Shown: piece after piece, positions 1 to 64,000 of the stretch | How positions within the stretch are numbered: the stretch's first letter is position 1 | Layout: every line of letters begins with the position of its first letter | NCBI GenBank assembly: GCA_973895155.1 | Contig: OZ316899.1 | Span: forward strand, 953,573-1,017,572 | Direction of reading: 5' to 3' | Length of the DNA stretch: 64,000 nt | Source: Marsupella aquatica | Taxonomy: Eukaryota; Plantae; Marchantiophyta | The notes under the pieces: model-generated | Databases searched by the model: none | The model's input: the letters and a program-made list of their open reading frames with translations, nothing else | Told to the model about the DNA's origin: nothing | Program-made: the position numbers and the translations under genes

Positions 1-486
1 TGCCGTTCTCGAGCTGCCCTTTCTGACTCCTCGTCCTCGTAAGTCTTGATGTACTCAGTTGCCCGTTCGAACAGGCATCCCCAGAAATGTGCCGCTTGAT
101 TGACGTTGCTCATACCCTCCTTAGGTTGATCGTCGGTATCTACTCTCTCCCCGAGTGCTTGCCTAAGCAGCTGACAGTAGTTGGCCTCCCGTAGTCGTCT
201 GCCTAGTTCGTGCTCGCAAATGAGCCACCATCTCCTGCAAGCGCTCCTTACCCCTCTCCTCTGCCGGTCCTTCTTCCCGTTAATCCTTCCTAGCCGCCGA
301 CGCTTAACGCGCCATAACCCTAATCGGGTTTTCACCCTCAGCCTTACCTCCGGCCTCTGCCCGGGTTCCATGGTTGCCCCTAATTGTTTATATTTTCCTT
401 GTTTTGTCACTATACTAAGGTGTTCCTAGGGTGCCTTCCTGCTTTACCCACTTAACCGGCCGAGTGATTCCTGTCTAGGCATCACA
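1..486 (-). repeat. Partial 3' LTR of family A copy 1, including the N-terminal part of the LTR-encoded ORF (ATG at 371)
   Basis: Matches 10882..11367. Begins TGTGATGCC on the minus strand directly after the PPT and TA. Confidence 0.95.
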
Positions 487-488
487 TA

Positions 489-499
489 GCTCCCCACTT
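489..499 (-). other. Polypurine tract of family A copy 1
   Basis: Minus strand AAGTGGGGAGC-TA-TGTGATG. The same layout precedes the family B LTR (AAGTAGGGGGC-TA-TGTGGG). Confidence 0.75.
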
Positions 500-3400
500 A
501 ATTGTGAAGCGTCCTCGCGAACAACTTCATCTTCGTCCATATAGTATTTCTTGAGGCGGTCATAATGGATGCGAACTGGATATACCTCTCCCGTAATGTT
601 GGCCAATTGCACGGAGCCATTGGGGAACATCATGGTTACTCTAAAGGGTCCTAACCAGCGAGTGTAAAGCTTTCCTGGAAACCTACTATACCTACTGTCA
701 TAAAGTAGCACAAGATCACCGGTATGAATACTAACTACTTTTAACCTTTTATCATACTGCTGCTTCATGATATTCTGTCTATATTCTACTCTCTCGGCTG
801 AAATCATTCTCGCTTCCTCTAAAGCTTCTAACCTATATTCTCGCTCCTTTAGGCTCTCCTCCGCTGAGGCTCTTTCCTCAATTGTAACTTGAAATGTCGG
901 TATCTCAAGTTGCATGGGTACCAGGGCTTCTTGTCCAAAGGTTAAGAAGAAGGGTGTATGACCGGTAGTGGATTTATAGGCAAGATTGTAAGCAAAAACA
1001 GCAGCAAACAATTTATCATCCCAATCGAGTTTGTTCTGAGCTACTGTTTTGTTCAATATCTTTCCTATGATTCCGTTTGCTCGTTCTGTCAACCCGTTTG
1101 CCTTTGGATGGTAGGGAGTAGTAGGCCTATGTTTAACTAAATACTGCTCATTTAAACGACTAATTATATCATTCAAAAAATGGGTTCCTCTATCACTAAC
1201 TAATTCTAGGGGTGCTCCATACCTGGTGAAGATCTGCTCATACATGAATCTAGCCGTAGTAATTGCATCATCCTTCGTTGTTGGTCTGGCCTCTACCCAT
1301 TTAGTTGCATAATCCGTAGCCAGGATTATGTACTTGTTCCGTCGAGGGTGGGTCAGTGGTTTCAGAGGTCCAATGTAATCAATACCCCACTTCTCGAATG
1401 GTGCCAGAGGTAGAATAGGGTGCAGTGGATGCCTGGTGGACGCCCTTGGTCCTCCCGCTCGTTGACAAGGATCGCATTGTTTGATAAACTGATAGACATC
1501 TTTGTGCAAGGTGGGCCACCAGTAACCGGCATTTAATATCTTCTTAGACGTGGTTACTGGGGCAAAATGTCCTCCGGCCTCCTCTCCATGCATGGCCCGT
1601 AGGACTCGTTTTACCTCTCTCTTCTCCAAACACCTTTGAATCGTGCCGTTGATTCCATGCTTGTGCAGTATGCCTTTAATGCACTGATACTGTCTGACCT
1701 TCCGCACAAAGACTGCGGCTTGCTCTCGGCTTAATCCTGGCTGTAATCTGGAAGTGCTGAGAAATTGTAAAATCTCAGGGTACCATGTACCAGCTATTTC
1801 CACAACGAATAGCTCCTCGTCGGGGAATCGATCATCGATGCAATCCGTGGCAGGTTTACCTGTGATCCTTGAAAAGAAGTCGGCATTGGCATGTAACTTT
1901 CCTGGCTTGATCCTCAGCTCATAGTCAAACTCCTGTAATAGCAAAATCCATCTTGCTACTCTGCCTGTAAGGTCCGGCTTATTGACTAGGTACTTCAAAC
2001 TTTCATGATCAGTATGAAAGATTACCTTGTACCCTAGTAAATAATGCCTAAACTTTTTACAAGAATAAATGACTCCTAATGCTTCTCTTTCCGTGGTAGA
2101 GTAGTTCCGTTCGGCATCGGCAAGCTGACGGCTTGCGAAGTATATGGGATGGTCCCTTCTTTTCTCATCCAACTGACTTAGTACTGAGCCAATACAGAAG
2201 CCCGAGACATCTACAAAAACATGAAAATCTTTGTTCCAGTCCGGTGCTATCATGACTGGGGCCTCTACTAACATCTGCTTCAATTCTACCACCGCTGTGA
2301 CTCGTTCGGGTGTGGGTTCGAAGTCTGCTCCTGCCTTGAGCATATTGGTTAATGGTAAAGCTAGCTTGGCAAAATCCTTGATGAACCGGCGATAGTAACC
2401 AATGCATCCCAAGAAGGATCTTACATCCTTTATGTTCTTAGGTTGCATGATATCTAGCCATACTGCTAGCTTACCTTTGTCAATCTCAATGCCCTTCCTT
2501 GATACCTTGTGACCTAGTAGCACCCCCTCGGTTACTGCAAAAAAACATTTATCTGGGTGTAACTTGAGACCCACCTCCCTACATCTCATGAAGGTTTTCC
2601 TGAGGTATTTAGCATGTTTCGATGCCTTCCCGAATACTGCAAAGTCATCAATGAAGATTTCCATGAACTTTCTCAAGTAATCATGAAAAATGTTCACCAT
2701 TAATCGTTGGAACATAGCTGGTGCGTTGCAGAGTCCAAACGGCATACGATTGAAGACATAGATCCCCCATTCCGTGATGAAGGCCGTCTTGATTTGGTCT
2801 TCCTGCCGAATCCTGATTTGGTTATAACCAGAGTATCCATCCATGAATGAATATAGTTCATGACTGGCTACCATGTCTAGTACCATATCAGTAAACGGTA
2901 AAGGAAAATGGTCTTTTAATGTTGCTTCATTCAGCTTCCTGTAATCCTGACAAACCCGGATCTTGGGTTTACCATCGGGTCCAGCTTTCTTGGGAACTAT
3001 CACAATTGGAGACACCCAGTCTGAATGCAGGACTGGAGTGATGAATCCAGCTTCCACTAGTTTGTCGATTTCTGTTTTGACCAGCAGGGAATACCTCGGG
3101 TTCATCCTTCGAATTGGTTGTCGAAATGATTTGGCTCCTAACATGAGATCAATTCGATGTTCCCCTAGTGTTGGATCTACGCCCTTTAGATCTTGGTGAC
3201 TCCATGCAAACACATCCTAAAATTCAATCAATAAGTCACTGATCTCTTTCTCGAGCTCAGGTGCTAGGTTTCTCCCTAAGTTCAGTTCTCTTCCCTCTCC
3301 TAAGTCGAGCTTCCGATATTGCCGTGCTTGGATCATATTAATCTGCTTCTTCAAATTCGGGTCCAGTTCGGCTTCCAGTCTCTCTAATCTCATACCTCCA

Positions 3401-3647
3401 TAAACTGGGATCTCGGCTGGACTAGCTGAGTCGGTCCCTTCCTTGGTGTCCATAGATGGTCTCCTTACCGGTCTATTCGGTTTTGAATTAGTGGTCGGCT
3501 CCCCTTCCTGCCTTGGCTCTGGATCGTGTCTGTCCATCTCATCCACCTCTTGCTCCTGAGAGTTAGGCCGCTGTGCTCTCTCGGCTTCTAATAGGGCCTC
3601 AATTTGTTCTGCCCTCGTAATCGGCTTGTATGCCGATCCCTTGGTAT

Positions 3648-6641
3648 TTAATTCCTTGCCGATGATCGATGGCGTTGTGGACCCCGTCGGCTCTGCCACA
3701 ACGCCTGCAGAAAATCCACTGTCCCTGCTACTGCTCCCCACTTAGCCGTTTCATCCAATTGGTCTACATCCTTAACTTCCTCCGGAATTGCAGCTAAAAA
3801 GGTGGATTCTATTGTAAAGCAGTCCTCGACCTCTTCGTCTTCTTCTTCCAAGTCACCTTCCATTGGTTCTTGCCATAATCCGCTGGGGGGTACCTCTGGT
3901 CCAAAGACACCTTCTTCGGTTAGGTTAGTGAAGCATTCTAACCAACGTACTTCATCGGCTGACTCCAGTCCACTATCGTACCCATCTACTTCCCTTATGC
4001 TTTTCCTACGGTCATCCTTAGTGTCCCAGGATACCGTGATAGAGGGGGTCCCGAAAGTGAACTGCTTTTTACCCCAATCTTCTATTACCTCGACTAGGTA
4101 CAGCCATGGCCTACCAATCAATAGCCGGAATGACGTAGGATTTACCGGCTTCATTACTACATAGTTAATGCTAAAGAAGATACCTCCTATCTCTGTCTTG
4201 ATGCCGGTTAACACTCCCGTCGGAATGACCTGATATCCATTGGCCATGTTCAACACTCTTCCAGTCATCTCCGGTGTTAGACCCCACCCTTTTGCTGTTG
4301 AATCAATCATAATACATACCCCTGATCCTCCATCGATGGGTACCCGTAGTAATAATTCTCCTTGAATCATTAATGGTAATGCTGGGGCTCCTTGATCTTC
4401 TTCTATCATTAGTACGTCGGATCTGGTTGCTACCTTGGGTAATCTCGGCTTGCCGAGAATAGCCTTCCTTAATTGCTTCCGGAAGTACGGGCTATTTTTC
4501 AATAGTTGACCTACTGTTGCCGAGACTCTAGATTCTAGTACATCTTTAGCCAGGTCATAGGGAACAATCGGCTTCTCCTCTGGTGGTGTTTCCGTCTTGG
4601 ATTCGGCCAGTTTTGCCACGCTAGTCTCCACAGCTGTTGGGTCTTCCGAAGCAAACAATGCTTTTGCTCGTTTTACATCCTTGGCAATGGCTTCGGTATT
4701 CTCCAGGGTTTCTAATTCTCTTAGTTGTTCCTTAACACTAGCCGTAACAGAGGGGTAGAACAACTTAGGATGATCTCGATTGAAGTCGCTATCTTGTGAA
4801 GGATTGGTTTCAATGGTGGGCTCATGGCTTACCTGTATTGCCGGAGCCCTCCCTTCTTCTTCTGTTGATGTTGACGAAGAGTCGATCCTTTCCTTCGTAA
4901 CCTTCCCTTTATTTTTGGCCAGCCCATCCCACCTTTCCTTCCTTCTGGTAGATCGAGTAGAGACCCGGTAGCAATCATGATCTAAATCCTCCTCTGAGAA
5001 GGTTGATAGGGCTTCGGCCTCATCATCAGATGGTACGAACTCTGCCTCGGCATCCTCTTGCCATCCTAGTTCGATGTGGTTGATTTGAACTCCTCCGGGG
5101 GTAGTACCTGGCGGTAAGATCTTGATCGGCAAAAGCTTATGATTTGCGGCCAGGCCTGCCAACCAAGTAGGACATTGCCCTAGCATATGACCTTCCTGTC
5201 GGCATCCCATACATAGCTGAGCTGGTTGTCCATCACCCTGTTTGCGTGCATTCGGGTATTCTCTAGCAAAATGGCCAGGTTGACCACAATTATAGCACGC
5301 CGCAAATCTTTGCACATTCGGCCTAGGAGGTACTGACGGGTTCTGAATAATCCGAGGATACATCTCTCCTGGATTGTTCCTTAACCCTGACCACAGAGAT
5401 GCAGGTCTGTTGGATAGGTCTCGTGCTCCAGTCTCACTGATGCCGAAAACACTATCAGCGGCATCTCCCAAAAAGTACTCTACTTCTCCCTGACATGGTC
5501 TGATCTCGGCCACATGCCGAACATGATTAGTATTAAGCTTAGGACAAGCATCTTTATGGTGTCCGGTTTTATAACATAAGGCACACCATACAGAGCTATC
5601 CTCCTGTACTACCTTCTTCTTTGGTTTTACCTCTGCAATGATAGCCTTAAGTTGCTCGGTAAGGGCTACGATGTTATCTGGTGGCTTAGCCTCCATCTTG
5701 ACTTTCGTCTTCCCTCTCCTTCTGCCCTTCCTTTTCCTAGTTTTTTCTTCTTCAGAACTAGAAGATGACTCACTCTTGCTACTCCCACTATTCGAGCTTG
5801 ACTTATCACTTCTAGACTTCTTGGAATGTTTCTTCTTCTTATCTTTTTTCTTATGGGGTGATCCCTCCTCTGATGAGGAACTCTCAGACTTAAGCTGTTT
5901 CTTCCGGCTTGTGATATCTGCATTAATGTATAATTGAATATCCTTAATTGCTTCGGCTAAGGTCTCCGGGTTCTCCTTCCTAATTGCAAAACTCATCTTC
6001 TGTGGCAAAGCATTCACCAACCATTGAAGTTGCATACCTTCAGATGCATTGGTCTTTGTACGTCTTACCAGTTTCTGAAAGCGTTGCAAGAACTTCCTGA
6101 AGGATTTGTTCTCCTTGAACCGAAGTTGTCCCAACTTCAGCACTGCTAGTTCTGAAGTTCCAATGGGTCGAAACTCCTTAACAAAGAGTGTTTTGAAGAT
6201 ATCCCAGATGGCTTGATCTTCCACATCTAATGCTCTGTACCAAGGCCTAGCCTCACCCTTGAACAGGCCGGGAAGAATCTGCATCTTGATGGCCGATTCT
6301 CCATTTGCTGCAGCGGTTCCCTCGAAATCATCCAACCATTCGTCCGGATCCTCATCTCCTCTCCCATGAAATGCCTTGTAATGTATGCGCGACCGCTGGC
6401 TCAATCTGGTCCCTGGCCTCTCGTCTGGCCGTGCCTCTGGTTCCCCCATGTCGGTTGGAGACTCACTTCTCCTTACCGACTCTTCTTCTGGTATGTCTTC
6501 TTCGACGCCACTTCCAGTTTCGGAGCTACCAGCTCTTTCTGCCCCTCTCAGTCGTTGTGTATCATGCCACCCGGCGAGCTGCTGCAGTCGAGCTCTCTCC
6601 CGTTGAATCACTCTTTCTTCCCTCGGCGTAAGGTCAGTCAT
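3648..6641 (-). CDS. gag: gag-protease polyprotein (997 aa) of A copy 1
   Basis: Retrotransposon gag core (FHGRGDEDPDEWLDDF), CX2CX4HX4C knuckles and an aspartic-protease-like motif VPIDGGSG...LLIGRPWL. Confidence 0.92.
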   Translation of the reverse strand: MTDLTPREERVIQRERARLQQLAGWHDTQRLRGAERAGSSETGSGVEEDIPEEESVRRSESPTDMGEPEARPDERPGTRLSQRSRIHYKAFHGRGDEDPDEWLDDFEGTAAANGESAIKMQILPGLFKGEARPWYRALDVEDQAIWDIFKTLFVKEFRPIGTSELAVLKLGQLRFKENKSFRKFLQRFQKLVRRTKTNASEGMQLQWLVNALPQKMSFAIRKENPETLAEAIKDIQLYINADITSRKKQLKSESSSSEEGSPHKKKDKKKKHSKKSRSDKSSSNSGSSKSESSSSSEEEKTRKRKGRRRGKTKVKMEAKPPDNIVALTEQLKAIIAEVKPKKKVVQEDSSVWCALCYKTGHHKDACPKLNTNHVRHVAEIRPCQGEVEYFLGDAADSVFGISETGARDLSNRPASLWSGLRNNPGEMYPRIIQNPSVPPRPNVQRFAACYNCGQPGHFAREYPNARKQGDGQPAQLCMGCRQEGHMLGQCPTWLAGLAANHKLLPIKILPPGTTPGGVQINHIELGWQEDAEAEFVPSDDEAEALSTFSEEDLDHDCYRVSTRSTRRKERWDGLAKNKGKVTKERIDSSSTSTEEEGRAPAIQVSHEPTIETNPSQDSDFNRDHPKLFYPSVTASVKEQLRELETLENTEAIAKDVKRAKALFASEDPTAVETSVAKLAESKTETPPEEKPIVPYDLAKDVLESRVSATVGQLLKNSPYFRKQLRKAILGKPRLPKVATRSDVLMIEEDQGAPALPLMIQGELLLRVPIDGGSGVCIMIDSTAKGWGLTPEMTGRVLNMANGYQVIPTGVLTGIKTEIGGIFFSINYVVMKPVNPTSFRLLIGRPWLYLVEVIEDWGKKQFTFGTPSITVSWDTKDDRRKSIREVDGYDSGLESADEVRWLECFTNLTEEGVFGPEVPPSGLWQEPMEGDLEEEDEEVEDCFTIESTFLAAIPEEVKDVDQLDETAKWGAVAGTVDFLQALWQSRRGPQRHRSSARN
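3658..3717 (-). promoter_or_regulatory. Candidate -1 ribosomal frameshift signal (slippery G GAU UUU plus stem-loop/pseudoknot)
   Basis: Heptamer GGATTTT at 3717-3711 is in the gag phase. It is followed by a 5-nt spacer and a perfect 10-bp stem GGCGTTGTGG/CCACAACGCC (3705-3696 with 3680-3671). It lies inside the gag/pol overlap, where pol is in the -1 frame. Confidence 0.8.
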
Positions 6642-6688
6642 TACCTACGCTTCCGTTCTAACTTCATATCTCACGGCTTAAGAAATGC

Positions 6689-6706
6689 CCCCTCCATCTA
6701 GCGCCA
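6689..6706 (-). other. Primer binding site of A copy 1, probably tRNA-Asn
   Basis: TGGCGCTAGATGGAGGGG, 4 nt (TTTT) after the LTR CA. 17/18 complementary to the plant cytosolic tRNA-Asn 3' end as I recall it (CCCCTCCTTCTAGCGCCA). Confidence 0.75.
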
Positions 6707-6710
6707 AAAA

Positions 6711-9700
6711 TGTGGTGCGTCCCATGGCTCCCTAAACCCAAGAAACCCCCCAGCTCAAGCCGATTCCCGCAGGTTTCGCGCTTGGCGAGGCCGTTTCCGC
6801 GGCTTAGCGGCATGGGACGCTGCTAACCTTCTACTACTACTATTAACATTTTACACACATATACTGGACAGATCCTTCATCGGGTCATGAGATACGTAGC
6901 CGGCCTAATATAGGCCTTCCCCTGTCTTCCCCTGTCTTCCCCTCCGTCTCGTTAGGTATGTTTGGATTCCGCCGCCGGAATGATCCCCAATAGGCTTGGT
7001 TAAGCCGCTAAGACCTCTCTCAGCTCGACACATCCAACTCTCACTCCCCTGCTTACTTTCCTTCGTTCTGTTGATGTGGGCACTCTTCACACAAGTTAAT
7101 GCGACACACAAATAGCAAAATGACTCATTCTGACTGAGTCATACCATGCACTTGCCATACAAACAGTACATCTCATACACAAGTTCTGCGAACTAAGCCG
7201 TGAGGCCAACTCTATTCAGCTCTTAGGCATGAGGAAACATGAATATACACAAGGGTCACTGTATGACTAACCGAGAGCTTCTCGTACTACTTGATCCCAG
7301 CCCGGCTGGTGCAAACTAAAAACTTGCTAAAGAAGAGGCCCTGAGCTCCCCGCTGCCCAGGTACTTATCCTGGTAGTGGATCCGCCATTCTTTGCATCGT
7401 AAGCCTAATCTACTTAACAGTAATCTACTTGCCCGAATCTACCTATGTACAGCAAGGCAGGAGCACAAGTGTTGCTCCTACCAGTGGGACCGCAATCCCA
7501 CTAAGCTAAGTGTCAGGGCCGCTCCTGGTTCTGATCCTAATCCTAAACGTGGAGATCCGTGCCCGCCCTGCCCACTCACGCCTCCTCCCTCCACGTCCGC
7601 CCTCCCTAAAAGGAACGGCGCCCTTGCACCGTCACGACACCGGTGGTGGATCCTCAATGGACGCCCCCAACACTTCCTCCGCAGCCACTGCCGTTGGCCC
7701 GCCTACTGACAGATTACCTGCCCTTGACCGAGTCAACTCTCCCTCGGCCTGACTGGGTCCACCTTCGGCTTCAGCCTCGACACCGGCCTCGGCAATACCC
7801 ACGGCTTCGGCCTCAGCCACTCTCACGGCTTCGGCTTCAGCCACTCCCTCGGCTTCGGCTTCCCCTTCCCCTAGGGTAGTTGGATCCTTAGCCGTGACCC
7901 TGTCTGGGGTCGGTGCTGGGTCTACCTCCTTGATCACCACGGCCTGTGAAGTCGTATTACTCCTTGACCCTGAAGGTTTCCGCTTCTTCTTCGTTGGTGG
8001 CTCGGCAGCTGGTCCCTTCCCCTTCCCACTTACCTCCGGCACTGGTGCAGGTGGCGCGGCTTGTCCTTCGGCAATTACCACCCCTGGTAACTGGTTTGTC
8101 CCAACAGGAGATGGACCTGCTGCAGCTAAGCATTTAAATACTGCGGCTTGTTTCTTCAGCCGCTCTGTTTGGTTGTCGGCCCGCCGCTGTAGGTTCTCCA
8201 TCTTCCTCGTGATTTCCTCCAACTCCTCTTGGGTTTCATCCAGGTCCTTACGTGCCCCCTCCAGCTCGTTTTTGGCCTCCTCCTGCTCCCTGTGGGCTTC
8301 CTCCAATTCCTTCTTCAAGGTAGCCTTCTCCTCCTGGGTTGCTCTTAGCTCCTTGTCGAGCTCTGCAATGATGACAGACTCCATCTGGTTCATCTTGGCG
8401 TAAGTCTGTTCGAGCATCTCGTCCTTCTCCCTTAGGTCGGCCTTGAAGCTGGCCGTCAGGGACGCAAGCTCCTGCTGCAGCGCCATAATCCCTTGATAGG
8501 ATTTCCCTAACTCGACCTCCTTCTGCTCAAGGGCTCCACGGATTTTCTCGAGCTCCCCTTTCAACGCCCATTCCTTTCTTTGGGTCTCCGCCATGGCCCG
8601 GCTGTTGGCTGTTATGTGGGCCTCCTCTGTATTCTTCAGCTCTTGCTTCCACTTTTCCCTTTCTTTGATCGTGTCGGCCAACTCTTCCTGCGTCTGAGTC
8701 AGTTTATCCTTGATATTCTGATTATCAGCCTGCGCGGCGTCCAACTGCCCCTGCATGATGTTCAGCTCATGTCGTTTAATCCGCAGTTCATCTTGGGCTT
8801 TCTTGGCCGCCCTTAGATCTTCAATCTCGGCTTCCATCCTCCTAAGCCGCCGAATGACCTCGTCCTTCTTGCTTCTCTCTAAAGCCACCGCTTCTTCTAA
8901 TTGGTGCTTCTCCAACTGCTCCCTATGGAAAAAGGGTCCTACCTCCAACTCCTCTCCAAAGATGCCGAGCGCAAGTTCCCCACACATCTCACCATACTCC
9001 ATGGCTCTATTCTTAGCGTAGGTGGAGTAAGTAGAAGTGATCGGCATCGCCCATCGTGGCCTCTGCTCCCAAGCCGTCCTGCGGATCTCTTCAATCGTGG
9101 CTAGAGGTTTGCTTCCTTTTTCGGCTAGCCGCCTGATGTCCTCCGGCCAATCTCCTCCTGGTAAATCCTTTTCCTTAGCCAGGGCGGCCTCTTCCTCCTG
9201 CTTGATTCGCTCCTGAAATTCCTGCACCGTCTGTTTTATGCCGTCGAAGCTCGGGGGAGCAACATCTGGTGGGGGAGACTCAGGGCTACTCTGCTGGTTG
9301 GGGTCCCCTCGCACTACCCTTGGAAGTGTGGGGACAAACCGGCCACAGGTCCTTACTCCTGGAACGTGATGGTCCGACCCATAGCCGGAATTATCATGGC
9401 TGCAGTCCTCCACTGCCTCCTCTACCTCTTGGATTTCCGGCTTCTCCCTCTCCTCTTCCTCGGTAGGAGCTTCGGGCAATTCTGCCTCAGATTCGGAGCT
9501 TGAGGTTCCCACGTACATTCGAACACCTGGCTTGGATTCCGGCCTGATTCTCTCGTCTCCAGCAAAGGGGTTTTCTCTTGTGAGCCGGTGTAGGCCTACC
9601 TCTGTAGTAGTGTCCTGCATGGTTGCCGTTGCCGTTGTTGTTGCCGATGCCGATTTCTTTTCTTTCTCCAGTAGTTTCAGCAGACTCTGCATGCCTGGTT

Positions 9701-11367
9701 GCTGCATCGGCAAGTCTTCCTTCCTGGGCCTAAACACCTGCTCGATCGTAGGACTAACAGGTGGTTGAGGCTTCTCAGCCAACGGCCTCGGCGTTGGAGC
9801 TTCCTCGGGTGCCCTTACCTGCAGGGGAAGTACCGGGGCAAAAGTCTGACCTCTGGCATACCGGCACAACAGCGGCATGTGATAGCCAAGCCGCGACACG
9901 CTCCCCATGCCGATTACCTGCTGCTCCTCCTTTAAGATCTTCTTCAATTGGTTGAGGAGGTACCCGTTGTAGTCCCGGCTTGGGTCTGGCCTTTCTGCCA
10001 GATAGACCTGTGCCTTGCCGATCTCTGCCCTCGGCAAGTTACAATGCATGGTCACCCGCAAGAAGTCGATCATCTCTCCTATGTGCGGGTTGGTGCAGGT
10101 GTTCCGGAAGAAGCCATTCTTCGTTGATGGCCCGGGGAACGACCGGAACTCCTTGTCAGGCAAGGTCTTCCTGGTATCAACTTTGGTCTTATTGCCCATC
10201 GGCAAGCCAAACACTTCGGCAATCACCTTGGGAGTAAGATAGAAATCCTTCCCATATATCCTCGTGCAATTGGTCTCGGGTTCCCATGACCCCACGAATT
10301 CTAATAGGTCTGACTCCGGTACCTCCGGCTTCAGCCATGGTAATCTTACAAAGGCCTCCAAGCCGGATCCGGCCATGAAGCCTTGGTACTTCTTGGTCTG
10401 CATGGCCGTAAAGCATGCATCCTCCTCCCGTGCAAAATGTAGTTGCACCTCCACCGGTAGGGTTGCCGCCCAGCCCTTCCAGGTGTCATCCCTGGTTGGA
10501 ATGGCCTTGATGGGATCGACCTCCTCCTCTTCGGCTTCTCCCTGCCTCCTGCTCTGCTGCTCGGCTGGCTTCTTTGGTGCCGTCGACCTCGTTCTTTTTG
10601 CCGGGGTGGCTTCATCGTTGACGGCTCCCTTCCTCTTCATCTCTGCTGCCGTGGAGGTTTCTCCTAGCACCGTTGCCTGGGTCCACCTTTCCGTGCTACC
10701 CTTTAATTCCCAGTGTATGTCGTTGCAGTTCTTGATGGCCTCTCGGATGCCGACGACGCTGTCCTTGCAAAACAGAAGATCGTCGAGTTGATTGGAAGTA
10801 GGCGTCCACAGGAACTCGTCCTTGATGAGTTCGCCTCCTAAGAAAGCCGTCTTCTGCAGCTCCCACAATCGAGCGAGCTCCTGCCGTTCTCGAGCTGCCC
10901 TTTCTGACTCCTCGTCCTCGTAAGTCTTGATGTACTCAGTTGCCCGTTCGAACAGGCATCCCCAGAAATGTGCCGCTTGATTGACGTTGCTCATACCCTC
11001 CTTAGGTTGATCGTCGGTATCTACTCTCTCCCCGAGTGCTTGCCTAAGCAGCTGACAGTAGTTGGCCTCCCGTAGTCGTCTGCCTAGTTCGTGCTCGCAA
11101 ATGAGCCACCATCTCCTGCAAGCGCTCCTTACCCCTCTCCTCTGCCGGTCCTTCTTCCCGTTAATCCTTCCTAGCCGCCGACGCTTAACGCGCCATAACC
11201 CTAATCGGGTTTTCACCCTCAGCCTTACCTCCGGCCTCTGCCCGGGTTCCATGGTTGCCCCTAATTGTTTATATTTTCCTTGTTTTGTCACTATACTAAG
11301 GTGTTCCTAGGGTGCCTTCCTGCTTTACCCACTTAACCGGCCGAGTGATTCCTGTCTAGGCATCACA
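6711..11367 (-). repeat. 5' LTR of A copy 1, 4657 bp
   Basis: TG...CA termini (TGTGATGCC...GCACCACA), adjacent to the PBS. Same length and termini as both LTRs of copy 2. Confidence 0.95.
7632..11252 (-). CDS. LTR-encoded accessory protein, 1206 aa from the first ATG (basic N-terminus, conserved globular domain, long coiled coil, Ala/Glu-rich tail)
   Basis: Uninterrupted ORF entirely inside the LTR; ATG in strong context ACCATGG. The track start at 11291 is GTG. Homologous reading frames are kept in the diverged LTRs at 17220-18322 and 62565-63687. Confidence 0.88.
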   Translation of the reverse strand: MEPGQRPEVRLRVKTRLGLWRVKRRRLGRINGKKDRQRRGVRSACRRWWLICEHELGRRLREANYCQLLRQALGERVDTDDQPKEGMSNVNQAAHFWGCLFERATEYIKTYEDEESERAARERQELARLWELQKTAFLGGELIKDEFLWTPTSNQLDDLLFCKDSVVGIREAIKNCNDIHWELKGSTERWTQATVLGETSTAAEMKRKGAVNDEATPAKRTRSTAPKKPAEQQSRRQGEAEEEEVDPIKAIPTRDDTWKGWAATLPVEVQLHFAREEDACFTAMQTKKYQGFMAGSGLEAFVRLPWLKPEVPESDLLEFVGSWEPETNCTRIYGKDFYLTPKVIAEVFGLPMGNKTKVDTRKTLPDKEFRSFPGPSTKNGFFRNTCTNPHIGEMIDFLRVTMHCNLPRAEIGKAQVYLAERPDPSRDYNGYLLNQLKKILKEEQQVIGMGSVSRLGYHMPLLCRYARGQTFAPVLPLQVRAPEEAPTPRPLAEKPQPPVSPTIEQVFRPRKEDLPMQQPGMQSLLKLLEKEKKSASATTTATATMQDTTTEVGLHRLTRENPFAGDERIRPESKPGVRMYVGTSSSESEAELPEAPTEEEEREKPEIQEVEEAVEDCSHDNSGYGSDHHVPGVRTCGRFVPTLPRVVRGDPNQQSSPESPPPDVAPPSFDGIKQTVQEFQERIKQEEEAALAKEKDLPGGDWPEDIRRLAEKGSKPLATIEEIRRTAWEQRPRWAMPITSTYSTYAKNRAMEYGEMCGELALGIFGEELEVGPFFHREQLEKHQLEEAVALERSKKDEVIRRLRRMEAEIEDLRAAKKAQDELRIKRHELNIMQGQLDAAQADNQNIKDKLTQTQEELADTIKEREKWKQELKNTEEAHITANSRAMAETQRKEWALKGELEKIRGALEQKEVELGKSYQGIMALQQELASLTASFKADLREKDEMLEQTYAKMNQMESVIIAELDKELRATQEEKATLKKELEEAHREQEEAKNELEGARKDLDETQEELEEITRKMENLQRRADNQTERLKKQAAVFKCLAAAGPSPVGTNQLPGVVIAEGQAAPPAPVPEVSGKGKGPAAEPPTKKKRKPSGSRSNTTSQAVVIKEVDPAPTPDRVTAKDPTTLGEGEAEAEGVAEAEAVRVAEAEAVGIAEAGVEAEAEGGPSQAEGELTRSRAGNLSVGGPTAVAAEEVLGASIEDPPPVS

Positions 11368-11785
11368 GGTTAGGTTTTTGTATGGTGTTTGCTAGGTAGG
11401 TTATTTTGCAATGCACTATGCACAGTGTGAGACCGTGCATCCAAAAGGTATGATGCCCCATCCATTTATTCCTTGATCCTTTAGGCTATTTCAGGTTTGG
11501 CATGCAAGTTTTTATCATATGTGCTTGAGCTTGTTTTCGGCAATTGTAGATCATGCATGCTCATTATGAAAATGTCCACCTTGTAGAGATTCTGGATATC
11601 CCCACACTTTGTGTGTAGAGAATACGGCCTAGTAGGCACGGCAGAGCGCGGGTATCATTGAGGTATAGCAAGTGTTGTATATATGTCTCTCATTCAATTG
11701 TTTTTCTAGACATAAATATTTGTCTTGCTGGTTTTTTTCTTTCATCCAACATATTGTCATGGTTGTATGATATATATGCAGATCG

Positions 11786-13090
11786 ATGTCTGCTTCTGAT
11801 AGTTCCACGTCGGATTCAGACTCAGACACGAGCTCGTCTGAGGAGGAGGTTCCTCCACCCCCTCCTCCAGACCAACCTCGTGCTTGGCCACTAGGGTCCA
11901 TACCTTGTTGGTGTGTGAGATGTAAGGGACTTGTGGTTCGACATGCCTGGTAGACTTGTGAGCACATCGAGAACTATGGTCACCACGAGGGTGATACACC
12001 AGGGTATTTGCCTAGCCAGGTAATAAATACGTCCCTCCTTCATTCCATGAAATTCCAATAATTAGTCCACAAATGCTAAATTACTTTACATCTAAACAAC
12101 AATTCATGTATTGATTTGTGTCAAATCATTGTTTGTTGAAATAGGTGCCTCGTAGACCCCCACCTCCTCTGGTTGATAATGCTATGTGGTTGGAAGGGTT
12201 TCTAGCAAGGGCTCGTGAGTTGCTTGCATCTGCCCTTGCCCATCCACCTCTTAGTCCCCCTGCTCCTATCCCCACACATGTGCATGTAGACGAGGATGCA
12301 CCGGTCTCTCGACCCGAGGAAATGGATACTAGGGTCCTACGTACACGTTCACGGTCTCGCAGACGTAGACGACAATATGAACCGGTGGAGGAGGTAGAGC
12401 ATCGGGAGGAGGCGTTACGTAGTGATCGACCACCCGGAAATGGAGATTATATTTGTGTTGAGGGCCGGTTTGGACTATCTTATCTCACTGGTAGGGCTGC
12501 TGATGTTTGGAAGGACTTTTCTCCTAGTCTCTTCAAATTTCCAGATTTCATTCATACTGATGAACCAGTTGACATATGGGGGTCGGCCTTGGATAGTGAA
12601 GGCATCCTCTATTGGTGCTGATATAGGATATGGTCTATATGCTTTGGAGGACATTGTGGTCCCTCCAAAGCCATGGAGATGTGGATATGATGGAGAGCAC
12701 CTTTTCCCTTACATTGGGGCTGTATATAATGCAAAGAGTTGGAAGACTTTGTTGCGTCAGCATCCAAGCTGGGGGGTGTACGCCTTGAGGATGGACTCAG
12801 ACCCAGATGAGGTTTTGACTAGGCCGTGGCATTGTAGGATGATTGATGGTGACCCTATTTGGAATGGTAATTTAGCAGGGTACATCAATAGTACAACGGG
12901 TAGAGGTAGAGATTTTGAGGCTAATGTAGAGTGGATCCAAATTTTTGGCCCTCCTAGAGATTCATATTTTGTGAAACATATGGATGACCATATCATGACA
13001 GTAGCCATTAGGACTATTAGAGCCGGTGAGGAGATATTGTGTGAGTATGAGTGGGACGCCCCAAAATTGTCCCTACGTTGCGGTCCATGA
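11786..13090 (+). pseudogene. Two-exon SET-domain (lysine methyltransferase-like) gene inside CACTA-1: exon 1 11786..12019, exon 2 12145..13090
   Basis: Exon 1 is MSASDSSTSDSDS...CWCVRC...H..YGH with a TAG at 11951. An AT-rich GT-AG intron 12020..12144 joins in frame. There is a frameshift near 12568. SET motifs: VKASSIG..GYGLYA, PYIG, NLAGYINS, ANVEW, AIRTIRAGEEILCEY. Confidence 0.8.
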
Positions 13091-13151
13091 TAGTATGTTG
13101 GACTTACATGCATGTAAATCTTACATTGAATTAATGAGATTCATGATGATT

Positions 13152-13170
13152 TATATATATATATATATAT
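13152..13170. repeat. (TA)n microsatellite in the putative intron 13093..13224
   Basis: TATATATATATATATATAT read directly from the sequence. Confidence 0.9.
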
Positions 13171-13224
13171 TGATGATTGTAATGAGATTAATGTTAATGA
13201 GATTGCATTGATGTTGTATGATAG

Positions 13225-16200
13225 AACCAATATGTACAATCTGATATTGGGGTCATATCACGAGCTATGCGACAACACATTGTTGAGGCCATGGTGGCCA
13301 ACCATGGGCATGATGAAGGGATGCAGGAGGATGATGTACAACATGAGGGTGATAATCCTACTCAAGCACATCTGGATGAGGAGAGGGCCATGGATGAGCT
13401 CATGGACCAATTTTATGATGATGATGTTGATATTGGTATGGAGGATATGGGTACAACTGATGACAACACCACTCATCCAGGACCTTCTAGGGGGGGACAA
13501 AACAAGGATTGGGAGGAGGCTCAACGTCATGCTCGTACTCGCATATTTGAGGGTAGCACCTTATCTCGGCTCTCCGCAATAATGTTGTTGCTGAATGTGC
13601 AGCAAAGACATGGGGCCAGCAACCTACTTTTGGATGATGTTTTGCGTACCTTGCATGATCGTATTTTGCCACCAGGCAATACCATGCCAGCCTCTTGGAA
13701 GGAGGCAAAACAAGTGTTGAAGTCCATTGGCCTCAAGTATGTAGTGATACATGCATGTGTGAATGATTGCATTATTTTTAGGGGGGAGCATGAGAATGCA
13801 ACTGCATGTCCTAAGTGTGAGAAGCCTCGTTACCGTGATGACATGTTGACAGGGAAGGTGCCTCAAAAGGTTATGCGATACTTTCCTCTCATCCCCCGAT
13901 TGCGACATCAGTACCGTTGTGCAGAGTTAGCTGAGTACATGGTATGGCACTCAAAGAATCGTTCTGATATGGCTACGAACTCTAGTGCCATGCGGATGAT
14001 GGTTGACCCTCCTACCAATCAATTTGTTGAGGGCAGATGGGGGGAGTTCAGCACTAAACCACAACATGTTCGACTTGGCTTGGCAGCTGATGGTATCAGC
14101 CCTTTTGCATTGGCGGGTAAAGCAAAACCATATTCAGTATGGCCAGTAGTTTTGACTAACTACAATATCCCTCCATGGATGGCCATGAAGAAAGGTCATT
14201 TACTGCTCTCCATGATCATCCCGGGTCCTAAGCAAGTAAAAAAGATTGACATCTACTTGCAACCATTGATTGATGAGCTTTTGCAATTGTGGAGAGGAGT
14301 GGATTGTTATGACGGACGTCGCAATACAGGAGGTGTACCTCGCGCGTTTACCCTCAAGGCCATCCTTATGTGGACCATGCATGACCTACCAGGTATGACC
14401 TGATAAACCTTGGCTTATTTCCTTGATGTACTACCTTAAATTTAGTGTGCATTAACCTTATTTCATAATTGGCTGGTTGTATATGGGCTTGGTACAGGGT
14501 TTGGGTATATCTCTGGATTGCAAACATCAGGCTATCGAGCTTGCCCTTCATGCGGACCGGATTTGGAGGGAGTGGCAAGACGCAAGTCAAGTACTTTGCG
14601 TAAGATAGTTTACATTGGTCATACCAAATATCTTCCAGCAGACCATCCTTGGAGGAGTGATCATTTCTTGTATGACACTGATGAGGGCCAACCTGATACT
14701 TGTCCTCAACCTCAGTGAAAGGATCCAACATATTGGAGAGAGGTATGGGAGAGAGTTCAAGACCCCGATGATCCATTACAGTTTCTCCAATGTGGCATGA
14801 CCCGTTTATCTGCATTGTCACAGTTGCCATATTGGTCAGAGATGCCCATTAATCACTTGTTGGATGCAATGCACATTGAGGGAAATGTGGGGAGATCATT
14901 GATTCGTCATCTATATGGGGAGAAGAACCACAACTGGAGAGAAAGTTGTGAGGAGATGGGGATGCATGGTCTTTTGGGTTTTTGGCCATCTTTGGACCCC
15001 CCTGGTGATCCCCCTAGCATCCATCCTCCTTGGGTTTTGACCAGGGCAGAGCGCATAGAGTTTCGCAGACGGATTGGGTCAATGAGGTTTCCCACAGGTT
15101 ATGGTGCCAATCTTCGTAAGGCATTTGGGGGGGATGATTCTCCAAAATGGCCATCGTACCTGAAAACACATGATTATCATCGGTTACTAGAACATGTCAT
15201 TCCAGTTGCGATTATTGGATTGGGTAGTGAGGAACTTCGTGATGCTCTTTGGTCATTGGGCAAGTTTTTGAGATGGGTATGTCAGAAGGAGGTACCAGAG
15301 GATGACATTGCTGCGATGGAGATATTTGGAGTAGAGGTTGTTTGCAAGTTGGAGAAGGCACTTCCACCCTCATTCTTTGATGGTCAGGTTCATTTCCTCA
15401 TACATTTAGTGCGTGAGGTAGCAATTGCAGGCCCGGTACATTGTCGATGGATGTATTGGGTAGAGCGTTACATGGGGGTGATGAAGTCATATGTCTCTAA
15501 TCGGGCTAGGGTGGAAGGTAGCATTGCAGAGCGTCATCTTGGAGCAGAGAGTATGTTTTATTGTACAAACATAGTTGCCACACTAGATCCAAGGGCACCT
15601 AGGGGATGGATAGATGAGGCGGCACGAGAGGTAGACTATGAGGATGATAGACTCACTGGGGCATCAGGAGAGCGTGGCTTAGGCTCAGTAGAGCGTTTGC
15701 AACTTACAACATTTATGTTGTATAACTCACCAGAGGTTGTAGGGGAGTGGACGACATTTTATGAGGAGGAGAAGCAAAATAGTTGACGGCCACGGTTGTT
15801 TCCCAAGTTTCACCCATACATGAAATCAAAGTTGTTAGAAGTGGATGCCTTGGTGGGTACCGGAGATAGTATATTACATTACCCACAAGTGACTGATAAG
15901 CTTCGTACCTTAGTTCATGGTCCACTGCTTAAAGTCACGACTCGGACGGCACTGTGGTCAAAGGGGAGACATTTCCGTGTGGAACGACTTGATGAGAAGA
16001 GAGCAGCTACACAAGATTGTGGGGTGATGGGTTGGTTCACCCAGGATTCCCAGAGTAGCACGTCGGACATGAACCCCATTCGCTCCACCGTGGCCCATTA
16101 TGGGAAGATTGATGAGATCCTGACAGTGAAATACCATGCACATACTACTTTGGAGGAGGTGGTATTTAAGTGCAAATGGTTCAAGATGAATCTTGTAGGC

Positions 16201-16466
16201 AACAATCAAACATGTGAAGATGATGCGTGCGGATTTACCCGTTTGAAGACATCTGCAAATAGTGTCATTAGTTCCAATTGGAGGTCCTCAGATCCCTTTG
16301 CCTTCCCACATCACCTTGAGCAGTGCTTTTACCTACCCTATCCAGATGACCCACATTGGTCCATTGTCATGCCTTATATCCTAGATCACGGTCTATAGTC
16401 CAAAAGAGACCCAATGTCGTTGTAGTGGAAGACAACGACATCCCCGACCCTCCACAAGCTAGTTAG
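13225..16466 (+). pseudogene. CACTA TnpD/Tnp2-type transposase with an intron (14393..14497), in-frame TGA at 14716 and 15784, and a probable frameshift near 16380
   Basis: Motifs HACVNDC, CPKC, RYFPLIPRL, LAADGISPF, WPVVLTNYNIPPW, YLQPLIDEL. Splicing restores HDLPG|FGYISG. Later motifs SFFDGQVHFLIHL, RWMYWVER, FKCKWF, DPFAFP. The ORFs at 14518, 14797 and 15796 share one frame. Confidence 0.9.
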
Positions 16467-16719
16467 TATATTTTGTATGTAGCTAGGCCCCCCCAACCAC
16501 ACCACCTTCATGTTTTTTGTAATCGACAATATAAAAGTTGGCATCATTACTTCTTTAATTGTCATGGTATGCACGTGCCCTAAATCTCTTGGTTATATAT
16601 AGAAGTGTCCTTACTTTATATACCCTTCCTAAGAACCCCCCGCCTTATGTCCCATTGACCGTCCCATGAAAAAGCCATTGGATTTCCATCGCACCTTCTA
16701 AAAACAGAAACCAGACTTT

Positions 16720-17216
16720 CCGATACTCCCAACTAAGGACTATTCCATACAAAACCCATCAGACACACATTTCTGATCCTCTCCACAATGGACACCTTCT
16801 CCTCCTTTGTTGACGAGGTATCCGATCCAACATCCAACGGACAATCTCCGACATAACTTTTTACGCACAAAATATCCGACCCTAAACCCAATGGACACAA
16901 ATATCCGATGCATTCCGTGACGGTCCCAGTCCGATACAACTACCAACGCAAACATCTTGCGATGCATTAAGGTTCGAACGCATTATGCAGTCATGGCGAC
17001 ATAGTTTCCGATATGTTTAGCATCGGAGACTGTCCGATAGTAGTACGATGGGACAGCGTATGCGATGGGTTTTACATCGGAATTGGCAGGTCCGATGGGA
17101 TCAGGATCGGAAAATACGTTGCGGGGCACATCAGATATTGTCCGAAGTGTTCGACATGGGATGGGTGACGTTTGGCTCAAAAGGAGTATCGGAAAACCGC
17201 CAAAAATGTACTAGTG
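16720..17216. repeat. CACTA-1 subterminal repeat region and right TIR
   Basis: More than ten TCCGA/TCGGA motifs in both orientations, ending in TAGTG. Confidence 0.85.
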
Positions 17217-17219
17217 CTT

Positions 17220-19220
17220 AGTCTGATAATCAGATTATCAAGGATAAACTGTCTCGGACCCAAGGGGAGTTGGCCAACGCGGTCAAGAAAATAGAGAAGT
17301 GGAAGCGGGAGCTAAGAGACGCAGAGGAGGCCCACATAGCAACCAACAATTGGGCCATGGCGGAGACCCAAAGGAAGGAGAGGGCGTTGAAGGGGGAGCT
17401 CAAGGATCTCCGCGGAGCCCTTGAGCAGAAGGAGGCCAAGTTAGGGAAATCCTATCAAGGGATTATTGTGATGCAGTAGGAGCTTGCATCCCTAACGGCC
17501 AGCTTCAAGGCCAACCTGCCTGAGAAAGATGACCAGCTCGATCAAACTTACGCCAAGACAAACCAGATGGAGTTTGAGGTCGTAACGGAGTTTGACAAGG
17601 AGTTGAGAGCAATCCAGGAGGAGAGGGCTACCTTGCGGAAGGAATTGGAGGAAGCCCAAAAGGAGTTGGAGGAGGCGTGCAAGGACCTGGACAAAACGCA
17701 GGTGGAGTTGGAGGAAATCACAAGGAAGATGGAGAACTTACAGTGGCGGGCCGACAACCAAACAGAGCGGCTGAAGAAACAAGTTGCAGTATTTAAGTGC
17801 TTGGCTTCATCTTTTCAAACTCCAATTGTGGCAACCAAGTTGCCAAGGGTAGTACTGGCCAAAGGACAAGCCGCAACACTTGCACCGGTGCCGGAGGTAA
17901 GTGGCAAGGGGAAGGGACCAGCTGCCGAACCAGGGAAGAAGAAGAAGCGGAAATTTTCAAGGTCAGGGAGTAACGCGGCTTCTCAAGCCATCATGACCAA
18001 GGAGGAGAACCCGACACCAACCTCAGGTAGGGTCACGGCAGAGGATCCAACTGTCCTAGAAGGCGGGGATGGCAAGGCCGAAGCCGGGACAATCAGTGAT
18101 GAAGCCAGTGTACCAGATTCACCACTAGAGCAGGTTGGGGAGGCCGTAGCCGTATTGGAGGCCATGGCCGATGCTGAGGCCAAAGCCGAGGGTGGACCCA
18201 ATCAGGCCGCAACAGAGTTGACTGGGTCCGGGGCAGGTAATGTGTCAGAGGACGGGCCTATAGCAGTGGTTGCGGAGGAAGCGTTGGGGGCGTCTATTGA
18301 GGATCAATCACCGCTACCATGACGGTGGAGGAGGGCCGCTCCTTTTAAGGAGGGCGGACGTGGAGAGAGGAGGCATGAGTGGGCAGGGCAGGCTCAGATC
18401 TCCAAGTTTAGAATTAGGATCAGGACCAAGAGGCGGCCCTGACACTTAGATTAGTGGGATTGCGGATCCACTGGTAAGAGCAACACTTGTGCTCCTGCCT
18501 CGCTGTACATAGATAGATTACAGTTAGGATAGATTAGGCTTATACTGCAAGGAATTAGGCGGATCTATTGCCATGATAAGTACCTGGGCAACGGGGAGTT
18601 CAGGGCCTTCTTCTTTAGCAAGTTCTTAGTGCACCAGTTGGGCTGGGTCAAGTAGTAAAAGAAGCTCTTGGTTAGTTATACAGTGACCCTTGTGTATATT
18701 CATGTTTCCTCATGCCTAAGAGATGAATAGAGTTGGCCTCACAACTTAGTTTGCAGATCTTGTGTATGAGAAGTACTGTTTGTATGGCAAGTGCATGGTA
18801 TAACTCAGTCAAAAGGAGTCATTTTGCTATTTGTGTGTTGCATTAACTTGTTTGAAGATTGCCCACATCAACCAAGAGAGAAGGAAGTAAGCAAGGTAGT
18901 AAGAGTTGGATGTGTTGAGCTCAGAGAGGTCTTAGCGGCTAACCCAAGCCAGTTGGGGATCATTCCGGCGGCAGAATCCAAACATACCTAAAGGAGGACC
19001 AGGAGAGGAAGACAAGGGAAGGCATAGAAGAGGCCGGCTACGTATCTCATGACCCAATGAAGGAGCTGTCCAATATATGTGTGTAAAATGTTAGTAGAAG
19101 AGAGTTAGCAGCGTCCCATGCCGCTAAGCCGCGGAACTGGCTTTGCCAAGAGTGAAACCTGCAGGAATCGGCTTGTGTAGGGGGGTTTCTTGGGTTTAGG
19201 GAGCCATGGGACGCACCACA
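17220..19220 (+). repeat. 3' part of a diverged family-A LTR (solo or 3' LTR) interrupted by CACTA-1; contains the C-terminal part of the LTR ORF (to 18322, TAG at 17477-17479)
   Basis: Collinear with the A LTR coiled-coil and tail coding region and the non-coding end. Ends GAGCCATGGGACGCACCACA like family A. Followed by GTACC, with no PBS. Confidence 0.88.
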
Positions 19221-19262
19221 GTACCGGGTTGAGTCTGCCTACTAGGGACAAAGTGGGACAAA

Positions 19263-19679
19263 GTGGTGGCCCTGGAGACTGAACTCCAACAACTGCTACC
19301 TCAGGTAACGGCCACGGAGGATCAGGTTGCCGAAGCCAAGGCCCGGGTAGCCTTAGCAGAGCAGGTTCGGTTCGGAAAAGACTCCAAGATCGCACGGCTC
19401 CGGACCCAAATTGACGGTTTGAAGGGGCAAGCTATCAGCTGGCAAAAGGATGTAGAGGAGGCCAACACTCGGGCCCAGCGGGACACGGCCGAGATCGATG
19501 CCCTAAAGGCGGAAGTAGCGCGGCTTCAAGGAGAAGCCACGAAGCAAGCCCAGTTGGTGGATAAGTTGACAAGCGACGCCCAACAACTGGAGGAGGCATG
19601 CCAAGAGGCCATGGAGGAGACGGATGCAGCAAAGCAAGAGAACAAATCTCTGCTGGACCAGGTCCAGCTACTCAAATAG
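19263..19679 (+). pseudogene. Coiled-coil ORF remnant of another retroelement
   Basis: 138-aa heptad-rich, Ala/Glu/Gln/Lys-rich frame that continues past a TAG. Lies upstream of a PPT and short LTR candidate. Confidence 0.45.
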
Positions 19680-20071
19680 GACGCCAACAGACTCAGGAGG
19701 CAGCGGGATAGCCGCTCCCACTTGGGTGGCTCTAGCAAGTGTGCCAGGCATTAGCGGTGGAGTAGGATTAAAATAGATTTAGGAGTAGCTAAATCAGGCT
19801 ATAGGGACAAGCATCTACCCTAGTTAAAGCAGCGCTGCCATACTATCTGACTCGCGTAGATTAGAATCTTCTAATATGACAAGCCGTTTTCTGGCCTGAC
19901 AGCCAGCTTAGTTAGGATCTTAATTAGTGAATATTCGGGCACGAGGCCACTTTGGTCCTCAGCCCTTAGTATTTAGTGCACCCCTCGGTAGAGGCAGGGG
20001 GTTTTTAGTCTCAAAGTTGGACGTCCTCGGTATGTGCGGGGAGTCCCGACCTCTGTGAGTGAAAGAGTACC

Positions 20072-20377
20072 AAGGGGAGGGGGTATGACTAAGCTCGCTA
20101 GGCGAGTGCAAAGTTGGGCTCCGTTGTAGTATACGCCCCTTGGCCTTGGACCTGTTCATTCAAGAGCTATCGGGTCAACCGAGTGTAAGTGTATGTTGAC
20201 TCTTGTAGTAAAATCCTTTCCCATTATTTCCTTCGTGTAAATCGAGATTTTATGCTTGTGTGTGTGTATAAATCTCATGTATGGGTGCCAACGCTTGGCC
20301 GAACGCACTGCCCAAGCCGTGCACGGGGTGCAGCTTGCAAATAAGTGGTTGCGAGCCCGGGTTGAGTGACCGTATCA
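20072..20377 (+). repeat. Candidate PPT (20072..20083) and short LTR (20086..20377, ~292 bp)
   Basis: AAGGGGAGGGGG-TA-TGACTAAG...GACCGTATCA, giving TGA...TCA termini with an internal TATAAA. There is no partner LTR in the window. Confidence 0.4.
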
Positions 20378-20619
20378 TCGGATCTGGATCAAAGGCGGAC
20401 AACACGAAGGCTTAGAAGCCCGTAAGTCAGGGTTGATCCCGCTATCGACTAAGGTACGTTCCGGCAGTAGAACACAAATCATACCTAGGAAGTGTTCGTA
20501 GGTAACAATAGACGCACTTAGCGCTAGTTTACGGGAGTTAGGGGCATTCTGTGCTTCCCTCTCTGCCCGAACCCTCATACTAACGAAGGAAATGCCTGTC
20601 TAAGCCGAAGCTCGGGTTA

Positions 20620-21170
20620 AGACCCAGGCTGACAACGTGACACCTCCTCCTCCTCTTCCTTGATCATGTGTATGGGATCCTCCCCTCCGTAACTCAGGGT
20701 GGAGTGAGAAACACCTATCCTTGGTGTGTCCAAGACCTCCACAATGTTCACACTATCTCTGATTAGGAGTTGATGCTCCCCTTGATCCTCTATGATCTGG
20801 GCAATATCTTTGTGCATGATCCCCACCACATGTCCAACAATTTGACTGCTGTCCATCATAAGAGGGCACAGGTCTCTGGCTGGTAGACTCTTGTGCAGTA
20901 GGCTTCTCCCTCTGGCTCTTTTGTGCAGTAGGCTGTGGTGTGGATGTAGATGCAGCCTTTGGTGCTTCCTTGGCAAATCCTCTCTCACTCTACGTCGCAA
21001 TTCTCTGTCCAGAATTGCATACCAAAACTGGACTGCCTGAGCCTATGTCACTCCCTTGGTGACAGTGATCAATCTGCGCATACTAGTGTATGCCTCACGT
21101 AGACTCTCTCTAGTCTTGCGCTAGAACTCCTGGAGACCCTTCAACTTATCAGTTCTCACAACTAGAACTA
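20620..21170 (-). pseudogene. gag: Degenerate retrotransposon gag with two zinc knuckles
   Basis: My manual translation gives ...ESLREAYTSMRRLI...QAVQFWYAILD... with stops, and in a shifted frame CWTCGGDHAQRYC and CEHCGGLGHTKDRC. Confidence 0.7.
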
Positions 21171-24100
21171 GAATGTCCGGTTGCAAACCCAGATCACTCC
21201 TACAGAATCAAGCGCCCACGCCAAACTAACATGGCGAATAAACAGGAAGCATATGTGGAGAGGATCCAATCAACAAGAAGAGATCCACAATAACTCTCCA
21301 CATCAATAGTGATCATACATCAATCAAACAATGTTCAATGTAGGGCCTTCATAATAGGCCTCTCAATGTTCAATGTCGTGGCTACAAATCCATGCACAAT
21401 TGGTTCAATTCATGCATCTAGATGGATTCAGAAGCATCAAAAACCCTAAGATAGCTTACAATTTGGCCCAAAATGGCAATCTAAACAAACCAGAATGTGT
21501 ATAAAATGCCTAAGTGCTCATTCCATTAACATCAAAGTGGGAAGAAGTGTGTGTACACAAGAGCACTTAAGAACCACATAATTAAGCGTGTGGGGGAGGA
21601 ATAGCTTTGGGATGGGTGGCCTCTCACTTGTAGTTATGCACCAAATTGACCGCTCCAAAATTAGCAGCTTGCAACTACTCCTCACATACCAGCCCGCTCG
21701 CTCCGCTCCACCCTCACGTCCCGAGTTACCACGAGTTGCCTCGATGAGCCCTTCACACCCGCAACGCTTTGCTACGCCAGAACCAAGTTCAGATTTTGCA
21801 ACATTCAGACTTCCGCCCCCTATTTCCCTTTGCAGAAATGCATGGTAGCGGCGTGGCAGAGTACAGTCCGTTGCAACAGCAATCCACCTTGTATCCGCAG
21901 ATGCTGCCACTGCATTGACATACTGTCTTCATAAAAATGCAGATCTGCAGCGAGCGTCGGTTGAAAACTTGCAACATTCGAGTCTCAATCCCTCAGTTTC
22001 CTTCAAAGAAACACGTTGCAAAATGAAAATCGACTTTGCGTCAACCAACAAGTTAGCCAAGCACAAAATCAGCAACATATGCAACTGCTGACAGTCGCTT
22101 TGTTCACACCAAACGCTGTTTGTACAAATCATCATACGGAAGAACTAGACAACAATACGGCTGCGCCTCGCAAATCTGCATACGGACGAACTAGATAGCA
22201 ATACGGCCGCGCACTCGCAGACCTGCAATCGATGGCACCATCAAAATGTTGTTTCCTTCAAAAAAAATAGCCACCGCTTCACAAGATAGAACGCTGTTGC
22301 ACCTGATCTGGCTACAGCCAACCGATACAACTCAAACACGTCGATCTGCAACCAAGGAACACAGTCGCGGAACTCGACTACCTTAACACTTAGCTCCGGC
22401 GTCGCTGACTCTGACGCCGAGCTCCCTTATGGTCCAGGCCCGGATAGGCCATCCGGGTAGGACTTAGCATGGGGAGACTTGTGGGCAATGAGACGTGGCA
22501 CTGGCGAGGCAAGGGGCCAAGCTGGGGACACACACTAAGGACTTGGACTAGCCTATGGCTGGCCGGGTCAAGGGGAAATGGGCCAGGCTCAAGGATGGCC
22601 GTCCGGACCGTCGGATGGACTTTGAGTTCTGAGGGCTTGGGAGTGAGCTCCTCTTGGGACCAAGGCCAATAGAGTTGACGCCATTGGCAATGGACGCTTG
22701 GGGTGCAAGTTGTGGCCCGATCCGGGTTGGGCCGATCGGGGGCCCCGAGCAGCGATCAGACCTGAGGGCCTAGGCATGAGCACTGGGTCGGCCCGGTCAC
22801 AACGGGCTAAGGCACTCCGCTTGCGGATGCCTATCAAGAAAGTTATGGGCGTTGCCAGTTGGTGGCGCACCCATTATGCGCGATGGGATCCGGGTTTGGG
22901 GCCAAATGTTTAGGGACCAAAGCTGGTCTGAGGGTGGCAAGTCTCCAGAAGCATATATGAGGAGAGTGGTGTCTCATTGGGGGCTAAGGCCGAGCCAAAG
23001 TCGTGAGCCGCGGCGGTCGCGACACTAAGGGGAACCGCCAAACGGAAATGGCGATATCTTCCCAACGGGAAGTCCGTTGGAGGACTTCTTGGGTGCGTTG
23101 GAAAGCTCTTGAGGAGGGCTACGTCCTTCTGAGCTCATCTGGGTCTGGGGATGCCGTGGGTTCTCATAGTTTGCGGGTGTTAGCTCGCCCGCTTGCCAAA
23201 TCTTGCCGAACAGCAGCCAAGCCGCGTTCAGTCTCCCAAGGGAGCTTGTGTTGGGGAGGCAAGGCCAAGTAGGTGTGGAGGATGAGTTCCAAGGGTGATT
23301 GGCCCCTAGACCACCAGTGGGGCAAACCAGGAGTGGGTGCTAGAGTCGGGGCCGTTCTGGTCCCGACGTGTTGGGACAAGCTTAGGACAAGCTTTGGGAC
23401 AAACTATGCTAGTTGGGCCATGAGCATGTCCTGAGGTCAGGGCGGTCAGTTGGTGATGGATAGGTACGAGGGGGAACCCGGGCCGCGCCCAAGGAAGGAG
23501 CTATCTTGGACGGACAGTGGACGTGGGTTCTGGTTCCGGCTTATGGCATCGGGAGGACCTATCGCTGACCTATTTACCAACGTCTGTTGAGCTTGAGTTA
23601 GGATGCTAGACTGGGCGAGTTCTAGATCCGGAGGGGTTACTTATCGAGGTGCTTGGTTGCTTGTGCAAACAGTGAGGACCATTGAGTAGCGGTCGTGTAG
23701 GTGGCAAGTGCGGCTTCGTATGGGAGTGGCCGCAGGTGGTGTTAGAGGCACTTGGATGCTTGCTCGAGGTATTCCGTGGAGGCGTCTGGGCACCAAGGGC
23801 ACTTAGGCGCAAGTGCTGGGATTGGTGAGGGCGCTGGGTGGCGAGGTCCACCACTAACACAAACGATCTGCACACTATTGATAGATTTGTGCATATTGGC
23901 TACAGATCCGCCAAACCTCCAACTCTAGATCCGCTCAAGAATCAAACTCACACAATCTCAACTTGGATCCACATGTTGGAAATCCAATCAAACAATACAA
24001 TGCACGATCCGAGATACCACAAACCGTCGCCGAACACAATCAAACTGAAAATCAAAGCTCTGTCCAACAACAGCAGAGTCCGATGCCTGATCTTTCAATG

Positions 24101-24262
24101 TAACCTCAATAGAATCTGAACAATGATCAACGCCAACAATACGCACTCAATCCCGTCCAATCCGATCACACACATATGTCGAGCCAATGCACCTTGCACT
24201 CAAGGAATCCATGCTACATAGAGAGAGCTCTCAGCCACCATAGCCACCACACAAGCTCCCCT

Positions 24263-27200
24263 TGTGGTGCGTCCCATGGCTCCCTAAACCCAAGAAACCC
24301 CCCAGCTCAAGCCGATTCCCGCAGGTTTCGCGCTTGGCGAGGCCGTTTCCGCGGCTTAGCGGCATGGGACGCTGCTAACCTTCTACTACTACTATTAACA
24401 TTTTACACACATATACTGGACAGATCCTTCATCGGGTCATGAGATACGTAGCCGGCCTAATATAGGCCTTCCCCTGTCTTCCCCTGTCTTCCCCTCCGTC
24501 TTGTTAGGTATGTTTGGATTCCGCCGCCGGAATGATCCCCAATAGGCTTGGTTAAGCCGCTAAGACCTCTCTCAGCTCGACACATCCAACTCTCACTCCC
24601 CTGCTTACTTTCCTTCTTTCTGTTGATGTGGGCACTCTTCACACAAGTTAATGCGACACACAAATAGCAAAATGACTCATTCTGACTGAGTCATACCATG
24701 CACTTGCCATACAAACAGTACATCTCATACACAAGTTCTGCGAACTAAGCCGTGAGGCCAACTCTATTCAGCTCTTAGGCATGAGGAAACATGAATATAC
24801 ACAAGGGTCACTGTATGACTAACCGAGAGCTTCTCGTACTACTTGATCCCAGCCCGGCTGGTGCAAACTAAAAACTTGCTAAAGAAGAGGCCCTGAGCTC
24901 CCCGCTGCCCAGGTACTTATCCTGGTAGTGGATCCGCCATTCTTTGCATCGTAAGCCTAATCTACTTAACAGTAATCTACTTGCCCGAATCTACCTATGT
25001 ACAGCAAGGCAGGAGCACAAGTGTTGCTCCTACCAGTGGGACCGCAATCCCACTAAGCTAAGTGTCAGGGCCGCTCCTGGTTCTGATCCTAATCCTAAAC
25101 GTGGAGATCCGTGCCCGCCCTGCCCACTCACGCCTCCTCCCTCCACGTCCGCCCTCCCTAAAAGGAACGGCGCCCTTGCACCGTCACGACACCGGTGGTG
25201 GATCCTCAATGGACGCCCCCAACACTTCCTCCGCAGCCACTGCCGTTGGCCCGCCTACTGACAGATTACCTGCCCTTGACCGAGTCAACTCTCCCTCGGC
25301 CTGACTGGGTCCACCTTCGGCTTCAGCCTCGACACCGGCCTCGGCAATACCCACGGCTTTGGCCTCAGCCACTCTCACGGCTTCGGCTTCAGCCACTCCC
25401 TCGGCTTCGGCTTCCCCTTCCCCTAGGGTAGTTGGATCCTTAGCCGTGACCCTGTCTGGGGTCGGTGCTGGGTCTACCTCCTTGATCACCACGGCCTGTG
25501 AAGTCGTATTACTCCTTGACCCTGAAGGTTTCCGCTTCTTCTTCGTTGGTGGCTCGGCAGCTGGTCCCTTCCCCTTCCCACTTACCTCCGGCACTGGTGC
25601 AGGTGGCGCGGCTTGTCCTTCGGCAATTACCACCCCTGGTAACTGGTTTGTCCCAACAGGAGATGGACCTGCTGCAGCTAAGCATTTAAATACTGCGGCT
25701 TGTTTCTTCAGCCGCTCTGTTTGGTTGTCGGCCCGCCGCTGTAGGTTCTCCATCTTCCTCGTGATTTCCTCCAACTCCTCTTGGGTTTCATCCAGGTCCT
25801 TACGTGCCCCCTCCAGCTCGTTTTTGGCCTCCTCCTGCTCCCTGTGGGCTTCCTCCAATTCCTTCTTCAAGGTAGCCTTCTCCTCCTGGGTTGCTCTTAG
25901 CTCCTTGTCGAGCTCTGCAATGATGACAGACTCCATCTGGTTCATCTTGGCGTAAGTCTGTTCGAGCATCTCGTCCTTCTCCCTTAGGTCGGCCTTGAAG
26001 CTGGCCATCAGGGACGCAAGCTCCTGCTGCAGCGCCATAATCCCTTGATAGGATTTCCCTAACTCGACCTCCTTCTGCTCAAGGGCTCCGCGGATTTTCT
26101 CGAGCTCCCCTTTCAACGCCCATTCCTTTCTTTGGGTCTCCGCCATGGCCCGGCTGTTGGCTGTTATGTGGGCCTCCTCTGTATTCTTCAGCTCTTGCTT
26201 CCACTTTTCCCTTTCTTTGATCGTGTCGGCCAACTCTTCCTGCGTCTGAGTCAGTTTATCCTTGATATTCTGATTATCAGCCTGCGCGGCGTCCAACTGC
26301 CCCTGCATGATGTTCAGCTCATGTCGTTTAATCCGCAGTTCATCTTGGGCTTTCTTGGCCGCCCTTAGATCTTCAATCTCGGCTTCCATCCTCCTAAGCC
26401 GCCGAATGACCTCGTCCTTCTTGCTTCTCTCTAAAGCCACCGCTTCTTCTAATTGGTGCTTCTCCAACTGCTCCCTATGGAAAAAGGGTCCTACCTCCAA
26501 CTCCTCTCCAAAGATGCCGAGCGCAAGTTCCCCACACATCTCACCATACTCCATGGCTCTATTCTTAGCGTAGGTGGAGTAAGTAGAAGTGATCGGCATC
26601 GCCCATCGTGGCCTCTGCTCCCAAGCCGTCCTGCGGATCTCTTCAATCGTGGCTAGAGGTTTGCTTCCTTTTTCGGCTAGCCGCCTGATGTCCTCCGGCC
26701 AATCTCCTCCTGGTAAATCCTTTTCCTTAGCCAGGGCGGCCTCTTCCTCCTGCTTGATTCGCTCCTGAAATTCCTGCACCGTCTGTTTTATGCCGTCGAA
26801 GCTCGGGGGAGCAACATCTGGTGGGGGAGACTCAGGGCTACTCTGCTGGTTGGGGTCCCCTCGCACTACCCTTGGAAGTGTGGGGACAAATCGGCCACAG
26901 GTCCTTACTCCTGGAACGTGATGGTCCGACCCATAGCCGGAATTATCATGGCTGCAGTCCTCCACTGCCTCCTCTACCTCTTGGATTTCCGGCTTCTCCC
27001 TCTCCTCTTCCTCGGTAGGAGCTTCGGGCAATTCTGCCTCAGATTCGGAGCTTGAGGTTCCCACGTACATTCGAACACCTGGCTTGGATTCCGGCCTGAT
27101 TCTCTCGTCTCCAGCAAAGGGGTTTTCTCTTGTGAGCCGGTGTAGGCCTACCTCTGTAGTAGTGTCCTGCATGGTTGCCGTTGCCGTTGTTGTTGCCGAT

Positions 27201-28919
27201 GCCGATTTCTTTTCTTTCTCCAGTAGTTTCAGCAGACTCTGCATGCCTGGTTGCTGCATCGGCAAGTCTTCCTTCCTGGGCCTAAACACCTGCTCGATCG
27301 TAGGACTAACAGGTGGTTGAGGCTTCTCAGCCAACGGCCTCGGCGTTGGAGCTTCCTCGGGTGCCCTTACCTGCAGGGGAAGTACCGGGGCAAAAGTCTG
27401 ACCTCTGGCATACCGGCACAACAGCGGCATGTGATAGCCAAGCCGCGACACGCTCCCCATGCCGATTACCTGCTGCTCCTCCTTTAAGATCTTCTTCAAT
27501 TGGTTGAGGAGGTACCCGTTGTAGTCCCGGCTTGGGTCTGGCCTTTCTGCCAGATAGACCTGTGCCTTGCCGATCTCTGCCCTCGGCAAGTTACAATGCA
27601 TGGTCACCCGCAAGAAGTCGATCATCTCTCCTATGTGCGGGTTGGTGCAGGTGTTCCGGAAGAAGCCATTCTTCGTTGATGGCCCGGGGAACGACCGGAA
27701 CTCCTTGTCAGGCAAGGTCTTCCTGGTATCAACTTTGGTCTTATTGCCCATCGGCAAGCCAAACACTTCGGCAATCACCTTGGGAGTAAGATAGAAATCC
27801 TTCCCATATATCCTCGTGCAATTGGTCTCGGGTTCCCATGACCCCACGAATTCTAATAGGTCTGACTCCGGTACCTCCGGCTTCAGCCATGGTAATCTTA
27901 CAAAGGCCTCCAAGCCGGATCCGGCCATGAAGCCTTGGTACTTCTTGGTCTGCATGGCCGTAAAGCATGCATCCTCCTCCCGTGCAAAATGTAGTTGCAC
28001 CTCCACCGGTAGGGTTGCCGCCCAGCCCTTCCAGGTGTCATCCCTGGTTGGAATGGCCTTGATGGGATCGACCTCCTCCTCTTCGGCTTCTCCCTGCCTC
28101 CTGCTCTGCTGCTCGGCTGGCTTCTTTGGTGCCGTCGACCTCGTTCTTTTTGCCGGGGTGGCTTCATCGTTGACGGCTCCCTTCCTCTTCATCTCTGCTG
28201 CCGTGGAGGTTTCTCCTAGCACCGTTGCCTGGGTCCACCTTTCCGTGCTATCCTTTAATTCCCAGTGTATGTCGTTGCAGTTCTTGATGGCCTCTCGGAT
28301 GCCGACGACGCTGTCCTTGCAAAACAGAAGATCGTCGAGTTGATTGGAAGTAGGCGTCCATAGGAACTCGTCCTTGATGAGTTCGCCTCCTAAGAAAGCC
28401 GTCTTCTGCAGCTCCCACAATCGAGCGAGCTCCTGCCGTTCTCGAGCTGCCCTTTCTGACTCCTCGTCCTCGTAAGTCTTGATGTACTCAGTTGCCCGTT
28501 CGAACAGGCATCCCCAGAAATGTGCCGCTTGATTGACGTTGCTCATACCCTCCTTAGGTTGATCGTCGGTATCTACTCTCTCCCCGAGTGCTTGCCTAAG
28601 CAGCTGACAGTAGTTGGCCTCCCGTAGTCGTCTGCCTAGTTCGTGCTCGCAAATGAGCCACCATCTCTTGCAAGCGCTCCTTACCCCTCTCCTCTGCCGG
28701 TCCTTCTTCCCGTTGATCCTTCCTAGCCGCCGACGCTTAACGCGCCCTAACCCTAATCGGGTTTTCACCCTCAGCCTTACCTCCGGCCTCTGCCCGGGTT
28801 CCATGGTTGCCCCTAATTGTTTATATTTTCCTTGTTTTGTCACTATACTAAGGTGTTCCTAGGGTGCCTTCCTGCTTTACCCACTTAACCGGCCGAGTGA
28901 TTCCTGTCTAGGCATCACA
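24263..28919 (-). repeat. 3' LTR of A copy 2, 4657 bp
   Basis: TG...CA termini, flanked by the TSD on the left and the PPT (28922..28932) on the right. Confidence 0.95.
25184..28804 (-). CDS. LTR-encoded accessory protein, intact copy (1206 aa)
   Basis: Uninterrupted ORF; differs from the copy at 7632..11252 by only a few substitutions. Confidence 0.88.
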   Translation of the reverse strand: MEPGQRPEVRLRVKTRLGLGRVKRRRLGRINGKKDRQRRGVRSACKRWWLICEHELGRRLREANYCQLLRQALGERVDTDDQPKEGMSNVNQAAHFWGCLFERATEYIKTYEDEESERAARERQELARLWELQKTAFLGGELIKDEFLWTPTSNQLDDLLFCKDSVVGIREAIKNCNDIHWELKDSTERWTQATVLGETSTAAEMKRKGAVNDEATPAKRTRSTAPKKPAEQQSRRQGEAEEEEVDPIKAIPTRDDTWKGWAATLPVEVQLHFAREEDACFTAMQTKKYQGFMAGSGLEAFVRLPWLKPEVPESDLLEFVGSWEPETNCTRIYGKDFYLTPKVIAEVFGLPMGNKTKVDTRKTLPDKEFRSFPGPSTKNGFFRNTCTNPHIGEMIDFLRVTMHCNLPRAEIGKAQVYLAERPDPSRDYNGYLLNQLKKILKEEQQVIGMGSVSRLGYHMPLLCRYARGQTFAPVLPLQVRAPEEAPTPRPLAEKPQPPVSPTIEQVFRPRKEDLPMQQPGMQSLLKLLEKEKKSASATTTATATMQDTTTEVGLHRLTRENPFAGDERIRPESKPGVRMYVGTSSSESEAELPEAPTEEEEREKPEIQEVEEAVEDCSHDNSGYGSDHHVPGVRTCGRFVPTLPRVVRGDPNQQSSPESPPPDVAPPSFDGIKQTVQEFQERIKQEEEAALAKEKDLPGGDWPEDIRRLAEKGSKPLATIEEIRRTAWEQRPRWAMPITSTYSTYAKNRAMEYGEMCGELALGIFGEELEVGPFFHREQLEKHQLEEAVALERSKKDEVIRRLRRMEAEIEDLRAAKKAQDELRIKRHELNIMQGQLDAAQADNQNIKDKLTQTQEELADTIKEREKWKQELKNTEEAHITANSRAMAETQRKEWALKGELEKIRGALEQKEVELGKSYQGIMALQQELASLMASFKADLREKDEMLEQTYAKMNQMESVIIAELDKELRATQEEKATLKKELEEAHREQEEAKNELEGARKDLDETQEELEEITRKMENLQRRADNQTERLKKQAAVFKCLAAAGPSPVGTNQLPGVVIAEGQAAPPAPVPEVSGKGKGPAAEPPTKKKRKPSGSRSNTTSQAVVIKEVDPAPTPDRVTAKDPTTLGEGEAEAEGVAEAEAVRVAEAKAVGIAEAGVEAEAEGGPSQAEGELTRSRAGNLSVGGPTAVAAEEVLGASIEDPPPVS

Positions 28920-31900
28920 TAGCTCCCCACTTAATTGTGAAGCGTCCTCGCGAACAACTTCATCTTCGTCCATATAGTATTTCTTGAGGCGGTCATAATG
29001 GATGCGAACTGGATATACCTCTCCCGTAATGTTGGCCAATTGCACGGAGCCATTGGGGAACATCATGGTTACTCTAAAGGGTCCTAACCAGCGAGTGTAA
29101 AGCTTTCCTGGAAACCTACTATACCTACTGTCATAAAGTAGCACAAGATCACCGGTATGAATACTAACTACTTTTAACCTTTTATCATACTGCTGCTTCA
29201 TGATATTCTGTCTATATTCTACTCTCTCGGCTGAAATCATTCTCGCTTCCTCTAAAGCTTCTAACCTATATTCTCGCTCCTTTAGGCTCTCCTCCGCTGA
29301 GGCTCTTTCTTCAATTGTAACTTGAAATGTCGGTATCTCAAGTTGCATGGGTACCAGGGCTTCTTGTCCAAAGGTTAAGAAGAAGGGTGTATGACCGGTA
29401 GTGAATTTATAGGCAAGATTGTAAGCAAAAACAGCAGCAAACAATTTATCATCCCAATCGAGTTTGTTCTGAGCTACTGTTTTGTTCAATATCTTTCCTA
29501 TGATTCCGTTTGCTCGTTCTGTCAACCCGTTTGCCTTTGGATGGTAGGGAGTAGTAGGCCTATGTTTAACTAAATACTGCTCATTTAAACGACTAATTAT
29601 ATCATTCAAAAAATGGGTTCCTCTATCACTAACTAATTCTAGGGGTGCTCCATACCTGGTGAAGATCTGCTCATACATGAATCTAGCCGTAGTAATTGCA
29701 TCATCCTTCGTTGTTGGTCTGGCCTCTACCCATTTAGTTGCATAATCCGTAGCCAGGATTATGTACTTGTTCCGTCGAGGGTGGGTCAGTGGTTTCAGAG
29801 GTCCAATGTAATCAATACCCCACTTCTCGAATGGTGCCAGAGGTAGAATAGGGTGCAGTGGATGCCTGGTGGACGCCCTTGGTCCTCCCGCTCGTTGACA
29901 AGGATCGCATTGTTTGATAAACTGATAGACATCTTTGTGCAAGGTGGGCCACCAGTAACCGGCATTTAATATCTTCTTAGACGTGGTTACTGGGGCAAAA
30001 TGTCCTCCGGCCTCCTCTCCATGCATGGCCCGTAGGACTCGTTTTACCTCTCTCTTCTCCAAACACCTTTGAATCGTGCCGTTGATTCCATGCTTGTGCA
30101 GTATGCCTTTAATGCACTGATACTGTCTGACCTTCCGCACAAAGACTGCGGCTTGCTCTCGGCTTAATCCTGGCTGTAATCTGGAAGTGCTGAGAAATTG
30201 TAAAATCTCAGGGTACCATGTACCAGCTATTTCCACAACGAATAGCTCCTCGTCGGGGAATCGATCATCGATGCAATCCGTGGCAGGTTTACCTGTGATC
30301 CTTGAAAAGAAGTCGGCATTGGCATGTAACTTTCCTGGCTTGATCCTCAGCTCATAGTCAAACTCCTGTAATAGCAAAATCCATCTTGCTACTCTGCCTG
30401 TAAGGTCCGGCTTATTGACTAGGTACTTCAAACTTTCATGATCAGTATGAAAGATTACCTTGTACCCTAGTAAATAATGCCTAAACTTTTTACAAGAATA
30501 AATGACTCCTAATGCTTCTCTTTCCGTGGTAGAGTAGTTCCGTTCGGCATCGGCAAGCTGACGGCTTGCGAAGTATATGGGATGGTCCCTTCCTTTCTCA
30601 TCCAACTGACTTAGTACTGAGCCAATACAGAAGCCCGAGACATCTACAAAAACATGAAAATCTTTGTTCCAGTCCGGTGCTATCATGACTGGGGCCTCTA
30701 CTAACATCTGCTTCAATTCTACCACCGCTGTGACTCGTTCGGGTGTGGGTTCGAAGTCTGCTCCTGCCTTGAGCATATTGGTTAATGGTAAAGCTAGCTT
30801 GGCAAAATCCTTGATGAACCGGCGATAGTAACCAATGCATCCCAAGAAGGATCTTACATCCTTTATGTTCTTAGGTTGCATGATATCTAGCCATACTGCT
30901 AGCTTACCTTTGTCAATCTCAATGCCCTTCCTTGATACCTTGTGACCTAGTAGCACCCCCTCGGTTACTGCAAAAAAACATTTATCTGGGTGTAACTTGA
31001 GACCCACCTCCCTACATCTCATGAAGGTTTTCCTGAGGTATTTAGCATGTTTCGATGCCTTCCCGAATACTGCAAAGTCATCAATGAAGATTTCCATGAA
31101 CTTTCTCAAGTAATCATGAAAAATGTTCACCATTAATCGTTGGAACATAGCTGGTGCGTTGCAGAGTCCAAACGGCATACGATTGAAGACATAGATCCCC
31201 CATTTCGTGATGAAGGCCGTCTTGATTTGGTCTTCCTGCCGAATCCTGATTTGGTTATAACCAGAGTATCCATCCATGAATGAATATAGTTCATGACTGG
31301 CTACCATGTCTAGTACCATATCAGTAAACGGTAAAGGAAAATGGTCTTTTAATGTTGCTTCATTCAGCTTCCTGTAATCCTGACAAACCCGGATCTTGGG
31401 TTTACCATCGGGTCCAGCTTTCTTGGGAACTATCACAATTGGAGACACCCAGTCTGAATGCAGGACTGGAGTGATGAATCCAGCTTCCACTAGTTTGTCG
31501 ATTTCTGTTTTGACCAGCAGGGAATACTTCGGGTTCATCCTTCGAATTGGTTGTCAAAATGATTTGGCTCCTAACATGAGATCAATTCGATGTTCCCCTA
31601 GTGTTGGATCTACGCCCTTTAGATCTTGGTGACTCCATGCAAACACATCCTGAAATTCAATTAATAAGTCACTGATCTCTTTCTCGAGCTCAGGTGCTAG
31701 GTTTCTCCCTAAGTTCAGTTCTCTTCCCTCTCCTAAGTCGAGCTTCCGATATTGCCGTGCTTGGATCATATTAATCTGCTTCTTCAAATTCGGGTCCAGT
31801 TCGGCTTCCAGTCTCTCTAATCTCATACCTCCATAAACTGGGATCTCGGCTGGACTAGCCGAGTCGGTCCCTTCCTTGGTGTCCATAGATTGTCCCCTTA

Positions 31901-32174
31901 CCGGTCTATTCGGTTTTGAATTAGTGGTCGGCTCCCCTTCCTGCCTTGGCTCTGGATCGTGTCTGTCCATCTCATCCACCTCTTGCTCCTGAGAGTTAGG
32001 CCGCTGTGCTCTCTCGGCTTCTAATAGGGCCTCAATTTGTTCTGCCCTCGTAATCGGCTTGTATGCCGATCCCTTGGTATTTAATTCCTTGCCGATGATC
32101 GATGGCGTTGTGGACCACGTCGGCTCTGCCACAACGCCTGCAGAAAATCCACTGTCCCTGCTACTGCTCCCCAC
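28908..32174 (-). pseudogene. pol: pol of A copy 2, one premature TGA at 31554-31556
   Basis: Same RT/RH/INT motifs as copy 1. CGA in copy 1 is TGA here, and the codon broken in copy 1 is an intact CAG here. Confidence 0.93.
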
Positions 32175-35074
32175 TTAGCCGTTTCATCCAATTGGTCTAC
32201 ATCCTTAACTTCCTCCGGAATTGCAGCTAAAAAGGTGGATTCTATTGTAAAGCAGTCCTCGACCTCTTCGTCTTCTTCTTCCAAGTCACCTTCCATTGGT
32301 TCTTGCCATAATCCGCTGGGGGGTACCTCTGGTCCAAAGACACCTTCTTCGGTTAGGTTAGTGAAGCATTCTAACCAACGTACTTCATCGGCCGACTCCA
32401 GTCCACTATCGTACCCATCTACTTCCCTTATGCTTTTCCTACGGTCATCCTTAGTGTCCCAGGATACCGTGATAGAGGGGGTCCCGAAAGTGAACTGCTT
32501 TTTACCCCAATCTTCTATTACCTCGGCTAGGTACAGCCATGGCCTACCAATCAATAGCCGGAATGACGTAGGATTTACCGGCTTCATTACTACATAGTTA
32601 ATGCTAAAGAAGATACCTCCTATCTCTGTCTTGATGCCGGTTAACACTCCCGTCGGAATGACCTGATATCCATTGGCCATGTTCAACACTCTTCCAGTCA
32701 TCTCCGGTGTTAGACCCCACCCTTTTGCTGTTGAATCAATCATAATACATACCCCTGATCCTCCATCGATGGGTACCCGTAGTAATAATTCTCCTTGAAT
32801 CATTAATGGTAATGCTGGGGCTCCTTGATCTTCTTCTATCATTAGTACGTCGGATCTGGTTGCTACCTTGGGTAATCTCGGCTTGCCGAGAATAGCCTTC
32901 CTTAATTGCTTCCGGAAGTACGGGCTATTTTTCAATAGTTGACCTACTGTTGCCGAGACTCTAGATTCTAGTACATCTTTAGCCAGGTCATAGGGAACAA
33001 TCGGCTTCTCTTCTGGTGGTGTTTCCGTCTTGGATTCGGCCAGTTTTGCCACGCTAGTCTCCACAGCTGTTGGGTCTTCCGAAGCAAACAATGCTTTTGC
33101 TCGTTTTACATCCTTGGCAATGGCTTCGGTATTCTCCAGGGTTTCTAATTCTCTTAGTTGTTCCTTAACACTAGCCGTAACAGAGGGGTAGAACAACTTA
33201 GGATGATCTCGATTGAAGTCGCTATCTTGTGAAGGATTGGTTTCACTGGTGGGCTCATGGCTTACCTGTATTGCCGGAGCCCTCCCTTCTCCTTCTGTTG
33301 ATGTTGACGAAGAGTCGATCCTTTCCTTCGTAACCTTCCCTTTATTTTTGGCCAGCCCATCCCACCTTTCCTTCCTTCTGGTAGATCGAGTAGAGACCCG
33401 GTAGCAATCATGATCTAAATCCTCCTCTGAGAAGGTTGATAGGGCTTCGGCCTCATCATCAGATGGTACGAACTCTGCCTCGGCATCCTCTTGCCATCCT
33501 AGTTCGATGTGGTTGATTTGAACTCCTCCGGGGGTAGTACCTGGCGGTAAGATCTTGATCGGCAAAAGCTTATGATTTGCGGCCAGGCCTGCCAACCAAG
33601 TAGGACATTGCCCTAGCATATGACCTTCCTGTCGGCATCCCATACATAGCTGAGCTGGTTGTCCATCACCCTGTTTGCGTGCATTCGGGCATTCTCTAGC
33701 AAAATGGCCAGGTTGACCACAATTATAGCACGCCGCAAATCTTTGCACATTCGGCCTAGGAGGTACTGACGGGTTCTGAATAATCCGAGGATACATCTCT
33801 CCTGGATTGTTCCTTAACCCTGACCACAGAGATGCAGGTCTGTTGGATAGGTCTCGTGCTCCAGTCTCACTGATGCCGAAAACACTATCAGCGGCATCTC
33901 CCAAAAAGTACTCTACTTCTCCCTGACATGGTCTGATCTCGGCCACATGCCGAACATGATTAGTATTAAGCTTAGGACAAGCATCTTTATGGTGTCCGGT
34001 TTTATAACATAAGGCACACCATACAGAGCTATCCTCCTGTACTACCTTCTTCTTTGGTTTTACCTCTGCAATGATAGCCTTAAGTTGCTCGGTAAGGGCT
34101 ACGATGTTATCTGGTGGCTTAGCCTCCATCTTGACTTTCGTCTTCCCTCTCCTTCTGCCCTTCCTTTTCCTAGTTTTTTCTTCTTCAGAACTAGAAGATG
34201 ACTCACTCTTGCTACTCCCACTATTCGAGCTTGACTTATCACTTCTAGACTTCTTGGAATGTTTCTTCTTCTTATCTTTTTTCTTGTGGGGTGATCCCTC
34301 CTCTGATGAGGAACTCTCAGACTTAAGCTGTTTCTTCCGGCTTGTGATATCTGCATTAATGTATAATTGAATATCCTTAATTGCTTCGGCTAAGGTCTCC
34401 GGGTTCTCCTTCCTAATTGCAAAACTCATCTTCTGTGGCAAAGCATTCACCAACCATTGAAGTTGCATACCTTCAGATGCATTGGTCTTTGTACGTCTTA
34501 CCAGTTTCTGAAAGCGTTGCAAGAACTTCCTGAAGGATTTGTTCTCCTTGAACCGAAGTTGTCCCAACTTCAGCACTGCTAGTTCTGAAGTTCCAATGGG
34601 TCGAAACTCCTTAACAAAGAGTGTTTTGAAGATATCCCAGATGGCTTGATCTTCCACATCTAATGCTCTGTACCAAGGCCTAGCCTCACCCTTGAACAGG
34701 CCGGGAAGAATCTGCATCTTGATGGCCGATTCTCCATTTGCTGCAGCGGTTCCCTCGAAATCATCCAACCATTCGTCCGGATCCTCATCTCCTCTCCCAT
34801 GAAATGCCTTGTAATGTATGCGCGACCGCTGGCTCAATCTGGTCCCTGGCCTCTCGTCTGGCCGTGCCTCTGGTTCCCCCATGTCGGTTGGAGACTCACT
34901 TCTCCTTACCGACTCTTCTTCTGGTATGTCTTCTTCGACGCCACTTCCAGTTTCGGAGCTACCAGCTCTTTCTGCCCCTCTCAGTCGCTGTGTATCATGC
35001 CACCCGGCGAGCTGCTGCAGTCGAGCTCTCTCCCGTTGAATCACTCTTTCTTCCCTCGGCGTAAGGTCAGTCAT
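32081..35074 (-). CDS. gag: gag-protease polyprotein (997 aa) of A copy 2
   Basis: As in copy 1; all three CCHC knuckles are intact. Confidence 0.92.
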   Translation of the reverse strand: MTDLTPREERVIQRERARLQQLAGWHDTQRLRGAERAGSSETGSGVEEDIPEEESVRRSESPTDMGEPEARPDERPGTRLSQRSRIHYKAFHGRGDEDPDEWLDDFEGTAAANGESAIKMQILPGLFKGEARPWYRALDVEDQAIWDIFKTLFVKEFRPIGTSELAVLKLGQLRFKENKSFRKFLQRFQKLVRRTKTNASEGMQLQWLVNALPQKMSFAIRKENPETLAEAIKDIQLYINADITSRKKQLKSESSSSEEGSPHKKKDKKKKHSKKSRSDKSSSNSGSSKSESSSSSEEEKTRKRKGRRRGKTKVKMEAKPPDNIVALTEQLKAIIAEVKPKKKVVQEDSSVWCALCYKTGHHKDACPKLNTNHVRHVAEIRPCQGEVEYFLGDAADSVFGISETGARDLSNRPASLWSGLRNNPGEMYPRIIQNPSVPPRPNVQRFAACYNCGQPGHFARECPNARKQGDGQPAQLCMGCRQEGHMLGQCPTWLAGLAANHKLLPIKILPPGTTPGGVQINHIELGWQEDAEAEFVPSDDEAEALSTFSEEDLDHDCYRVSTRSTRRKERWDGLAKNKGKVTKERIDSSSTSTEGEGRAPAIQVSHEPTSETNPSQDSDFNRDHPKLFYPSVTASVKEQLRELETLENTEAIAKDVKRAKALFASEDPTAVETSVAKLAESKTETPPEEKPIVPYDLAKDVLESRVSATVGQLLKNSPYFRKQLRKAILGKPRLPKVATRSDVLMIEEDQGAPALPLMIQGELLLRVPIDGGSGVCIMIDSTAKGWGLTPEMTGRVLNMANGYQVIPTGVLTGIKTEIGGIFFSINYVVMKPVNPTSFRLLIGRPWLYLAEVIEDWGKKQFTFGTPSITVSWDTKDDRRKSIREVDGYDSGLESADEVRWLECFTNLTEEGVFGPEVPPSGLWQEPMEGDLEEEDEEVEDCFTIESTFLAAIPEEVKDVDQLDETAKWGAVAGTVDFLQALWQSRRGPQRHRSSARN
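32091..32150 (-). promoter_or_regulatory. Candidate -1 frameshift signal of A copy 2
   Basis: GGATTTT at 32150-32144 and the same 10-bp stem. The only difference from copy 1 is in the loop. Confidence 0.8.
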
Positions 35075-35121
35075 TACCTACGCTTCCGTTCTAACTTCAT
35101 ATCTCACGGCTTAAGAAATGC

Positions 35122-35139
35122 CCCCTCCATCTAGCGCCA
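35122..35139 (-). other. Primer binding site of A copy 2 (tRNA-Asn-like)
   Basis: TGGCGCTAGATGGAGGGG, 4 nt after the LTR end at 35144. Confidence 0.75.
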
Positions 35140-35143
35140 AAAA

Positions 35144-38100
35144 TGTGGTGCGTCCCATGGCTCCCTAAACCCAAGAAACCCCCCAGCTCAAGCCGATTCC
35201 CGCAGGTTTCGCGCTTGGCGAGGCCGTTTTCGCGGCTTAGCGGCATGGGACGCTGCTAACCTTCTACTACTACTATTAACATTTTACACACATATACTGG
35301 ACAGATCCTTCATCGGGTCATGAGATACGTAGCCGGCCTAATATAGGCCTTCCCCTGTCTTCCCCTGTCTTCCCCTCCGTCTTGTTAGGTATGTTTGGAT
35401 TCCGCCGCCGGAATGATCCCCAATAGGCTTGGTTAAGCCGCTAAGACCTCTCTCAGCTCGACACATCCAACTCTCACTCCCCTGCTTACTTTCCTTCTTT
35501 CTGTTGATGTGGGCACTCTTCACACAAGTTAATGCGACACACAAATAGCAAAATGACTCATTCTGACTGAGTCATACCATGCACTTGCCATACAAACAGT
35601 ACATCTCATACACAAGTTCTGCGAACTAAGCCGTGAGGCCAACTCTATTCAGCTCTTAGGCATGAGGAAACATGAATATACACAAGGGTCACTGTATGAC
35701 TAACCGAGAGCTTCTCGTACTACTTGATCCCAGCCCGGCTGGTGCAAACTAAAAACTTGCTAAAGAAGAGGCCCTGAGCTCCCCGCTGCCCAGGTACTTA
35801 TCCTGGTAGTGGATCCGCCATTCTTTGCATCGTAAGCCTAATCTACTTAACAGTAATCTACTTGCCCGAATCTACCTATGTACAGCAAGGCAGGAGCACA
35901 AGTGTTGCTCCTACCAGTGGGACCGCAATCCCACTAAGCTAAGTGTCAGGGCCGCTCCTGGTTCTGATCCTAATCCTAAACGTGGAGATCCGTGCCCGCC
36001 CTGCCCACTCACGCCTCCTCCCTCCACGTCCGCCCTCCCTAAAAGGAACGGCGCCCTTGCACCGTCACGACACCGGTGGTGGATCCTCAATGGACGCCCC
36101 CAACACTTCCTCCTCAGCCACTGCCGTTGGCCCGCCTACTGACAGATTACCTGCCCTTGACCGAGTCAACTCTTCCTCGGCCTGACTGGGTCCACCTTCG
36201 GCTTCAGCCTCGACACCGGCCTCGGCAATACCCACGGCTTCGGCTTCAGCCACCCCCACGGCTTCGGCTTCAGCCACTCCCTCGGCTTCGGCCTCCCCTT
36301 CCCCTAGGGTAGTTGGATCCTTAGCTGTGACCCTGTCTGGGGTCGGTGCCGGGTCTACCTCCTTGATCACCACGGCCTGTGAAGTCGTATTACTCCTTGA
36401 CCCTGAAGGTTTCCGCTTCTTCTTCGTTGGTGGCTCGGCAGCTGGTCCCTTCCCCTTCCCACTTACCTCCGGCACTGGTGCAGGTGGCGCGGCTTGTCCT
36501 TCGGCAATTACCACCCCTGGTAACTGGTTTGTCCCAACAGGAGATGGACCTGCTGCAGCTAAGCATTTAAATACTGCGGCTTGTTTCTTCAGCCGCTCTG
36601 TTTGGTTGTCGGCCCGCCGCTGTAGGTTCTCCATCTTCCTCGTGATTTCCTCCAACTCCTCTTGGGTTTCATCCAGGTCCTTACGTGCCCCCTCCAGCTC
36701 GTTTTTGGCCTCCTCCTGCTCCCTGTGGGCTTCCTCCAATTCCTTCTTCAAGGTAGCCTTCTCCTCCTGGGTTGCTCTTAGCTCCTTGTCGAGCTCTGCA
36801 ATGATGACAGACTCCATCTGGTTCATCTTGGCGTAAGTCTGTTCGAGCATCTCGTCCTTCTCCCTTAGGTCGGCCTTGAAGCTGGCCGTCAGGGACGCAA
36901 GCTCCTGCTGCAGCGCCATAATCCCTTGATAGGATTTCCCTAACTCGACCTCCTTCTGCTCAAGGGCTCCGCGGATTTTCTCGAGCTCCCCTTTCAACGC
37001 CCATTCCTTTCTTTGGGTCTCCGCCATGGCCCGGCTGTTGGCTGTTATGTGGGCCTCCTCTGTATTCTTCAGCTCTTGCTTCCACTTTTCCCTTTCTTTG
37101 ATCGTGTCGGCCAACTCTTCCTACGTCTGAGTCAGTTTATCCTTGATATTCTGATTATCAGCCTGCGCGGCGTCCAACTGCCCCTGCATGATGTTCAGCT
37201 CATGTCGTTTAATCCGCAGTTCATCTTGGGCTTTCTTGGCCGCCCTTAGATCTTCAATCTCGGCTTCCATCCTCCTAAGCCGCCGAATGACCTCGTCCTT
37301 CTTGCTTCTCTCTAAAGCCACCGCTTCTTCTAATTGGTGCTTCTCCAACTGCTCCCTATGGAAAAAGGGTCCTACCTCCAACTCCTCTCCAAAGATGCCG
37401 AGCGCAAGTTCCCCACACATCTCACCATACTCCATGGCTCTATTCTTAGCGTAGGTGGAGTAAGTAGAAGTGATCGGCATCGCCCATCGTGGCCTCTGCT
37501 CCCAAGCCGTCCTGCGGATCTCTTCAATCGTGGCTAGAGGTTTGCTTCCTTTTTCGGCTAGCCGCCTGATGTCCTCCGGCCAATCTCCTCCTGGTAAATC
37601 CTTTTCCTTAGCCAGGGCGGCCTCTTCCTCCTGCTTGATTCGCTCCTGAAATTCCTGCACCGTCTGTTTTATGCCGTCGAAGCTCGGGGGAGCAACATCT
37701 GGTGGGGGAGACTCAGGGCTACTCTGCTGGTTGGGGTCCCCTCGCACTACCCTTGGAAGTGTGGGGACAAACCGGCCACAGGTCCTTACTCCTGGAACGT
37801 GATGGTCCGACCCATAGCCGGAATTATCATGGTTGCAGTCCTCCACTGCCTCCTCTACCTCTTGGATTTCCGGCTTCTCCCTCTCCTCTTCCTCGGTAGG
37901 AGCTTCAGGCAATTCTGCCTCAGATTCGGAGCTTGAGGTTCCCACGTACATTCGAACACCTGGCTTGGATTCCGGCCTGATTCTCTCGTCTCCAGCAAAG
38001 GGGTTTTCTCTTGTGAGCCGGTGTAGGCCTACCTCTGTAGTAGTGTCCTGCATGGTTGCCGTTGCCGTTGTTGTTGCCGATGCCGATTTCTTTTCTTTCT

Positions 38101-39336
38101 CCAGTAGTTTCAGCAGACTCTGCATGCCTGGTTGCTGCATCGGCAAGTCTTCCTTCCTGGGCCTAAACACCTGCTCGATCGTAGGACTAACAGGTGGTTG
38201 AGGCTTCTCAGCCAACGGCCTCGGCGTTGGAGCTTCCTCGGGTGCCCTTACCTGTAGGGGAAGTACCGGGGCAAAAGTCTGACCTCTGGCATACCGGCAC
38301 AACAGCGGCATGTGATAGCCAAGCCGCGACACGCTCCCCATGCCGATTACCTGCTGCTCCTCCTTTAAGATCTTCTTCAATTGGTTGAGGAGGTACCCGT
38401 TGTAGTCCCGGGTTGGGTCTGGCCTTTCTGCCAGATAGACCTGTGCCTTGCCGATCTCTGCCCTCGGCAAGTTACAATGCATGGTCACCCGCAAGAAGTC
38501 GATCATCTCTCCTATGTGCGGGTTGGTGCAGGTGTTCCGGAAGAAGCCATTCTTCGTTGATGGCCCGGGGAACGACCGGAACTCCTTGTCAGGCAAGGTC
38601 TTCCTGGTATCAACTTTGGTCTTATTGCCCATCGGCAAGCCAAACACTTCGGCAATCACCTTGGGAGTAAGATAGAAATCCTTCCCATATATCCTCGTGC
38701 AATTGGTCTCGGGTTCCCATGACCCCACGAATTCTAATAGGTCTGACTCCGGTACCTCCGGCTTCAGCCATGGTAATCTTACAAAGGCCTCCAAGCCGGA
38801 TCCGGCCATGAAGCCTTGGTACTTCTTGGTCTGCATGGCCGTAAAGCATGCATCCTCCTCCCGTGCAAAATGTAGTTGCACCTCCACCGGTAGGGTTGCC
38901 GCCCAGCCCTTCCAGGTGTCATCCCTGGTTGGAATGGCCTTGATGGGATCGACCTCCTCCTCTTCGGCTTCTCCCTGCCTCCTGCTCTGCTGCTCGGCTG
39001 GCTTCTTTGGTGCCGTCGACCTCGTTCTTTTTGCCGGGGTGGCTTCATCGTTGACGGCTCCCTTCCTCTTCATCTCTGCTGCCGTGGAGGTTTCTCCTAG
39101 CACCGTTGCCTGGGTCCACCTTTCCGTGCTACCCTTTAATTCCCAGTGTATGTCATTGCAGTTCTTGATGGCCTCTCGGATGCCGACGACGCTGTCCTTG
39201 CAAAACAGAAGATCGTCGAGTTGATTGGAAGTAGGCATCCACAGGAACTCGTCCTTGATGAGTTCGCCTCCTAAGAAAGCCGTCTTCTGCAGCTCCCACA
39301 ATCGAGCGAGCTCCTGCCGTTCTCGAGCTGCCCTTT
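35144..39336 (-). repeat. 5' LTR of A copy 2, part 1; its LTR ORF has a TAG at 37121-37123 and is split by B
   Basis: 4193 bp here plus 464 bp at 51835..52298 gives 4657 bp. Confidence 0.95.
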
Positions 39337-42300
39337 TGTCAAACACTTGCCAAGGAGCTTAAGCGGCTTTTCTCCCCAAAAGACTACCTAATACCTGCTC
39401 CATGTCATACCAGGGTCACAAAGGATTGACAAAACTTCTGAAGTGTGCTTACAATGTCCAATCACTCCATACATAAGTAGTTTCAACTCTCCACTTCTAG
39501 AGAGGTAGTCCCCTTGACTACTTTTGTACTCACCCCTTCCCCTCTCCTCTACTCCAAGGATCAGCAAGGGGGATCTCCGCTCCAAGCTGTCACCTTAGAG
39601 TAGATTCTCACACAAACACCCAAGAACCCAAAGTACTTTCCTCTTCAAGCTTAAGTCTCCTCAAGACCCTCAAAGTAGTGTTACCCCTCAACCTTGCCCC
39701 CCTGGCCTTGGTTTGGGTCCACACATCCCCTTTGAGCCCTAGAGAAGGCTCCTCTATCTAAGGACTCTTCCTCTTGTTCTTACTTCTTGTTAACACCACA
39801 CACCAAGCAAAGTACTTTCCACCCTCAAGCTATAATCCTCTCTAAGTCTCAAAGTAATGCTATACCTTAACCTTGCCTCCTTGGCCTTGGTTTTGTACTA
39901 GCACATCCCCTTCAAGCTTAGACCAAGATTATACCATAGCATGGACTCTTCTCTTGCTCTCATATACTTCAAATGCACTCACACTTAATGGTCACAATGA
40001 AGATTGGTAAGTCTCCTTTTATTGCATCACCTTTACAACAAAAGTTCACTACACATTCTCCACACTAAGCATGGACCACCTCTCCTTTCTCAAGCTTAGC
40101 CCTACCTTGGCAAGGTAGAGATTTCACTTAAGAGATGAGACTCCCGGTCCCTAACAAATGAAAACTTCCTCCTTATATACTATCTCCTTCCACATCACAC
40201 CAAGCTTGACCTGGGGTCCAACTATACCTCCCCCAAGTCCTCCTAACACACAAAGTCCAACTCTATAGTTCATAGCCCACCCTACTACTTGCTATTTTGC
40301 CTCCTTCCAAGCCCTGGAATATGCCACACATGAGTGGTATGCTTTGACTTCCAAACCTACTCCCACTTATGGTCCTCCTCACCAGCTTACCAACCCACTT
40401 GAAAGCTCGCAAAAAGAGTGAGTGAGTCTCAAGTTGTGCCTAGTCAAAGTTGGCCTTATTTTACTTGTAACCCCTTTACTACCCTAAGTAAACTACCCCC
40501 TATATTTACTTTTCTTAACTTGATGGCCTTACACCTTTGGCCAAAGGTAAGTACCCTTCTCTAGAGCCTAACTCAAGTGGTATGGGTGCAAGAAAGGTCA
40601 GCCCCTAAATCTGGTATTCATTCCCCTATGCCGACTTTGGTTTGCAAGTTGTCGGGACTCCCTCGTGGCCTCGGTTAAAAATATATTTGAGTGATTACTT
40701 TTCTGGGGTTCCACCTTCACCAGGGGGTGCCTTATCTTCCCCTAACTCAGCACAAAAAAATTTGGGCCCCAACGGATACCTCTAGCCAAAGTTATGCCCA
40801 TTCTCCCAAGGCCTGTTTTTGGTGTAAAGCGGGTGTAAGCGGCGGCCCGATTACACTTACCTTACATGCCCCTTATGGGGATTCCACGTGTCATGAGGGG
40901 AGAGCACTCTCATTATACTCATGTTTCTTATGAAGAAATTGTAAGGACAGCAATGTTTGCAGCCATTTCTCTCTCGTGAATTCAATCTAAAACCACAGCA
41001 TTCTCTATTGGATTCTTTCTTGTGCAGCAGTCCAGCTGATCAGCCGCCAGCCCCTCAATTTCACAGCCACCATAGCTCACAGCCAGCCTAGTCAATTTCG
41101 CAGCTAGCCCACCTCTTCAATTTTTCCGCTAGCAACACAGTCAATTTCGCAGCTAGCAGCACAGTCACATCAGCGCATTTACAGCACAACAACAGCAGAT
41201 TTGAAGCACAGCAGCAGCAACCATAGCTTGATTCCTTCTCAGTCAAGCAGGTCTCTCTTCTCAATTTCGTAGCTGCCCACCTTTGCAATTTCGCAGCTAG
41301 CAGCAGCATCATTCAATTCAGCAGCATCAAGGCAGCAGCCAGCCAATTCTCATGAGCATCTCGTGCCTGATTAGTAGGAGCACCTCTAATCTAGTGTGCA
41401 GCTGTCATAGCAGCAAGCAGCCTTCCCAATTCAAAGCCAGCAGCGATCCTAATTTGCAGCCATAGCTCTTTTCCTTCTCAGCAGCCATAGCTTCTTCAAT
41501 CAGCAACAGCCCTTGCTTCTTCAATCAGCAGCAGCCATTTCAATTCAGCCGCCCTTCCTTCAATTCAGCCGCCCTTGTGCTCAATTGATTCCTCAAGTAA
41601 TCATGCAGCACCTTTGGACAGCCTCCCGGTGCTTGACGTCCTCACCAGCCTCGTGCTTGCTCCTCCTTGCCTCGTGCTCGCTCCTCCTTGCCTCGTGCTC
41701 GCCGCGTGATCGTCGCCCACGCGGTTTACACTTAGAAAAAAATACATTTTTTTTTGGAAAAACAGCATTTTGGGGCGATTTTGGACCCCCCTCCAAAACT
41801 CACACATAAGTCCAAAAGGACTTCTGAGTAGCTCCACTGATTCTATGGACATAGGACTATGTCCGGGTTTACTAAGATATAAACAAAACCCTATAACAAC
41901 TTTTCTAAAATTAGGCAAAGAGGGTCAAGTCTTTATGTCTTCCAAAATTCTTCTCAACTTTGAGATGCTCCCAAAAAGTAACCAAGTGTGACAAAGTTGT
42001 CCCACAAGTTTCTAGGGATAGAGGGGACCATACTTAACCCACTTCCAAACTTGGAACCCCTACATTTACCCATCAGCTATTTTTCCCGGGACCCGCTATT
42101 TGGTAACTTTGATTTTTGCCAAAATACTTATAACTCCTAGGTTAAGACCCCACTTGACTTCATACTTTTTCAGGGTTCCCTAGGGACCTCCCAGCACCCA
42201 TGGGAGAAATATCAGCCAAAAATAAGATGTCCGGTGTCGGGTCATTTTTCGGTCCCGACTTAGTCGCCTATTATAACTAAGGACGGAACTAGTTTCCTGC

Positions 42301-42501
42301 CCCTCCTATAGTAACTTGCTTACCCCTAGATAACTTTGCATAACTAAAATTCCCTCTTACCTCTACTAAGCTTCCCTTCTTACTTAAGTGCCCTAAACCT
42401 AGCTACTCTGATAGCACTAAAACTTTTTCCCTAACTATTTCCTCTTCTAAACGAAAGAATGTCATGTTTCTCTACACTAGCTGACACTGAGCCATCCCAC
42501 A
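39337..42501 (-). repeat. 3' LTR of B, 3165 bp; includes an imperfect ~179-bp internal duplication (~39610..39970) and a CAG/AGC-rich tract (~41030..41580)
   Basis: TG...CA termini. Direct repeat of 48665..51829 (offset 9328). Confidence 0.95.
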
Positions 42502-42503
42502 TA

Positions 42504-42514
42504 GCCCCCTACTT
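42504..42514 (-). other. Polypurine tract of B
   Basis: Minus strand AAGTAGGGGGC-TA-TGTGGG. Confidence 0.75.
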
Positions 42515-42541
42515 AAGTGTGCAGCGTCCCCGCAAACACAC

Positions 42542-45500
42542 TTATTCCTGATTAAAGTACCTTTTCAACCTATCATGATGCACTCTAGTAGGGAACACCT
42601 CTCCTTCAAGAGTAGCAAGCTGAATTGACCCATTAGCATAAACCTGGTGAACAACATAAGGACCCAACCACCGAGTATGCAACTTGCCTGGAAAATGAGC
42701 ATACCTACTGTCATAGAGTAATACCAGTTGTCCAGCAAGTAAAGAAGTTGGCTTCTTCAACTTCTTGTCATGATGTTGCTTCACTTGAGCTTGCTTCTTC
42801 TTCACTTGCTTGCTTGCCTCTTCCCGGATTTCCTCCAACTCCTCCAGCTGGTAAGCTCTCTCCATTAAACTCTGGTCAGCCTCCATTCTCTCCTCCACAC
42901 TTACCCTCAAAGTAGGCACTTCAAACTCAACAGGTACAAGGGAGTGTTGTCCAAATACTAGGTAGAAAGGACTATGGCCGGTTGTGGTCTTGAAAGCAAG
43001 GTTGTAGGAGTACACAGCTGAGTATAATTTGTCATCCCAATCAGTCTTGTGTGCCGCCACGGTTTTGTTCAAGATCTTGCCAATGATGCCATTAGCTCTC
43101 TCCGTTAATCCATTGGCCTTGGGGTGATAGGGGGTGGTCTTCCTATGCTTAATCAAGTAATGGTTAGTGAGCTCCTCCACAACTTCATTCAAGAAGTGAG
43201 TCCCCCTATCACTAACCAGCTCTAGAGGTGGCCCAAATCTGGTAAAAATCTGTTGATACATGAACCTTGCTACTGTGAGAGCATTATCCTTGCTGGTTGG
43301 TCTTGCCTCTACCCACTTAGTAGCATAATCAGTTGCAAGAAGGATGTATCGATTCCTTCTAGACCTGGTCACAGGAGTGATGGGACCTATGAAATCTATA
43401 CCCCACTTCTCAAAAGGTGCAAGAGGTAAGATGGTGGTAAGAGGGTGATGCCTTGAGTGAGCTGGCTTACCTGTCCTTTGGCAAGGGTCACATCCCCTCA
43501 CAAAAAGACTTACATCCTTATGAAGTGTTGGCCACCAATACCCTGCATCAAGAATTTTCCTTGCTGTTGTTGCACTTGCATAATGGCCACCAGCCTCCTC
43601 CTCATGCATAGCTCTCATCACAATGGAGATTTCCTTCTTCTCCAAACACCTCCTTAGTCTCCCATCAACTCCTTCCTTGTGAAGGACACCCTTCACCAAT
43701 AAGTAAGGTCTGATTTTTCTCAGGAAAACAGCAGCCTCCTCTTGGTTCAAATCTCTTGGTAGCCGGGTTGTGAGAAGAAATTGGATGATATCCAAATACC
43801 ATGTATCTCCTCCACTTCCCACATGAAAGAGGTCTTCATCTGGAAACTGATCATCCACCTCCTTCAAGTCCTCTTCTCCTTCAATCCTTGAGAAGAAGTC
43901 TGCATTCCCATGCTTCTTACCAGGCCTGACCCTCACCTCATAATCAAACTCTTGGAGCAACAAGATCCACCTTGCCACTCTACCAGTTACATCAGGTTTA
44001 TTCACCATATACTTGAGAGCATTGTGATCAGTATGAAAGACCACCTTATAGCCCAACAAGTAGTGCCTAAACTTCTTACAAGAGTAGATGATTCCTAGAG
44101 CTTCTCTATCGGTTGGTGAGTAATTCTTTTCAGCTGGTGCCAATAGTCTACTTGCAAAGTAGATAGGGTGATCCCTATTCTGGTCATCAAGTTGACTAAG
44201 CACCACACCAATACAAAAGCCAGACACATCCACATACACATGAAATTCTCTACTCCAATCTGGTGCTATCAAGATAGGGGCTTCAACCAACCTGTTCTTC
44301 AACTCCTGAAAACTTGCTAGCCTCTCAACTGAGGGTTCAACCTCAGCCCCCTTCTTAAGCATGCTGGTTAGGGGTAAAGCTACTTTAGCAAAGTCCTTAA
44401 TGAACCTTCTATAGTAGTTTAAACATCCCAAGAATCCCCTCAACTCTGTCACTGAAGTTGGAAACTTGACAGCCATCCAAACAGCAACCTTCTCTTGGTC
44501 CACTTCTATGCCCTTCTTGGATACCTTGTGGCCAAGTAGTATCCCTTCTTCCACACCAAAGAAGCACTTCCCTGGGTGAAGCTTCAAACCAACTTCCCTA
44601 CATCTTTGGAAGGTCATCCTCAAATGTTCAACATGGTCCTTCCCCCTTCCAAAAACAGCAAAGTCATCTATGAATACTTCCAAGAACTTTCTCAAGTAGT
44701 CATGAAAGATATTCATCATCAACCTTTGGAACATACCAGGGGCATTACAAAGACCAAAAGGCATCCTCCGAAAGGCATAAATCCCCCACTCAGTAGTAAA
44801 GGCTGTCTTCAACTGGTCCTCCTTCCTTATCCAAATCTGGTTGTAACCTGAGTACCCATCTAGGAAGCTATACACTTCCCAACCAGCTACTAAATCAAGT
44901 ACCATATCAGTAAATGGAATGGGATAGTGGTCCTTCTTAGTGGCCTCATTGAGTTTCCTAAAGTCTTGGCAAACTCGGATCTTAGGCTTACCATCCAAGC
45001 CTGGTTTCTTTGGTACTATGACAATTGGAGAAACCCACTCACTATTCAACACAGGATAGATGAAACCTGCTTCCAGCAATTTGTCTATCTCTTCCTTCAC
45101 CATCAAGGAGTACTTGGGATTCATCCGATATTGCCTTTGTCTCACAGGTGAAGCTCCTAGCATCAAGTCGATTCTATGCTCACCAAGTTCAGGGTTTACA
45201 CCAGTAAGATCCAAGTGACTCCAAGCAAACACATCCACATATTCACCTAGCAAATCTTGGATAGTTTTCTCTTCACCTGATCCCAGGGCATTTCCCAAGT
45301 TGAAGGTCTTGTCTTGCTGGACAGAGATGGTTCTGTACTGCTCAGCTCGAATCACCTCCATCTTGTTCCTCATTGTGGAGTCAAAAGTGCCCTCAAGTTG
45401 TGCCAACCTCATGCCTCCATAGACGGGTGCATTTTCAGCACTTAACTCCTCCTTCTCCTTGCTTGAATGCTGGTCTTCCTGAGTCTCATCCTCCTCTGAG

Positions 45501-48500
45501 TTTGCAGCCTTCAATTGGTCCTCTAGCTCCTTTATCTTGAGCTTTAACAAGGCTAAGTGCTTAGCCTTTAACCTCTGGTCATTACTCCTTGTCTTGATCT
45601 CAACTTGGGCAGCACCCTTGCTGGTCTGATCAACCTCCTGAGCCATTGTGATAGTGTCTTCTTGGTTGCTCTCCTTGGCTGAGGTCTCAGCCTGCTTCAC
45701 CTCCTCGAGACTGGTCACTTCACTGAGACTGGGCAGAGGTGAATGGCTGGTAAGAGCCTCCTGCTCTTGCTCCTCTCCAAACACTTCTTCTTCAGTCCAT
45801 TGGCTCACCATGTTCAACATGTATACCTCATCCTCATCAGATTCAGATTTGGTACTCAACTCATCGGAAAGTTCAGAATCATATTCATCCAACTCATCAG
45901 TAGTCTCTCCTTGATGCTTGTCATGACCCCATGAAACTGAAGTGGCTGGTTTGCCAAACCTAAACTCCTTCTTGCCCCAATCAGACACTACTTTGGCTCC
46001 ATATAGCCAAGGCCTCCCAATCAAGATTGGGTAAGTAGATGGCCTTGCTGGTCTCATCACCAAGTAATTCAACAAGAACTCCTGCCCCCCAATGAGAGTA
46101 GGTACTTGAGTAAGTGTCCCCACCGGTAGCACTCTTGCTCCATTTGCTAGCCTCATTGTCCTTGCTGTTGGCTGAAGTTTCTTGAAACCTAGTTGTTGGG
46201 CAGTAGCCTCAATCATGATATTCACACCTGAGCCTCCATCAACTGGTACATACGAGAGTACACACCCATTTACTTGAACATCAATCTCAGGTGCTCCAAG
46301 GTCTTCACAAACCATCATCACATCAGCTGGGGTACCAACCTTTGGAAGCTTCCTTCTTCTCCTTCCTACCAACATCTCCTTCAGTTGCCTCCTATACAAA
46401 GGGTTGTCTTTGATCAGCTGCCCCACTGTAGCAGTAACCAAACAATCTTTCACATCCTTCTTGATGTCATAAGAGGGTACCTTGCTGGTCTCTTTCTTCT
46501 CTTCCACCTCAGCTTTTTCCTTCAAAGCTTTAGCAACCTTCAGGTCTTTGTTGATGGCCTCTTGATGCTCCTTAGCCTCCATCTCCTCTAGTTGCCTCTT
46601 GACTTCCTCATTCACCTTGGGATAGAAGAGCTTCGGATGGTCTCTCTTGTAGTCACTATCTTCAGCTGGTGGGACTTGAACTTCTGCTCCAACTTCAACT
46701 TCGATTGGTGACTCCGTTGAGTGCTCCTTTCTCTCCTTCCTCTTCTTCCTCTCTTCCACTCTTTCCTTCTTTCTTGTGGACCTGGTAGACACCTTGTAAC
46801 ACACAGCTTCCTCCTCAGGTGTCTCCATTCCTGGTAGATCTGGCTGGTTCTCCCCACCAGCAACTTGTGTCACTCCATCTTTGGCCTCCTCTTGCCACTC
46901 CATACTCAAGAAGTTCACTGTGGCTTCACCGGGAGCTTTGGCAACCGCTGGTGGTGGTGCTTCTATCCTTCCTATCATCATCTTGGCAGCAGATCCAATA
47001 GGACAGTTGGCTGTGGTATGACCCTCCCTTTTGCACACAGCACAAAGAGGATAGGGAGCTCCTTGTCCCTGCCTCCTTGGTTCGGGGCAACTGTTGGAAT
47101 AGTGCCCTGGTTTTTGACAGTTCCAGCAGATCACCACGGTAGTTCTTGCCACTCCCCCAGGTCCTTGAGGTCCCATTTGATCCACCATCCTTGGTTGAAG
47201 ACCAGGCATCAGTTGAGGTGCCATGGGTGGAGCTGGTCTTCCTTGCAAAGTTCTTGGGCCTCCTGAAATCTGGTACACCATCTCCGGGGCTTCTTCATAG
47301 AAGTAGTCCACCACTTCACTTGCTTGATAAACATCGTTGGACTCTTCATTGACATACTGAACTTGATTCCTCCAACCTTGACACTCTTGAGGTGTATGGC
47401 CAAAACTCTTGCACTTGACACACCATACATGGGCTCTATTCACCGGCACTTTTCTCCTATCAGGTTGCACACCAGCAAAGTGAACTGATAGGGCCTTGAG
47501 TTGGTTGGTGATCTCACTCATCTTGTTATCCATCACCTTCTTCTCCTTGGTTGCTGGTGTAGAACCTTCCACCAAGTTGAAGGTTGCAGATTTGTGGTGC
47601 TTACCACCTGGCTTCTTCTTGCTGGCTCTCCTCTTCTGGTCGCTTTTTCTCTTTGCCTTCTTCTTCTTCTTCTTCTTCTTCTTCTCGGAGTCCTCCTCAG
47701 AATCAGATTCTGAATCAGAACTGGAACTACTCTCCTCAGATTCCGACTCAGAAGTATCCTCAACTGAACTACTTGATTCACTTGAGCTAGAAGAAGAATC
47801 ACTATAAGCAAATCGCTTCTTCTTTCTCCTACTCTTGGAACTAGAGATCTCAGCACTCCTATAAGACTGAGCCGCCTCAATGGCCTCATCCAACGTATTA
47901 GGGTGAGATTGCCTTACTGAGACACCCATCTTCCTGGGTAGGCTTGCCACAAACCAAGCCAACAACATGGAGTCTACTGGTCTGGGGTCAAGCTTGGTAG
48001 CTAACCTTTGAAACCTTTGCAGAAACCTCCTTACTGACTCCTTGGATCCCATTCTGATCTCTCCCATCTTGATCAGAGCTTCCGATTCTTCTCCCACCTT
48101 CCTAAACTCCTGCAAGAATGCTAGCTTGAAGGCATCCCAATCATTCTTGATGGCATTTGATAGGCTATTGAACCAAGGTCTTGCTTCTCCTCTCAAGACC
48201 CCCGCCAAAGTGGTCAACTTAATATCAAACTCTCCATTGGCTTGGGCTGTCCCAATGAAGTCCTCCAACCAAGCATCAGGATCCTCCTTGGGCTTGCCAT
48301 GGAATGTCTTGTACTGAAATCTTGCTCTTTGAGTCACCACCATGGCTGCTTCTTGATCTTCACTTGTGTTGGTAGTGGAAGAAGATGTATCACTCCACCC
48401 TACACCAGGTTCCGCTTCAGCTTGCAAATGAATGTCCACCCAATCTGGTTGCTCCAACTGGTCACCAAAGTTGAAACTAAGAGAGGCTTCTTTTAGTGCT

Positions 48501-48520
48501 TGACTCCTTGTAGTGGGCAT
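42542..48520 (-). CDS. gag-pol: Fused gag-pro-RT-RH-INT polyprotein of B (1992 aa from the first ATG, MPTTRSQ)
   Basis: No stops. Three CCHC knuckles, VPVDGGSG protease motif, FIDDF RT, VDVSG RNase H, WGIDFIG/SDRGTHF integrase, WLGPY. Confidence 0.96.
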   Translation of the reverse strand: MPTTRSQALKEASLSFNFGDQLEQPDWVDIHLQAEAEPGVGWSDTSSSTTNTSEDQEAAMVVTQRARFQYKTFHGKPKEDPDAWLEDFIGTAQANGEFDIKLTTLAGVLRGEARPWFNSLSNAIKNDWDAFKLAFLQEFRKVGEESEALIKMGEIRMGSKESVRRFLQRFQRLATKLDPRPVDSMLLAWFVASLPRKMGVSVRQSHPNTLDEAIEAAQSYRSAEISSSKSRRKKKRFAYSDSSSSSSESSSSVEDTSESESEESSSSSDSESDSEEDSEKKKKKKKKKAKRKSDQKRRASKKKPGGKHHKSATFNLVEGSTPATKEKKVMDNKMSEITNQLKALSVHFAGVQPDRRKVPVNRAHVWCVKCKSFGHTPQECQGWRNQVQYVNEESNDVYQASEVVDYFYEEAPEMVYQISGGPRTLQGRPAPPMAPQLMPGLQPRMVDQMGPQGPGGVARTTVVICWNCQKPGHYSNSCPEPRRQGQGAPYPLCAVCKREGHTTANCPIGSAAKMMIGRIEAPPPAVAKAPGEATVNFLSMEWQEEAKDGVTQVAGGENQPDLPGMETPEEEAVCYKVSTRSTRKKERVEERKKRKERKEHSTESPIEVEVGAEVQVPPAEDSDYKRDHPKLFYPKVNEEVKRQLEEMEAKEHQEAINKDLKVAKALKEKAEVEEKKETSKVPSYDIKKDVKDCLVTATVGQLIKDNPLYRRQLKEMLVGRRRRKLPKVGTPADVMMVCEDLGAPEIDVQVNGCVLSYVPVDGGSGVNIMIEATAQQLGFKKLQPTARTMRLANGARVLPVGTLTQVPTLIGGQEFLLNYLVMRPARPSTYPILIGRPWLYGAKVVSDWGKKEFRFGKPATSVSWGHDKHQGETTDELDEYDSELSDELSTKSESDEDEVYMLNMVSQWTEEEVFGEEQEQEALTSHSPLPSLSEVTSLEEVKQAETSAKESNQEDTITMAQEVDQTSKGAAQVEIKTRSNDQRLKAKHLALLKLKIKELEDQLKAANSEEDETQEDQHSSKEKEELSAENAPVYGGMRLAQLEGTFDSTMRNKMEVIRAEQYRTISVQQDKTFNLGNALGSGEEKTIQDLLGEYVDVFAWSHLDLTGVNPELGEHRIDLMLGASPVRQRQYRMNPKYSLMVKEEIDKLLEAGFIYPVLNSEWVSPIVIVPKKPGLDGKPKIRVCQDFRKLNEATKKDHYPIPFTDMVLDLVAGWEVYSFLDGYSGYNQIWIRKEDQLKTAFTTEWGIYAFRRMPFGLCNAPGMFQRLMMNIFHDYLRKFLEVFIDDFAVFGRGKDHVEHLRMTFQRCREVGLKLHPGKCFFGVEEGILLGHKVSKKGIEVDQEKVAVWMAVKFPTSVTELRGFLGCLNYYRRFIKDFAKVALPLTSMLKKGAEVEPSVERLASFQELKNRLVEAPILIAPDWSREFHVYVDVSGFCIGVVLSQLDDQNRDHPIYFASRLLAPAEKNYSPTDREALGIIYSCKKFRHYLLGYKVVFHTDHNALKYMVNKPDVTGRVARWILLLQEFDYEVRVRPGKKHGNADFFSRIEGEEDLKEVDDQFPDEDLFHVGSGGDTWYLDIIQFLLTTRLPRDLNQEEAAVFLRKIRPYLLVKGVLHKEGVDGRLRRCLEKKEISIVMRAMHEEEAGGHYASATTARKILDAGYWWPTLHKDVSLFVRGCDPCQRTGKPAHSRHHPLTTILPLAPFEKWGIDFIGPITPVTRSRRNRYILLATDYATKWVEARPTSKDNALTVARFMYQQIFTRFGPPLELVSDRGTHFLNEVVEELTNHYLIKHRKTTPYHPKANGLTERANGIIGKILNKTVAAHKTDWDDKLYSAVYSYNLAFKTTTGHSPFYLVFGQHSLVPVEFEVPTLRVSVEERMEADQSLMERAYQLEELEEIREEASKQVKKKQAQVKQHHDKKLKKPTSLLAGQLVLLYDSRYAHFPGKLHTRWLGPYVVHQVYANGSIQLATLEGEVFPTRVHHDRLKRYFNQE

Positions 48521-48626
48521 GCCACTCACAATCACCTTCTTATCTCCCTTCTTCTCTTGAACAGCAAACCTGCAAACACACCTCCAAGTCTTGTGGCTCC
48601 ACTCCAACAAAAACTGTAAAGAGTTG

Positions 48627-48644
48627 TCCCCGGCAGCGGCGCCA
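48627..48644 (-). other. Primer binding site of B, tRNA-Asp type, 20 nt from the LTR
   Basis: TGGCGCCGCTGCCGGGGA, one mismatch to the Athila-type PBS TGGCGCCGTTGCCGGGGA. Confidence 0.8.
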
Positions 48645-48664
48645 AAAACAAGGGTGGGACTCTA

Positions 48665-51600
48665 TGTCAAACACTTGCCAAGGAGCTTAAGCGGCTTTTC
48701 TCCCCAAAAGACTACCTAATACCTGCTCCATGTCATACCAGGGTCACAAAGGATTGACAAAACTTCTGAAGTGTGCTTACAATGTCCAATCACTCCATAC
48801 ATAAGTAGTTTCAACTCTCCACTTCTAGAGAGGTAGTCCCCTTGACTACTTTTGTACTCACCCCTTCCCCTCTCCTCTACTCCAAGGATCAGCAAGGGGG
48901 ATCTCCGCTCCAAGCTGTCACCTTAGAGTAGATTCTCACACAAACACCCAAGAACCCAAAGTACTTTCCTCTTCAAGCTTAAGTCTCCTCAAGACCCTCA
49001 AAGTAGTGTTACCCCTCAACCTTGCCCCCCTGGCCTTGGTTTGGGTCCACACATCCCCTTTGAGCCCTAGAGAAGGCTCCTCTATCTAAGGACTCTTCCT
49101 CTTGTTCTTACTTCTTGTTAACACCACACACCAAGCAAAGTACTTTCCACCCTCAAGCTATAATCCTCTCTAAGTCTCAAAGTAATGCTATACCTTAACC
49201 TTGCCTCCTTGGCCTTGGTTTTGTACTAGCACATCCCCTTCAAGCTTAGACCAAGATTATACCATAGCATGGACTCTTCTCTTGCTCTCATATACTTCAA
49301 ATGCACTCACACTTAATGGTCACAATGAAGATTGGTAAGTCTCCTTTTATTGCATCACCTTTACAACAAAAGTTCACTACACATTCTCCACACTAAGCAT
49401 GGACCACCTCTCCTTTCTCAAGCTTAGCCCTACCTTGGCAAGGTAGAGATTTCACTTAAGAGATGAGACTCCCGGTCCCTAACAAATGAAAACTTCCTCC
49501 TTATATACTATCTCCTTCCACATCACACCAAGCTTGACCTGGGGTCCAACTATACCTCCCCCAAGTCCTCCTAACACACAAAGTCCAACTCTATAGTTCA
49601 TAGCCCACCCTACTACTTGCTATTTTGCCTCCTTCCAAGCCCTGGAATATGCCACACATGAGTGGTATGCTTTGACTTCCAAACCTACTCCCACTTATGG
49701 TCCTCCTCACCAGCTTACCAACCCACTTGAAAGCTCGCAAAAAGAGTGAGTGAGTCTCAAGTTGTGCCTAGTCAAAGTTGGCCTTATTTTACTTGTAACC
49801 CCTTTACTACCCTAAGTAAACTACCCCCTATATTTACTTTTCTTAACTTGATGGCCTTACACCTTTGGCCAAAGGTAAGTACCCTTCTCTAGAGCCTAAC
49901 TCAAGTGGTATGGGTGCAAGAAAGGTCAGCCCCTAAATCTGGTATTCATTCCCCTATGCCGACTTTGGTTTGCAAGTTGTCGGGACTCCCTCGTGGCCTC
50001 GGTTAAAAATATATTTGAGTGATTACTTTTCTGGGGTTCCACCTTCACCAGGGGGTGCCTTATCTTCCCCTAACTCAGCACAAAAAAATTTGGGCCCCAA
50101 CGGATACCTCTAGCCAAAGTTATGCCCATTCTCCCAAGGCCTGTTTTTGGTGTAAAGCGGGTGTAAGCGGCGGCCCGATTACACTTACCTTACATGCCCC
50201 TTATGGGGATTCCACGTGTCATGAGGGGAGAGCACTCTCATTATACTCATGTTTCTTATGAAGAAATTGTAAGGACAGCAATGTTTGCAGCCATTTCTCT
50301 CTCGTGAATTCAATCTAAAACCACAGCATTCTCTATTGGATTCTTTCTTGTGCAGCAGTCCAGCTGATCAGCCGCCAGCCCCTCAATTTCACAGCCACCA
50401 TAGCTCACAGCCAGCCTAGTCAATTTCGCAGCTAGCCCACCTCTTCAATTTTTCCGCTAGCAACACAGTCAATTTCGCAGCTAGCAGCACAGTCACATCA
50501 GCGCATTTACAGCACAACAACAGCAGATTTGAAGCACAGCAGCAGCAACCATAGCTTGATTCCTTCTCAGTCAAGCAGGTCTCTCTTCTCAATTTCGTAG
50601 CTGCCCACCTTTGCAATTTCGCAGCTAGCAGCAGCATCATTCAATTCAGCAGCATCAAGGCAGCAGCCAGCCAATTCTCATGAGCATCTCGTGCCTGATT
50701 AGTAGGAGCACCTCTAATCTAGTGTGCAGCTGTCATAGCAGCAAGCAGCCTTCCCAATTCAAAGCCAGCAGCGATCCTAATTTGCAGCCATAGCTCTTTT
50801 CCTTCTCAGCAGCCATAGCTTCTTCAATCAGCAACAGCCCTTGCTTCTTCAATCAGCAGCAGCCATTTCAATTCAGCCGCCCTTCCTTCAATTCAGCCGC
50901 CCTTGTGCTCAATTGATTCCTCAAGTAATCATGCAGCACCTTTGGACAGCCTCCCGGTGCTTGACGTCCTCACCAGCCTCGTGCTTGCTCCTCCTTGCCT
51001 CGTGCTCGCTCCTCCTTGCCTCGTGCTCGCCGCGTGATCGTCGCCCACGCGGTTTACACTTAGAAAAAAATACATTTTTTTTTGGAAAAACAGCATTTTG
51101 GGGCGATTTTGGACCCCCCTCCAAAACTCACACATAAGTCCAAAAGGACTTCTGAGTAGCTCCACTGATTCTATGGACATAGGACTATGTCCGGGTTTAC
51201 TAAGATATAAACAAAACCCTATAACAACTTTTCTAAAATTAGGCAAAGAGGGTCAAGTCTTTATGTCTTCCAAAATTCTTCTCAACTTTGAGATGCTCCC
51301 AAAAAGTAACCAAGTGTGACAAAGTTGTCCCACAAGTTTCTAGGGATAGAGGGGACCATACTTAACCCACTTCCAAACTTGGAACCCCTACATTTACCCA
51401 TCAGCTATTTTTCCCGGGACCCGCTATTTGGTAACTTTGATTTTTGCCAAAATACTTATAACTCCTAGGTTAAGACCCCACTTGACTTCATACTTTTTCA
51501 GGGTTCCCTAGGGACCTCCCAGCACCCATGGGAGAAATATCAGCCAAAAATAAGATGTCCGGTGTCGGGTCATTTTTCGGTCCCGACTTAGTCGCCTATT

Positions 51601-51829
51601 ATAACTAAGGACGGAACTAGTTTCCTGCCCCTCCTATAGTAACTTGCTTACCCCTAGATAACTTTGCATAACTAAAATTCCCTCTTACCTCTACTAAGCT
51701 TCCCTTCTTACTTAAGTGCCCTAAACCTAGCTACTCTGATAGCACTAAAACTTTTTCCCTAACTATTTCCTCTTCTAAACGAAAGAATGTCATGTTTCTC
51801 TACACTAGCTGACACTGAGCCATCCCACA
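48665..51829 (-). repeat. 5' LTR of B, 3165 bp
   Basis: Same length and termini as the 3' LTR. All shadow ORF translations from the two LTRs are identical. Confidence 0.95.
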
Positions 51830-51834
51830 CCTTT

Positions 51835-52298
51835 CTGACTCCTCGTCCTCGTAAGTCTTGATGTACTCAGTTGCCCGTTCGAACAGGCATCCCCAGAAAT
51901 GTGCCGCTTGATTGACGTTGCTCATACCCTCCTTAGGTTGATCGTCGGTATCTACTCTCTCCCCGAGTGCTTGCCTAAGCAGCTGACAGTAGTTGGCCTC
52001 CCGTAGTCGTCTGCCTAGTTCGTGCTCGCAAATGAGCCACCATCTCCTGCAAGCGCTCCTTACCCCTCTCCTCTGCCGGTCCTTCTTCCCGTTGATCCTT
52101 CCTAGCCGCCGACGCTTAACGCGCCCTAACCCTAATCGGGTTTTCACCCTCAGCCTTACCTCCGGCCTCTGCCCGGGTTCCATGGTTGCCCCTAATTGTT
52201 TATATTTTCCTTGTTTTGTCACTATACTAAGGTGTTCCTAGGGTGCCTTCCTGCTTTACCCACTTAACCGGCCGAGTGATTCCTGTCTAGGCATCACA
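51835..52298 (-). repeat. 5' LTR of A copy 2, part 2 (start of the LTR ORF, ATG at 52183)
   Basis: Resumes exactly after the CCTTT duplication and ends at GGCATCACA plus TSD CCCCT. Confidence 0.95.
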
Positions 52299-52303
52299 CC
52301 CCT

Positions 52304-52466
52304 CTCCAAGGCTCAACATTGAAAGATAACCTTTCAATGCCTCACAAGAGAGAACTACCCTCTCACACAAACCTAATGGAACCATATCGGCTCCACTAGC
52401 ACACATACAAAAAGTACATACTTAACTAGCACTATATACTACAACAACATCTAGAATGGTGTGACA
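52304..52466 (-). repeat. Possible terminus of an older LTR that received A copy 2 (continuous with the sequence left of 24258)
   Basis: Minus strand begins TGTCACACC where the tandem repeat is cut. No partner LTR or TSD found. Confidence 0.35.
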
Positions 52467-55200
52467 GGCCCCCATGGTGAAGCCGTGGGACACCCCCATC
52501 ACGTGTGCCAACTAGTTATAGCAACGACAATGAGGTTGTGACGCATAAAATGCCAAGGTGGAGAGATTTGAGGCACACAAGTGATGGAACATCATGAACT
52601 CCTCACAAATCACTCCAAGACTCTACGGAATTACAAATATGGAGCTTATATGATGCATCCACACAATTCACTCCTTCTAGGACTAGTTCATGGCAAGTGG
52701 TCGCGCCAAAGTGTGTTGCATGACTCAAATACAAGTGTAGTTTGTAGTCACCAAACAGCTAGGGCCCAAAATGACCTTATGTCAAGTGGTTTGGGCGAGT
52801 ACATAGATATGCACTTCATTGCAAGTGTTCACACCCAATTTACTTCTCAACTCAAATAGCCGTGGTATCTTAAGTTGCATTTGACCTAAACCCTAAAACC
52901 ACCTCATTTGTAGTGATTTGGGAACAACAATCACCCTAGGAGCCCAGAGAGGCATGACTTTGTGGTAGCTCACTTGAATTGAGCTCACTTGAATTGTGAC
53001 TGATAGGTCTTGGGTTCAACTGTTGTGGCTGACACTTCCCAACTATTGTGGCTGACTCTTCTCTTTTTGTGGGGTTTCACAGATTTCCCTTTAAAATTTA
53101 TAAATAAATAAGAAAACAATCACCCTAGGACTACCGCTTCAAGAGAAGTTGTTTGGAGGAATGTGTGATGTACCACCCCAGCTTGAGTGATAGTATTAGT
53201 TGCTAGAAATGAGGGCTTTGAAGAACATAGTTTTTAGTGATTTGGGGAGTGACAAACTTACAATGGATAATAAGAAGTGGATCCACCTTGCGGCAATTCT
53301 CGGAGGGTTGGGCCCGCAGCCATGACAATTCCTCCATGTTAGCCCCCCCATGGTGAGGATGTGGGACACCCCCATCACGTGTGCCAACTAGTTATAGCAA
53401 CGACAATGAGGTTGTGACGCACAAAATGCCAAGGTGGAGAGATTTGAGGCACACAAGTGATGGAACATCATGAACTCCACACAAATCACTCCAAGACTCT
53501 ACAGAATTACAAATATGGAGTTTATGTGATGCGACACACAATTCACTCCTTTTAGCACTAGTTCATGGTTTGGGATCACACTAAAGTGTGCTGCATCACT
53601 CAAATACGGGTGCAATTTGTAGTCGCCAAAAGGCGAGGGCCTCAAAGGACCTTTTTCCGAGTCAATTGGGCATGTACATATAAATACACTTCATTGCAAG
53701 TGTTTGCACCCAATTTACTTCTCAACTCAAATAAAGGTGGTATCTTAAGTTGCATTTGCCCTAAACCCTAAAACGACCTCATTTGTAGTGGTTTTGGAAC
53801 AACAATCACCCTTGGACTACCACTTCATGACAAGTTGTTTACAGGGATGCGTGATGTACCACCCAACCTGAGTGATAGTGTTAGTTGCTAGAAATGAGGG
53901 CTTTGAAGAACAAAGTTTTTTAGTGATTTGGGGAGTGACAAACTTAAAATGGATAATGAGAAGTGGATCCACCTTGCGGCAATTCTTGGAGGGCCACAAT
54001 TAAAGGAGGAGGCTTGGGCCCGCCGCCACCACAATTCCTCCATGTTAGCCCACCCATGGTGAAGCTATGGGACACCCCCATTATGTGTGCCAACTAGTTA
54101 TAGCAACAACAATGAGATTGTGATGCATAAATTGCCAAGGTGGAGAGATTTGAGGCAGCCAAGTGATGCAACATCATGAACTCCACACAAATCACTCCAA
54201 GACTCTACGGAATTACAAATATGGGGCTTATGTGATGCATCCACACAATTCACTCATTTTAGCACTAGTTCATGGTTTGGGATCACACTAAAGTGTGTTG
54301 CATCACTCAAATACAGGTTCAATTTGTAGTCGCCAAAAGGTAAGGGTCTGAAAGGACCTTTTTTTGAGTCAATTGGGCGTGTACATATAAATACACTTCA
54401 TTGCAAGTGTTTGCACCCAATTTATTTCTCAACTCAAATAAAGGTGGTATCTTAAGTTGCATTTGCCCTAAACCCTAAAACCACTTCATTTGTAGTGGTT
54501 TGCCCCCCAATCTCCCTAGCACTACCACTTCATGAGAAGTTGTTTAGAAGGATGCGTGATGTACCACCCCAGCTTGAGTGACAATGTTAGTCGCTAGAAA
54601 TGAGGGCTTTGAGGCACATTGTTTCGAGTGTCTCTGGAGTGACAGACTTACAATGGATAATGAGAAGTGGATCCACCTTGCGGCAATTCTCAGAGGGCCA
54701 CAATTAAAGGAGGAGGCTTGGGCCCGCCGCCACCACAATTCCTCCATGTTAGCCCCCCCATGGTGAAGCCATGGGATATCCCCATCACGTGTGCCAACTA
54801 GTTATAGCAACGACAATGAGGTTGTGACGCACAAAATGCCAAGGTGGAGAGATTTGAGGCACACAAGTGATGGAACATCATGAACTCCACACAAATCACT
54901 CCAAGACTCTACGGAATTACAAATATGGGGCTTATGTAATGCATCCACAAAATTTACTCCTTTTAGCACTAGTTCATTTCAAGTGGTCGCACCAATGTGT
55001 GTTGCATCACTCAAATATGGATGCAGTTTGTAGTTGCAAGAAGATGAGAGCCCAAAAGGACCTTATGTTAAGTGGTTTGGGCTGGTATTTACCAATGCAC
55101 TTGATTGGAAGTTCAAACACATAACTTTCCCAACTCAAAACATGGTGGTATTTCAAGTGACAGGTGCCCAAAACCCTCAAACCACCTATCCTATAGTGGT
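52467..55200. repeat. Tandem repeat, ~705-bp unit, about four copies
   Basis: The anchor ACGTGTGCCAACTAGTTATAGCAAC recurs at ~52501, 53377, 54083 and 54787 (spacings 876, 706, 704). The first unit has an internal insertion or duplication. Confidence 0.9.
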
Positions 55201-56215
55201 TTGGGTACAATTTGTAAAAAAGAATTTGTTTGTGGCATGCATATCGTGACTGAAAATGTGTGTTGATAATGACATCATTGGGAGAGGTTTTGGACATCAC
55301 AAAATAATCCGTTCAATTTTCAGTCATTTGTCAAAATTGTTTTGACACTCTAATGTTGGTGGCATTTGTAGTTGCAAAATGTATTTAAAGAATTACATTA
55401 TTCATAGTGATTTCTGAGAATGGAAAATGATCTACTTCATTTCAAGTCATTTGCAAGGCCCTGCATTGACACTCTACTCTTAGTGGCATTTGGAGTCACT
55501 AAAATGTGCAAAGAAAATGACATTCTTTAGAGTGATTTTGGACTAAGGAGAATGTGGCACTTGGTTTGTAGTTGCATCAAATAATATTTATTGGACTCTA
55601 ATATTAGTGGCATTTGTAGTGAGACAATTTGTGATAATAATGACTTTATTTAAAGAGATTTTGTACATTGACAATTAATTCACTCAATCTTAAGTTGTTT
55701 GTAAGAATTTCCTTGTCACTAAAATATTTTAAGTGATTTTGCCAAAATTCATTTGTGACTCCACTATTGGTGATATTTATAGTAACAAAAGGTGTGCTCA
55801 CAAATGACATTATTTCAAGTAATTAAGATCACTTGGAAAAGATTCACTTGATTGGGAGTTGATTGAAAAAACACCTTTACCATTCAAATATTGGTGGTAC
55901 TTGTATTTCTAGTGGTTTCGGCCAGTAGTAAAATCTTAGTTGAAAATAGAGTTGTAAACATTGACGGTGTAGTGGACGGTGGATTGTAGTGATTTGCAAA
56001 TTTGTGTAATATACAACTCTAATTCAAGTGATCTAAGTTTTAGTGGCAAAAAAAAGAGTTGTAATCAGTGATTAAGGTAACATAGTTCTAAGTAGAGTCA
56101 TAAAATGCAGATTATTACAACCCATTAAAAAAATATTGGTTGGCACCACGTATGAGTTGTTTAGGCAAAGTAGTTGCAAGGCCTGTAGTAGTAAAACACA
56201 GGTTTTCTTCTAGTG
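55200..56215. mobile_element. Terminal part of a second CACTA element (CACTA-2)
   Basis: AT-rich region with many TGTAGT/TAGTG-like motifs, ending GGTTTTCTTCTAGTG (reverse complement CACTAGAAGAAAACC, a typical plant CACTA TIR). It cuts the ORF to its right. Confidence 0.7.
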
Positions 56216-56527
56216 TCTTGTGGTTTTTGGTGACACCCCTCGCGTCTTTCGGGCACCATGACCTCCCGGGACTAAGGCATCACCCGCATTGCCCTGGTTC
56301 TGCTTGGTCAAATTATCCACGATGACGTCCGGCTCGACATCATCCTTTGGTTCTACATCCAACCCTCTCAAGGCTGGGATCAATTCCTCCTCTGGGTCCC
56401 GACCCTCTTCCTCCGATTCAGCTTCAGCATTGTCATTGCTTCCATCCGTGTCGGAGTTGTCTGACCCGTCCTCTAAAGGATCAGCCACCTCCTTCCCTTT
56501 AAGTCTACCCGTCCTCCTTCTGTTCAT
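56216..56527 (-). pseudogene. N-terminal gag-like remnant (MNRRRTGRLKGKEVADP...) downstream of an iMet PBS, truncated by CACTA-2
   Basis: Basic then acidic low-complexity N-terminus starting ~200 nt after a PBS. No conserved gag core is visible. Confidence 0.45.
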
Positions 56528-56728
56528 CTTGAACTTGGGCTCTCCCCTTGGCGGGGGGAGCCTGTTTGCCACTCTTTGATCAAGTGTTTTTAGCCATGTT
56601 CCCAACGACCGAATCTGCCCGTAGTCGACCCGCCGAGTACGTTGAAGCACTAAGTCCCCACAAAAATCCGTTAAGATTTTTGGATTCTGACCTAGCACAA
56701 CCCCAGCCCGGTGTCTATGCCGGCAATT

Positions 56729-56740
56729 GCTCTGATACCA
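56729..56740 (-). other. tRNA-iMet primer binding site without an adjacent LTR
   Basis: TGGTATCAGAGC. A 15-nt partial duplicate lies at 56748..56762. Confidence 0.7.
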
Positions 56741-56861
56741 CAAGTTTAATTGCTCTGATACCTAGCCACCCATCGCCCTCACCAATCCCAGTACTCACGC
56801 CTAAGTGCCCTGGTGCCCGAACACCTCCACGGAATACCTTGAGCAAGCACCCTAGTGCCCC

Positions 56862-58421
56862 ATGGTTAATGAGAAGCCGTTGCGACCCAAGATTCCATCG
56901 GATCCAGAAAGGAAGGCCCGACTTCAGAACAATTTAGAGGCAATGGGCTGTGTGAAGCTACTCGCGTTACCGTGGGGTTACAAGAGTGCAGTGTTTGTGA
57001 AGGAGGTCCAGAATCGTGCGACCCTTACTTTGGAATTTCCAGATTCTATTAGAGGAAACTTGGAAAAGTGGACAGCGACTGTCATTTCATCATTGTTGGA
57101 TGTGTCATTGAAAGGAGAGAGCTTTCTAACTTTGAAGGAGAATTTTGCCGACAACTATTTTGATGGCGAAGTAGATCCAAAGGATGGCTCAAAGGTGTCT
57201 CAGTGCTATAATGAGGAGTTCTTTGATGTCTTGTCCTTTTTGTTACCAATTCTATCCCCTGACAAACCTCGTCGAGTTACAATCCGGATTGGGAATACCA
57301 TTGCCGCTTCCTACATTGGTGAGAAGAAGATTTCTTGGGTGAAGGTGTTGGAGGAGGTCATTGCTAAGGAAGTCCAGAATCTTTATTTGAAGACTCCCAC
57401 CTCCCTTTTGTGCTACCTGGCTAACCTGTACTCCATGGACCGGGTGCTGACAGACAAAGAAGCAGAGGAGTATGAGAACCAAGCCATGTTGGTTCAACTT
57501 GGAGATCCGGACCAGCAACAATCAGAGGGGACAGAATCGGAAGAAGAGCCAGTTGTTGAAGTGCGACCTCCCAGGACCCGGAAGAGGTTAGTTCAAAGTC
57601 CAAAACCGGATCTAGTCAAAGATCCGGAACCTGTCCGGAGACCGGAAAACAGAGGAAGTCTTCCAGGTGTGACCCCAAGTTCCAAGTGGACGGCATAGCA
57701 GAGTTGGAACATGTCCGGATATTCATGGAGAGTGCAACCAGAAAGGCTAAGCAGCTCAAGGATCTCGTAGGGAGAGTTGCTGAGATGCTCAACTGTAGTC
57801 CGGTTGTCATCATTTCCACTTTGGATATGGTGATTAAAGGTCAGGTCAAGAAGAGGATCTGGGACTTAGAAGACCAGGCAGACAAGGACAGAAGGAAGAT
57901 TGACTCCTTGGTAGACCAGTTGGATGTTGCACAAAAGAAGTTGGAGGACCATCTTCAGATCCGAAAGCTTCTTAATGGAGTAGTCACCAGTGTTCAGGAA
58001 GCGTTTCATGTACCGGCCTTAGGCTTGCTGGAAGCCAACCTGATTGATAAGTACTTAGCGACTGCCAACCCATGCACTCTTGCTAAGGTTATTGAGTGCA
58101 ATAACCGGTTTGCCAAGAAGATCACAGGAGCGTTCGACCAGATGGAGAAAGCCATTTCGGATGCAAAGTCCATGTTGACCCCTGTCAGAATCCGGTATGT
58201 CCTATGTGATTACAAATGCAATTGAAGCAGAAGATACCCCACCCAAATTCGAGAAGGTTGAGTTTGGTTTTCCGTCTGTTTCACCTTTGACTATCAGTCC
58301 CCCACGCAGTTCTCCCTTGGACCCAAAGAATGTGGAGGCTACTATTAGTTTTAGGACCCCAACTTCTCAGAAGCCTGTTAGTCCAGTTGATACTACACGT
58401 GAACCAGTTAGAGTAGAGATA
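56862..58421 (+). pseudogene. Retroelement-type accessory ORF (globular domain plus coiled coil), frameshifted near 57680 and cut by CACTA-3
   Basis: The 278-aa ORF has GCVKLLALPWGY...YFDGEVDPKDG...CYNEEFFDVLSFL, resembling the family-A LTR protein domain. It is followed by a heptad-rich 179-aa ORF. Confidence 0.55.
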
Positions 58422-61400
58422 CACTACAACACTATGGCCCTCTATTGCGAACCAGAATCCATTGCAAACAACAAAGGGACACAAAAAATAAATCGTCGCT
58501 TGCGAACCAACCCGCATCGCACTTTCCCATGCCAAGTTCTTCGCAAACGGACCTTCGCAACTTCATCGCAACTTTCAAAGCTAGTGCTTTTGCAAAACAA
58601 ACGCAAACATTGCAATTCCAAAATCTTCCCAAAAAATGCCATTTTTCCACCATCGCCCACGTTGCGATGCAAATACGCTCGGCGGTTTTTCGAAGCAACA
58701 TTGCTTGCAAGTTTGTGAGCAACTTTTTCTCGCAAAGTTGCGATATTGTATGGCTTTTAAATTTCCGATTAGTATTGAATCGCTTCATTGTGAATCTGGG
58801 ACAATCTCAAGATTTACGATTGTCAAACTATCGCAATATTTGCGACATGTCTGTGGACGCTTTTTTTGCGATGAAAATATTCTCTGAAGTTGCGAAGGGA
58901 TGAGTGTCGCAATTGGTTCGCAAAAATGGGGAATCTTTGAAATTGGTTTGTAATTCCAGTTTAGGGTTCAGGCTTAGGGTATGAATGGAATAGGCCTTGT
59001 ATGGAAGGCAGAATGGAAGGTAGAACCCGGAATCCGGAATAGATATGAAATTAATCAAAATATGCAAAATTTACAAAATGTAAAGGTGCTAACCCTTACC
59101 AAAGGGGCATGTCAAATGCCTGGAACATATAAACCCTAACTAAGGGTCTAAACCACTAAAACCTGCCACCTAAACCCTCTAGAAAGGGGACTTCCTTCCC
59201 CTGCTTGCCTTCTTCCCCTTGGCCTTGTCCTTCTCTTTCTCCTTGCCCTTGCCCTTGCGGGTTTGCGCAGGGGGCGGTGGGACCTCCTCCTCCTCTTCCT
59301 GGTCATCCTCCTAGTCCGCTTCCTCATCCCTCTCCTCATCTCCATCCTCCTCCTCTTGGGCTGCTGCACTACCGGAACCACTACCACGGGCTGATGCAAA
59401 AGACTGGTCTCCAGTGCTAGTGGGCCCGACACGACTACCAGGAGCAGTGCTCACATCCTCCTCGTCGCTACTAGCAGTGTCACCCTCCTTGTCAGAGGTA
59501 CTATCCCCCTCTGGTGCCTGTTTCCACACAAACCAAAGGGTACCAATTAGTGGCTTGCCTTTAACCTTAAAAATGTCTTCACAATAATCTGTATCATGAA
59601 TGCCAAGGGTCCAAAAATGTAAAAAGGCTCACCAACAACTCGTCAACTTGCCAAAATAGAGTCTCCTTTCCATGCTTCTGCCCCACACCTCCATTTCTGT
59701 TGGGGTGATCTTCCTCCTGTACTTCTTGTACTATGCATCATCAACACCCACAAAAAACACCCGCAAAAAGAAGAGGAACAGCAAGGCATTAGGCCACATT
59801 AAACCTCAAATCATGTAGGTAGGAAATGTTGGGGTGGGTTTAGGAGGGTTATGGTGGGGGCCAAGGTGTTGGGGCCTTAATGGCCTTAATGGCCAAAACT
59901 TAACATTAAAAAAAAAACCATTTTTGAATTTGCGAAGCCCATACCTTTGCAAAAAGCAGCATGATTATGTTTGCGAAGCTGGTTGTGATGCGCGTTGCTT
60001 CGCAAGTGCTTCGCAAAATCTCCCCAAAAAATATTAATAATAGTGTTTGCAAACATGTTGCAAAGCAACACGCATCGCAAAAGCTTCGCAAACTCTGTTA
60101 TGACCAAAAATTGTGTCCAACCCGAGTGTGTACGACATAAAATGACTTGTAAGGTTCAACAGTAACTACTTACTAGCAAAAGGGAAACAATCGGGTGCCA
60201 TTGCAAATGTCTTGAAACAAGAATTGGAGAAGGAAGGAGTGAAGGGAGGAGAGGGAGGCACTCACGAATGCTGCCTTGAGGCCGGGGAGGCCACCTTGAC
60301 CGAGCCTGTGGGTTATGTTGGGCTTCTCCTGGAAGCGCTCAGCTGCCTTGAGGAATTTCTTGGGCGGATCGTTGACATCTGCCACAACCTATTGGAGTTG
60401 GGCCACCTTTTGCTCCATAGTTTTGAGGTCACGGTCAGACTTCCCGTCCTCTCTCGCCTTCTGGGCCTTTGCCAGCTTCTCAGTGAATTCCTTGAGGAGC
60501 CTGGCTGCTTTGAGCTTCACCTCAGTCTGGTAGAAGGCGTTCCAGACACCCTCAGAGAATTGCAGCGGCCGCTGCAGATTTCTGTACTCCTCCAGGTCTC
60601 TCAGGTGAGCTCTGATCTTCTTCCTATCGTGGTATCTTGCTTGGGACATAGAATTGCCAATTTTGTCTGCAAGCCACTGTGAGTCAATCTCTCCTCCATT
60701 TTGAAATGCATCCTTCACTTGATTCATGACTCGCCTCTGCTCTACCTTCGAAACACTGCCCCACTCAACCCCTCGAGCAAAATTGGTTGACACAATGTGC
60801 CTGATTGTGCTCTTTGCCCCGAGATAAGCCAGCTCTGTTGGAATTCCTTCTTCTTCTAGAGTAATCAGGGGCAGCTTCTTCCTGGCCTCCTCCTTCTTTC
60901 TCTGCTCTTCCCTCTGCTTCCTGATCAGGTCTCGCCTTCCTTCCTTCTCTTCTTTTCCAGGGCATGAGGGGAGAGGACGCCGGCCTTTGCCCTCTCATCT
61001 CTCTTCCTCTTCTTCTCAATAGACTTATGCTTTGCTGCCTTCTTCTCCTCCTCATCCCTTGCTGCGTGCCCTGCAGTCATACCAAATTGCAATGCCTGGC
61101 CTAAAATTGCACTCAATGATCCCAACCCTGCTGGTGTGGTCAAATCTAGTTTGCTCAATTGTGCCACGGAAAAGTACTCGTCCACCATCTTCTGCAGTCG
61201 GTCCTCCCCCCCTCTGTTACCCCCATTGTTACCAGAAGCTCCATCACCTCCAGCACTACCTCCTTCGCTCGCCATCGCTCTGCCCGCACCCTAACCTTCG
61301 CTCTTCCGATGAAAAAATGCACTCTCCCGACCATTCCGCGCTCGGGATTCATAAGGGTCAATGGAGATAGGGTTTGCAAAACTCTACGCATCTCAACTTG

Positions 61401-62447
61401 CGATGCAGAACCTTTCGCAAAAATCATCGCAAACGCCTCCATTTGCGAAGTTATTTTGTTCGCAACGAGGTTTCCGCATGAGATTGCGAAGATGTTCTTC
61501 TCGCACCCATCACATGTGAATTTGAATTTTGAATTAAGGTGGGGGTATACTTAAGTGGGTGTATAAGTGATAAGACTAATAAGCTAAGGTATGTAGGAGG
61601 GGTTTTAAGGTTGGAGGGATATGAAGGAGGGTGTATCCTATTGTTGTTTGAGATTATGGCCAATTTAGGAGAGATAAATGATTTGGGTTTGTTTGAATTA
61701 AGGGTCTAATGGTAATTTTGGAGGGTGAGACCTTGGCTTTGGCATTGGGTACTAACATATGGTAAGAGGGATTTGGCATGTGAAGTTTTGGTCATTTAGG
61801 AGGGTAAGAGGGGTTTTGGCATTTGCTCTTTACAGGAACATAGGAGGGCTTAAGTGGTGAGGGTTTAGGGTCAGATTATGTTAATTTAGGAGGGTAAGAC
61901 CCTCAGCTTTGGCATTTAGGGTTTATGGTAACTTATGAGGGTAAGAGGGGGTTGGTGTTTGGATGTTATGCTAACATAGGAGGGGAACATAATATATAAG
62001 ATGCAGGGTGACCATTACTTTGGTGGATTTTGACAAATGCATAGGCATTGTGGGAGCTTGGGCATCTGAAAGGTACAAGGTGTATGTATTGGTGTGGTTT
62101 TGTTTTTCATTGGACATATATATTTTGGCAAATATATATATATTTTTAGGGGCCCACAACTTGGGGTAAAAGAAGCATTGCAACTTGAGTTGCATACAGT
62201 TTTTCCCTCCTACTCTTAGATATGGTTTTTTGAACCATAAGACTATTAGGCACTATTGAGCCCAAGCTCCATAGAGGTATTTTCCATACTTCATTTGAGG
62301 TTTACAATTTTTAGGGTTTTCCAAGGGTCTAAAGTGGTTCTCTTCTAGAGTTGTTGAAGGGAGGGAATTGAATGAGTTTTTCTCTGTTTGGGTTTATCCT
62401 AACAAATGAGGAAATAAATCTATGCTTACATGATACATTGCAGGCCA
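58422..62447 (-). mobile_element. Third CACTA-like element (CACTA-3), left part; interrupted by a family-A-like LTR at 62448
   Basis: Starts CACTACAACACTA, followed by dense TTGCGA/TCGCAA repeats (~58460..58930). Contains a spliced TnpA-like gene pointing toward this TIR. Confidence 0.6.
59160..61275 (-). pseudogene. Multi-exon CACTA ORF2/TnpA-like (Ptta/En-Spm-type) gene remnant
   Basis: MASEGGSAGG... start and a helical region, then ITHRLGQGGLPGLKAAF|GTGAGT donor at 60265 (similar to the HxxGSKS-type TnpA motif). Final acidic/basic exon after the acceptor at 59518. Several stops or frameshifts. Confidence 0.5.
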
Positions 62448-63687
62448 TGTGATGCCTAGCCAGGAATCACTAAGCCCGGTTTACATGGTAGAGCAGGAGT
62501 GTACCCTGGAAACACCTTAGTATAGGACCAAAAACAAGGAAAATATAAACAATTAAGGGTGACTATGGAACCCGGGCCGAGGCTGGAAGTAAGGACGCCG
62601 GGGGAGAGAACACGATTAGGGTTAGGGCGCGCTAAGCGTCGGCGGCTAGGGGTGACCAACGGGAGGGGAGACCAGAGGAGGAGAGGGGTAAGGACCGCTC
62701 GCGAGGAATAGTGGCTCATTTGCAAGAACAAACTAGGCAAACGACTACGGGAGGCCAAATGCTGTTAGCTGCTTAGACAAGCACTCGGGGTGGGAACAAA
62801 TACCAACGATCGACTCAAGGAGGGTATGAGCAACGTCAATCAAGCGGCACATTTTTGGGGATGCCTGTTCGAACGGGCAGGTGAGTACGTCAGGACTTAC
62901 GAGGACGAAGAATCGGAGAGAGCAGCTCAAGAATGGCAGGAGCTCGCTCGGCTCTGGGAACTACAGAAGATGGCTTTCTTAGGAGGAGAACTTATCAAGG
63001 CCGAGTTCTTGTGGACTCCTACTGCCAATCAGCTTGACGACCTTCTGTTTTGCGAAAACAGAATCGTCGGCATCCGGGAAGCCATAAATCGCTGCAACGA
63101 CCTACACTGGGAGTTGAAGGGTAACACGGAGGGGTGGACAAAGGCAACCTTGCTAGGAGAAACATCCACGGTAGCCGAGATGAAGAGGAAAGGAAACAAC
63201 AACGAAGAGGCCACACCGGCAAAAAGAACGAGGTCGGCGGCACCTAGGAAGCCAGCAGAGCAGTAGAGCAGGACAAGGGGAGAAGCCGATGAGGAAGAGG
63301 TCGATCCCATCAATGCCATTCCAACAAACAATAACACCTGGAAAGGCTGGGCGGCGACCCTACCGGAGGAAGTGCAATTACACTTTGCACGGGAGGAGGA
63401 TGCATGCTTTACGGCCATGCAGACCAAGAAGTACCAAGGCTTCATGGCCGGATCCGGCTTGGAAGCCTTCGTAAGATTACCATGGCTGAAGCCGGAGGTG
63501 CCGGACTCAGACTTATTAGAATTCGTGGGATCATGGGAACCCGAGACCAATTCCACGAGGGTGTATGGGAAGGATTTCTATCTCACTCCCCGGGTGATTG
63601 TTGAGGTGTTTGGCTTGCCGATGGGTAATAAGACCAAGGTTGATACCAGGAAGACCTTACCTGACAAGGAGTTCTGGTCATTCCCAG
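62448..63687 (+). repeat. 5' part of a diverged family-A LTR with a degenerate LTR ORF (ATG 62565)
   Basis: Starts TGTGATGCCTAG and encodes ...GMSNVNQAAHFWGCLFERA...GLEAFVRLPWLKPEVP... with several TAG stops. Preceded by GGCCA, with no PPT. Confidence 0.9.
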
Positions 63688-64000
63688 TGTGAGATAAGGA
63701 TGTTTATAAAGAAGGGTTAACTAACCATAAATTTTAGAATTTTTACGTTTAAGATCTCAAATGAGGCTGAAGAGGGACCTGAAGACTACTTTGAAGTGTT
63801 ATGAGACTTTCAAGCCCATCTGAGGTCAACCCGGATTGATATTAGAGAAGGAGGATCGACCCGGAACTTTTTACTATAAGCCTTGAATGAGATATAAAGC
63901 TTATACCAAGACTCTACTCAACAACAGCTGTCCATTGCCAAAGTTTTTAAAACCATAAGTCAAACACAGGCACGACCACAGCAGAATCCGGATATAAGGA
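63688..64000. mobile_element. Unrelated insertion into the diverged LTR, possibly the start of another LTR
   Basis: Homology to family A stops abruptly at TTCCCAG|TGTGAGATAAGG; the new AT-rich sequence begins TG. Confidence 0.4.

Follow-up and report, generated by a model that had tools for sequence, protein, structure and literature searches.

Genes located in the terminal repeats of retroelements are known from retroviruses, where the sag gene of MMTV ('LTR ORF') lies in U3 and nef and bel/bet overlap U3. Our literature search for 'LTR ORF' returned MMTV alone for an ORF within an LTR. In plant retrotransposons, reviews of extra ORFs (eORFs) place them in the internal region, and most of them have no CDD or Pfam domain (PMC7264820, PMC6317226). 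The 3' ORFs of Athila and SIRE elements are found in the internal region between pol and the PPT (PMC7264820). Ogre and other OTA elements have LTRs of up to about 5 kb; ORF1 of Ogre is internal, 3' of the PBS, 57% of Ogre elements have an extra ORF with a plant mobile domain (PMD), and an additional RNase H (aRH) is the defining trait of the Tat clade, i.e., TatI-III, Ogre and Retand (PMC6317226). Phygy and Selgy are non-chromovirus clades of non-seed plants, described as 'rather short' and without extra ORFs (PMC6317226), and Phygy/Selgy-type lineages have been reported in liverwort genomes (PMC12885004). Element models, LTR-finding and masking pipelines, and the extra-ORF reviews all treat LTRs as non-coding. 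Here we describe an element of the liverwort Marsupella aquatica in which a 4657-bp repeat is confirmed as a true LTR that contains a complete gene under selection.

The window, i.e., the whole analysed stretch of 64,000 nt, contains two elements of this family on the minus strand, with LTRs around a 6.2-kb gag-pro-pol region and a total length of 15.5 kb (Table 1). In a self-BLAST of the window, the two uninterrupted LTRs align as a 4657-bp direct repeat with 11 substitutions; the third copy (35144-39336 plus 51830-52298) is broken up by a nested 12.5-kb element, and the three copies are mutually 99.5-99.8% identical. The LTR begins with TGTGATG and finishes with CACCACA (TG..CA ends), a PBS-like TGG motif begins 4 nt past the 5' LTR, and a purine tract adjoins the 3' LTR. 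The 5-bp TSD, read for copy 2, is AGGGG on the minus strand (plus strand: CCCCT); copy 1 runs out of the window before its far end. No tRNA gene was found in the window. Pfam matches to Retrotrans_gag, zf-CCHC, RVT_1, RT_RNaseH, Integrase_H2C2 and rve occur in Ty3/gypsy order, and a protease is indicated by a weak match plus alignment to the polyprotein of the nested element; by its termini, primer sites and domains the element classifies as a Ty3/gypsy (Metaviridae) LTR retrotransposon of a land plant. The natural stop of pol is 11 nt inside the 3' LTR. Since the PPT lies at the very end of pol, the gene that follows is in the LTR and both LTRs of each copy hold it; everything 3' of the PPT is LTR, the 3.6-kb accessory gene included. 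The LTR of the nested element has no homologue of this ORF.

Table 1. Positions of the element's parts and neighbouring features in the 64,000-nt window
Feature	Position	Strand	Remarks
3' LTR of copy 1, initial 486 nt	1..486	-	100% identical to 10882-11367; window edge cuts the rest
PPT region adjoining 3' LTR, within end of pol	487..503	-	22-nt PPT/LTR junction identical in C. fissa
pol (RT, RNase H, integrase)	475..3741	-	-1 frame, 94-nt overlap with gag-pro end; one in-frame stop in copy 1
gag-pro ORF, 997 codons	3648..6641	-	Intact; Retrotrans_gag, zf-CCHC
PBS, TGGCGCTAGATGGAGGGGG	6688..6706	-	Identical 19 nt in C. fissa L003, L006, L007
5' LTR of copy 1, 4657 bp	6711..11367	-	TG..CA ends; 99.76% identical to 24263-28919
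LTR tail, non-coding, 921 nt past ORF stop	6711..7631	-	Presumed promoter, R and U5
ORF inside the LTR, 1206 codons and a stop	7632..11252	-	Intact; ATG 11252, stop 7632-7634
Heptad-like, proline-free region, residues 744-1046	8115..9023	-	Predicted coiled coil; weak matches to coiled-coil Pfam families
Conserved central domain, residues 257-471	9840..10484	-	Common to C. fissa and Logan homologues
Diverged LTR fragment, same family	17213..19220	+	About 82% nucleotide identity, covers 3' 2 kb; ORF part with 2 stops
3' LTR of copy 2	24263..28919	-	ORF copy 25184-28804 intact, 5 amino acids different
Internal region of copy 2, 6224 bp	28920..35143	-	20 substitutions vs copy 1; gag-pro intact, pol with one in-frame stop
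5' LTR of copy 2	35144..52298	-	Interrupted by nested element at 39337-51829; ORF copy with one in-frame stop; TSD AGGGG
Nested younger Ty3/gypsy element	39337..51829	-	3165-bp identical LTRs, TSD CCTTT, 2022-codon gag-pol
Diverged LTR 5' part	62448..63686	+	About 86% nucleotide identity, same TGTGATG start; ORF part with 3 stops; pol absent upstream

The LTR-borne ORF is sense to the element, starts 115 nt from the LTR 5' end (start context ACCATGG), and fills 3621 of 4657 nt (78%); two of the three LTRs carry it intact. A chance origin of this reading frame is excluded, because the stop-free stretch extends over 1224 codons compared to a maximum of 352 in 500 first-order Markov resamples, and the probability of 1206 codons without a stop is about 1e-24 at the ORF's composition. 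The GC content at the three codon positions (0.60/0.44/0.64) follows a coding-type pattern. Its third-position value (GC3) of 0.64 exceeds the 0.45 of gag and pol; the GC3 of the ORF departs from gag and pol also in a second species, Calypogeia fissa. When compared with diverged copies in the window, which are dead copies with 3 and 2 stops in their ORF parts, the ORF yields dN/dS of 0.34 for residues 1-373 (0.17-0.21 across residues 125-373) and 0.45 for residues 839-1205, and comparisons among C. fissa copies give 0.26-0.27. Change is rapid in the C-terminal part, where 64.5% amino-acid identity stands against 78-82% nucleotide identity. The dN/dS values and the length of the frame indicate that the ORF is a gene under purifying selection and not a chance frame; we propose that selection on the active lineage maintains the gene and that dead copies decay.

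The same layout recurs in C. fissa, where related elements have a pol that is 65% identical, an identical 19-nt PBS, an identical PPT/LTR junction and LTRs of 4.9-5.2 kb, and the ORF's central domain has a homologue in each of these LTRs. In one of them (L003), the 4910-bp 5' LTR (about 8746-13655) contains the ORF homologue P0022, PBS and PPT/LTR junction are identical, the 65% identical pol likewise stops a few codons into the LTR, and the 3' LTR shows the ORF again for its first 96 codons before the locus ends. The ORF lies within the 3' LTR in L006, and in L007 it lies in a 5157-bp LTR between pol on one side and PBS and gag on the other; this single LTR is common to two internal regions, so recombinant arrays exist. 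Homologous ORFs also occur in LTR subfamilies that are just 70% identical (L007 at 1-3154, L008, L009), and the central domain is conserved as protein where LTR DNA alignment fails. An ORF-bearing LTR in L009 has no gag or pol of this element family within 10 kb, and a more distant homologue in L002 is likewise alone. The stretch ahead of the ORF measures about 1.2 kb in the C. fissa LTRs and contains tandem repeats, compared to 115 nt in the window. At least 20 'unnamed protein product' genes of C. fissa belong to this ORF family, and annotators called genes on many of these ORFs. We conclude from the sequence comparison that the gene-in-LTR layout is a lineage trait, found in at least two species. 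The core of what the earlier note had claimed is borne out: the LTR limits and the gene within them (TG..CA ends, PPT, PBS, the CCCCT TSD of copy 2, an ORF 115 nt in that fills 78%) are as it described, dN/dS, for which a value near 1 would have spoken against a gene, is 0.17-0.45, the C. fissa relatives keep the ORF in equally long LTRs and not outside short ones, and the searchable literature yielded no existing description of such a layout for retrotransposons.

The encoded protein defines a family without a Pfam, PDB or fold match. An AF2 model of the central domain (pLDDT 76, pTM 0.75) had no fold match, and the domain had no match in Pfam, PDB or BFVD. With the Pfam models PF10536 (plant mobile domain), PF04195 (Transposase_28) and PF03078 (Athila ORF-1), the central domain gave no match at E<=1, 19 family members gave none at E<=10, and 10 homologues gave none either; a possible motif-level likeness to the PMD may serve as a lead. 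The protein has basic clusters and no transmembrane segment (maximum Kyte-Doolittle 19-residue mean 1.04). We propose that the product is soluble and combines a conserved domain of about 215 residues, whose modelled fold is unmatched, with a predicted coiled coil of about 300 residues. Its composition suggests an oligomeric, probably nuclear, accessory factor for the element's own life cycle.

The reading that we favour, and regard as moderately probable, is that of a Ty3/gypsy element whose PPT lies where pol ends, with the accessory gene in U3, where it would follow pol on the genomic RNA and serve the element's own life cycle. Promoter, R and U5 would then be confined to the 0.9-kb tail of the LTR, the genomic RNA would carry the gene once, after pol, and both ends of the element would receive it through reverse transcription; translation would proceed from a subgenomic, probably spliced, transcript and not from the 5' LTR copy. 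Placement in U3 is favoured because pol ends 11 nt into the LTR and leaves no 3' UTR between pol and LTR, and a conserved upstream promoter is unlikely because the space before the ATG differs so much between the window (115 nt) and C. fissa (about 1.2 kb). We also count for U3 that the LTR tail is 86% identical to the diverged copy vs 78% for the adjoining 1.1 kb of coding sequence, and that TATA-like motifs occur 200-530 nt from the LTR end; the tail also has a 10-nt tandem repeat. With the gene in U3 the gag leader would be about 240 nt, and otherwise 4.6 kb with a long upstream ORF, an argument that rests on scanning-dependent translation. A splice-donor-like motif at the gag start may be just start-codon context. 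Several observations weigh against the favoured reading: the best TATA-like motif is not kept in the 86% identical copy, the 1.2 kb with tandem repeats in C. fissa could be a promoter, Ogre elements tolerate a long ORF upstream of gag (PMC6317226), and the ORF departs from gag and pol in GC3.

Two further claims of the earlier note fare less well. A multi-kb strong-stop DNA, which it had regarded as a need of this distinct architecture, is no peculiarity of it, since in any element with long LTRs plus-strand strong-stop DNA covers the entire LTR, and minus-strand strong-stop DNA would stay short with the gene in U3, the placement considered most likely. Its suggestion that solo LTRs spread the accessory gene is unproven: the ORFs of the two diverged fragments in the window are decayed, with 3 and 2 stops, and with the gene in U3 a solo LTR would itself lack a promoter ahead of the gene.

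It is considerably less likely that the gene lies in R or U5, in which case transcription would start in the first part of the LTR, before the ORF, and the genomic RNA would have the ORF as its first cistron, similar to Ogre ORF1 except for its position ahead of the PBS. Minus-strand strong-stop DNA would then reach several kb, as the earlier note supposed. The promoter- or enhancer-like repeats before the ORF in C. fissa, the strong ATG context and the 5' sense ORF of Ogre elements (PMC6317226) are consistent with such an arrangement. However, the space ahead of the ATG in the window is limited to 115 nt, with its sole TATA-like motif about 15 nt from the ATG, translation of gag would have to follow an ORF of 3.6 kb, the poly(A) site of the 5' LTR would need skipping, and the best-conserved part of the LTR is the non-coding tail.

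An equally low probability is assigned to the LTR as a self-contained cassette, in which the gene, with a promoter and a terminator to itself, would lie ahead of the element promoter and every LTR, including solo LTRs, would express the protein independently of the element's RNA. The many C. fissa ORFs annotated as genes and the homologues apart from gag and pol in L009 and L002 point in this direction, and the GC3 departure in both species suggests a separate expression regime; on the other side, the window offers too little upstream space, the C. fissa gene calls come without visible expression evidence, and the ORFs in the diverged LTR fragments of the window are decayed. The furthest-reaching version, which we likewise regard as doubtful, is a bryophyte Ty3/gypsy clade whose LTR would be an expressed gene unit, each LTR and even a solo one making a nuclear coiled-coil protein of new fold with host targets such as chromatin or silencing. 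If that were true, solo-LTR formation would scatter hundreds of working gene copies, some of which may already be host genes, the C. fissa homologue in L002 being a candidate.

That the ORF is a functionless passenger, i.e., a recently captured host-gene fragment or a relic still open because the copies are young, is very improbable and largely refuted. The near identity of the LTR copies means that openness alone proves little, and a known domain is lacking while the C-terminal part evolves fast, but both species give dN/dS values well below 1, the protein-level conservation of the domain extends beyond alignable LTR DNA, and the ORF occurs in the 70% identical subfamilies. It is hardly credible that the repeat is no LTR but the product of a segmental or tandem duplication or of faulty assembly, as the recombinant array in C. 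fissa could suggest, given the exact TG..CA ends, the 5-bp TSD of copy 2, the adjoining PBS and PPT, the same limits in an independent assembly of another species, and the younger element with its own TSD nested in one LTR.

In the searchable literature, we found no description of a complete selected gene inside the LTR of a plant retrotransposon. Depending on where the PPT lies, an entire gene can come to belong to the LTR of a plant element, in parallel to MMTV sag, and the gene dose becomes two per insertion and one per solo LTR. Among described plant elements, Phygy and Selgy, compared here by clade descriptions, resemble this element in that the polyprotein takes up almost all of the internal region, an aRH is absent (pol has a single RNase H region), and a chromodomain is not detected (no Chromo match in the last 210 pol residues at E<=1, although divergent chromodomains may elude Pfam); the element differs from them in its length of 15.5 kb, which is due to the gene-bearing LTRs. 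It shares with Ogre and other OTA elements the very long LTRs and an extra sense ORF upstream of gag in the DNA copy, but its ORF is upstream of the PBS, no PMD or aRH was detected, and gag-pro and pol overlap in the -1 frame with no intron split. If located in U3, the gene would follow pol on the genomic RNA, as does the eORF-3'F, the extra 3' ORF that Athila and SIRE elements carry in sense, and like most eORFs it is lineage-specific, fast-evolving and without a CDD/Pfam domain. An 'env-like' 3' ORF of the Athila/SIRE type was rejected as its identity, however, since the PPT lies at the end of pol, the ORF is in the LTR and not between pol and the PPT, and the protein has no transmembrane segment.

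MMTV sag differs in that there is no sequence or fold kinship, and in that the present gene belongs to a Ty3/gypsy element of a plant host without env, fills 78% of a 4.66-kb LTR and is about four times longer than sag. The likeness to sag is one of topology: in each case a complete sense ORF lies in the LTR, begins shortly past the PPT/LTR border, ends upstream of the promoter-proximal part, which here presupposes the probable U3 position, and is carried at both ends of the provirus.

Self-comparison of the window reveals a direct repeat of 4657 bp on the minus strand (6711-11367 vs 24263-28919), whose two copies are 11 substitutions apart, together with parts of a third and a fourth LTR (see the table). 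A 6224-bp internal region is flanked by these repeats twice, which makes two elements of ~15.5 kb in the window, referred to as copy 1 and copy 2; copy 1 is truncated at the window start, and the internal regions of the two copies differ by 20 substitutions. Each LTR starts with TGTGATG and ends with CACCACA, copy 2 has a 5-bp TSD (AGGGG, or CCCCT on the plus strand), a PBS-like sequence, TGGCGCTAGATGGAGGGGG, starts 4 nt past the 5' LTR, and a purine tract directly adjoins the 3' LTR. The LTR repeat, its TG..CA ends, the PBS, the PPT, the CCCCT duplication and the ORF had all been listed in the earlier note, and the coordinates and features given there are all borne out. No tRNA gene was found in the window, and Rfam gave no match.

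The gag-pro ORF and pol, which matches the Pfam families RVT_1, RT_RNaseH, Integrase_H2C2 and rve, have their domains in the Ty3/gypsy order; neither a chromodomain nor a second RNase H was found in the element with Pfam. Pol is in the -1 frame relative to gag-pro, overlaps the end of gag-pro by 94 nt, and contains one in-frame stop per copy, a different one in copy 1 and copy 2. The natural stop of pol is located 11 nt inside the 3' LTR, which places the PPT inside the end of pol, and there is no intervening sequence between pol and the LTR. The leader contains an upstream ORF of 8 codons (6639-6670, minus strand), which ends with TAATG and overlaps the gag start.

Features of the elements in the window and in Calypogeia fissa locus L003 (window positions unless L003 is indicated)
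Feature	Position	Strand	Details
LTR ORF	ATG at 11252, stop 7632-7634	minus	1206 codons, 78% of LTR
Third LTR copy	35144-39336 + 51830-52298	minus	from self-comparison
Fourth LTR, first 486 nt	1-486	minus	from self-comparison
Internal region, copy 1	487-6710	minus	6224 bp, LTR-flanked
Internal region, copy 2	28920-35143	minus	6224 bp, LTR-flanked
PBS	6688-6706	minus	19 nt, identical to L003 13656-13674
gag-pro ORF		minus	997 codons; Pfam Retrotrans_gag, zf-CCHC
Older family fragment	62448-63686	plus	86% nt identity, 3 stops
Older family fragment	17213-19220	plus	82% nt identity, 2 stops
Nested younger Ty3/gypsy element	39337-51829	minus	splits 5' LTR of copy 2
CACTA-type transposase pieces	12422-16398	plus	Transposase_21, DUF4218, DUF4216 in several ORFs
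Tandem array	52350-55210		period ~705-876 bp, units 82-89% identical; adjoins end of copy 2
C. fissa 5' LTR	L003, about 8746-13655		4910 bp
P0022 homologue	L003 10001-11557	sense	within 5' LTR

The nested element has 3165-bp LTRs that are 100% identical, the TSD CCTTT and an uninterrupted gag-pol of 2022 codons; its coding CpG observed/expected ratio is 0.12 vs 0.6-0.7 in the host element, and its PBS-like motif is found 21 nt past the LTR end and does not abut it. The neighbouring CACTA-type transposase identifies the host as a plant. Just upstream of the CACTA transposase pieces, an ORF with a SET domain (12422-13090) may represent a captured fragment.

The ORF inside the LTR starts 115 nt from the 5' end of the LTR in the context ACCATGG. 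At the base composition of the LTR the probability of finding no stop in 1206 codons is ~1e-24, and the observed stop-free stretch of 1224 codons compares with a maximum of 352 in 500 first-order Markov resamples. For codon positions 1, 2 and 3 the GC content is 0.60/0.44/0.64. Of the three young LTRs, two have an intact ORF; the third carries one stop and the nested insertion. These three copies are too similar to be informative on selection, two of them differing at 9 sites in the ORF (4 synonymous and 5 non-synonymous). Comparison of the ORF with the older window fragments by the Nei-Gojobori method yields dN/dS of 0.34 for residues 1-373, 0.17-0.21 for residues 125-373 and 0.45 for residues 839-1205, all of which are biased upward because the older fragments are already dead. 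Among the copies in the liverwort C. fissa (see below) the ratio is 0.26-0.27, and 0.19-0.23 when only the conserved central domain (residues 257-471) is considered. The dN/dS check proposed in the earlier note thus gives values that are not close to 1 in either species. The LTR gene is real and under selection, and the core reading of that note, a true LTR holding such a gene, is supported.

Third-position GC is 0.64 in the LTR gene (7635-11252, minus strand) vs 0.45 in gag and pol (478-6641, minus strand), and 0.59-0.60 vs 0.47 in the C. fissa loci L003, L006 and L007. The gap may mean that the gene has another origin, or that it is expressed under another regime.

Neither the whole ORF nor residues 85-490 gave a match in word-indexed protein searches, probably because candidates were swamped by coiled-coil words, and no record identical to the ORF protein or to gag was found. 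An exhaustive phmmer search with residues 82-487 against 1.84 billion representatives yielded 22 proteins, the closest of which (41% identity) come from Logan assemblies and 3 of which are “unnamed protein products” of C. fissa; another, P0012, was rejected as a spurious bacterial match. A profile search added 16 further C. fissa paralogues. At L003, where one homologue occupies the 5' LTR, pol is 65% identical to the window pol and stops a few codons past the border of the 3' LTR, the PBS of 19 nt and the PPT/LTR junction of 22 nt are shared with the window, and the part of the 3' LTR that lies within the locus contains the first 96 ORF codons again. The ORF is in the 3' LTR at L006, and at L007 it is in a 5157-bp LTR with pol on one side and the PBS and gag on the other; L007 also contains a second LTR subfamily (70% identical), which carries a separate homologue upstream of the PBS of that subfamily. 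Loci L008 and L009 represent further subfamilies with 70% LTR identity and homologues at 40-60% amino-acid identity. Whether the ORF is LTR-bound in relatives had been raised in the earlier note, and at each of these five loci a homologue lies inside an LTR. These genomic contexts are decisive: the gene-bearing LTR is a trait of a lineage rather than a chance event in a single copy. No alignment is obtained between the LTR DNA of the two species; consequently, the resemblance of the proteins is due to constraint rather than to DNA shared until recently, and phylogenetic footprinting of the promoter is impossible.

In two C. fissa elements whose pol is more distant (36-48% identical), the homologue is located 1.1 kb (L003 1-3137) and 4.1 kb (L001) downstream of pol, with the partner LTRs beyond the loci. 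The segment L007 3426-14882, in which one gene-bearing LTR is common to two internal regions (pol upstream, PBS and gag downstream), is an array of elements in tandem and probably arose by recombination. The model of a further homologue, P0021 (L002 10001-12034), is not a straight translation of the DNA and is probably spliced; gag and pol are absent from the 10 kb to its left and to its right, and P0021 may belong to a solo LTR or have been domesticated by the host.

During reverse transcription, U3 starts directly 3' of the PPT. With the PPT at the end of pol, the ORF would lie in U3 if transcription starts in the tail, i.e., the non-coding stretch of the LTR that follows the ORF stop. The order of the genomic RNA would then be R-U5-PBS-gag-pol-PPT-ORF-promoter region-R, the ORF would occur once per genomic RNA, at the place of a 3' accessory gene, and each end of the DNA copy would receive it through reverse transcription. 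Judged from the sequence, location of the ORF in U3 is the most likely arrangement. One alternative is a transcription start upstream of the ORF, which would assign the ORF to R/U5. The region upstream of the ATG measures 115 nt in the window vs ~1.2 kb in C. fissa, which argues against a conserved upstream promoter and supports U3. We also count for U3 that the 921-nt tail is 86% identical compared to 78% for the neighbouring coding DNA, that TATA-like motifs and a short tandem repeat are present in this tail, and that the gag leader is ~240 nt long with this placement, the other placement giving 4.6 kb and a long ORF ahead of gag. Counted against U3 are the lack of conservation of the best TATA-like motif in the older copy and the repeats upstream of the ORF in C. 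fissa, which could be a promoter.

The two placements also differ in the replication intermediates. Plus-strand strong-stop DNA has to span the 4.66-kb LTR under either placement, as it does in any long-LTR element, and the multi-kb strong-stop DNA named in the earlier note does not set this element apart; for the minus strand, a multi-kb product is needed only if transcription starts upstream of the ORF. At the gag start we observe the motif AG|GT(A/G)ATG, which recurs in the C. fissa copies at L003, L006 and L007; it resembles a 5' splice site and may perhaps be just start-codon context. This donor-like motif and an acceptor-like one directly before the ATG of the ORF are motif-level hints that we do not rely on.

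Along the encoded protein, a compositionally basic N-terminus with a KRRR cluster is followed by residues 91-236, which are kept in close relatives, the conserved domain, a Pro/Glu-rich linker, residues 744-1046 (heptad-like, no proline), a KKKRK cluster at residue 1088 and an acidic tail. Pfam gave no match for the window protein or for 10 of its homologues, nor at E<=10 for any of the 19 alignment members, and no PDB sequence matched the protein. A first AF2 model had pLDDT of 62, and a model of residues 257-471 built from 32 sequences (pLDDT 76, pTM 0.75) is helical for the most part and has a small beta-hairpin. Foldseek found no PDB match for either model and no BFVD match for the second (best E 1.3-2.8 overall; for the second model 1.5 in PDB and 1.3 in BFVD). 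Identification of the protein as PMD or Transposase_28 is unsupported, there being no Pfam match. The protein has no transmembrane segment and so does not resemble env as a membrane protein, which leaves an “env-like” identity likewise unsupported. Its composition would be consistent with a soluble protein that forms oligomers and is possibly nuclear.

Literature phrase searches on ORFs in or within LTRs, which covered few subscription journals so that an earlier description is possible, found no retrotransposon LTR-internal ORF described; the phrase “LTR ORF” led to MMTV sag alone, and nothing relevant was found on liverwort elements or bdelloid extra ORFs. On the features tested, membership fails for the env-like and Ogre-ORF1/PMD groups, for Tat (one RNase H) and for the chromoviruses (no chromodomain). 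The LTR gene is closest to MMTV sag in topology and to the sense 3' ORFs of Athila and SIRE in its place on the RNA; the polyprotein layout of the element is closest to that of the non-chromoviruses Phygy and Selgy.

What the first reader, a model, noticed from the sequence alone, without database searches (positions are those of the whole stretch)
11786..13090. CACTA transposon carrying a SET-domain lysine-methyltransferase-like gene
Seen: between the element interior and the TnpD core, on the same strand, lies a spliced gene with an acidic Ser-rich start, a CxCxxC..H motif, a Pro-rich linker, an Arg-rich NLS-like run (RTRSRSRRRRR) and a SET domain. The SET motifs are GYGLYA, YIG, GYINS (for RFINHS) and GEEILCEY with the conserved Tyr. 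Established: SET domains methylate lysines, often on histones. CACTA elements are known to capture genes and SETMAR is a SET-mariner fusion, but I do not know a described SET-bearing CACTA family. Inference: a transposon-encoded chromatin writer that could counter silencing or mark targets. This copy is damaged (one stop, one frameshift).
Basis: partly seen in the sequence, partly recalled or inferred. Interest (0 to 1): 0.9.

Follow-up and report, generated by a model that had tools for sequence, protein, structure and literature searches.

The report
Liverwort CACTA transposon encoding SET methyltransferase
A family of cut-and-paste (CACTA) transposons in liverworts carries its own conserved SET-domain lysine-methyltransferase gene inside the transposase gene, apparently sharing the transposase's first exon. 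The copy in this window is a dead one.

Summary
Window 11786-13090 (+) is a two-exon gene, with exon 1 at 11786-12019, a GT-AG intron at 12020-12144, and a SET exon at 12145-13090. It lies directly upstream of a CACTA TnpD transposase (Transposase_21, DUF4218, DUF4216).

- **SET domain is real.** Pfam SET scores 26.7 bits against a cut-off of 22.4. A high-confidence AlphaFold model of the 75%-identical Calypogeia fissa homolog (pLDDT 90.6) matches only SET histone methyltransferases.
- **Not a one-off capture.** The SET-then-TnpD arrangement recurs in 8 independent loci, including C. fissa and Riccia sorocarpa. The SET core has dN/dS of about 0.17-0.21, against 0.09-0.13 for TnpD, while the intron and spacer are unconserved. 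SET and TnpD identities co-vary (Mantel r=0.90).
- **This copy is dead.** The stop at 11951 and the extra G at 12578-12582 are missing from nearly all other copies sampled in four public read sets. TnpD carries two CGA>TGA stops.
- **New here.** Exon 1 is the transposase's own Transpos_assoc zinc finger (hhalign 95.5%, E 1.6e-8). The TnpD body starts at a conserved phase-0 acceptor (13225) without a conserved ATG. One exon 1 can therefore splice to either SET or TnpD. This is inferred from comparison only; I found no RNA evidence.

Activity and substrate are untested. The scan's first readers noted three more copies in this genome.

The parts
11628..11665 (+). Conserved non-coding block about 120 nt upstream of the ATG. 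It may be promoter or 5' UTR.
   Evidence: 89% identical over 38 nt to C. fissa locus L001 9689-9726, while the surrounding sequence is unalignable.
11786..12019 (+). Exon 1: acidic Ser-rich leader plus a CxCxxC...H zinc finger (11906-11992). It is inferred to be shared by the SET mRNA and the transposase mRNA. It carries a TAG at 11951-11953 that none of the other copies sampled shows.
   Evidence: The peptide is conserved in L001, L002, L003 and L011. hhalign against Transpos_assoc N-termini of CACTA transposases gives probability 95.5%, E 1.6e-8. All other contigs in 4 runs read G at 11951, giving GAG.
12020..12144 (+). Intron between exon 1 and the SET exon (GT-AG, phase 0, 125 nt).
   Evidence: Donor CAG|gta and acceptor aatag|GTG are conserved in the window, L001, L002 and L003, with introns of 122-130 nt. 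Intron sequence is only 44% identical to L001. The junction is used in annotated protein P0001.
12145..13090 (+). SET exon: Pro-rich linker, basic run (12340-12375), N-flank hairpin (12463-12519), SET core (about 12584-13054) and stop TGA (13088-13090). An extra G in the run 12578-12582 causes the frameshift.
   Evidence: Pfam SET 26.7 bits. Homologs P0001-P0008. Nearly all other copies lack the extra base. dN/dS is 0.17-0.21. Motif conservation is shown.
13091..13224 (+). AT-rich unconserved spacer between the SET stop and the transposase acceptor. It may hold the SET mRNA 3' end.
   Evidence: 52% identity to L001. Spacer length varies among loci (134, 158, 225 and 143 nt), and the SET and TnpD frames have no fixed relation.
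13225..14392 (+). First exon of the TnpD body (acidic region plus the N-part of Transposase_21). It begins at the conserved acceptor tAG|AAC CAA.
   Evidence: Pfam Transposase_21, E 3e-37. The frame opens exactly at the acceptor in the window, L001 and L002. The window's ATG at 13267 is Ile in L002.
14491..16398 (+). Second TnpD exon (rest of Transposase_21, DUF4218, DUF4216). It carries in-frame TGA codons at 14716-14718 and 15784-15786. The exact acceptor, near 14498, is inferred.
   Evidence: Pfam DUF4218 and DUF4216. A single-frame tblastn match to the L003 transposase covers 14491-16380. Nearly all other copies read CGA at 14716 and all at 15784.
52350..55900 (.). Arrays of direct repeats with periods of about 705 nt and 124 nt. 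They are candidate subterminal repeats of the CACTA element.
   Evidence: Assignment to the same element as the SET gene is inferred.
56197..56215 (-). Candidate 3' terminal inverted repeat (CACTAGAAGAAAACCTGTG read on the minus strand).
   Evidence: The 5' end lies outside the window, so the pair and the target-site duplication could not be checked.
1..11367 (-). Ty3-type LTR retrotransposon abutting or interrupting the CACTA element on its 5' side. Its LTR is at 6711-11367.
   Evidence: Self-comparison; Pfam RT, RNase H, integrase and gag.
24263..52298 (-). Further nested LTR retrotransposons. One, at 39337-51829, has identical 3165-bp LTRs and a 5-bp duplication.

Best explanation
Window 11786-13090 is a dead copy of an integral accessory gene of a liverwort CACTA/EnSpm transposon lineage.

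**Architecture.**
- The transposase gene's first exon encodes an acidic leader and the Transpos_assoc-type zinc finger.
- A roughly 315-codon exon lodged in the transposase's first intron encodes a Pro-rich linker, a basic NLS-like run and a divergent SET domain. It ends in its own stop.
- Splicing exon 1 to this exon gives a zinc-finger-SET protein of about 390 aa.
- Skipping it joins exon 1 in phase to the TnpD body at 13225 and gives the transposase.
- One promoter would therefore yield a transposase and a lysine methyltransferase with the same N-terminal finger.

**Proposed mechanism (inferred).** The SET protein is a SAM-dependent lysine methyltransferase. Its shared finger brings it to the same DNA or partner as the transposase. 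There it methylates a histone tail or a component of the transposition complex and so modulates the element's chromatin state or activity. Whether this acts against silencing or as self-restraint is unknown.

**What is shown and what is inferred.**
- Shown: the SET fold and motifs, family-wide linkage, purifying selection, co-divergence, exon-1 homology, and conserved splice sites and phases.
- Inferred: actual alternative splicing, enzymatic activity, substrate and biological effect.
For: **SET identity.**
- Pfam scores are above the cut-off in the window and in most homologs tested.
- A profile of 49 family members hits the solved SET protein LegAS4 (5czy/8sr6) at E 4e-6 over the whole domain.
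- The AlphaFold model of P0001:120-344 has pLDDT 90.6. Its top 50 Foldseek PDB hits are all SET methyltransferases at probability 1.0.
- Across the 49 sequences, the GxG glycines are kept in 46 and 48, the YxG Tyr in 48, the Asn of the NHS motif in 45, the Asn of PN in 49, the Glu of GEE in 49, and the catalytic Tyr in 48.

**Family-wide linkage.**
- SET lies immediately upstream of Transposase_21, DUF4218 and DUF4216 on the same strand in the window, L001 (C. fissa), L002, L003-5, L007, L008 and L010 (Riccia sorocarpa), and L011.
- The species identity of GCA_046195345.1 comes from PMC11923412.

**Selection.**
- SET core dN/dS is 0.17 (window vs L001) and 0.21 (window vs L002). TnpD gives 0.13 and 0.09.
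- The intron is 44% identical and the spacer 52% identical.

**Co-divergence.** Pairwise SET and TnpD identities correlate (r=0.90, Mantel p about 0.001), and the trees are broadly congruent.

**Lesions missing from the other copies.** At 11951 every contig laid from the four public read sets reads G. The extra G at 12578 is absent from all contigs of three runs and most of the fourth.

**Shared exon.**
- hhalign of exon-1 peptides against Transpos_assoc gives probability 95.5%, E 1.6e-8.
- More distant TnpD relatives carry Transpos_assoc contiguously and have no SET (L012; Pfam columns).
- The fern protein P0206 has the same kind of finger fused directly to TnpD.
- Donor, SET acceptor and TnpD acceptor are all phase 0 and conserved in 3-4 loci. 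The TnpD exon has no conserved ATG.
Against: - **No RNA evidence.** The four public runs that hold the sequence behave as DNA: their contigs carry the intron and no GT-AG joints were seen. No spliced exon1-TnpD product was found.
- **Missing His.** The His of the canonical NHS motif is replaced (YINS[T/S]) throughout the family. Activity therefore cannot be assumed, although LegAS4, which is reported to be active, also lacks it (YINFS).
- **Weak finger signal in Pfam.** Pfam itself does not call Transpos_assoc on exon 1.
- **Alternative starts.** The window and L001 have a Met shortly after the TnpD acceptor that could serve as an independent start.
- **Saturation.** dS is about 1 or higher, so dN/dS values are approximate.
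- **Element ends unresolved.** The 5' end lies outside the window, and no homology to other loci extends beyond 16433.
Confidence: 0.65

Rival explanations
1. The SET domain is catalytically inert. The zinc-finger-SET protein acts as a truncated-transposase-type regulator. It shares the transposase's N-terminal finger and so competes for the same sites or partners, with the SET fold serving only as a scaffold or reader.
For: The canonical His of NHS is absent in all 49 members. There is no post-SET zinc cluster, and the protein ends 10-15 residues after the catalytic Tyr. The shared N-terminal finger is the arrangement expected of a competitor.
Against: The residues that make up the SAM pocket and catalytic centre are nearly invariant over a deep family: GxG, Asn, Asn of PN, Glu, and Tyr in 48/49. 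This is not expected for a mere scaffold. LegAS4 has the same His-less motif and is reported to be an active enzyme (my own knowledge).
Confidence: 0.17
2. SET and TnpD are two independent genes with separate starts. Exon 1 belongs only to the SET gene, and the transposase starts at an internal Met downstream of 13225.
For: The window (ATG 13267) and L001 have a Met near the start of the TnpD ORF. The C. fissa annotation calls a TnpD protein starting there (P0179). No exon1-TnpD transcript was seen.
Against: That Met is Ile in L002. Protein conservation (NQ[FY]V..D..V..RA) extends upstream of it to an AG acceptor in three loci. Without exon 1 the transposase would lack the Transpos_assoc finger that its more distant relatives carry contiguously.
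Confidence: 0.12
4. This is a passive one-off capture of a host SET gene fragment, decaying neutrally in this element.
For: The window copy is broken. A stand-alone intronless paralog exists among host genes in C. fissa (P0076, L013).
Against: There are eight linked loci in at least two liverwort classes, dN/dS of about 0.2, co-divergence with TnpD, and lesions missing from nearly all other copies sampled. The host-like paralog is only about 32% identical.
Confidence: 0.02

Closest known systems
HarbingerS DNA transposons (Kojima & Jurka 2014, Repbase Reports; cited in PMC12730594 ref 9 and in bioRxiv 10.1101/2025.02.11.637652)
   Same: A cut-and-paste DNA transposon family that encodes a SET-domain protein as an accessory gene.
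   Different: It belongs to a different superfamily (PIF/Harbinger DDE transposase, not Transposase_21/CACTA). I could not read the primary report, so gene architecture and SET relatedness are not compared.
Plavaka accessory gene 2 (PAG2) of the red alga Bostrychia moritziana (bioRxiv 10.1101/2025.02.11.637652)
   Same: An accessory gene with a SET domain in giant elements assigned to the EnSpm/CACTA superfamily in the broad sense.
   Different: PAG2 combines a DNA methylase domain (PF01555) with SET, sits in Plavaka elements of a red alga, and is one of three accessory genes. Here the SET exon sits inside a canonical plant TnpD gene and appears to share its zinc-finger exon.
En/Spm (maize) TnpA/TnpD alternative splicing (my own knowledge, not checked here)
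   Same: A single CACTA transcription unit gives two proteins by alternative splicing with a common first exon.
   Different: In En/Spm the second product is the DNA-binding TnpA, not a SET protein. Splicing here is inferred from conserved sites only.
SETMAR (primate SET-mariner fusion; my own knowledge)
   Same: A SET domain and a transposase are linked in one locus.
   Different: SETMAR is a host gene that captured a transposase and makes an in-frame fusion. Here the transposon carries the SET gene, a conserved stop separates SET from the transposase, and the element is multi-copy.
VANC anti-silencing proteins of VANDAL (Mutator-like) elements (Hosaka et al. 2017, cited in PMC12730594)
   Same: A transposon-encoded accessory protein proposed or shown to act on the element's own chromatin.
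   Different: VANC is not a SET protein and acts through DNA hypomethylation. No function is shown for the liverwort SET protein.
Legionella LegAS4/RomA SET domain (PDB 5czy, 8sr6/8swi)
   Same: It is the best solved sequence relative of the family profile (E 4e-6) and among the top structural matches. It shares the His-less YINxS variant of the NHS motif.
   Different: It is a bacterial secreted protein with ankyrin repeats and only about 22% identity. There is no evidence of direct descent.

Membership tests
SET domain (PF00856) lysine methyltransferases | Profile match above the curated threshold | tested here: met
   The window ORF scores 26.7 bits against a cut-off of 22.4. P0001 scores 34.1 and P0043 scores 35.6; some divergent members fall just below at 18-21.6 bits.
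SET domain (PF00856) lysine methyltransferases | SET beta-fold | tested here: met
   The AlphaFold model of the 75%-identical homolog has pLDDT 90.6 and pTM 0.87. Foldseek PDB hits are SETD8, LegAS4, MLL1, NSD1, EHMT1 and DIM-5 at probability 1.0, with TM by target 0.58-0.73. The window's own broken protein was not modelled.
SET domain (PF00856) lysine methyltransferases | GxG SAM-binding motif, YxG, and the ELxF/YDY catalytic Tyr | tested here: met
   The window has GYGLYA, PYIGAVY and GEEILCEY. Across the family these are kept in 46-49 of 49 sequences.
SET domain (PF00856) lysine methyltransferases | NHS(C)xxPN motif with Asn-His | tested here: inconclusive
   Asn is kept in 45/49 and the PN Asn in 49/49, but His is replaced by Ser in 48/49 (YINS[T/S]). 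LegAS4 shows the same variant (YINFS).
SET domain (PF00856) lysine methyltransferases | SAM-dependent lysine methylation | not testable with these tools
   This needs a biochemical assay.
CACTA / EnSpm superfamily | TnpD-type transposase (Transpos_assoc, Transposase_21, DUF4218, DUF4216) | tested here: met
   Pfam hits. Transpos_assoc is detected only by profile-profile comparison of exon 1.
CACTA / EnSpm superfamily | CACTA...TAGTG terminal inverted repeats, 3-bp target duplication, subterminal repeats | tested here: inconclusive
   There is a candidate 3' end, CACTAGAAGAAAA (reverse strand), at 56203-56215 and repeat arrays at 52350-55900. The 5' end lies outside the window, and no matching TIR was found in other loci.
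HarbingerS | PIF/Harbinger transposase | tested here: not met
   The linked transposase is Transposase_21/CACTA in all 8 loci.
SETMAR-like SET-transposase fusion | SET and transposase in one reading frame or protein | tested here: not met
   There is a conserved stop after SET, an unconserved spacer of variable length, and no fixed frame relation.

The most novel reading that the evidence does not exclude
A land-plant transposon lineage makes a functional histone (or transposase-complex) lysine methyltransferase from the transposase gene by alternative splicing. The shared zinc finger aims it at the element's own ends or insertion targets. The transposon would then write its own chromatin state, either to escape H3K9/H3K27-based silencing or to limit itself. 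This arrangement would have been kept since before the split of leafy and complex-thalloid liverworts, with a related high-copy SET module in ferns.
Probability: 0.35. Interest if true: 0.85.

Novelty: new variant of a known kind. Interest (0 to 1): 0.72.

Why it matters
Transposon-encoded chromatin modifiers are rare, and few have a tested function. The known examples include VANC, TET/JBP genes in fungal elements, HarbingerS SET and Plavaka PAG genes.

Here a SET gene is an old, selected part of a canonical plant CACTA element. It is wired into the transposase gene so that both products would carry the same zinc finger. That suggests a concrete, testable way for a transposon to aim a histone-modifying enzyme at itself.

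Liverworts silence transposons with both H3K9 and H3K27 methylation, as discussed in PMC11982613. An element-borne lysine methyltransferase would bear directly on how that system is evaded or exploited.

The finding also bears on annotation. These SET proteins appear as ordinary 'SET domain-containing' host genes in liverwort and fern gene sets.

Tried and rejected
- **Single-sequence PDB search:** phmmer of the window ORF against PDB sequences gave only noise. The family profile was needed.
- **First AlphaFold run:** the run with 12 sequences on full-length P0001 was unusable (pLDDT 50.6). The 49-sequence core alignment worked.
- **Transpos_assoc in Pfam:** Pfam at E up to 5 did not detect it in exon-1-bearing proteins. 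Only profile-profile comparison did.
- **RNA evidence:** both run searches returned the same four runs of unknown kind. Laying their contigs showed intron-containing, DNA-like sequence and no GT-AG joints at the predicted junctions. The listed joints (such as 11665>11785, 12023>12128 and 14397>14495) have non-canonical ends, and I read them as length variants among copies.
- **Fern context:** the genomic context of the Adiantum SET copies could not be fetched.
- **Element ends:** a TIR search in the other loci and a search for homology beyond 16433 or in 52299-56400 found nothing. The L011 database was not built for that last script, so its blank means nothing.
- **Rejected readings:** chance ORF, one-off capture, and in-frame SET-TnpD fusion.
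- **Origin of the SET domain:** this could not be traced. Only 141 representatives among 1.84 billion proteins match the family profile at E up to 1e-3, and canonical host SET families are not among the strong hits.
Full report
**Layout of the window.**
- Self-comparison and Pfam scans show three blocks.
  - 1-11367 is a Ty3-type LTR retrotransposon on the minus strand, with a 4.66-kb LTR at 6711-11367.
  - 24263-52298 holds further nested LTR retrotransposons.
  - 11368-24262 lies between them.
- The first 5 kb of that middle stretch carries, on the plus strand, the finding and then a CACTA TnpD transposase.
  - Transposase_21 lies in 13267-14403 (E 3e-37).
  - DUF4218 lies in 14797-15786 and DUF4216 in 15796-16398.
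- A candidate 3' terminus and subterminal repeat arrays lie beyond the nested retroelements.
  - The terminus reads CACTAGAAGAAAA on the minus strand at 56203-56215.
  - The repeat arrays span 52350-55900.
  - The 5' terminus is outside the window, so the element's ends are not established.

**The observation.**
  - ATG at 11786 and an acidic Ser-rich leader.
  - CWCVRCKG...EHIENYGHHEG at 11906-11992.
  - A GT-AG, phase-0 intron at 12020-12144.
  - A Pro-rich stretch and RTRSRSRRRRRQ at 12340-12375.
  - The SET motifs GYGLYA, PYIGAVY, GNLAGYINST and GEEILCEY.
- The 12422-13087 ORF hits Pfam SET at 26.7 bits, above the 22.4 cut-off.
- The copy has one in-frame TAG (11951-11953) and one frameshift.
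- Homologs read ...VE(I/V)WGRPWIVKASS... across the shift.
- The window has five G at 12578-12582 where four are needed.

**It is a real SET domain.**
- A search of 5.8 billion proteins found eight relatives.
  - The best is an annotated Calypogeia fissa (leafy liverwort) protein, P0001, at 75% identity.
  - Its gene model uses the same exon-1/SET-exon junction.
- A profile search of 1.84 billion representatives found only 141 matches at E up to 1e-3 (42 at 1e-30). This is a small, discrete clade, set apart from the host SET families.
- A 49-sequence profile matches the solved SET protein LegAS4 over the whole domain (E 4e-6) and, more weakly, EZH2, MLL and SETD8.
- The AlphaFold model of P0001:120-344 built on that alignment is confident (pLDDT 90.6, pTM 0.87).
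- Its best 50 Foldseek PDB matches are all SET lysine methyltransferases at probability 1.0.
- Conservation across the 49 sequences is high at the key positions.

| Position | Kept in (of 49) |
|---|---|
| GxG glycines | 46 and 48 |
| YxG Tyr | 48 |
| Asn of the NHS motif | 45 |
| Asn of PN | 49 |
| Glu of GEE | 49 |
| Catalytic Tyr | 48 |

- The one departure is that the His of NHS is Ser throughout (YINS[T/S]). LegAS4 has the same type of variant (YINFS).

**It belongs to the transposon family, not to this copy.** The order SET, then Transposase_21, DUF4218 and DUF4216, on one strand, recurs in these loci:

| Locus | Source | Evidence |
|---|---|---|
| L001 | C. fissa; collinear with the window over 11785-16432 at 71-79% nucleotide identity | |
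| L002 | JGI metagenome contig | |
| L003-L005 | Logan contigs of three of four related runs (L006 holds the SET ORF only) | |
| L007 | degraded copy | |
| L008, L010 | two divergent copies in GCA_046195345.1, which PMC11923412 identifies as Riccia sorocarpa, a complex thalloid liverwort | |
| L011 | ENA assembly | |

- L009 has a contiguous zinc-finger-SET ORF followed by an acidic ORF, and its contig ends there.
- A more distant TnpD (L012, about 40% identical) has Transpos_assoc contiguous with Transposase_21 and no SET.

**Selection and co-inheritance.**
- For the SET core, dN/dS (Nei-Gojobori) is 0.17 between the window and L001 (dN 0.18, dS 1.07). It is 0.21 against L002.
- The first TnpD exon gives 0.13 and 0.09.
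- The less conserved N-terminal part of the SET exon gives about 0.3.
- The intron (44% identity) and the SET-TnpD spacer (52%) are essentially unconserved.
- dS is near saturation, so these ratios are approximate.
- Across the eight loci that carry both genes, pairwise SET and TnpD identities correlate (r = 0.90, Mantel p about 0.001). The two trees share the same main groupings.
- This fits one old acquisition followed by joint descent.

**This copy is dead, but the family consensus is not.**
- Contigs from four public runs, from two coded organisms, were laid on 11400-16400. The family is highly repeated there.
- At 11951 every other contig reads G, turning TAG into GAG (Glu), as in C. fissa.
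- The extra base at 12578 is absent from all contigs of three runs and most of the fourth.
- The window's TnpD also has two in-frame TGA codons (14716, 15784). Nearly all other copies read CGA at 14716 and all at 15784.
- Many of the window's departures from the other copies are C-to-T, a pattern expected of a methylated, silenced copy (inference).

**New point: exon 1 is the transposase's own first exon.**
- The exon-1 peptide is conserved in L001, L002, L003 and L011.
  - The pattern is an acidic Ser-rich leader, then C.C..C.G, a 9-10-residue gap, (E/V)HI..(Y/W/V)G.H, allowing for L003's and L011's substitutions.
  - The cysteine-histidine finger also occurs at the N-terminus of Riccia SET proteins.
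- An alignment of these peptides matches the Transpos_assoc N-termini of 21 CACTA transposases by hhalign at 95.5% probability, E 1.6e-8, with identical spacing.
- The closest TnpD relatives lack that domain in their ORFs, while more distant ones carry it contiguously.
- A fern transposase (P0206) has the same type of finger fused directly to the TnpD body.
- Conserved coding of the TnpD body begins exactly at an AG acceptor in three loci (tAG|AAC CAA: window 13225, L001 11316, L002 1876).
- The window's ATG at 13267 is Ile in L002.
- The donor after exon 1 and both acceptors are phase 0, and their sequences are conserved.
- The SET exon therefore sits in the transposase's first intron. Exon 1 can be joined in frame either to it or to the TnpD body.
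- I could not obtain RNA evidence. The available runs look like DNA, and no canonical junction was seen. Alternative splicing is a well-supported inference, not an observation.

**What it most likely does.**
- The conserved SAM-pocket and catalytic residues argue for an active methyltransferase.
- The basic run suggests nuclear import.
- The shared finger suggests that the enzyme goes where the transposase goes.
- The structural neighbours are too diverse to name a substrate. SETD8 modifies H4K20; LegAS4 and MLL1 modify H3K4.
- Whether the effect is anti-silencing, target marking or self-limitation is open.
- Rivals are listed in the rival explanations: an inert SET acting as a competitor through the shared finger, two independent genes, and an in-frame fusion. 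The conserved stop and the variable spacer speak against a fusion.

**Comparison with what is known.**
- Full-text searches found no report of a SET gene in plant CACTA elements or in liverwort transposons.
- They did find precedents in other groups.
  - HarbingerS elements encode a SET protein.
  - Helitrons have captured SET genes.
  - Plavaka elements, assigned to EnSpm/CACTA in the broad sense, carry an accessory gene with DNA-methylase and SET domains in the red alga Bostrychia.
- I therefore rate this a new variant of a known kind. What is new is the host lineage (land plants), the canonical CACTA backbone, and the apparent sharing of the transposase's zinc-finger exon.
- Earlier first-reader notes of this scan record three more copies in the same genome and the cassette-exon idea. 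I tested the latter by comparison as described above.

**Limits.**
"Liverwort" rests on the nearest named relatives.
- Copy number cannot be read from contig word depth.
- Element boundaries are unresolved.
- Activity, substrate and splicing all need experiments.

Noticed in passing
L013 (C. fissa CBCUJL010000019.1), gene at 10001-11512; proteins P0076 and P0178: This is a stand-alone, intronless 503/506-aa paralog of the family. It has a Cys-rich N-terminal region plus a YINS-type SET domain. It sits between ordinary host genes (mL59, FtsH) with no transposase within 10 kb, and has two near-identical copies on different contigs. It may be a domesticated copy or the ancestral host gene.
   Followed up: partly
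Adiantum nelumboides proteins P0156, P0305-P0311 (no DNA available): A nearly identical SET module of about 165 aa, a distant branch of the same family (E about 1e-38 to the profile), forms the C-terminus of many gene models. Their N-termini are unrelated (gag/zf-CCHC, integrase SH3 and others). A related hit, P0320, pairs a weaker match (E 3.5e-28) with a reverse transcriptase domain. This suggests a high-copy, probably transposon-borne SET exon in a fern.
   Followed up: partly
window 17223-19220: A 2-kb stretch is 82% identical, in inverted orientation, to part of the 4.66-kb LTR (6711-8731) of the neighbouring retrotransposons. It includes a coiled-coil ORF (17567-18322) related to the LTR-encoded 1219-aa ORF. 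It may be an older LTR fragment or a sequence shared between the elements.
   Followed up: no
window 14716-14718, 15784-15786 and many sites in 11885-16208: Both TnpD stops are TGA where other copies read CGA. Many of the other well-supported differences from the family, about a third of those listed, are likewise T in the window where the other copies read C. This is a CpG-deamination-like signature, consistent with a methylated, silenced copy.
   Followed up: partly
window 11628-11665 and 11665>11785: A 38-nt block upstream of the ATG is 89% identical to the C. fissa copy amid unalignable sequence. Contigs in two runs join 11665 directly to 11785, skipping 119 nt with non-canonical ends. This is unexplained: it could be a length variant among copies or an unusual 5' UTR intron.
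   Followed up: no
window 39337-51829: An LTR retrotransposon with 100% identical 3165-bp LTRs and a 5-bp target duplication is inserted into the LTR of another element. Its 2022-aa gag-pol ORF is intact. It looks like a very recent insertion.
   Followed up: no
L001 9862-10090 (C. fissa copy): The C. fissa copy nearest to the window has a frameshift in the acidic leader of exon 1. This is why its annotated protein starts at an internal Met (MVVHQAW...), so that copy is not fully intact either.
   Followed up: partly
proteins P0072, P0086, P0096: These automatic gene models fuse parts of the SET exon to TnpD sequence. They are probably annotation artefacts of the nested gene arrangement, but they are the only hint of a possible fusion isoform.
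   Followed up: no

What the first reader, a model, noticed from the sequence alone, without database searches (positions are those of the whole stretch)
12020..13225. SET exon looks like a cassette exon: one first exon could make either the SET protein or the transposase
Seen: exon 1 ends in a phase-0 donor (CAG|GTAATA, 12020). The SET exon starts at a phase-0 acceptor (ATAG|GTG, 12145) and has a GTATGT donor at 13093, two bases after its stop. The transposase frame is open from another phase-0 acceptor (ATAG|AAC, 13225). Exon 1's CxCxxC...H..YG motif resembles the transposase-associated domain normally found at the TnpD N-terminus. Established: maize En/Spm makes TnpA and TnpD by alternative splicing. 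Inference: inclusion gives Zn-motif-SET and skipping gives Zn-motif-TnpD, so the SET gene is built into the element's expression circuit rather than being a passenger.
Basis: inference. Interest (0 to 1): 0.8.

Follow-up and report, generated by a model that had tools for sequence, protein, structure and literature searches.

The report
SET gene nested in transposase intron
A liverwort CACTA transposon family carries a SET methyltransferase exon inside the intron that splits its transposase's start/zinc-motif exon from the rest of the transposase, so one start exon can probably make either protein; the copy in this window is broken and no RNA data could be obtained.

Summary
It has an in-frame TAG in the zinc exon (11951), an extra G that shifts the SET frame (12578-82) and two TGA codons in the transposase (14716, 15784). 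All four differ from the family majority. Its 5' end is cut off by an LTR retrotransposon at 11367/8.

Seven sampled relatives with usable sequence upstream of the SET exon (SET 47-75% identical; among them Calypogeia fissa) share one gene plan:
- an ATG/zinc exon with a phase-0 donor (one of the seven, L006, is ambiguous);
- a SET exon that opens exactly at a phase-0 acceptor and has no ATG at that start;
- a transposase exon that opens at a phase-0 acceptor, with a conserved peptide upstream of a first ATG whose position varies.

A relative without SET joins the zinc exon to the transposase exon across a 75-nt intron. So SET sits inside the ancestral transposase intron.

The zinc motif matches Transpos_assoc N-termini by profile comparison (95.5%) but falls below Pfam's threshold. 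The donor after the SET stop is not conserved, so an alternative acceptor or alternative last exon fits as well as a cassette exon.

No spliced read was seen; the four runs laid look like DNA. Other first readers noted further SET-CACTA copies in this genome. Verdict: partly supported; a new variant of known kinds.

The parts
11368..17216 (+). CACTA (En/Spm-type) element fragment. The 5' terminal part is missing, cut by the LTR retrotransposon whose LTR ends at 11367.
   Evidence: The 3' TIR is found only once in the window. LTR copies lie at 6711-11367, 24263-28919 and 35144-39800. TnpD domains are present.
11420..11447 (+). Putative 5' leader mini-exon a, ending AAAAG|GTATGA. The start is approximate.
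   Evidence: Related motif plus GT donor in L007 and L008. Inference; no RNA evidence.
11619..11662 (+). Putative 5' leader mini-exon b, with conserved motif CCTAGTAGGCACGG...ATCATTGAG|GTATAG. The start is approximate.
   Evidence: Same motif followed by a GT donor in L003, L004, L006, L007 and L008.
11782..12019 (+). ATG/zinc-motif exon. Acceptor CAG| at 11781, ATG at 11786, motif CWCVRCKG-x11-EHIENYG, phase-0 donor CAG|GTAATA. This copy has an in-frame TAG at 11951-53.
   Evidence: The laid contigs of the family have G at 11951.
12020..12144 (+). Intron of 125 nt between the zinc exon and the SET exon.
   Evidence: GT..AG with phase 0 on both sides in six of seven lineages, 99-132 nt long. 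Contigs of family members stop aligning inside it (joint 12023->12128). L001 and Riccia have no intron here and show the joined reading frame.
12145..13090 (+). SET exon (946 nt here; a multiple of 3 in all relatives). Stop TGA at 13088-90. A fifth G in the run 12578-82 shifts the frame in this copy.
13091..13224 (+). AT-rich spacer with a (TA)n run at about 13152-13171. The spacer ends in the transposase acceptor ATAG|.
   Evidence: The donor position is not conserved in relatives. Family contigs stop aligning at 13106-09 and resume at 13191-13204.
13225..14392 (+). First transposase (TnpD) coding exon. It opens at the acceptor with NQYVQSDIGVISRA before the first ATG (13267) and ends HDLPG|GTATGA (phase 1).
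14393..14497 (+). Transposase intron (GT..AG).
   Evidence: The spliced reading HDLPGFGYISG...ACPSCG matches single-ORF relatives such as P0117. Family contigs break here.
14498..16398 (+). Second transposase exon (rest of Transposase_21, DUF4218, DUF4216). In-frame TGA at 14716-18 and 15784-86. Stop TAG at 16396-98.
   Evidence: The family has C at 14716 and 15784, giving CGA.
16399..17216 (+). 3' subterminal region, with 11 of the window's 25 TCCGAT motifs, and the terminal inverted repeat (17197-17216, reverse complement CACTAGTACATTTTTGGCGG).

Best explanation
The window holds a dead, 5'-truncated copy of a liverwort CACTA family whose intact members encode two proteins from one transcription unit.

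After one or two non-coding leader exons comes an exon that carries the ATG and a short zinc motif, a reduced Transpos_assoc module. Its phase-0 donor can pair with either of two phase-0 acceptors.
- The near acceptor opens a SET-domain exon and gives a protein of roughly 330-400 aa: zinc motif plus SET.
- The far acceptor, about 1.1-1.2 kb downstream, opens the transposase and gives a zinc-motif TnpD of about 1,100 aa with the usual TnpD layout.

So the SET exon lies inside what was the ordinary short intron between the zinc exon and the transposase body.

Shown here: the conserved sites, phases and open frames; selection on SET; and the intron in a relative without SET. Inferred: that both splices happen in vivo, and that the SET protein is a working lysine methyltransferase, perhaps carried to the element's own chromatin by the shared zinc module.

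Unresolved: how the SET mRNA ends. It could use a second donor (a true cassette), keep the spacer, or be polyadenylated in the spacer.
For: Gene plan across seven lineages (window, L002, L003 = Calypogeia fissa, L004, L006, L007, L008):
- The ATG exon length is a multiple of 3.
- The donor is NAG|GTA-like.
- The SET frame opens exactly at AATAG|G or CAG|G, with no ATG at that start.
- The transposase frame opens at YAG|.

Zinc-to-SET join: L001 (P0010) and Riccia (P0016) have zinc motif and SET in one continuous frame that equals the predicted spliced product.

Zinc-to-transposase join:
- The transposase exon starts with a conserved peptide, [ND][QE]FVxP[DN]..V..R, that lies 1-45 codons upstream of a first ATG whose position varies. 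L002 lacks the ATG of window 13267.
- Those pre-ATG codons show pS 0.48-0.77 against pN 0.16-0.19.
- The relative without SET, L015, has an ATG/zinc exon (GAG|GTACTT), a 75-nt intron, then TAG|GAA opening the transposase 27 codons before its first ATG.
- The zinc exon profile matches Transpos_assoc-bearing TnpD N-termini: hhalign 95.5%, E 1.5e-8.
- The spliced product would place the zinc motif at about residue 41 and the HAC motif at about residue 252. Single-ORF TnpDs have 41 and 250-251.

SET as part of the element:
- SET dN/dS is 0.16-0.35.
- Pairwise SET and TnpD identities correlate at r = 0.91.
- The GxG motif, an invariant Asn and the C-terminal Tyr motif are kept, and the model has a SET fold.

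Family state: the family majority is intact at all four defects of this copy.

Precedent: alternative splicing of one CACTA gene into two proteins is reported for maize En/Spm and Arabidopsis EN/SPM3 and EN/SPM7 (PMC13547354).
Against: - No RNA evidence. The four runs that hold the sequence cover introns and subterminal DNA and gave no GT..AG joint. No RNA run was listed.
- No database protein joins the zinc motif directly to this family's transposase exon.
- L004 has an ATG two codons upstream of the transposase acceptor and L006 has one at codon 2, so those transposases could start on their own.
- L006 lacks a clean phase-0 GT after the zinc exon.
- In L001 and Riccia the zinc-SET intron is absent, so the transposase would need an internal donor. 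Phase-0 GTs exist there (GGA|GTACCA, GAG|GTACAG), but a Val codon in that span is expected by chance.
- The lineages share ancestry, so the conserved sites are not independent trials.
- dS is saturated (1.1-1.9), so the dN/dS values are rough.
Confidence: 0.6

Rival explanations
1. Only the SET protein uses the zinc exon. The transposase is made without it, starting at its own internal ATG (13267 in this copy). Its transcript would either begin in the SET-transposase spacer or splice a non-coding leader exon straight to the transposase exon.
For: An in-frame ATG lies within 2-46 codons of the acceptor in every lineage. It is 2 codons upstream of the acceptor in L004 and at codon 2 in L006. Conserved non-coding leader exons exist that could be spliced directly. 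No zinc-transposase protein of this family is in the databases.
Against: The peptide upstream of the variable first ATG is conserved, with mostly synonymous change. The transposase would lack the N-terminal module that other TnpDs carry. The relative without SET has no sensible reading other than zinc exon spliced to transposase.
Confidence: 0.2
2. Strict cassette exon. The SET exon is always flanked by used splice sites (acceptor 12145, donor 13093). The inclusion isoform therefore carries the SET stop followed by the spliced transposase exons.
For: GTATGT lies 2 nt after the stop here. GTATGT lies 13 nt after the stop in L008, and some GT lies within 30 nt of the stop in the other lineages.
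Against: The position and quality of that GT are not conserved: GTAGAT at +17 in L002, GTGCCC at +27 in L004, GTCCTC overlapping the stop in L003. Such an mRNA would have a stop far upstream of later exon junctions, which in plants usually triggers mRNA decay (general knowledge). Three conserved sites are enough for an alternative-acceptor model.
Confidence: 0.12
3. Zinc-SET-transposase fusion protein, made by a donor inside the end of the SET exon or by reading through the stop.
For: Riccia model P0035 runs from SET into Transposase_21. L003 has an in-frame GTT|GTGAGG three codons before its stop.
Against: A stop codon follows the catalytic Tyr motif within 2-12 codons in the seven junction-table lineages and L001, and after 13 in Riccia P0016. 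An in-frame donor before the stop is not conserved; none is seen in the window or L002. P0035 is an automatic model built on a degraded copy.
Confidence: 0.03
4. There is no working circuit. The SET piece is a decaying captured host-gene fragment, and the splice-like sites are chance.
For: This copy is full of stops and frameshifts.
Against: The defects are private to this copy. The SET frames are intact and under purifying selection in relatives down to about 47% identity. The acceptor sits exactly at the opening of the frame in every lineage that has the intron.
Confidence: 0.05

Closest known systems
Maize En/Spm and Arabidopsis EN/SPM3 and EN/SPM7 (CACTA elements that make TnpA and TnpD from one gene by alternative splicing; PMC13547354)
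   Same: CACTA termini, subterminal repeats and a TnpD-type transposase (Transposase_21, DUF4218, DUF4216). One transcription unit appears to give two proteins through splice choice after a shared 5' part.
   Different: The second protein here is a SET-domain protein upstream of the transposase body, not a TnpA. No TnpA-like frame exists: the element ends 818 nt after the transposase stop. The shared part here is coding and carries the transposase's zinc module. No RNA data exist for this family.
DNA transposons that carry SET genes: HarbingerS, Phytophthora MuDR, some Helitrons, and red-alga Plavaka PAG2 (PMC12730594; bioRxiv 10.1101/2025.02.11.637652)
   Same: A SET-domain gene is kept as an accessory gene of a cut-and-paste or related DNA transposon. 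Plavaka belongs to the wider EnSpm/CACTA group.
   Different: The passages read do not report a coding exon or splice donor shared between SET and the transposase. PAG2 also has a DNA methylase domain. This family is in land plants (liverworts), and its SET has only weak, generic sequence similarity to solved SET domains.
Transpos_assoc (PF13963), the N-terminal domain of plant TnpD proteins
   Same: Same C-x-C-x2-C-K-G, 11 residues, E-H-[IL]-x2-[YF]-G pattern and spacing. Profile-profile match of 95.5% over 33 columns.
   Different: Only the central core is present. The N-terminal helix and the C-terminal Y..W..HGE part are missing. Pfam scores are 14 bits against a cut-off of 27.7.
SETMAR (primate SET fused to a mariner transposase)
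   Same: A SET domain and a transposase are linked in one gene through splicing.
   Different: SETMAR is a host gene that captured a transposase and makes a fusion protein. Here the element carries SET, and a conserved stop keeps the two proteins separate.

Membership tests
CACTA / En-Spm superfamily | Terminal inverted repeats beginning CACTA | tested here: inconclusive
   The 3' end reads CACTAGTACATTTTTGGCGG on the reverse strand at 17197-17216. The 5' end is not in the window; the element is cut at 11368.
CACTA / En-Spm superfamily | TnpD-type transposase (Transposase_21 with DUF4218 and DUF4216) | tested here: met
   PF02992 at E 2.9e-37, PF13960 at E 1.9e-30, PF13952 at E 3.9e-07. Closest named relative is a Calypogeia fissa protein at 71% identity.
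CACTA / En-Spm superfamily | Subterminal short repeats | tested here: met
   11 of the window's 25 TCCGAT sites lie in 16719-17193.
CACTA / En-Spm superfamily | 3-bp target site duplication | not testable with these tools
   The 5' end of the element lies outside the window.
En/Spm-type two-protein alternative splicing | Two mRNA isoforms from one promoter, shown by RNA | not testable with these tools
   The four laid runs behave like DNA and gave no GT..AG joints. No RNA run was listed.
En/Spm-type two-protein alternative splicing | One upstream exon compatible in frame with two downstream alternatives | tested here: met
   A phase-0 donor and two phase-0 acceptors in six of seven lineages; L006 is ambiguous.
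En/Spm-type two-protein alternative splicing | The second product is TnpA | tested here: not met
   There is no further open frame after the transposase. The second product is a SET protein.
Cassette exon | Conserved acceptor upstream AND conserved donor downstream of the exon | tested here: not met
   The acceptor is conserved. The donor after the stop varies in position and sequence.
SET domain (PF00856) | Match above Pfam's gathering score | tested here: met
   27.8 bits for window 12584-13087 and 30.0 bits for P0001, against a cut-off of 22.4. Best fold matches are LegAS4, MLL1, NSD1 and SETD8.
SET domain (PF00856) | Catalytic motifs (GxG, NHS-type Asn, ELxxxY Tyr) | tested here: inconclusive
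   GxG and the final Tyr are invariant and align with the EZH2 motifs. The family has an invariant 'NS' where, from motif order and my own knowledge, the NHS motif should lie. Activity was not tested.
Transpos_assoc (PF13963) | Match above Pfam's gathering score | tested here: not met
   Best E-value 0.025. L002 scores 14.1 bits (E 0.055) against a cut-off of 27.7. Three of nine exon-1 peptides match. The window's pieces gave no hit.
Transpos_assoc (PF13963) | Homology to the N-terminal module of PF13963-bearing TnpD proteins | tested here: met
   hhalign probability 95.5%, E 1.5e-8, 33 columns. L015's zinc exon against the same profile: 90.5%.

The most novel reading that the evidence does not exclude
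In liverwort CACTA elements, which lack TnpA, the accessory protein is a SET lysine methyltransferase that borrows the transposase's own N-terminal zinc module through a shared exon. The enzyme would then be delivered to the element's own ends or chromatin. The choice between two acceptors would set the balance between writing a chromatin mark on the element and cutting it out. That would make it a self-targeted chromatin writer wired into transposase expression.
Probability: 0.25. Interest if true: 0.8.

Novelty: new variant of a known kind. Interest (0 to 1): 0.6.

Why it matters
Transposons that carry chromatin enzymes are rare. They are a direct window on the conflict between mobile DNA and host silencing.

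Here the accessory enzyme is not a neighbouring gene. It sits inside the transposase's first coding intron and depends on the transposase's start codon and zinc module. This gives a clear, testable case of how a transposon can add a second protein without a second promoter.

It also suggests what takes the place of TnpA in early-diverging land plants, since TnpA-like domains are reported only from flowering plants (PMC13547354). Intact family members in Calypogeia fissa and in the other sampled contigs make RNA and enzyme tests practical.

Tried and rejected
- RNA evidence. They cover introns and subterminal DNA like genomic runs. Every 'joint' lies at non-GT..AG ends with unknown letters between, so each is a divergent intron or spacer, not a splice. 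A second run search restricted to RNA libraries listed nothing.
- Pfam on the window's exon-1 pieces found no PF13963. The same held for P0010 and P0016.
- Looking for a database protein that joins the zinc motif to this family's transposase found none among 120 listed relatives.
- Assigning the SET domain to a subfamily failed. Sequence search of solved structures gave only E >= 0.02, and the fold search gave generic SET hits, so no substrate can be named.
- Riccia gene models were not used as evidence for splicing. The first-exon donor of model P0016 is phase 1 and does not fit the transposase acceptor, and the copy is degraded.
- The region before the second LTR copy (23500-24262) is not the missing 5' end of the CACTA.
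- My L007 SET coordinates were out of frame; those rows should be ignored. They were corrected.
- SET-transposase fusion and chance-site readings were rejected (see rivals).
Full report
WHAT IS IN THE WINDOW

The stretch belongs to a CACTA (En/Spm-type) DNA transposon fragment spanning 11368-17216 on the + strand.
- Its 3' end carries a terminal inverted repeat (reverse complement CACTAGTACATTTTTGGCGG, 17197-17216) that occurs only once in the window.
- A subterminal region holds 11 of the window's 25 TCCGAT motifs.
- The 5' end is missing. At 11367/11368 the element abuts the end of a 4.66-kb LTR of a large retrotransposon, whose LTR copies lie at 6711-11367, 24263-28919 and 35144-39800.
- Pfam finds Transposase_21, DUF4218 and DUF4216 in the downstream frames and a SET domain in 12584-13087.
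- The closest named transposase relative is from the leafy liverwort Calypogeia fissa at 71% identity. SET relatives include Riccia sorocarpa proteins. The host is therefore most likely a liverwort.

CHECKING THE OBSERVATION

- The zinc exon has an in-frame TAG at 11951-53.
- The frame entered at 12145 stops at 12619-21, and the SET domain is in the +1 frame.
- The transposase has in-frame TGA codons at 14716 and 15784.

Contigs of four public runs were laid on 11368-17216. The family majority has G at 11951 (GAG), one G fewer in the run 12578-82, and C at 14716 and 15784 (CGA). So these four defects are absent from most family copies, and the family consensus is open throughout.

Those runs cover introns and subterminal DNA and look like genomic DNA. 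Every 'joint' has non-GT..AG ends with unknown letters between. These joints mark introns and spacers too diverged to align, not splices. They do fall in the predicted introns (12023->12128, 13106/09->13191/204, 14395/97->14495/96). That fits exons being conserved and introns being free to change. No RNA run was listed, so no junction could be tested directly.

COMPARATIVE TEST

Contigs encoding relatives were fetched:
- L002, a metagenome contig;
- L003, a C. fissa chromosome;
- L004/L005 and L007-L011, assemblies of public runs;
- L006, L013 and L014;
- L001, and Riccia L012.

Every one that reaches far enough has, on one strand, a small ATG/zinc exon, a SET frame and the transposase. The junction table for seven lineages (SET 47-75% identical to the window's) shows the following.
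1. The ATG exon is always a multiple of 3 in length (204-237 nt) and ends NAG|GTA-like in six of seven. L006 is ambiguous.
2. An intron of 99-132 nt follows.
3. The SET frame opens exactly at AATAG|G (CAG|G in L007), in phase 0, with no ATG at that start. The in-frame stop directly before it is the acceptor's own TAG in six of the seven; in L007 the frame is open further upstream. The exon length is a multiple of 3 everywhere except in the window (946 nt).
4. A stop follows the catalytic Tyr motif within 2-12 codons (13 in Riccia P0016).
5. After 134-237 nt of AT-rich spacer, the transposase frame opens at YAG| in phase 0.

Zinc-to-SET splicing is close to certain. The SET frame cannot start on its own. 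In L001 (P0010) and Riccia (P0016) the intron is absent, and zinc motif and SET form one continuous frame equal to the predicted spliced product.

IS THE TRANSPOSASE ALSO FED BY THE ZINC EXON?

Four lines of evidence say probably yes.
1. The transposase exon begins with a conserved peptide ([ND][QE]FVxP[DN]..V..R.) within 0-2 codons of the acceptor. The first ATG lies at codon 2, 15, 15, 15, 23, 25 or 46, depending on lineage. L002 has ATA where the window has ATG 13267.
2. In the 14 codons before that ATG, window, L002 and L003 differ mostly at synonymous sites (pS 0.48-0.77, pN 0.16-0.19). Sequence upstream of the acceptor is only 55-58% alignable.
3. The zinc exon is a reduced Transpos_assoc module.
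   - Its profile matches the N-termini of PF13963-bearing TnpDs with 95.5% probability (E 1.5e-8, 33 columns) and the same C-x-C-x2-C-K-G / EH[IL]xx[YF]G spacing.
   - Pfam itself gives only sub-threshold hits (best E 0.025).
   - Joining the exons would place the zinc motif at about residue 41 and the HAC motif at about residue 252. Single-ORF TnpDs such as P0127 and P0131 have 41 and 250-251.
4. L015 is a relative without SET whose transposase is 42% identical. It has an ATG/zinc exon ending GAG|GTACTT, a 75-nt intron, and TAG|GAA opening the transposase frame 27 codons before its first ATG. Its zinc exon matches the SET family's profile at 90.5%.

The simplest reading is that SET was inserted into this ancestral intron and that both of the intron's splice sites were kept.

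IS SET A PASSENGER?

No.
- dN/dS between lineages is 0.16-0.21 for the catalytic half and 0.31-0.35 for the N-terminal half. dS is saturated, so these values are rough.
- Pairwise SET and transposase identities correlate at r = 0.91 over 21 non-independent pairs, consistent with a single acquisition followed by co-divergence.
- The whole homologue set is small: 78 representatives with E <= 0.001 among 1.84 billion.
- The GxG motif, an Asn (in an invariant 'NS' where NHS is expected) and the C-terminal ELxxxY Tyr are invariant.
- The predicted structure (mean pLDDT 68.9) matches SET folds generically: LegAS4, MLL1, NSD1, SETD8. No substrate can be named.

WHAT IS NOT SUPPORTED

- The donor after the SET stop is not conserved. 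It reads GTATGT at +2 in the window, GTATGT at +13 in L008, GTAGAT at +17 in L002, GTGCCC at +27 in L004, and GTCCTC overlapping the stop in L003. Three conserved sites are enough for a model in which one donor chooses between two acceptors. Whether the SET mRNA then keeps the spacer, ends in it, or splices onward is open.
In all lineages a YAG| acceptor lies 0-4 nt before the ATG, at distances that are not multiples of 3, so the sequence upstream is non-coding. Conserved leader mini-exons with GT donors lie upstream (window about 11619-11662 and about 11420-11447).
- A SET-transposase fusion is unlikely because the stop is conserved.

COMPARISON WITH WHAT IS KNOWN

- One CACTA gene giving two proteins by alternative splicing is established for maize En/Spm and reported for Arabidopsis EN/SPM3 and EN/SPM7. 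The same paper reports TnpA-like domains only in flowering plants (PMC13547354).
- SET genes carried by DNA transposons are known in HarbingerS, Phytophthora MuDR, Helitrons and red-alga Plavaka (PMC12730594; bioRxiv 10.1101/2025.02.11.637652).
- Four full-text searches found no description of a land-plant CACTA with a SET exon nested in the transposase intron and sharing its start/zinc exon. The library is incomplete, so this is not proof of novelty.

VERDICT

It is a new variant of known kinds. Confidence in the two-acceptor model is about 0.6. The main rival, that the transposase starts at its own ATG without the zinc exon, stands at about 0.2.

Noticed in passing
window 1-11367 and 28434-39800: Two copies of a ~15.5-kb Athila-like LTR retrotransposon (4657-bp LTRs, ~6.2-kb interior) are about 100% identical over their whole length and lie 28,433 bp apart. 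This suggests a very recent segmental duplication, two sister insertions, or an assembly duplication.
   Followed up: partly
window 17217-19220: Directly after the CACTA 3' end lies an inverted, older (81-93% identical) fragment of the same LTR family, covering LTR positions about 1-2020. The CACTA may have inserted into an old LTR copy.
   Followed up: no
window 11420-11447 and 11619-11662; L003, L004, L006, L007, L008 upstream of their ATG exons: Conserved short leader exons share the motif CCTA(T/G)(T)AGGCA...GAGCCCGG.ATC followed by a GT donor. The motif occurs twice in several elements. It may be both a 5' UTR exon and a protein-binding site.
   Followed up: partly
window 14716 and 15784: Both private nonsense changes in the transposase are CGA->TGA, meaning C->T at CpG. 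This is the pattern expected from decay of methylated DNA.
   Followed up: partly
L001 codons 111 and 119 of P0010; L012 codon 104 of P0016: In the two lineages where zinc motif and SET form one exon, phase-0 GT sites (GGA|GTACCA, CCG|GTTGAG, GAG|GTACAG) lie where the other lineages have the zinc-exon donor. The SET region there could act as a retained intron of the transposase gene. A Val codon in that span is also likely by chance.
   Followed up: partly
window 52350-55056: Tandem array of about 705-876-bp units (64-95% identical), unrelated to the finding.
   Followed up: no
window 13152-13171: A (TA)n microsatellite lies in the SET-transposase spacer. The read-laying tool skipped 13141-13180 as a repeat.
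   Followed up: no
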